A stretch of DNA of 30,508 nucleotides from Paramoeba atlantica (lineage: Eukaryota; Protista; Discosea): contig CDRNVI010000230.1 of NCBI GenBank assembly GCA_977017575.1, positions 1 to 30,508 on the forward strand. The letters are read 5' to 3'. Of this stretch, positions 1-30,508 are shown one piece after another. A program made the position numbers and the translations under genes. The number at the start of each line of letters is the position of its first letter. The stretch's first letter is position 1. The notes beneath the pieces are model-generated. The model was not told the DNA's origin and ran no database searches. It saw nothing but the letters and a program-made list of their open reading frames with translations.

Positions 1-700
1 CCTAAACCCTAAACCCTAAACCCTAAACCCTAAACCCTAAACCCTAAACCCTAAACCCTAAACCCTAAACCCTAAAACCCTAAACCACTAAACCCTAAAC
101 CCTAAACCCTAAACCCTAAACCCTAAACCCTAAACCCTAAACCCTAAACCCTAAACCCTAAACCCTAAACCCTAAACCCTAAACCCTAAACCCTAAACCC
201 TAAACCCTAAACCCTAAACCCTAAACCCTAAACCCTAAACCCTAAACCCTAAACCCTAAACCCTAAACCCTAAACCCTAAACCCTAAACCCTAAACCCTA
301 AACCCTAAACCCTAAACCCTAAACCCTAAACCCTAAACCCTAAACCCTAAACCCTAAACCCTAAACCCTAAACCCTAAACCCTAAACCCTAAACCCTAAA
401 CCCTAAACCCTAAACCCTAAACCCTAAACCCTAAACCCTAAACCCTAAACCCTAAACCCTAAACCCTAAACCCTAAACCCTAAACCCTAAACCCTAAACC
501 CTAAACCCTAAACCCTAAACCCTAAACCCTAAACCCTAAACCCTAAACCCTAAACCCTAAACCCTAAACCCTAAACCCTAAACCCTAAACCCTAAACCCT
601 AAACCCTAAACCCTAAACCCTAAACCCTAAACCCTAAACCCTAAACCCTAAACCCTAAACCCTAAACCCTAAACCCTAAACCCTAAACCCTAAACCCTAA
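1..700 (+). repeat. Telomeric array (CCCTAAA)n, i.e. TTTAGGG on the other strand
   Basis: About 100 near-perfect heptamers from the window start to ...CCCTAA|TAGATATC at 700/701. The C-rich strand at the 5' end is the orientation expected of a left chromosome end. Confidence 0.98.
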
Positions 701-3396
701 TAGATATCAGATAAATTCGTTTCTCCTGGAATCACTTTCAATCATGCAATAGGAAGTTTTGCTTCAAGAACTTTCCCATCAATACATTTCAGCGAATAAC
801 CTTTTGTCTCATTGTTATATTTAGCAATACAAAAAGGGCCTTCCCAGTATTGCTGCTATTTTGTAGTTCTTTTATTCACTTCTTTTATAACTGAAGTGCC
901 AATTGCCAGAGGTTTAGGTCACAAAGATTTTTTTTTCCATCTCATTTCATTTGCATCATCACAGCCTTTTTTACCTGCTTTTTTGAATAATTTTGCAAGT
1001 GCTGGATAAACTGAATAGACCATCTTCCAATTTCTTTCTAACAATTTTTCAGGAGTTGCAACTTCCAATTCCAACACCTTTCTTGATTTTGTAGTCAAAG
1101 CATTACGAAAAGCTTCTATAACTTTGTTGAAAAACAATGAGTCTTGATTACTTTGAATTTCCTTCAAAACACCAAAATTCACAAAAATAGATAGTAAAGC
1201 TTTCACAACTGACTCTGCTTCCTTGGAAATTAATTTATACAGTATCACGAAACAACTTGCAATATCTATTACAATAAGGACAATTGTATAGCCCTCATTT
1301 GACTCAGGCAACCCACAAATAAAATCCATATCAATTATCTCCATAAGCAGTGCTGAAGTAACTGGAGTAATCAGATGAAATCCAATTCTCCCATAATTGT
1401 ATTTCAGACACACCACACAACCTCAACAGACCATAATTACCATCCTTCTCATTGATGGTCAGTAGTAGCCTGCATGAAATAGTTTCCAAACTGTTCTTGA
1501 AACACTAGCATGACTTTTCTCATGCTTTTCTTTCACCAAAGGCAGTTTCTCTTCTTCCTCTGGCTCTTTCTTACCAAGTACATTCTCAATAAACTCTTTG
1601 AAATATCTTTTAGTTCCTTCAACAGACTCATCCTCACACTCAAGCGCAGCAACATCGCAAGCATCAATTGCTGGTTCAATAGAATCATTTGTAACTGGGT
1701 ATTTTTCTTGATACAATCAAGAGAGATAGTCTGGTAAAACATTATGGATCTCTTTTTGATAAACAATGTAGAAATTGTAATCCAACAGAAAATCCAACCA
1801 GTCTAAAATCATAAACTTTGTACTTGAATTCAAATACACAAGTGCCTTATGATCCGTCTCCACTCTAAACTTCTACCCAAAAACATATGAACGGAACTTC
1901 CTAATTGCAAAAATAATTGCCAAAAGTTCCCTCTTTGGTGCAAGATAATTTCATTGCCCCGCTTGAAGAGTTTTCAATGCAAATACAATATAACATTTCT
2001 TGTCATTTGCATCAACTTGGTACAATACCACACCAACTGCATATTGTGAAGCATCAGTTGCAATACGAAATTCTCAATCCCAATCTGGCTGAGACAACAC
2101 TAAAGCATTCAAGATAACCTCTTTGAAAAAATCAAAAGACTTGTCTTGCTCCTCACCCCACACCTTACCAAGATGCTTCATCTTTCACAACTTGTCCAAC
2201 AGAGCCACAATAGTCACATAATTTAGAACAAAATTCTTCAAAAAATTCAGAAAACCAAGAAAACTTTCAACTTGCTTTCCAGTCTGAGGTTTCACCATCT
2301 TCTGAGCCATTTTTTTTTTGAATGAATCGATCTCTCAAGTAAAACCATTAATTAAATGACCTATGAATTAAATCTTCTTCATGTAGAATTTTGATTTCTT
2401 CATTTTAATCTGAAATCCTGCTCTCATCAACTTTCAGATGACTCTGTGAGCTTCATTAGAATGATTTTCCAGCTTTTTAGAAAAAACTAGAAAATTATCC
2501 AAATAACTTGCAGCTTCATCTGAAACACTGATAACTCGTTCTCCTTGGACTTGAAAATGCATAACCGCACCTTTCAGCCCAAATGGCATCCTTACATATA
2601 CATACTGACTCTTATTAAGTGCCAGAAAACCCAACAATGGCTGACTCTTTTCTGACACCACAATATGATGATAAGCCTCCATGAGATCGATTTCAGTAAA
2701 ATATTTCACACTCCAAACATGTTCAAACAATTCCACAGGAGATGGCAAAATATTACTTGGATCCTTTGTTAAAACATTTACCACTCTCAAATCTAAACAA
2801 ACTCTAATATCATCAGGATCCATCCGACCACCAGACTTCTTAGAGACCGCTAAAAGAGGGAAATTCCACAAGTTTTTCTTGTTTTTGTCCCACTTCTTAA
2901 CAAATCCTTTTTTCACCCACTTGTTCACTCGCTCCATAACCTTTCCTTTCAATTTCTCAGGGATTGGATACTGTGGCACAAACTTCGGAGTGTCTTCTTT
3001 CAAAGAAATTTTAAACTTAGAACCTGGGAGCACACAATAAGAATTTTCTTGCAGTCTCTGGTTTTCCTTCAAAGCATCATCAATACTCTGAATAAACAAC
3101 TTGACTGACTCATCATCCCATTGCTCCTCTTGACTCTGATCCTCATCATCATTCAACCACTACCGATCATCGACTTGGACTTGACGAGCAATACTTGGGA
3201 AGATCGCTTCAATTCCTTAAACAGTCACCCCCAACTGCTTTGCATCTTTATGATGAATCAACAAACGATTACCAGTCAAGACTGGATTTCTCCAAACCTT
3301 AACTACAGTTGCATAAAACAAAGTATACACAGCAACCATCTTAAAACAAGTAAGTGTCTGTACTGCAGCACCAATGCTTTTGACAAATTGAGAACC
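701..3396 (-). mobile_element. Decayed Ty3/gypsy element (gypsy-1): pol pseudogene PR-RT-RNaseH-IN, truncated by the telomere
   Basis: Gypsy domain order on the minus strand. Probable protease C-half (..LGVTV*GIEAIFP, ~3160-3396). RT 2434-3156 (QYPIP, WNFPLLAVSK, RVCLDLR, RMPFGL, YLDN). RNase H ~1780-2100 (FRIATDASQYAV, KRELLAIIFAIRKF, TDHKAL). Integrase core 919-1416 (IDMDFI..LPES, IDIASCF). GPF motif (YWEGPF) at ~830-850. Multiple stops and frameshifts. Confidence 0.92.
2434..3156 (-). pseudogene. Gypsy-1 reverse transcriptase fragment
   Basis: RT motifs as above; catalytic YxDD is degenerate (YLDN); the frame ends at an in-frame TGA. Confidence 0.9.
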
Positions 3397-3667
3397 TGTC
3401 AAGTGGCAGGGTTTGGTGGAAGAAGATTGCTGAGAAAAGAAAAGAAAGGTGCAAACTTCATTCCATGGTGAGAGCTGGGAATGTGAAAAAACAAAGTCTC
3501 TCACACATTTATTTATGAACAGGTTTCAAGCACATATTTATCAATGTAACACCAAGTGCAAAAACAGAGAAACACACACAAATAAAAGCACACATAAGAG
3601 ACACAAAGACACAACAAGTTTAAGGAAGGGAACAACAGATGACGTCAGCACAAATAAATTCACAAGC
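3397..3667 (-). mobile_element. Partial LTR of a third family (family X) inserted in the gypsy-1 protease and itself interrupted by the copia
   Basis: The + strand begins TGTCAAGTGGCAGGGTTTGGTGGAAGAAG, closely resembling TGTGAAGTGGCCAGGAGTTTGGGGAAGG at the end of the TSD-flanked solo LTR 11280-11856, and continues with similar purine/AC-rich composition. The other end is not found. Confidence 0.6.
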
Positions 3668-3922
3668 TGAAAGATCAGAATATGGAGAATAAACTATGCA
3701 ATCAAATTGGGTCTGAAATAGGGCAAAGGTATTCTTGAAGGCACAATTCAATGATTGATCAATATCTCGGTGTGTAGTTGTCAGATTCAGATGGAACTAG
3801 CACCATTCGAAAGAGGAAGATGAGGCGCTTCAGGATAGCACAACTCGTGATCATAGAATTCACAAATAATGTTCTCCATTAAGTCAAACATTCTTCAAAC
3901 CAAGAATACTGATATTCTAACA
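3668..3922 (-). repeat. Putative copia 3' LTR (TGTTAGAATAT...ATCTTTCA)
   Basis: Starts with TG immediately after the PPT (3923-3931). The end at 3668 is inferred from a CA dinucleotide and a partial terminal inverted match (ATATTCTGA); there is no second LTR to confirm it. Confidence 0.6.
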
Positions 3923-3940
3923 CTCCTTTTCATCATGAAG

Positions 3941-6574
3941 TTAATTCGCAGAGCAACAGGGACAAATAAGATTATTCTGGTGAGGTGTAAACACATTGGG
4001 TCCAAGGGGTTTTGTAAAAATATTGGCAAGGTTATCTTTAGTGGGCACATAATCCAATTCAATCAAGCCATCTTGCAATGCTTTTCTTGTGTAATGGTTA
4101 AAAGCTTCAATTTGCTTAGTTCTTTGGTTTACACAGGGAATCTTTGCAATAGCCATTGCAGGTTCAGAATCAAATTGGAGCAAGAAAGGTCTTTTGTACG
4201 GGATGCACAACTCAGAGAGAATGTTATCAACAAATTTCAATTCATGGAATGCTTCAGCAAGGGCATGGTATTCAGATTCACAACTGGACCAACAAACTTG
4301 AGGAGATTTCTTGGAATGCCAGGAAATGGGGGAACCATTTGCAAAAATAGCAAAACCATAAGATGAGGATCTGTCTTCTGTAATATCTTGATGGCTTGAG
4401 TCAGCTTGGGCAGAAGTCACAAGTTTTTTAGTCTCAGATTTGGATTTGGGAAACACCAATTCATAATCAGGATATTTGGCAAGATAACTGAGAATTCGCA
4501 GAGCAGCTTTGTCATGATCTTCAGCATGGGTGTTCAAGAATCGAGAGCATTGGGAAACAGCATATGAAATATCAGGGCGAGTTTTCATCAACCAAATTAG
4601 AGAACCAACAAGACTTGCATAGGGAAAATCAGTAGGAGGTTCATCAGGCTTAGGCATAGGCAGAACTTTACTCATGGCAGGAGTATCACTCTTTCTTATT
4701 TTGTGGCAGTCAAAACTCTCCAATAAATTGTTGAGGAAGGCATGCTGATTGAGAGAAATTTCTTTGTGATTTTGTTTCACACCACAACCAAGGAACCAGG
4801 AGCATTTTCCACTAGGCTTCCACTTGAATCTTTCAATCAGTTTGGAGTAAATCTCTTCATGGAGCTTTGAACAAGTACAAACATCCAAATTATCATCAAC
4901 AACAGTTGGGAATAAACAGAAGTTTCCGTCAGGTTCAACATGAATGTAGAGATTGGGATCAGCAGTCAGACAATGGAATTGCAGTTCTTCAATAAGAAAT
5001 TTTTGAAAAGTCAGATTCCAACATTGTCCAGCAATTGGCACACCATAGAGAGCTTTGTTCAATTGACAGAGATATTTGGGATGTTCAGGATCTTCGAAAC
5101 CTTTGGATTGAGTGACATAATAAACAATATCACCATCAGGAATGTCAGCTTGGATATAGGCACTTGGGACATCTCCAGAATTCACATTAAGGTCAAACAT
5201 AGCAGCAATAGCAAATGTCAAATTGAGAGATTCAGTGGTTGCAGTTCCAACATAATTATCTTCTTGGTCAAAATTGGGATCTTTCGCAAGACTATGTTTT
5301 ACATGAGAACCGTTTGCACAAAATTGAGCTTTGAACTTGGATATTACACTATTTTCAGTCTTAATTCGAAATTGCCACAGGTCTTGTATAATAATGTGTT
5401 TCTTTCCATCCTTGGGGAACTTCAGGGGAGGAGGCACCAATTCCCAAGTCTTATTTTCAATATGAGCATCATATTCTCTTTTGCAGGCTTGTTTCCATTC
5501 TTCTTTTTCATTTGAATGGGCAGCTTGCTTATAGGATCGGGGGGTAACTTTGTCATTAACAACTTGGTCAGCATGGAAGGCATAGTCAAGGAAATCAAGA
5601 TCTTTGTAACCATGGCCAGGTTCACCAAATGTATTCCAAGGTATTTTCAGGACACTGAATGCTTTTCCAATGGTGCTATGTTGGTAGTCAGGGTCTTGGA
5701 AGTGAGCAAAGTGTCTTACTTCTTCAGCTGCATCATTAGATTCATTTGGTTCAGAGATGTTAATTTCATCATCAAGTTGAGATTGAGTAACAAGATTGAA
5801 ATCAACTTCAGGATCAGTTTCAGAGTTGTATGTAGAGGAAGAGTAAGGAGATGCAGATTGGTCTGTAGGGTTATAAGGGTCAGAATCATGATCATCTGGT
5901 GGGTAATCAAACATTTCATAATTATTAAAGTCATTCAGCAATTCAGGTTCAAATGTGTCAGCAGAGCCATAATCAGTTCCTTCACTTTCTTCATCCTTCA
6001 TATCTAATTCTGTCATTTGAGGGAGAATTTCAGAATCAAGGGCTGCAGCAGCTTGAGCAGGATCAACAATTGGAGAAGAAGAGGAACTAGAAGAGGAACA
6101 AGAGGAACAAGAAGAAGATGTAGGTGTGTAAGAACCATCGCTTTGAGCAAAATCGGGAGGAGGCATACTGAGAAGCACCATCTCATCATCATCATCATTA
6201 CTGTACACATCTGTACTGTGGGTTTTCTCATTCAAAGCAGTATGTTTTGAATGTAAGTTTACAGGAGCAGGAGTGGAATGGCCTATTCTGTTCTCCCTTT
6301 CAACATCAACAGGGTAATCATCATCAATTACAATTTCAGCAGAATTGTCAGGATTCTCATGTACACAATCCATGGGATTTGTGTTTGTACTCAGAACGTC
6401 ATCACAGTCTGATAATTTCGAAAAATCAATGAATTTTTCATTCAAATAAGTGTTAAAATAGTGTGGGATATTCCCTCTATCAATATGCTTCAACAGGTTC
6501 GAAACACCAAAGACATATTCATCAAATACCACACTTGAACTTTCAAAAATAGTTTTCTTTACAGGGTCATACAA
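3941..6574 (-). pseudogene. Copia pol C-terminal part: linker, RT and RNase H
   Basis: TWELVP, WQFRIK..KFKAQFCANG, DVPSAYIQA, LNKALYG, VVDD, FLGCGV, PYASLVGSLIWL..RPDISYAVS, SSCESEYHA, NLANIFTKPL. The frame is open for 877 aa but the RNase H ADxFTK Asp is Asn. Confidence 0.92.
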
Positions 6575-6669
6575 AATATAACCATTAATTTTCTCTGAGG
6601 GGCCAAGATAGATTGTGCACAGGGTGTTAGTTTAGCCCCAGGGGAATTCAGTGAAAGATGAAGCTCAAG

Positions 6670-7365
6670 AAGGAGAAGAATTATGAACTTGTAGAGTTCA
6701 GATATTAGCTGAAGAAGAGAAAGAGAAAGAAACTCACTTGGGAGTTTTAGAATAAAAAAAGTGCTTGAAGACCATTCTTGAGTCCATTGTTCTCTGTGTG
6801 TTGGAGTGACTGTGTGTCTGGTGTGGGGTCAGGAGGTTGTTCACTTTTTTTGGTTGAAAGTCCTTTTTTATTTGGTTGAGTATGTCATTTGAATTATTCG
6901 ATTTGCTTGATGATGTGTCGTCAATTTTTGATGAAAAAGTTTTGTTTTGTATGGAGCTTGGATCCATGAAAAGACATTTGATGTGTTCGAATCGAGGATT
7001 GAGTTCGATGTGTTTGAATCAAGGATTGGTTTCGATTGGTTCAGAACCAGAGCAATCAAGTTTATTGAGTTTGCTGGGTATGAGTTCAATGGTACAGAAG
7101 TCTTCCAAATCTGTAGAGAAAGAGGATGTTCTTCAAGATAATTCAAATGACATACTCGACCAAATAAAAAAGGACTTTCAACCAAAAAAAGTGAACGACC
7201 TCCTGACCCCACACCAGACACACAGTCACTCCGACACACAGAGAACAATGGACTCAAGAATGGTCTTCAAGCGCTTTTTTTATTCTGAAACTCTCAAGTG
7301 AGTTTCTTTCTCTTTCTCTTCTTCAGCTAATATCTGAACTCTACAAGTTCATAATTCTTCTCCTT
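6670..7365. repeat. Inverted duplication: 228-bp arms 6670-6897 and 7138-7365 with a 240-bp spacer
   Basis: The arms align by eye without gaps and with 6 substitutions, all transitions. The right arm is flanked by an 18-bp direct repeat (7122-7139 / 7366-7383, 1 mismatch). Confidence 0.95.
6980..7033 (+). repeat. 27-bp tandem duplication in the spacer of the inverted repeat
   Basis: GATGTGTTCGAATCGAGGATTGAGTTC / GATGTGTTTGAATCAAGGATTGGTTTC; two CpGs of copy 1 are TG/CA in copy 2. Confidence 0.85.
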
Positions 7366-7821
7366 GAGAATGTTCTTCAAGATGCTGAATCAAGCAGTCT
7401 GAAGCCTCTCCATCTCCTCCTTGGTGTGTTGTCATGTGGTCTGAATTATGAACTGGTGAATTGGGAAAAATGAAAGTGATTTGGTTGATGTGACGTGTTT
7501 TTATTGGTTGATAATTCTAGCAACTTTTCATCAAGCTGACTTTGGTGAACAAACTCTTTTGGTGAAACAATCAATAAAAACATTTTTATGACTTACCATG
7601 CTTTAGGCCCAGAATTTTTCAAAAAAAAAAAAACCCTCAAGAAACCCTCAGTGCAGAAACCCAAAAAATACTTTTTTGGAGCATTAAAATTTAGTAGTTC
7701 TTATTTCTGCATTTTCATTTTTGTTTTCCTCTCTCCTTCATTTTCTCTCTTTCTTTATGATAAAATTGGGACCTTATTTTTTATTTTTCTATTTTATTAT
7801 TTTCCCTTCTCCCTCCCCCAC

Positions 7822-8102
7822 TGAACACGTCTACTTTGGTACAGACTAAAGAAGGCGTGTCAGAAATATGTTGAATGAACAACTGAAGAGCAGTCCTCAG
7901 AAGTCTCACGAAAAAGCAAGAAACTTCTTGATGACATCATCAATGGTGTTCTTTATTTAGATTCACAGAAGGTCGACTTGGAGGAGACCAAGGGTTGACT
8001 TGAAGGAGATTGGGAATTGACTTGGAGAAGATCAAGAGTCAGATCAAACAAATAAAGCAGAGAGTCAAGTGTCTTCAGAGTAGCGTACATTGCTCATGTG
8101 CA
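7822..8102 (-). repeat. Gypsy-2 3' LTR
   Basis: 281 bp, 269/281 identical to 14567-14847, adjacent to the PPT. Confidence 0.97.
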
Positions 8103-8104
8103 CT

Positions 8105-8946
8105 CTTCCCACCTGAGAAGTCCTTTGTTTAGGAGAAACAGAGGTGCTCGAAGAAGAGCCTGAGGAGCTTGAAGAGCTTGAGAACTTGGAAGAGGAAGAA
8201 GACTTCTTGGTTGATTTAGAGGTTGACAGTTTGGAGGTTTTCAATGACTTAGAGGAAGAGGAAGAGGAAGAAGACTTCTTGGGTGACTTGGAAGTTGATG
8301 ATTTGGAGGATGATGACTTAGAGGAAGATGATTTAGAAGGAGGTGGATTCAGAGGGTGTTTCTGATGATACCTTTTGATTTGTTCTGAAGCATCAATTTG
8401 TGAAACATGGATCCATTCAGCGTCGGCCTTTCAGTAGTGTTTGAAATGCACTCAGTAATAAAGTTCTCCATTTGAATACTTATGCTTAAGGATTTCCTTC
8501 ACTTCAAAATCATAACCATCAGCATTTTCAACAATCTCTTCAGGTGCTGGCTCTGAATTAACAATAGATATTTCATTTGATTCAGGATGCAGAGTAATCT
8601 CATACTGAACATGGAGTTTCTTTAAGTTCTGAACATTTTGAATTTCTGAATTCTTCTCTTGTTTGAGTTCTTGAATCTGGTAACTTCCATTCTTAAGATC
8701 CTCCACAACCACATAAATTTCTTGGTAGTAATAGAGTCTGTACTTCTTCGCAATCTCTTTTCCTTTTGATTTGTTTCTCTTCAACACTTGATCACCAACC
8801 TTCAACATAGTGTATGTTCCTTCATTTGCTTTGTCATATTGTTGTTTTTGTTTCACAGCCACTTTCTCTCTCTCCTCTCGAACCCAATTAATCACACCCT
8901 CCCTCTCAGTTTGTAGCTTCTTGACATAGTCATCAATCAGTACCAT
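8105..8946 (-). pseudogene. Gypsy-2 integrase C-terminus, chromodomain (~8353-8514) and Ser/Lys-rich tail
   Basis: Reading through TGA at 8452-8454 and 8431-8433 gives FEVKEILKHKYSNGELYY*VHFKHY*KADAEWIHVSQIDASEQIKRYHQKHP, then SKSSSSKSSSSKSSTSKSPKK... up to the PPT. Confidence 0.88.
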
Positions 8947-9237
8947 TTTTTTTTTTTTTTTTGAGGCAGACTTTATTCAATTAGTAGTTCTTAATCTAAG
9001 CCATTTGAATTACATTAAATTATGTTTGTTTTTAACCTCTAACAAGAGGTGAAGTTTTAAACTTCAGCTTAGTTCAGTCAGTCTTTATGCTGAACTTTAG
9101 AACTTCTGCAAGTTCAGGCTGGAGAATGCACATCAGAAGGGAGAATAATCCAAAGCTCCTTCCAAGGGAATTTATCCTCAACTTTTTAGTAGACAGGGCT
9201 GAGATGTAACCTGTTCTGATTTTCACACTTCTTCAAG
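8946..9237 (-). mobile_element. Poly(A)-tailed retroposed insertion (SINE-like, or 3' end of a LINE or mRNA) in gypsy-2 integrase
   Basis: A17 tail (T-run 8946-8962), AATAAA 9 nt upstream of the tail, and a 15-bp TSD CATCAATCAGTACCA at 8931-8945 and 9238-9252. Removing it rejoins KPVVLID|DYVKKLQ. Confidence 0.93.
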
Positions 9238-10061
9238 CATCAATCAGTACCACTGGTTTGTTCACAGAGCTGAAGAGAGAATCGATTGGCATAATTGGAT
9301 GTTTCCCAAAGTGAAGATAGAAAGGTGTGTAACCAGTCGAGGAGGAATGAGAAGTATTGAAAGCAAATTCCACAAAAGGTAAGAGAAGGTCCCAATCATC
9401 TGCATATTTATCAACAAATGAGCGAATAATTGATTCTGTAACTTTGTGGGAACATTCAACATGGCCATTACTTTTGGAGTTGTAGGAGGCAATAAAAGTT
9501 TGTTTCATTCCGAGAAGCTGGGTCAGTTCTGCAAAAATTTGATTTGCAAATTCTGAACCATTATCTGTTACTATCCGCAAAGGCATTGAATTAACACAAA
9601 CATACTGAAGTAAAGCTTCAGCAGAGGCTTTGGCAGAGGGATCTGGAATTGCATACAGACGTATATAGCCACTAAAGTTATCAAGGATAGCCAAAATAAA
9701 AGAATTTCCATGAGCAGTGACTTTTGGTCCCTTTGTACAATCCAGGTGGAGTAAAATTCCAGGATAAGAAGCCATATAAGGGTTTAAATCAGATGTCAAT
9801 GTCTTTGTTTTTGAGTTGATTGCACAATTAAGGCAGCAGTGATAGTAACCTTTGATCACAGCACTCATACCAGGAAAATAATAGGAGACAGCAATTGCAT
9901 CATAAAGTCACTCAAACTTGTGGTGTTCAGAGATTAGATCTGAATGATAAGCATCAAATACTGTATTCCACAAACTCTGGGGCAGAATTGCAGGTGGGAG
10001 ACAACCAGCAGCTGTAGTTTCATCCACTTTCCTCAAGATTCCAGATTCATTAACTCAGTAC
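9233..10061 (-). pseudogene. Gypsy-2 integrase zinc-binding and catalytic core
   Basis: YH..H...YFPGM...CLNC (HHCC-like), LHLDC, AILDNFS, IVTDNGSEF, YNSKSNGHVE, GYTPFYLHFG. Confidence 0.92.
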
Positions 10062-10597
10062 TGTTACGATCCTGTTGGCTCTTGTGTTTTCCATTTGGAG
10101 CCATTCTCACTCCCTCTTCTGCCAAACAACTGATCTCTCTCTCCCTGTTCTCCCCGATTGACACTCTCTCTCTTCCCTCTCTTTTCCTTCTTCTCTTTTC
10201 TCTCTCTTTCTCTTCTTTCCCTTCCTCTTTTTTTTATCCTTCCTCCCTCCTTCTCTTTCTTTCCTCTTTTTTTTCTTTTCTTTTTCTTTTTCCCCTTTTC
10301 TCACTTTTCCTCCCCTCTCTTTTCTCCTGTCTTTTTCCTTTTCTCCGTGCTTTTCAGGATGTTGATTCATGAATGATCCACCTGTGTTCTATTGCAGTTA
10401 TCTGCCACTAAAACGCTCTTTTCACACTGTTTTTGCTGTCTTTCTCTCCTTTGCTTTGTGTTGTTTTCCCCCCTTTTTCTCTGCTGTCACAAATCATTTG
10501 TTTCCCCTTTTCTGTTTGTTGATACAAATAAATCATTCTCTTCAGTTCCTTTCTGTTGTGTTTTCTTGTCCCTCTCCCTCTTCCCCTTGGCCACACA
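10062..10597 (+). mobile_element. Solo LTR (family X, 536 bp) inserted in the gypsy-2 RH-IN connection
   Basis: TGTTACGATCCTG...TGGCCACACA with 5-bp TSD AGTAC (10057-10061 / 10598-10602). Excision restores the pol frame (..TAHKY|*VNESGILRK..). Confidence 0.92.
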
Positions 10598-11279
10598 AGT
10601 ACTTGTGAGCAGTTCATTGGAGTGCCCAAAGATAGCGCTTCCTCTTAGGCAAGAGGCCATTAATCAAGTAATTAATAATCATTGAGTAAAACTTATCTTT
10701 CCTTTGAGCCTGAGCAAGGTAAGGAAGTTCAACTAAAACCCAATCAATGTTATCCATATCTGCTTCAACATTCTCAGAACTTTCTTTTGCTGTGGAAAGT
10801 GGCAGAGGCAGTGATTGAATAGGAGGAATGTCACGAATTTCCGGCTCACTGATTAATTCAATTTTTTCCAAAATGTCATTTTGTCTCAAGAGGATATGGG
10901 TTTTTCCTGAAGAAGATTGTCCCAAATCCACCAACTCTTCAAACCAACAAGTCACATAATCCTTTGAAGTGGCCTTATCATGATATCCAACATACTGGCG
11001 GCTTAGAGCATTAGGGATTGCCATCAACTTTCCAGGTTTGTGAATGACCTTTGGGTGATATTCTAGAATTCAAGCAACCCAATTGCACAGCATATCATGG
11101 TTCGATACTTTCTGTTGACCAGTTTTAAACACAGATTTGAGAGATTTGCAATCACAGAACACAATAGGATTTCGACCACAGATGTAATACTTGAAGTTGT
11201 TTAATGCCCACAGGATTCCAAGGCCCTCCTGCAGAGGATTAGTGTACTTCTGCTGTGTCTCTGTGAGTGTTCGAGAAGC

Positions 11280-11856
11280 TGTGAAGTGGCCAGGAGTTTG
11301 GGGAAGGAAAGAGTGGGCAGGTGAAGGAAAGAAGGAAAGGGAAGAAAGGGAAAAGAAAGAAAGAGAAAAGTCAAGAGCAAATCATGGGAAAGATTGGCGG
11401 CACATCGCAAAGGGAAACCAACCAAGTAAGTTTATTCCTTTTACCAACAAACAAAAGGAGTATTTGTATGGGACAACAAATATAACAAATGTGGAATTGA
11501 CAAGAAGCAAAACAGAATGAAAGACAAAAACACACAAGAAAAAGGACATCTCTGCGGTGGAGAGATTAAATCACAGATAAATGTTACAGAACACAGGATT
11601 AATTGACATAAAGATTGTTTTAAATAGACAAATAAGATGGTGCGAAAATATTAAGGGAACAACTTGATTTCAGAGTGAGAACTGGGTGGGAAGAGCTCAG
11701 ATGAGAGAGACAGGAATACATGCAGAATCAGAATGGTTTGTACAGTTTTACAAATGTTCATCAGGGATATTCACACAACAGGGGAGCACAGTGGTGTACA
11801 AAGAGAAACAGATTAATTTGCACAACATGGAATCAGTTCACACCAGGATTCTGACA
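11280..11856 (-). mobile_element. Solo LTR (family X, 577 bp) inserted in gypsy-2 RNase H
   Basis: Minus strand TGTCAGAATCCTG...TGGCCACTTCACA with 5-bp TSD GAAGC (+ strand 11275-11279 / 11857-11861). Excision restores IEYAS|RTLTETQQKY..GILWAL. Confidence 0.93.
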
Positions 11857-12873
11857 GAAGCATACTCAATATCTCGGTGGTGGCCATCTTGATCCATCTG
11901 AGTGAGAATCGCTCCAAGACCAAGCTTGCTGGCATCAACATGGATAAAAAATTCCTTTGAGAAGTCAGGATGGGCCATACAGGTTTTGGATGTCAAGAGC
12001 TCCTTTAAGAGATGTATTTCCTTGATGGATTCTTGGGATAGTGAAAACTTCTTTGGATCCATCACTTTGGCTTTTCTCAAGTGTGTTGTTAAACTGGATG
12101 AATGAGGGATGAACCATTTTAACCAAGTAACCATTCCCAAAAATCTCTCAACTTCCTTTGGAGTAGTCGGAAGTGGGTAATTCTGGATTGCCTCAACTTT
12201 TTTTCAGATTTGGCTTCAAACCATCCTTCGTCGCGATAAATCCAAGAATTTCAAAATTTGGCTTGCAAAACGAGCACTTTGCTGGTTGGAGCATCAAATC
12301 ATTGTCCCTCAATCTTTGGAAAATTTTTGTCAGATCAGCCAGATGTTGTTCAAATGTTGAGCTGTAACAAAGGATGTCATTAATGTAGGCAAAACAACAT
12401 TGCCAAACCAGACCACTCAAGACCGTTTCAATAAACCGTTGTTGTGTTGCTGGAGCATTACATAACCCAAAAGGCATCAAGAGAAATTCCCAGAGACCAT
12501 ATTTGCTAGTAAAGGCAGCCTTTTCAATGTCTCCTTCTCTGATTGGGATCAACCAGAAAGCCTCAGACAGGTCAATAGAGGAAAAATAAGAAGAACTGCC
12601 AAGTGCAGCTAAGATTTCATTCATACAGGGTAGTGGATAAGAGTCCTTCTTTGTTTTTTCATTCAGGCGATGGAAATCCACACAAAACCGAACATTTCCA
12701 TTCTTCTTGTCCACCAAGAGAATTGGAGCAGCCCAAGGAGAGTTAGATTTTCTAATCACTTTCCTTTTCACCATCTTGTCAATATGTTTCCATATGATGC
12801 AGTCTTCAACAGGTGTGGTTCTATGGGGTTTTGCTTTCAAGGGTGGACCCTCTGCCTCGATTGGATGACTCAT
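11857..12873 (-). pseudogene. Gypsy-2 RT and RNase H N-half
   Basis: SPWAAPILLVDKK, RFCVDF, YPLP, SIDL..AFW, MPFGLCNAPATQQRF, YIND, KCSF, FFIHVDASKLGLGAILTQ. Confidence 0.95.
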
Positions 12874-12900
12874 TGCTGTGGTCCTAGTAATTGGACCTTC

Positions 12901-14110
12901 TCACTTCTCATCATCCCACAAGTCTTGGAAAGAAACCAACATCTCCACTAATTGTATTTTCTGCCTGTTATTCAATTCAGCATTATCCAAACCAAATTTC
13001 TTGTATGCTTCTTTGAATTTATCAGGTGGATCTTTTTTATGTGCAGCAGACTTGTTTTGGGTGGCAATGTGAGTAAGCAATTGTATCACAGATGAGTCAC
13101 AATTGAGGTCAGGGTCGGGGTGTCTGGTGGATCGATCAGATTTGCCATTCTGATGATCGTGCAACTTCTGTCTCTTCCGTTTAGGTTTTTGAAATAAATC
13201 CTCATCCTCAATCATTTTCTCAAGCCATGGTCCAGTGAGTGCACAGAGATAATTGGCACCAGTCTTTGTATTAACTGATTTTGTGCAAGGTGGTTGTTTC
13301 TTGGGTACAGATTTTCGAAGACAGGGTTCAATCAAAGAGTGTTTCGAGAGTTGAAGAAGCTCAGTGTTTTTGACATCATGGTGATTAAGCTGATAAACTG
13401 TTCCAACTTCGAGATTTTTCTTCACTTGGACCTCAGTCTCAGAATGATTCATCACAAGAACATTCAGTGTGTTGTGTTTTTTACCTTGCTCAATTGTAAC
13501 CAAGCCAGGAAGGAATAACAAACTCTCTGATCCAATTGATGGAAAGAAGAATCCTTCAGGTGACAATGCACGGCCGTTCAGCATTAGTGGAAGGAACACT
13601 GATGATCTCAGAGGGATTGCCTTTGTCTCAACCGAGAGTACTAAGGTCTTATCTTGCCTCTCTACGTTGATGTAGAAATCTGGATCTGTGACCTGAGGAA
13701 GGGTGATGTTGAGCTGTGCCGAATTTGCCTGGATGCATCTCCAACCTTTCCACATTAAATGACCATCTCTGAGGCCTAGGCGACATTGTTTCGTGTTTGA
13801 ACAGGAAGGTCATCAATAATAAAGAACCAGAGTCCTTGGGAAAACCTCTTTCCAACTTGACCACGGTGTGAATCTCTTCATTAATCACAACTTCAGTTGA
13901 GTTTCCCACTTTGACTTGAAGCTCATCAGCTTGCCATCAGTTCAGGATCTCAAATCCAGGACGCAAAAGTTGCTGACAACTGATCGCATTGATACCAGAT
14001 CCCATGTCTATACAAGTAGTAGTTGCTAATCCACCTGCCTGAGACACAACTTCAAATGCACAACCAATATCCCGGCTTTCCGCATTGATTACTAAATTCG
14101 GAAGAACATT
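12901..14110 (-). pseudogene. Gypsy-2 aspartic protease remnant plus PR-RT spacer with a dUTPase-like beta-rich segment
   Basis: CIDMGSGINAIS (degenerate DTG motif, ~14000); FFIIDDLPVQ after a frameshift; then a 284-aa open stretch containing ..LPGLVT..NVLVMNHSETEVQVKKNLEVGTV. Confidence 0.7.
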
Positions 14111-14566
14111 GATCACGTGATCCGAAGGAAGGTTGGTATGGGATGATGGATCAGCCCGAACGTGAACATCAGAGTGTTTCAGAGGTTCTTGAACGTGAGT
14201 GTTGGACTGACTCAGAGGTTCTTTGAATTCAGTTGAGCAACTAGATGAAATCGAAGAATACAATACAATGGGCTCAGAGCAGTAGAAAAACCCAATGGGA
14301 AAACTGGTGCTCGAAGTTCAAAAAAAAAGAAAAGTTGCTTGCTCAAAAAACCAATTGGTGGAAAAATAGCTGACTCAAAAAGAAGATAAACAATCGAAAG
14401 TAGAAGATCGGTTGTTGTGAGGAAACCTGGCCTCCAGGAAAAAACCTCACCAGAATGTTTGTTCGTGAAAACAAGGCACTGTTGTTGTTTCAATTCAAAG
14501 AACAAATGTTCAATCTCGGTATCGAAAGTGAGCGTGAGTTCCAAAAATCAAAACCAGCATCACCAA

Positions 14567-14847
14567 TGAACACGTCTACTTTGGTACAGACTAAAGAAGG
14601 TGTGTCAGAAATATGTTGAATGGACAACTGAAGAGCGGTCCTCAGAAGTCTCACGAAAAAGCGAGAAACTTCCTGATGACATCATCAATGGTGTTCTTTA
14701 TTTAGATTCACAGAAGGTCGACTTGGAGGAGACCAAGGGTCGACTTGAAGGAGATTGGGAATTGACTTGGAGAAGATCAAGAGTTGGATCAAACGAATAG
14801 AGCAGAGAGCCAAGTGTCTTCAGAGTAGCGCACATTGCTCATGTGCA
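14567..14847 (-). repeat. Gypsy-2 5' LTR
   Basis: 281 bp TG..CA, followed on the minus strand by T and then TGGTGATGCTG. Confidence 0.97.
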
Positions 14848-14915
14848 CCACACTCAAATAAAATAAACAAATTTTTTTTGAAAAAAGAAGATTTCCTTTT
14901 TCAATTTTGTGGAGC

Positions 14916-17900
14916 TTAATCCATTTGAGGTTTTTTGAATTCAATTTCATCATCACCAAAACCACATTCATCTCGAACCTTTCTCTTTTTACTTTCTCTT
15001 TCTTCTCCTTGTTCTTCTCCTTCTTCTCTTTGTTCTCCTTCTTCTCTTTGTTCTTCTTTTCCATTTGATTCAATCTTTTCATTCCCTTCTCGTTTTGCAG
15101 GTTTAATTGAACTATCAATGTGAATGTATTCCTATCCAAAAATTGTGTTTCAATTCTTTGTAAATTTCAAAAATAATGAGAAAAAGAAAAAGAAAAACCT
15201 TCAAAAACTTCTTCACTGATTGAGAAGAGGTGATGTCTGCTGGTGTTTGTCCCTAAAATATTTTAAAATATCAAAAAAAAGAGATTCATCAAAAAAAGTG
15301 AATCAATAAATCAAAGAAAAATGAACCAAGTTATTTTTGATTTCAAGATTTGCACCATATTCACACAAAAGTTTCACTATCTCCAACTGTCCCTTTTGTG
15401 CAGCCAGATGGAGCGCAGTATTCCCAGCCTATCATTTTGGGTTGAATGAATTGTTCCCAAAGAGTACCCCAAAAACAAAGAAATATGAAAAACCTCATTT
15501 GTTTTGTTGATTTCAACACCATTTTGCAACATAAATAAAATATACTTATTGGTTGCCCGAAAATGTTGATATTGGATAAGAACCATAAGAGGAGTGAAAC
15601 CCTTCAAAAAAAAATGATTAAAATGATACTCAAAAACACTCTTTCAAAAAAAAATCAAATTAGAAAATACTTGATAGATTTCATTTACATCTGCTCCATT
15701 TTCAACTAAGAACTTAACAACTGGGAAATTAACAAAATAGGAATTACAAACATGATGAAGAATACTCTTTCCCTGTTTTTCCAAAACCAAATTGATGGTA
15801 AATTGAAAGAAAAAAAGAAAGAAAGAAAGAAGAGAGAGGATTGTTTTGAGGAAAGTGATCAAAAAACCAACAAACTTGAACAATGAGATGTGCTCCATTT
15901 TGTAATAATAATTCTGCAATATCCAAATTGTTGTGTATACATGCAAGAGTCAGAGGTGACCAACTTAACTGTGGTGATGAGACTTTGAATAAGACAAAGA
16001 GAAAAGAAATTTCAAAGTTTTTGAAAAAAAAAAAAAAAGAGAATACAAATAAGTTACTGTGAACTCCATTGATTGGACAATTTTTAGAAATCAAAAATTG
16101 AGCCAAATCAAATTTCCCTTTTTGACTTGCAAAACATAAAGGTCCAACATTCAATTCCTGGTGTGTGGAGATAAAAAAATGAAAAAAAGGGGGGAGTTGT
16201 GAATATTGTGTTGAAAACAGAAAAATTGTTCACAAATAAGAAAAAATACCTCTTTCATATTCTCCAATAAATAAGAGATTACATCCATGTGACCCTCTTC
16301 ACATGCCAACACAAGACCATCACCGTTCCCAACTTGAAGTTGAGCACCATGTTTGGTGAAGAAAGAAACAATTTTAAGATCTCCTAATTTACATGCCATG
16401 TGAAAGGGGTTCTAATAATTTGAGAGAAATTTTAAAATCAATTTTTTTGATTTTTACAATAAAAAAAAAATCAAAAAGAGAAAACAAACTCGATTTCCAA
16501 AATTGATTGAAGCACCTCTTTCCACCAATAAAGTAACAATGTCAAAATGACCTCCGTCAGTTGCCTCACACAAAGCTGTCTTTCTCTTTTTGTTTCACAA
16601 AAGTTGATTTTAATATCATCAAAGAAATCTCAAACAAGAGAAAAAAAAAAAAGAAAACCAGATTTCCTTGTTGATCAATCTGAAGATCTTCTATCTTCAA
16701 AAAAGTTTTGACAATCTCTAAATTCCCTTTTTGACAAGCAACATGCCATGGAGACATTTGATCCTAAAATGACAAAAGGACAAAATAAAATTCATTGATT
16801 TCCCTTTCTTCCCTCCTCCCTCCAACATAAATCTAAAGAAGAGACATTCAAAAAATAAAAAACATACTTTTGAAAGGGTATTTGGATGAGCACCCCTTTC
16901 AAGAAGGAAATGAACCATTTTGATATCATTCTCCAAAACTGCAAAACATAAAGGACTCCAACTCTACCAAAAAGAGGTGAATTAAAGGAAATCTCTTTTG
17001 TTTCAGAAATTAATTGTGAAAACTTTGAAAAATGAGAAAGAGAAAAAAAAAAAGGGGTGTGGAAGAAAAAAATAACATTTCGTGAAGAAAAGTTGATATT
17101 TGCGCCTTTGTTGATCAATAATTGTGCCATTTCAAAATCCCCTCTTTTACAAGCACAACAAAAAGAAGTTCCTCCCTTCTGTTCCCCCACCCCCAAAAAA
17201 AGAAAATTGGTAAAGATTAGTTTTTTTTTATGAAAACATTCAAAAAACTGAAGAAAAACTTTACATTTGTTGACAAATCTACCTTTGCTTTGTTGTCAAT
17301 CAAAAGATTTGCCATTTTAATGTCTCCCCTTTCACAACAAATCCATAAAGCGCTTTTCCCTCCCTGTTCAAACAAAATGATCATTTTAAAAAACAAATAA
17401 TAACTTCAAAAGAGGGATCTAAAAATTGATTTGATAAAGAAAGAGAAAGAAAGAAGAGAAACTGTCTTTGTTTGATCTACTTTGGCTCCTTTTTCAATCA
17501 AAAATTTGGCAATTTCAAAGTGTCCTTTTTCACAAACTGAAGATAATGCAGTCTTATTTGGTGTTCGCTACAATCAAACAAATAAAAAAAGAAGAATTGA
17601 GTTGAACACACCAAACAACAATCAAGATGAAAAAATATGATTAGAGAAAAAAAAAAAAGAGATGAGTTACTGAGATTGGATGAAGAGAAGAGCCTTTCTC
17701 AAAAAGAAATTGAACTATTTCAAGATTCCCAAATTCACAAGCGATAATCAATGGATCTGATCCATCCTAAAAACCAAACCAACAGAGACAATCAATCATC
17801 AAACTTTTTTCCTCCTAAGACAAACAACCACTTTTTCAAAAAGAAAGAGAAAAAAACTCGAGCAAGACTCTTGAGGGAAGCACCATTTTCAAGCAACAAA

Positions 17901-18226
17901 GTAATCATCTTTAAGTCTCCTTTTTCACAAGCTCTCATCAAAGGAGTAAACCCTTTCTTTTCTCAAAACTTTCAGATCAAGATCACAACTCAACATACAC
18001 ACAGAATCATCACCAGAGATAATCATGATGATGATCATACACACAAAGATGATGATGATCAATCACAAAAAAGATCAACACACAAAAAAAGAAAGGAGAG
18101 AGACTGAACAACCTGGTGTCTTGGCGATTGATTGACATCCACTTTTTGATTCAAAAGGAGTTGTTTGGCCTTTTCACAATCCCCCTCTTCCACAGCTTCA
18201 AACAATTGGCAGTCTGTTAATGACAT
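14916..18226 (-). CDS. Ankyrin-repeat protein, copy A (~17 exons, acidic C-terminal tail)
   Basis: Exon 1 18226-18113 (MSLTDCQLFEAVEEGDC..), then ~100-nt exons each encoding one ankyrin repeat (KGFTPLMRACEKGD.., DGSDPLIIACEFGN.., MSPWHVACQKGN.., AGNTALHLAAQKGQ..) with GT..AG introns. Last exon 15131-14916 (EYIHIDSSIKPAKRE..KKRK..QMD*). The exons I translated were open; not every exon was checked. Confidence 0.88.
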
Positions 18227-18541
18227 TTCTTTCTCTTTCTCTCTCTTTCTCTCTCTTTCTCTTTTCAAAAAAACAAACTTCTCAAACCAAAAGAGAGAAG
18301 AGAGAAAAAGAGGAAAATGGCAAGTCGCTCCTTTCTTTTTAGAAAACTAAATTTAGCCATTTTCATCATTTCCTCTCTCTTTTGATTTTCATTTTCTCTC
18401 TTTCTTTTGTTCTGAAATTGTCACCTTATTTTTTATTTTTCTATTTTATTATTTTCCCCCTCTTCCCCCTCTCCACCACCCAAATAAAATAAACAAATTC
18501 TTTTTGAAAAAAAAAGATTTCCTTTTTCAATTTTGTGGAGC

Positions 18542-21500
18542 TTAATCCATTCGAGGTTTTTTGAATTCAATTTCATCACCACCAAAACCACATTCATCTC
18601 CAATCTTTCTCTTTTTACTTTCTCTTTCTTCTCCTTGTTCTTCTCCTTCTTCTTCTCCTTCTTCTTCTCCTTCTCTTTGTTCTTCTCCTTCTTCTCTTTG
18701 TTCTCCTTCTTCTCTTTGTTCTTCTCCCCCTTCTCTTTGTTCTTCTCCCCCTTCTCTTTGTTCTTCTTTTCCATTTGATTCAATCTTTTCATTCCCTTCT
18801 CGTTTTGCAGGTTTAATTGAACCATCAATGTGAATGTATTCCTATCCAAAAATTGTGTTTCAATTCTTTGCAAATTTCAAAAATAATGAGAAAAAGAAAA
18901 AGAAAAACCTCCAAAAACTTTTTCACTTGTTGAGAAGAGGTGATGTCTGCTGGTGTTTGTTCCTAAAATATTTTAAAAATATCAAAAATAAGAGATTCAT
19001 CAAAAAAAAGTAAATCAATAAAATCAAAGAAAAATGAACCTGATTATTTTTGATTTCAGGATCAGCACCATGTTCACACAAAAGTTTCACTATCTCCAAC
19101 TCATCCCCACATGCAGCCAGATGGAGCGCAGTACTCCCATCCTATCATTTTGGGTTGAATGAATTGTTCCCAAAGAGTACCCCAAAAAACAAAGAAATGT
19201 GAAAAACCTCATTTGTTTTGTTGATTTCAACACCATTTTGCAACATAAATAAAATACGCTCATTGGTTGCCCGAAAATGTTGAAATTGGATAAGAGCCAT
19301 GAGAGGAGTGCGACCCTTTGAAAAAAAAATGATTAAAATGATACTCAAAAACACCCATTCAAAAAAAAATCAAATTTGAAAAAATACCTGATAGATTTCA
19401 TTTACATCTGTTCCATTTTCAACTAAGAACTTAACAATTGGTAACTTAACAGAATAGGAACCACAAACTTGATGAAGAATACTCTTTCCCTGTTTTCCCC
19501 AAAACCAAATTGATGGTCAATTGAAAGAAAGAAAAAAAAGAAAGAAAAAAAGAAAGAAAGAAGAGAGAGGATTGTTTTGAGGAAAGTGATCAAAAAAACC
19601 AACAAACTTGAACAATGGGATGTGCTCCATTTTGTAATAATAATTCTGCAATATCCAAATTGTTGTTTGCACATGCAAGAGCCAAAGGTGATTGATTTGC
19701 CTGTGGTGATGAGATTTTTAAAAAAAAAAATGAACGAGTAAAATGATACTCAAAAACACCCATTCAAAAAAAAATCAAATTAGAAAATACTTGATAGATT
19801 TCATTTACATCTGCTCCATTTTCAACTAAGAGCTTAACAACTGGTAAAGTAGCAGAAGAATAACCACAAACATGATGAAGAATACTCTTTCCCTGTTTTT
19901 TCCAAAACCAAATTGATGGTAAATTGAAAGAAAAAAAAGAAAGAAAAAAGAGAGAGGATTATTTTGAGGAAAGTGATCAAAAAAACCCAACAAACTTGAA
20001 CAATGAGATGTGCTCCATTTTGTAATAATAATTTTGCAATATCCACATTGTTGTTTGTACATGCAAGAGCCAAAGGTGATCGACCATGCTGCGGTGATGT
20101 GAGACTTTTGAAAAAGACAAAGAGAAAAGAAATTTCAAAGTTTTTGAAAAAAAAAAAGAAAAAAAAGAGAATACAAATAGATTATGAACTCCATTGATTG
20201 GACAATTTTTAGAAATCAAAAATTGAGCCAAATCAAATTTCCCATTTTGACTTGCAAAACATAAAGGTCCAACATTCAATTCCTGGTGTGTGGAGATAAA
20301 AAAAGGTTAAAAAAAGGGGTGGGGGTGGTTGTGTTGAAAACAGAAAAAAATGTTTCTGAATAAAAAAATACCTCTTTCATATTCTCCAATAAATAAGAGA
20401 TTACATCCATGTGGCCCTCTTGACATGCAAAGACAAGACCATCACTGTACCCAACTTGAAGTCGAGCACCATGTTTGGTGAAGAAAGAAACAATTTTAAG
20501 ATCTCCTAATTTACATGCAATGTGAAAGGGGTACTGCCTCTGTAACAATTTTTAGAGAAAGAAATTTTAAAATCAAAGTTTTTTTCATTGTTCCAAATAA
20601 AAAAAATAAAAAAGAGAGAAAACAGACTCGATTTTCAAAATTGATTGAAGCACCTTTTTCCACCAATAAAGTAACAATGTCAAAATGACCTCCCAGAGTT
20701 GCCTCAAACAAAGCTGTCTTTCCCTTTTTTTTCACAAAAGTTGATTTCAATAAATCATCAAAGAAATCTCAAACAAGAGAAAAGAAAAAAAGAAAAAACC
20801 TCTTTTCCTTGTTGATCAATCTGAAGATCTTCTATTTTCAAAAAAGTTTTGACAATCTCTAAATTCCCTTTTTGACAAGCAACGTGAAATGGAGACATTC
20901 GATCCTAAAATGACAAAAGAACAAAATAGAATTCATAAATCCCCCTTCCTCACCTCACCTCCAACATACATATAAAGACAAGCCATCCAAAAAATAAAAA
21001 AAAAGTAAAATGTTCAAATAAAAAAATTAAAAAAAAAGAAAACAGACATTATCTCTAAAATTGATTGAAGCACCTCTTTCCACCAATAAAGTAATAATGT
21101 CAAAATGACCTCCCTCAGTTGCCTCATACAAAGCTGTCTTTCCCTTTTTGTTTCACAAAAGTTGATTTCAATAAATCATCAAAGAAATCTCAAACAAGAG
21201 AAAAGAAAAAAAGAAACCCAATTTCCTGATTGATCAATCTGAAGATCTTCGATTTTCAAAAAAGTTTTGACAATTTCTAAATTCCCTTTTTGACAAGCAA
21301 CATGCCATGGAGACATTCGGAACTAAAATGACAAAAGGACAAAATAAAATTTCGTAAATTTCTCTTCCTCACCAACATAAATATAAAGACAAGACATTCA
21401 AAAAATAAAAAATAAAAAATAAAAAAGAGAAAACAGACTAGATTTTCAAAATTGGCTGAAGCACCTCTTTCCACCAATAAAGTAATTATGTCAAAATGAC

Positions 21501-23133
21501 CTCCCTCAGTTGCCTCACACAAAGCTGTCTTTCTCTTTTTGTTTCACAAATGTTGATTTCAAAATTATCAAAGAAATCTCAAACAAGAAAAAAGAAAAAA
21601 AGAAAACCAGATTTCCTGGCTGATCAATCTGAAGATCTTCTATTTTCAAAAAAGTTTTGACAATCTCTAAATTCCCTTTTTGACAAGCAACATGCCATGG
21701 AGACATTTCATCCTAAAATGAGAAAAGGACAAAATAAAATTCATAAATTCCTCTTTCTCCCCTCCCCCCTCCAACATAAATATAAAGAAGAGCCATTCAA
21801 AAAATAAAAAACATACTTTTGAAAGGGTATTTGGATTAGCACCCTTTTCAAGAAGGAAATGAACCATTTTGATATCATTCTCCAAAACTGCAAAACATAA
21901 AGGACTCCAACTCTACCAAAAAGAGGTGAATGAAAGAAATCTCTTTTGTTTCAGAAATCAATTGTGAAAACTTTGAAAAATGAGAAAGAAAAAAAAAGGG
22001 GGTGTGGAAGAAAAAAAATAACATGTTGTAAAGAAAAGTTGATATTTGCGCCTTTGTTGATCAAAAATTGTGCCATTTCAAAATCCCCTCTTTTACAAGC
22101 ACAACAAAAAGAAGTTCCCCCTTTCTGTCCCCCAAAAAATAAAAGATTAGTTTTTTTTTTCTGAAAACATTCAAAAAAACATTCAAAAAAACTTTACTTT
22201 TGTTGACCAATCCACTTTCGCTTTGTTGTCAATCAAAAGATTTGCCATTTTAATGTCTCCCCTTTCACAACAAAGCCACAAAGGGCTTTTCCCTCTCTGT
22301 TCAAACAAAATGATCATTCAAAAAACAAATAATAACTTCCAAAAAAAAATGGAAAGAGGAATCTAAAAAGTGATTTGATATGAGGGAGAGAAAGAGAGAA
22401 AGAGAGAAAAAGAGAAAGAATTAAAGAAAGAGAAACTGTTGTTGTTTGATCTACTGTGGCTCCTTTTTCAATCAAAAATTTGGCAATTTCAAAGTATCCT
22501 TTTTCACAAACTGAAGATAATGCAGTCTTCTTTGGTTTTTGCTACAATCAAATAAAAATAAAAGAAGAAGAATTGAGTTGAATACACAACACCAATCAAG
22601 ATGAAAAAATATGATTAGAGAAAAAAAGAGATGATTTACTGATAACTGAAGAAGAGAAGAGCCTTTCTCAAAAAGAAACTGAACTATTTCAAGATTCCCG
22701 AATTCACAAGCAATAATCAATGGATTTGACCCATCCTTCAAAAACCATAACAACAGAGACAATCAATCATCAAAATTTTTTAAATCTATCTTTTTTTCGA
22801 GAAAAAGAAAGAGAAAAAAACCTGAGCAACTCTTTCAAGGGAAGCTCCATTTTCAATCAACAAAGTGATCATCTTTAAGTCTCCTTTTTGACAAGCTCTC
22901 ATCAAAGGAGTAATCCCTTTCTTTTCTCAAAACTTTCAAATCAATATCACAACACACACAGACAGAGACACAGAATCATCACCAGAGATAATCATGATAA
23001 AAAAAGAAGAAAAGAAGATGATCACCTGGCGTCTTGGAGCTTGATTGACATCCACTTTTTGATTCAAAAGGAGTTGTTTGACCTTTTCACAATCTCCCCC
23101 TCCCACAGCTTCAAACAATTGGTGATTTGCCAT
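18542..23133 (-). CDS. Ankyrin-repeat protein, copy B (~23 exons; expanded by internal exon-pair duplications)
   Basis: Exon 1 23133-23026 (MANHQLFEAVGGGDC..); same exon order as copy A plus extra copies of two exon pairs; last exon 18841-18542 (100 codons). Confidence 0.87.
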
Positions 23134-23464
23134 TTCCCTCTCTCTCTCTTTCTCTCTTTCTCTTTCTCTTTCTCCTCTCACCCCAAAAAAACAAACTTTT
23201 CACCAAAGACACACCAAAACCAAAGAGAGAAAAAGAGGAAAATGGCAACTTGCAGTCCTTTTTTTTAGAAAACTAAATTTAGCCCTTTTCATAATTTCTC
23301 TCTTCTTTTTGATTTTCATTTTCTCTTCTTGTTCTGAAATGGTCCTCTTATTTTGGTTTCCATTTTATTGTCTCTCCCTTCCCTCTCCCCCACCCCACCA
23401 TCCCAAATAAAATAAACAATTTCTTTTTGAAAAAAGAAGATTTCCTTTTTCAATTTTGTGGAGC

Positions 23465-24517
23465 TTAATCCATTCGAGGTTTTTTGAATTCAATTTCATC
23501 ACCACCAAAACCACATTCATCTCCAATCTTTCTCTTTTTACTTTCTCTCTCTTCTCCTTGTTCTTCTTCTCTTTCTTCTCCTTCTTCTCTTTGTTCTTCT
23601 TTTCCATTTGATTCAATCTTTTCATTCCCTTCTCGTTTTGCAGGTTTAATTGAACCATCAATGTGAATGTATTCCTATCCAAAAATTGTGTTTCAATTCT
23701 TTGCGAATTTCAAAAAGAATGGGGAAAAGATTTAAAAAACCTTCAAAAACTTCTTCACTGAGTGATAGTAGGTGGTGTCTGCTGGTGTTTGTCCCTAAAA
23801 TATTTTGAAAATATCAAAAAAAAGAGATTCAGCAAAAAAAAGTGAATCAATAAAATCAAAGAAAAATGGACCTGATTATTTTTGATTTCAGGATTTGCAC
23901 CATATTCACACAAAAGTTTCACCATCTCCAACTTACCCCCAAGTGCAGCCATATGGAGCGCAGTACTCCCAACCTACCATTTTGATTGAATGAATTGTTC
24001 CCAAAGAGTACCCCAAAAAACAAAGAAATGTGAAAAACCTCATCTGTTTTGTTGATTTCAACACCATTTTGCAACATAAATAAAACACGCTCATTGGCTG
24101 ACCGAGAATGTTGAGATTGGAGAAGAGCCATGAGAGGAGTGCGACCCTTTGAAAAAAAAATGATTAAAATGATACTCAAAAACACCCATTCAAAAAAATT
24201 CAAATTAGAAAATACTTGATAGATTTCATTTACATCTGCTCCATTTTCAACTAAGAACTTAACAACTGGTAAATTAACAAAATAGGAACCACAAACTTGA
24301 TGAAGAATACTCTTTCCCTGTTTTCCCCAAAACCAAATTGATGGTAAATTGAAAGAAAAAAAAAAAAGAAATAAAGAAGAGAGAGGGTTGTTTTGAGGAA
24401 AGTTATCAAAAAAAACCAACAAACTTGAACAATGAGATGTGCTCCATTTTGTAATAATAATTCTGCAATATCCAAATTGTTGTTTATACATGCAAGAGTC
24501 AGAGGTGACCAACTTGA
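23465..24517 (-). pseudogene. Ankyrin-repeat gene copy C, last six exons only; the 5' part is replaced by bacterial-type DNA
   Basis: Colinear with the 3' six exons of A and B; homology stops at the CAG acceptor at 24518-24520. Confidence 0.85.
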
Positions 24518-24520
24518 CTG

Positions 24521-25104
24521 AACGTCGGCAATTAAACTACCTTAATGGTGTTGTGAGACGTACGCGTGGGAGACTATTCGTACCAACTAATGCGCAAGGA
24601 CAGCCAGCACTAAATCCTGCTATACCAGCAGTAGTTGATACAGAAGTAGTTGATACAGAGGAAGACGTCATTGAAGAAGAAAGCGTACTAGCTCAGCAAC
24701 CAGAGTCAGAACAACATCCTCCAACGGACGCGGCGCGATACGAAAGGAGCAATAGGCGAGTCAGTTCAACATTCTTTGGCAATTCGTCAATGCCACCTTC
24801 AGAAGGTAGCGAATTACAAATACAGCGAGAGGCCAGTTCAGTACTCACAATTCCTGCGTTTGTTATGACTAGTGATACGGGTACTGATACAGAACAGAGC
24901 GGGCAGCTTTCAGTGCTGCCATCAAATCCAAATCAAGATCATGTCCTGTTTTCTTCAGGCAGTCATTCATCTTCATTGGTTGGTCAGTTTAGTGACATTA
25001 TTCATCAACAGCAAGAGCCTGAGTCTTTACCCGCTCAACAGGAAAAAGAGGAAGCCAGTGCTAGTGAAGAAGAGGGAGTAGTACACCTAGTTGAGTTATC
25101 TTGA
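24521..25104 (+). CDS. C-terminal part of an acidic, S/Q/E-rich hypothetical bacterial protein, 5'-truncated at the junction
   Basis: Open frame from the junction to TGA at 25102-25104, with a VVDTE-VVDTE 15-bp tandem. The track's start at 24439 lies in antisense ankyrin exon sequence and is not credible. Confidence 0.6.
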
Positions 25105-25424
25105 TGTATTAATTGATTAGGCGTGTTGTCAGGCGCAAGTGAAGTATTGGCAATGGGGTTCTATTGCGTTAATTACTCGTGTGATTAGGCTTGCTGATTG
25201 CTGCAATGTTTGAAGAGCACTCGAGTTTTTCTTCAGAAAATTATTATATTAGCCAGGATGTGCTTTTTAGCAAAAAGTGGGGGCACACCTGTCTATGGCA
25301 TAGACAAAAGCATACCTAACCATCATGAGTAATGATTTTCCTATCTAGTCATTGATAGTCACGCACACGAGGATGAATCGCATTCTACAGCCTATAAATA
25401 GCACTGTTATGATACGCTAATGCG

Positions 25425-26300
25425 GTCAGGTAGCAAAGCAGATGTTACCACCTGCTCTGCCCCCTAAGAACTGCACAGGACGCTTTTGCGTCATACAGCT
25501 CAAGCCTCTTTAAGCCTTCTATGAAAGCCGGTTTTGCCACTTTCCATTTGGAAAGCACATCGCCTTTACGATACTCACTTGCAACCGACCTACATACATT
25601 AACACTTTCTGCTAATCGATAGCATTCCATGTTATTTTAGTGCTGTGGACGCATCAGTTAATGAATAAATCATTACTGTCATTTGCTTTTCCACATTATG
25701 TCAGTTCTACAAATTCTCTCGTAATAAGAGACCAGACAGAAGTCTGCCCGCTTTCGCGTGAGATGATGTTTCAACCTCTATCTAACGCATTACACATTAG
25801 CATTCGCTTTCTCTGTCCTCCTTTACCCGCATTCCCATCGGCTCACTTTACAACTCGCTTTCTTCAAATAAGAAGAGAAATACGGGCTTACCACGTTCCT
25901 CTTAAGTAACAATGACGGGTTAGGTTCTGCCTCTCCACCGGTAGCTCTACATCTGCGTGTTACTAAAGTAGACAATAACAACCTGGCTACTCACCTTTTG
26001 GTTCAAGCTTGTCAGCATCTTTAGCTTGTCTAGCGTTACGACGTTTATCAGCAGTTCATATACATTAACCATACCGTCAAACCTAGCCCCCAAACCGCAT
26101 GATGCTTGCAGTATTTCCCTCACTTTCACAAGTTCAGTTTACCTGGCTATACAGGTGGGGTACATTGTCCTATTCGCTTCACACCTCTCCGTTACCAGAA
26201 ACGCATGGAACAGTAGGTTACTATTAACAGAATAATAGGTTTGACCCTCCTTTTGTTTAATTAAAGTTCAAACAATTACTTAAGCGACCTCGTGTCGCAC
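25425..26300 (-). mobile_element. Group IIB (chloroplast-like/CL1-type) intron, internally deleted and effectively ORF-less
   Basis: 5' end GTGCGACACGAGGTCGC at 26300. 34-nt domain V GAGCTGTATGACGCAAAAGCGTCCTGTGCAGTTC (25501-25468) with AGC triad. Domain VI 13-bp stem with GTAA loop and bulged A at 25431. 3' end CCTGAC at 25425. EBS1 CTACTT (25971-25966) vs IBS1 AAGCAG and EBS2 ACGCTA (26036-26031) vs IBS2 TAGCGC each pair 5/6. Confidence 0.9.
25561..25682 (-). pseudogene. N-terminal remnant of the intron-encoded RT/maturase
   Basis: MTVMIYSLTDASTAL, frameshift, then ITWNAID*QKVLMYVGRLQVSIVKA. This resembles the W.AIDW..V...V.RLQ.RI.KA start of CL1-class intron-encoded proteins; the rest is deleted. 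Confidence 0.75.
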
Positions 26301-26479
26301 CTGCTTAGCGCTATCACTAAACAACCCAGCGTATTAACTGCGCTGATGATTTGAATGAACTTGATAACCACTGCGGTACTAGCGATTATCACTAGCGATG
26401 GTGCCGCAGCCAGACACTCTAGCAATACCTGACTGCAGCTATCACAACAGTGTCAACAAAGCACAGGAGACCAACTGCC

Positions 26480-26752
26480 ATGAAACAATCTATTCTATCC
26501 AATTACGATACCCATGAACAAGACGAAGATGACTACAAAACACCACACGAAGCATTAAGCGCCAAATTACATCAAATGGCCGACATCGCTAATGTTACGA
26601 TTCGAGGTCAGCCCAGTGAACGTGAGTTGTACCACATTTTGTGGGGACTGACTGATTTACTGCAACTGGCCTGCGCGCAATGCGATGAACTGCGCCCCGA
26701 AGATTTGATGAGCGAGGCGCAATTAGCTGATAGGGCCTGTAAAGAAAGTTAA
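26480..26752 (+). CDS. Small hypothetical protein (90 aa)
   Basis: AGGAG at 26465-26469 upstream of ATG 26480; plausible helical composition; no family recognised. Confidence 0.65.
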   Translation: MKQSILSNYDTHEQDEDDYKTPHEALSAKLHQMADIANVTIRGQPSERELYHILWGLTDLLQLACAQCDELRPEDLMSEAQLADRACKES

Positions 26753-26968
26753 AAACGCATCGGGAATGACGCCAGCCAATCAATTGAAGGTGCCCCTAAC
26801 TTAACTGGCGTCACTTCCCGCCACCTAGCCTATCAATACAGTAAACAAAGTTTGATAGCCAACGTGGTTCTTATCATTGCGTATCCATTCGAAAGGAGTC
26901 AGTTGAATCCAAAAATGGATAACACCACACGACAAATAAAACATATTACTAACAGGAGAAAAAAACCA

Positions 26969-27433
26969 ATGCCAACCACCACCCCCAACACATCGGTATT
27001 AGAACAAGTCGCTGCTCTACCCAGCCTATCGCTGACTGAATTAAAATCACTGTGGCAAACTGTATACGATACCAAACCCAATACACAACAAAAAAGTTTA
27101 CTGGTAAGAAGATTAAGTTATCGCTTGCAAGAATTGGCTTATGGTGTTGACCCTGATATCAATAAACGCTTAGCTGAGCAAGCCAAACGCTATTATCCTT
27201 CCAATAAAAAAGTGAATAAACGCAAGCATCATTACACACGCCCAATGGTAGGCGCTCGTTTAGTGCGTCATTACAAAGGCATAAACCACACCGTCACTGT
27301 GTTAGAACACGGCTATGAATATGACGGTTGTGTCTATAGCAGCTTATCTAAAATCGCCACGTTAATTACTGGTAACAATTGCTCGGGGGTGTTCTTTTTT
27401 GGGTTACGTAAAAATAATGGAGTCATTGCATGA
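26969..27433 (+). CDS. DUF2924 family protein
   Basis: AGGAG at 26954-26958. Motifs LSLTELKSLW, RRLSYRLQELAYG, VGARLVRHYKG..HTVTVLEHGYEYDG..YSSLSKIATLITG..SG..FFGL match my recollection of DUF2924. ATGA overlap with the recombinase. Confidence 0.88.
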   Translation: MPTTTPNTSVLEQVAALPSLSLTELKSLWQTVYDTKPNTQQKSLLVRRLSYRLQELAYGVDPDINKRLAEQAKRYYPSNKKVNKRKHHYTRPMVGARLVRHYKGINHTVTVLEHGYEYDGCVYSSLSKIATLITGNNCSGVFFFGLRKNNGVIA

Positions 27434-28824
27434 AACGAAACGCAAAAAATAGTGATACAACCACGACACACCCACAACGCTGTGCCATTTATACGCGCAA
27501 GTCCACTGAAGAAGGCTTAGAGCAAGAATTCAATAGTCTGGATGCACAACGCGATGCCTGTGAATGTTACATTGCTTCACAAAAACATGAAGGCTGGCTA
27601 CTACTCGATGACCATTATGATGACGGTGGCTTTACCGGTGGCAACATGGAACGCCCTGCCTTAAAACGACTCATGCAAGAGATTGAACAGGGTCTCATTG
27701 ATATTGTCGTCGTCTATAAAGTTGATCGCTTGTCTAGGTCATTGGCTGACTTTGCCAGGCTTGTGAGTTTATTTGATGCACATAACATCTCATTTGTCTC
27801 AGTTACCCAACAGTTTAATACCACTTCTTCGATGGGACGGTTAACACTTAACATCTTATCATCCTTTGCCCAGTTTGAACGGGAAGTCATTGGCGAGCGG
27901 GTACGCGACAAATACGCAGCCTCTAAACGCAAAGGCTTGTGGATGGGGGGTGTGGTACCACTGGGTTATGATGTCAATGACAGACAACTGCAGATTAATG
28001 AGGATGAGGCTAACATAATACGCACACTCTTTGAGTTGTTCCTCAAAACCCAATCACCTACTCAAATGGTCAAACCCTTAGCCGATATGGGCGTTAAGAG
28101 CAAACAACGTATCACTAAAAAAGGCAAAACCGTTGGCGGCGTATCGCTTGATATCGGTGGCATTTATAAAATCCTGAATAACCCCATCTACATCGGCAAG
28201 ACTCAATACAAAAACGAACTCTATGAGGGACGTCATCAAGCCATCATCTCTCAAGAAATCTGGGAAGCCACACAAACCTTATTACGTCGCCGCGCTGTTA
28301 AGCCCACCACACAAACAAAACGGGGGCAGCGCGCAGTTCTGAGCGGTTTGCTGAAATGCAGTGGCTGCTTATCGGCGATGACACCGGTGCATACCACCAA
28401 ATGCCAAGGCAAAAAGCTCTATCGTTATTATGCCGCCACCGGTTACAAACGAGGTCGCTGTCCTGAATGCCCTGTTAAACAAATCAGTGCCGGTGAAATT
28501 GAAACACATGTCTTGCAACAAGTACAAACCGTATTGACCACGCCAGAGTGTATTCTTGATACCTGGAAAGCCGCCAAGCAATACAGTGGAACTGTCACTA
28601 ACAACGATGTTCGCCAAGCATTGAGCAATATCGCCCCCACCTGGCAATCACTCTTTCCTACCGAACAAAAACGCCTATTGGAATTGCTGCTCACACAAGT
28701 GGTATTACACCCTGATCACCTCGATATTCAACTAAACATCAATGGTATGAGTGACCTTGCACAACAATTACGTTGTGATACCCAGCAACACGAGGCAACA
28801 CCATGCAAACTACTATCATTTTAA
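27430..28824 (+). CDS. Large serine recombinase (resolvase, recombinase and zinc-ribbon domains), 464 aa
   Basis: RCAIYTRKST (catalytic Ser), YDDGGFTGG..RPAL, VVYKVDRLSRS, FAQFERE.I.ER, NPIYIG, GLLKCSGC..CPECP. Confidence 0.95.
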   Translation: MKRNAKNSDTTTTHPQRCAIYTRKSTEEGLEQEFNSLDAQRDACECYIASQKHEGWLLLDDHYDDGGFTGGNMERPALKRLMQEIEQGLIDIVVVYKVDRLSRSLADFARLVSLFDAHNISFVSVTQQFNTTSSMGRLTLNILSSFAQFEREVIGERVRDKYAASKRKGLWMGGVVPLGYDVNDRQLQINEDEANIIRTLFELFLKTQSPTQMVKPLADMGVKSKQRITKKGKTVGGVSLDIGGIYKILNNPIYIGKTQYKNELYEGRHQAIISQEIWEATQTLLRRRAVKPTTQTKRGQRAVLSGLLKCSGCLSAMTPVHTTKCQGKKLYRYYAATGYKRGRCPECPVKQISAGEIETHVLQQVQTVLTTPECILDTWKAAKQYSGTVTNNDVRQALSNIAPTWQSLFPTEQKRLLELLLTQVVLHPDHLDIQLNINGMSDLAQQLRCDTQQHEATPCKLLSF

Positions 28825-29207
28825 ATGACAATGTCATCTCCATTAAAGTACCTATTGCATTCAAACGCTATCGTGGCAAAACATGGTTAACGTTACCTGA
28901 AAACAATGTGCCATCCACCACTAAATCGCAGCCCAATGCCTCATTTGTTAAAGCATTGGCAAAAGCTTATTGCTGGCAACAACTATTAGATAAAAGAAAG
29001 TTTGCAACACTGAGTGTCTTAATCAAACACCACAATGTAAACTCCTCTCACGCCTCGCGCATCTTGCGTTTAAATTTCCTAGCTCCCGACATCAAGCAAG
29101 CCATTTTAGATGGCACACAGCCGCCGGAGTTGAGCCAGCGCAGTTTGTTATCGCCCTTCCCTCTGCTGTGGGAGGAGCAGCGACGCCACTTTGGGTTTGC
29201 CAGATAA
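28803..29207 (+). CDS. Recombinase-associated small protein with an HTH-like segment
   Basis: Overlaps the recombinase stop by 22 nt. KALAKAYCWQQLL, SRILRLNFLAPDIKQAILDGTQP and PFPLLWEEQR resemble the protein usually found after DUF2924-recombinase pairs. Confidence 0.8.
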   Translation: MQTTIILNDNVISIKVPIAFKRYRGKTWLTLPENNVPSTTKSQPNASFVKALAKAYCWQQLLDKRKFATLSVLIKHHNVNSSHASRILRLNFLAPDIKQAILDGTQPPELSQRSLLSPFPLLWEEQRRHFGFAR

Positions 29208-29242
29208 CTTTGAATACTGACTTTAGCTCAGCATAAAACAAT

Positions 29243-29443
29243 TCAATCAAAATGCGGATTATGTGCTGTATACATTCGTGGTGACTCGTGTACATTTAAC
29301 TTATTGCGAATAATACCCATCGCATACTGATAATGCTCACGTTCAAGATGACTGAGCACCCACCCCAGCAGCTTATTAGAGTCACTGCTTTTACGTGTTA
29401 ATAACGGTTTTCCATTGTGCACAATAGTAGCTTCATAAGCCAT
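29243..29443 (-). CDS. Small hypothetical protein (66 aa)
   Basis: Strong SD (GGGAGGAG) upstream of ATG 29443; convergent with the recombinase module. Confidence 0.6.
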   Translation of the reverse strand: MAYEATIVHNGKPLLTRKSSDSNKLLGWVLSHLEREHYQYAMGIIRNKLNVHESPRMYTAHNPHFD

Positions 29444-29766
29444 CGCCTTTCTCCTCCCTGAATTTTAAGAACAGTCCGTCCATTGTCATTCAAACAATTT
29501 GCAAATAGGGCAGGAAAAAATATCATTATTTTGTGTTGGCACTAACCACGCAACGCTATTATGCCATTTCTAGTACTCATCATCAGTAAGTTACCAAAAC
29601 GTTGTTGTCAAAGCAACTTCAACATAAATCATAATCAAAAATATACCGTCACAATGCTATCAACACCGTTTCTGATAATACACACACAATACCTAACTTG
29701 AAAAATCAGAGTGCAGATACAATCTATACAACGCTAATATACAATGACATCATTAGTACAAAGAAA

Positions 29767-30096
29767 ATGACAATGACATTAAAATCGATACAGGGAAATT
29801 ACGCTGGGAATAGCTGTGCTTCTATCAATCAACACAATAGCCAATTGAATTCAACAACCACGCAAAACTATCAGCGTATTATCTACCAAAGACCGTTTTC
29901 ATATCCTAAAAAATCACTTGTCGAATCATCTAATAAAGTTGATGTTGAACCCGCACAATTAGCTTGCCATCGATATGCTTTATGGCAATTATCAGCTGAT
30001 GAGTTAGCCGAAAAAACAACTGTTTTTTCAAAAGAGCATCCATCCATAAAACAACAAGTCAAGCAAATTATTAATGCTATTGATGTCAATAAATAA
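29767..30096 (+). CDS. Hypothetical protein with an N/S/T/Q-rich N-terminus
   Basis: Longest ORF in the interval. ATG at 29767 or 29773 is preferred over the TTG at 29698; no family recognised. Confidence 0.5.
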   Translation: MTMTLKSIQGNYAGNSCASINQHNSQLNSTTTQNYQRIIYQRPFSYPKKSLVESSNKVDVEPAQLACHRYALWQLSADELAEKTTVFSKEHPSIKQQVKQIINAIDVNK

Positions 30097-30330
30097 AAAA
30101 CTGAGGTAATGTTAGAACAACAAGATAAGGTATATTAATTGTCTGTATAATGTGGACAGTTTAAATGTAGCCGCATTCAAAATCAATGATCGCATTTGAA
30201 GAGCTTGCCACCAATAAAAAACAGTGTATGCTTCTCTCTAATCCTGATAATTCTAACGTTAATAAAAGGAGTATAAGAGAAAAATTGTCACTGCCTGTGA
30301 CTTTAAATATGTGCTAAAGGAGTTGCTGTC

Positions 30331-30508
30331 ATGTTCAACCAACCTAAAAGAAATACAAAATCCTCAGCTGCTGGATTTACATCTCAGCCATCAAGCCAGC
30401 CTGTCAGACATTCGGGCATGTCACCTATCTCATTAAGCAGCTTGACAGAAACCTCATCACCTTCTATCGAACAAGCATTACTGCAAACACACTTCAAGTG
30501 TCCAATAC
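30331..30508 (+). CDS. N-terminus of a protein running off the window; S/T/P-rich leader then ..HFKCPI
   Basis: AAAGGAG at ~30316-30322, ATG 30331, open to the end of the window (59 codons; too short for the ORF track). Confidence 0.6.
   Translation, partial: MFNQPKRNTKSSAAGFTSQPSSQPVRHSGMSPISLSSLTETSSPSIEQALLQTHFKCPI

Follow-up and report, generated by a model that had tools for sequence, protein, structure and literature searches.

A host-bacterium join at the end of a subtelomeric ankyrin contig of Paramoeba atlantica is probably a chimeric molecule

Results

Organization of the host side

We analysed a stretch of 30,508 nt from Paramoeba atlantica (contig CDRNVI010000230.1), hereafter the window, which from its length and telomeric start appears to be the whole contig. 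It opens with a telomere repeat, (CCCTAAA)n, at 1-700 (read directly; repeat family D1), in agreement with an earlier note on this DNA, made from the letters alone, that had placed a telomere there. Next, at 701-14800, comes eukaryotic subtelomeric DNA in which LTR-retrotransposon ORFs (RVT_2, RVT_1, rve) are decayed, as recognized by Pfam matches and composition. It is succeeded at 14800-24519 by minus-strand ankyrin-repeat gene paralogs, copies A, B and C, which form an AT-rich array defined by direct-repeat families D2-D20, Ank Pfam matches and composition. A direct repeat of 286 nt with 95% identity is found at 7818-8103 and 14563-14848, its two copies 6.7 kb apart (family D11); retrotransposon-like ORFs lie between the copies, which may be paired LTRs. 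Throughout 701-24519 the host side is depleted in CpG (observed/expected ratio, o/e, 0.18-0.26) and has a TG+CA o/e of 1.21-1.32, values that fit heavy methylation or RIP-like decay, the TG+CA measure being non-separating as it also stands at 1.25 on the bacterial side.

The retained part of the last copy in the array, copy C, comprises five predicted phase-0 exons on the minus strand at 23741-24517, placed by three-frame reading and motif coordinates at 24425-24517, 24216-24317, 24039-24146, 23872-23973 and 23741-23794. Each exon holds one ankyrin repeat, has a length that is a multiple of 3 nt, starts directly after AG and is followed by GT. Since this pattern is so clean in AG start, following GT and phase, the CAG at 24520-24518, directly before exon 24425-24517, is a credible predicted splice acceptor, as had been proposed. 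The orphan ankyrin exons described in the earlier note are present as well, five of its six being placed in our mapping, and its suggestion that they could be spliced to an upstream transcript from the bacterial side found no support.

Sequence and position of the junction

The host array ends abruptly between 24519 and 24520. On the plus strand, copy C reads ...CCAACTTGACTG up to the join and AACGTCGGC after it (read directly), and the paralogous units near 15.96, 19.70 and 20.08 kb read ...CTG followed by (C/T)GGTGATG (alignments A1 and A2). Copy C and these three units are alike up to the CTG at 24518-24520; past it only the paralogs stay together, and copy C carries AACGTCGGC in place of their (C/T)GGTGATG. 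On the minus strand this corresponds to CATCACC(A/G)CAG running directly into the exon in the paralogs, versus CCGACGTTCAG running into TCAAGTTGG in copy C. The junction is thus present as first written down, with host homology stopping at the CAG (minus strand, 24518-24520), the predicted acceptor, which holds the last host-like bases by both alignments and by exact comparison with the bacterial chromosome described below. This comparison narrows the ambiguity at the join, initially put at up to 3 bp, to 1 bp: identity to the bacterial chromosome already begins at G24520, so that the two sides overlap by 1 bp.

The breakpoint coincides with the first base of codon 722 of a 915-codon bacterial ORF, so that the reported truncation of a bacterial gene in its middle is borne out, and so is the reported switch in composition, with GC at 0.32 left of the join versus about 0.43 (0.425) right of it, and CpG o/e at 0.26 in the subtelomere and 0.18 in the ankyrin array versus 0.85 to the right. 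Along the window, GC runs at 0.30-0.35 over the ankyrin array, at 0.43-0.46 from about 24.5 to 29.5 kb and at 0.35-0.40 in the final kilobase. An apparent 221-aa ORF at 24439-25104 in the ORF list is a read-through of the join; no exact product of this junction-spanning ORF is on record in public assemblies, a result that is uninformative.

A random breakpoint would fall at most 1 nt from any of the ten exon boundaries in the 777 nt of copy C with a chance of about 4%, and at such a distance from an acceptor with a chance of about 2%. We treat the splice-acceptor position of the breakpoint as a coincidence that is predicted neither by a chimera nor by a transfer and does not discriminate between them. 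An origin through RNA or cDNA, considered for the splice-site coincidence, was rejected, as the introns between the retained exons are still there.

The bacterial segment is identical to a bacterial chromosome

The 5,989 nt from 24520 to 30508 match positions 7091-13079 of locus L001 with 0 mismatches and 0 gaps in an exact comparison, and none of the 227 CpG sites in this segment is changed. L001 (ena:ERZ24900291:ctg4025c) is the same record as OZ220716.1, "MAG: Gammaproteobacteria bacterium ... chromosome: 1", of 2,447,832 nt, a name obtained through a species-representative genome collection. The segment therefore forms part of a separate bacterial chromosome, an outcome that the earlier note had named as speaking against integration. 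OZ220716.1 extends past both ends of the matching block, and over 1,212 letters left of the join L001 is identical to a second locus, L002 (logan:ERR14835899). Exact look-up of the recombinase encoded in the segment returned two places, ERZ24900291 ctg4025c and a 5.5-kb Logan contig of ERR14835899, and product look-up of the 915-aa ORF returned the MAG chromosome only; a search for publications on the MAG accession found none.

Host and bacterial DNA share no similarity, the bacterial ankyrin genes compared with the host ankyrin array included, and no repeat is shared at the join. Assembler overlap through a shared repeat was rejected on this ground, and because the two genomes share no sequence that could produce an overlap error, at least one real molecule must have carried the join. 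At its other end, the window stops at 30508 inside a bacterial U-box gene, 178 nt in. It thus contains a single junction, with host DNA absent beyond it, and the 5' half of copy C, which might have resumed past the bacterial block, does not do so before the window stops in bacterial DNA.

These observations bear on the possibility of a real, heritable and extremely recent transfer, in which a double-strand break within the subtelomeric ankyrin array would have taken up at least 6 kb of symbiont chromosome through end joining at 1 bp of microhomology, the inserted block still being unmutated and unmethylated on account of its youth. A joined molecule must have existed, with no shared sequence to mislead the assembler, and the overlap at G24520 is what end joining would give; foreign DNA, moreover, is known to settle in subtelomeres, as it does in bdelloid rotifers. 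Against such a transfer stand the 0 changes in 5,989 nt and 227 CpG, beside a host CpG o/e of 0.18-0.26, and the absence of a second junction. We consider a heritable transfer very unlikely; the DNA would have landed precisely on the border between an intron and an exon and would have been caught still undecayed, in a genome where CpG otherwise erodes fast.

Gene content and genomic context of the segment

At its left end the segment carries codons 722-915 and the stop of the 915-aa ORF, cut at the join and free of Pfam domains (24520-25104, plus strand; L001 gene 4928-7675). An ORF-less group II intron, multi-copy in the bacterium, occupies 25425-26300 on the minus strand, its 5' end at about 26300 being approximate; Rfam covariance models recognise intron domains D1-D4 and, likewise on that strand, the D5/D6 core (RF02012 at 26087-26239, 120 bits, gathering threshold 34; RF00029 at 25425-25503, 46.4 bits, gathering threshold 40). 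This intron of about 0.9 kb is bacterial, not host. In the public runs, contigs break over the intron region and depth is 2-10x higher there, which indicates several copies. A second copy with 98.9% identity lies at L004:4032-4933, beside a paralogous recombinase cassette, and a maturase on the same chromosome (L004:1199-2755; TIGR04416, 335 bits) could serve the ORF-less intron in trans.

Further right lie a 90-aa ORF of unassigned function (26480-26752, plus strand; L001 gene 9051-9323, converted by offset), a DUF2924 protein of 154 aa as called in the bacterial chromosome (26969-27433, plus strand; PF11149, E 2e-38; L001 gene 9540-10004) and a large serine recombinase at 27430-28824 on the plus strand, whose Pfam domains are Resolvase, Recombinase and a Zn ribbon (PF00239, 2e-38; PF07508, 3e-14; PF13408, 5e-10). 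Small ORFs with no known domain follow, as found in the ORF list and the L001 gene calls: 134 aa at 28803-29207 (plus), 66 aa at 29243-29443 (minus) and 109 aa at 29767-30096 (plus). The last feature, at 30331-30508 on the plus strand, is the start of a gene for a 648-aa U-box protein, of which 59 codons precede the window end (L001 gene 12902-14848; PF04564).

OZ220716.1 holds five paralogous cassettes of DUF2924 gene and recombinase (L003-L007), with protein identities of 100, 88, 83, 83 and 65%; all are found between 1.21 and 1.52 Mb, within about 0.3 Mb, a pattern that resembles either an island rich in recombinases or one family of related integrative elements. On the bacterial side, the join coincides with no mobile-element end and with no apparent att-like site, the breakpoint lying inside an ORF. 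Integration mediated by the recombinase or by the intron was rejected, since that ORF is unrelated to either and the breakpoint is not an element end.

Beside the segment, the chromosome carries the complete U-box gene (L001:12902-14848) and two genes for ankyrin-repeat proteins (L001:15402-16442 and 18657-19979). Other L001 neighbours are a ParB-methyltransferase, an IS transposase and a RelE/HTH pair, and NCBIfam matches at other loci of OZ220716.1 (cydAB, the group II intron maturase, methyltransferases, kinases) represent ordinary bacterial genes. An Atlas search with CydA placed the bacterium no more finely than the phylum Pseudomonadota, and one with the copia polyprotein of the host reached no further than Eukaryota. 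U-box and ankyrin-repeat proteins are eukaryote-like and typical of intracellular bacteria. OZ220716.1 is an ordinary bacterial chromosome whose eukaryote-like genes would suit an intracellular life style, and the fit of such proteins to life inside a eukaryote is a point in favour of a recent transfer.

Public sequencing runs across the join

We compared the junction region with Logan contigs of other runs (X1, X3, X5 and X6), that is, of libraries different from the source library, represented by their longest pieces only and with rare variants dropped. In X1, from organism A, a 1,185-nt contig with a depth of about 10,000 covers 24520-25446 and continues 258 nt further left in native bacterial sequence, and the last letters of this extension, ...GGTTCTGCAGAC, equal the bacterial chromosome upstream of the join exactly. 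The same loose end into native bacterial sequence was seen in two contigs of X3, also from organism A. X5, which has another organism label and belongs to another study, contains a 5,517-nt contig with the length and register of L002 that runs through 24520-27500 without a difference and adds 1,212 bacterial letters leftward, the host side being absent. X6 holds parts of a related bacterium only. Contigs reading through 24520 into native bacterial sequence therefore occur in three runs, and none of the contigs listed for X1, X3, X5 and X6 bridges 24520 to the host, rare forms being prone to drop out of such data. These results, too, count against a heritable transfer; a missing bridging contig is itself weak evidence, because a true nuclear copy would form a branch of about 1% that could be lost.

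Summed contig depth rises at 24520, from about 3-5 thousand to 10-40 thousand in X1 and from about 2-3.6 thousand to 8-370 thousand in X3, in line with the coverage step that the earlier note had envisaged for an artefact; left of the join the depth adds up many short contigs of paralogs, and the step therefore gives no clean measure of copy number. Single host contigs have depths of about 45-240 and are at most about 140 nt long. Bacterial DNA is about 50-100x more abundant than host DNA in the organism A libraries, an excess that makes chimeric molecules of host and bacterium likely, and the depth right of the join matches the abundant bacterium, not the host, which again weighs against transfer. 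In favour of transfer, host-like and bacterial words are contained together in four organism A samples, so that a stable association, and with it an opportunity for transfer, is plausible.

In the organism A runs X1-X4, depth reaches very high values and varies greatly, between 45 and 370,000 within 5 kb, and the data sets are small. This pattern suggests that the libraries were amplified from low input or from single cells, a setting prone to chimeric molecules. The same pattern in X1 and X3, taken as a sign of amplified low-input material, is also compatible with a real but non-heritable integration in one cell or a small subclone, caught by chance in a low-input library. An event of this kind explains a true joined molecule, zero divergence and the lack of support in the other runs; on these data, however, it looks no different from a library chimera, and nothing positive speaks for it in particular. 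We give it a slim chance.

Discussion

Taken together, the evidence favours a join that is a chimeric molecule of host and bacterial DNA placed at a contig end and not a gene transfer, a reading to which we assign a probability of roughly 85%. The earlier note had found the two equally consistent with the lack of decay; zero mismatch, native continuation, the depth step and the missing return to host sequence shift the balance towards the chimera. At least three quarters of the CpG in the host flank is gone, yet all 227 of the 227 CpG sites in the segment are intact, there is no second junction, and the breakpoint falls at no mobile-element end, each of which favours the chimera. Chimeric molecules are, in addition, far commoner than fixed transfers with zero divergence. 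From this we infer that the joining molecule is an artefact rather than a real integration.

In one sequenced molecule, or very few, a fragment of the subtelomeric ankyrin array would have become joined to a chromosome fragment of a co-sequenced gammaproteobacterium, both fragments coming from the same sample; ligation could bring this about, as could template switching while the library was prepared or amplified. The assembler would then have ended a short contig, capped by the telomere, with the chimeric molecule, so that everything right of 24520 would be plain bacterial chromosome, taken from a part of it with many mobile elements. The telomeric start and the length of only 30,508 nt suggest that the last 6 kb correspond to about one read's overhang on a short contig. 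A contig that ends inside sequence identical to an abundant bacterium is also expected from a graph assembler for a true and very recent insertion.

The locus resembles known chimeras of host and co-sequenced bacterium in that the block matches the bacterial chromosome without mismatch, sits at a contig end and breaks in mid-gene, and in that it has no integration signature, bacterial-level depth and no independent bridging sequence. It departs from the chimera model in its breakpoint on a predicted host splice acceptor, a coincidence of 2-4% that an artefact does not predict. Wolbachia inserts in insect and nematode genomes share with it a donor that is apparently of intracellular type and co-occurs with the host, and minimal microhomology at the join; accepted cases, however, have both junctions, reads at host depth and usually some divergence or decay, whereas our locus shows a single junction, no divergence at all and the depth of the bacterium.

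A real join would offer a rare view, at age zero, of transfer from a symbiont to the nucleus, beside a telomere. The switch in sequence is real, the junction as a biological feature most probably is not, and its practical value is one of quality control: the last 6 kb of the piece should be trimmed or flagged.

The gene order within the segment, a DUF2924 gene followed by Resolvase, Recombinase and Zn-ribbon domains, with five paralogous copies in the one chromosome, is like that of the bacterial integrative cassette of DUF2924 and large serine recombinase. The cassette plays no part in the join, which lies 2.4 kb upstream of the DUF2924 gene (26969) in an unrelated ORF.
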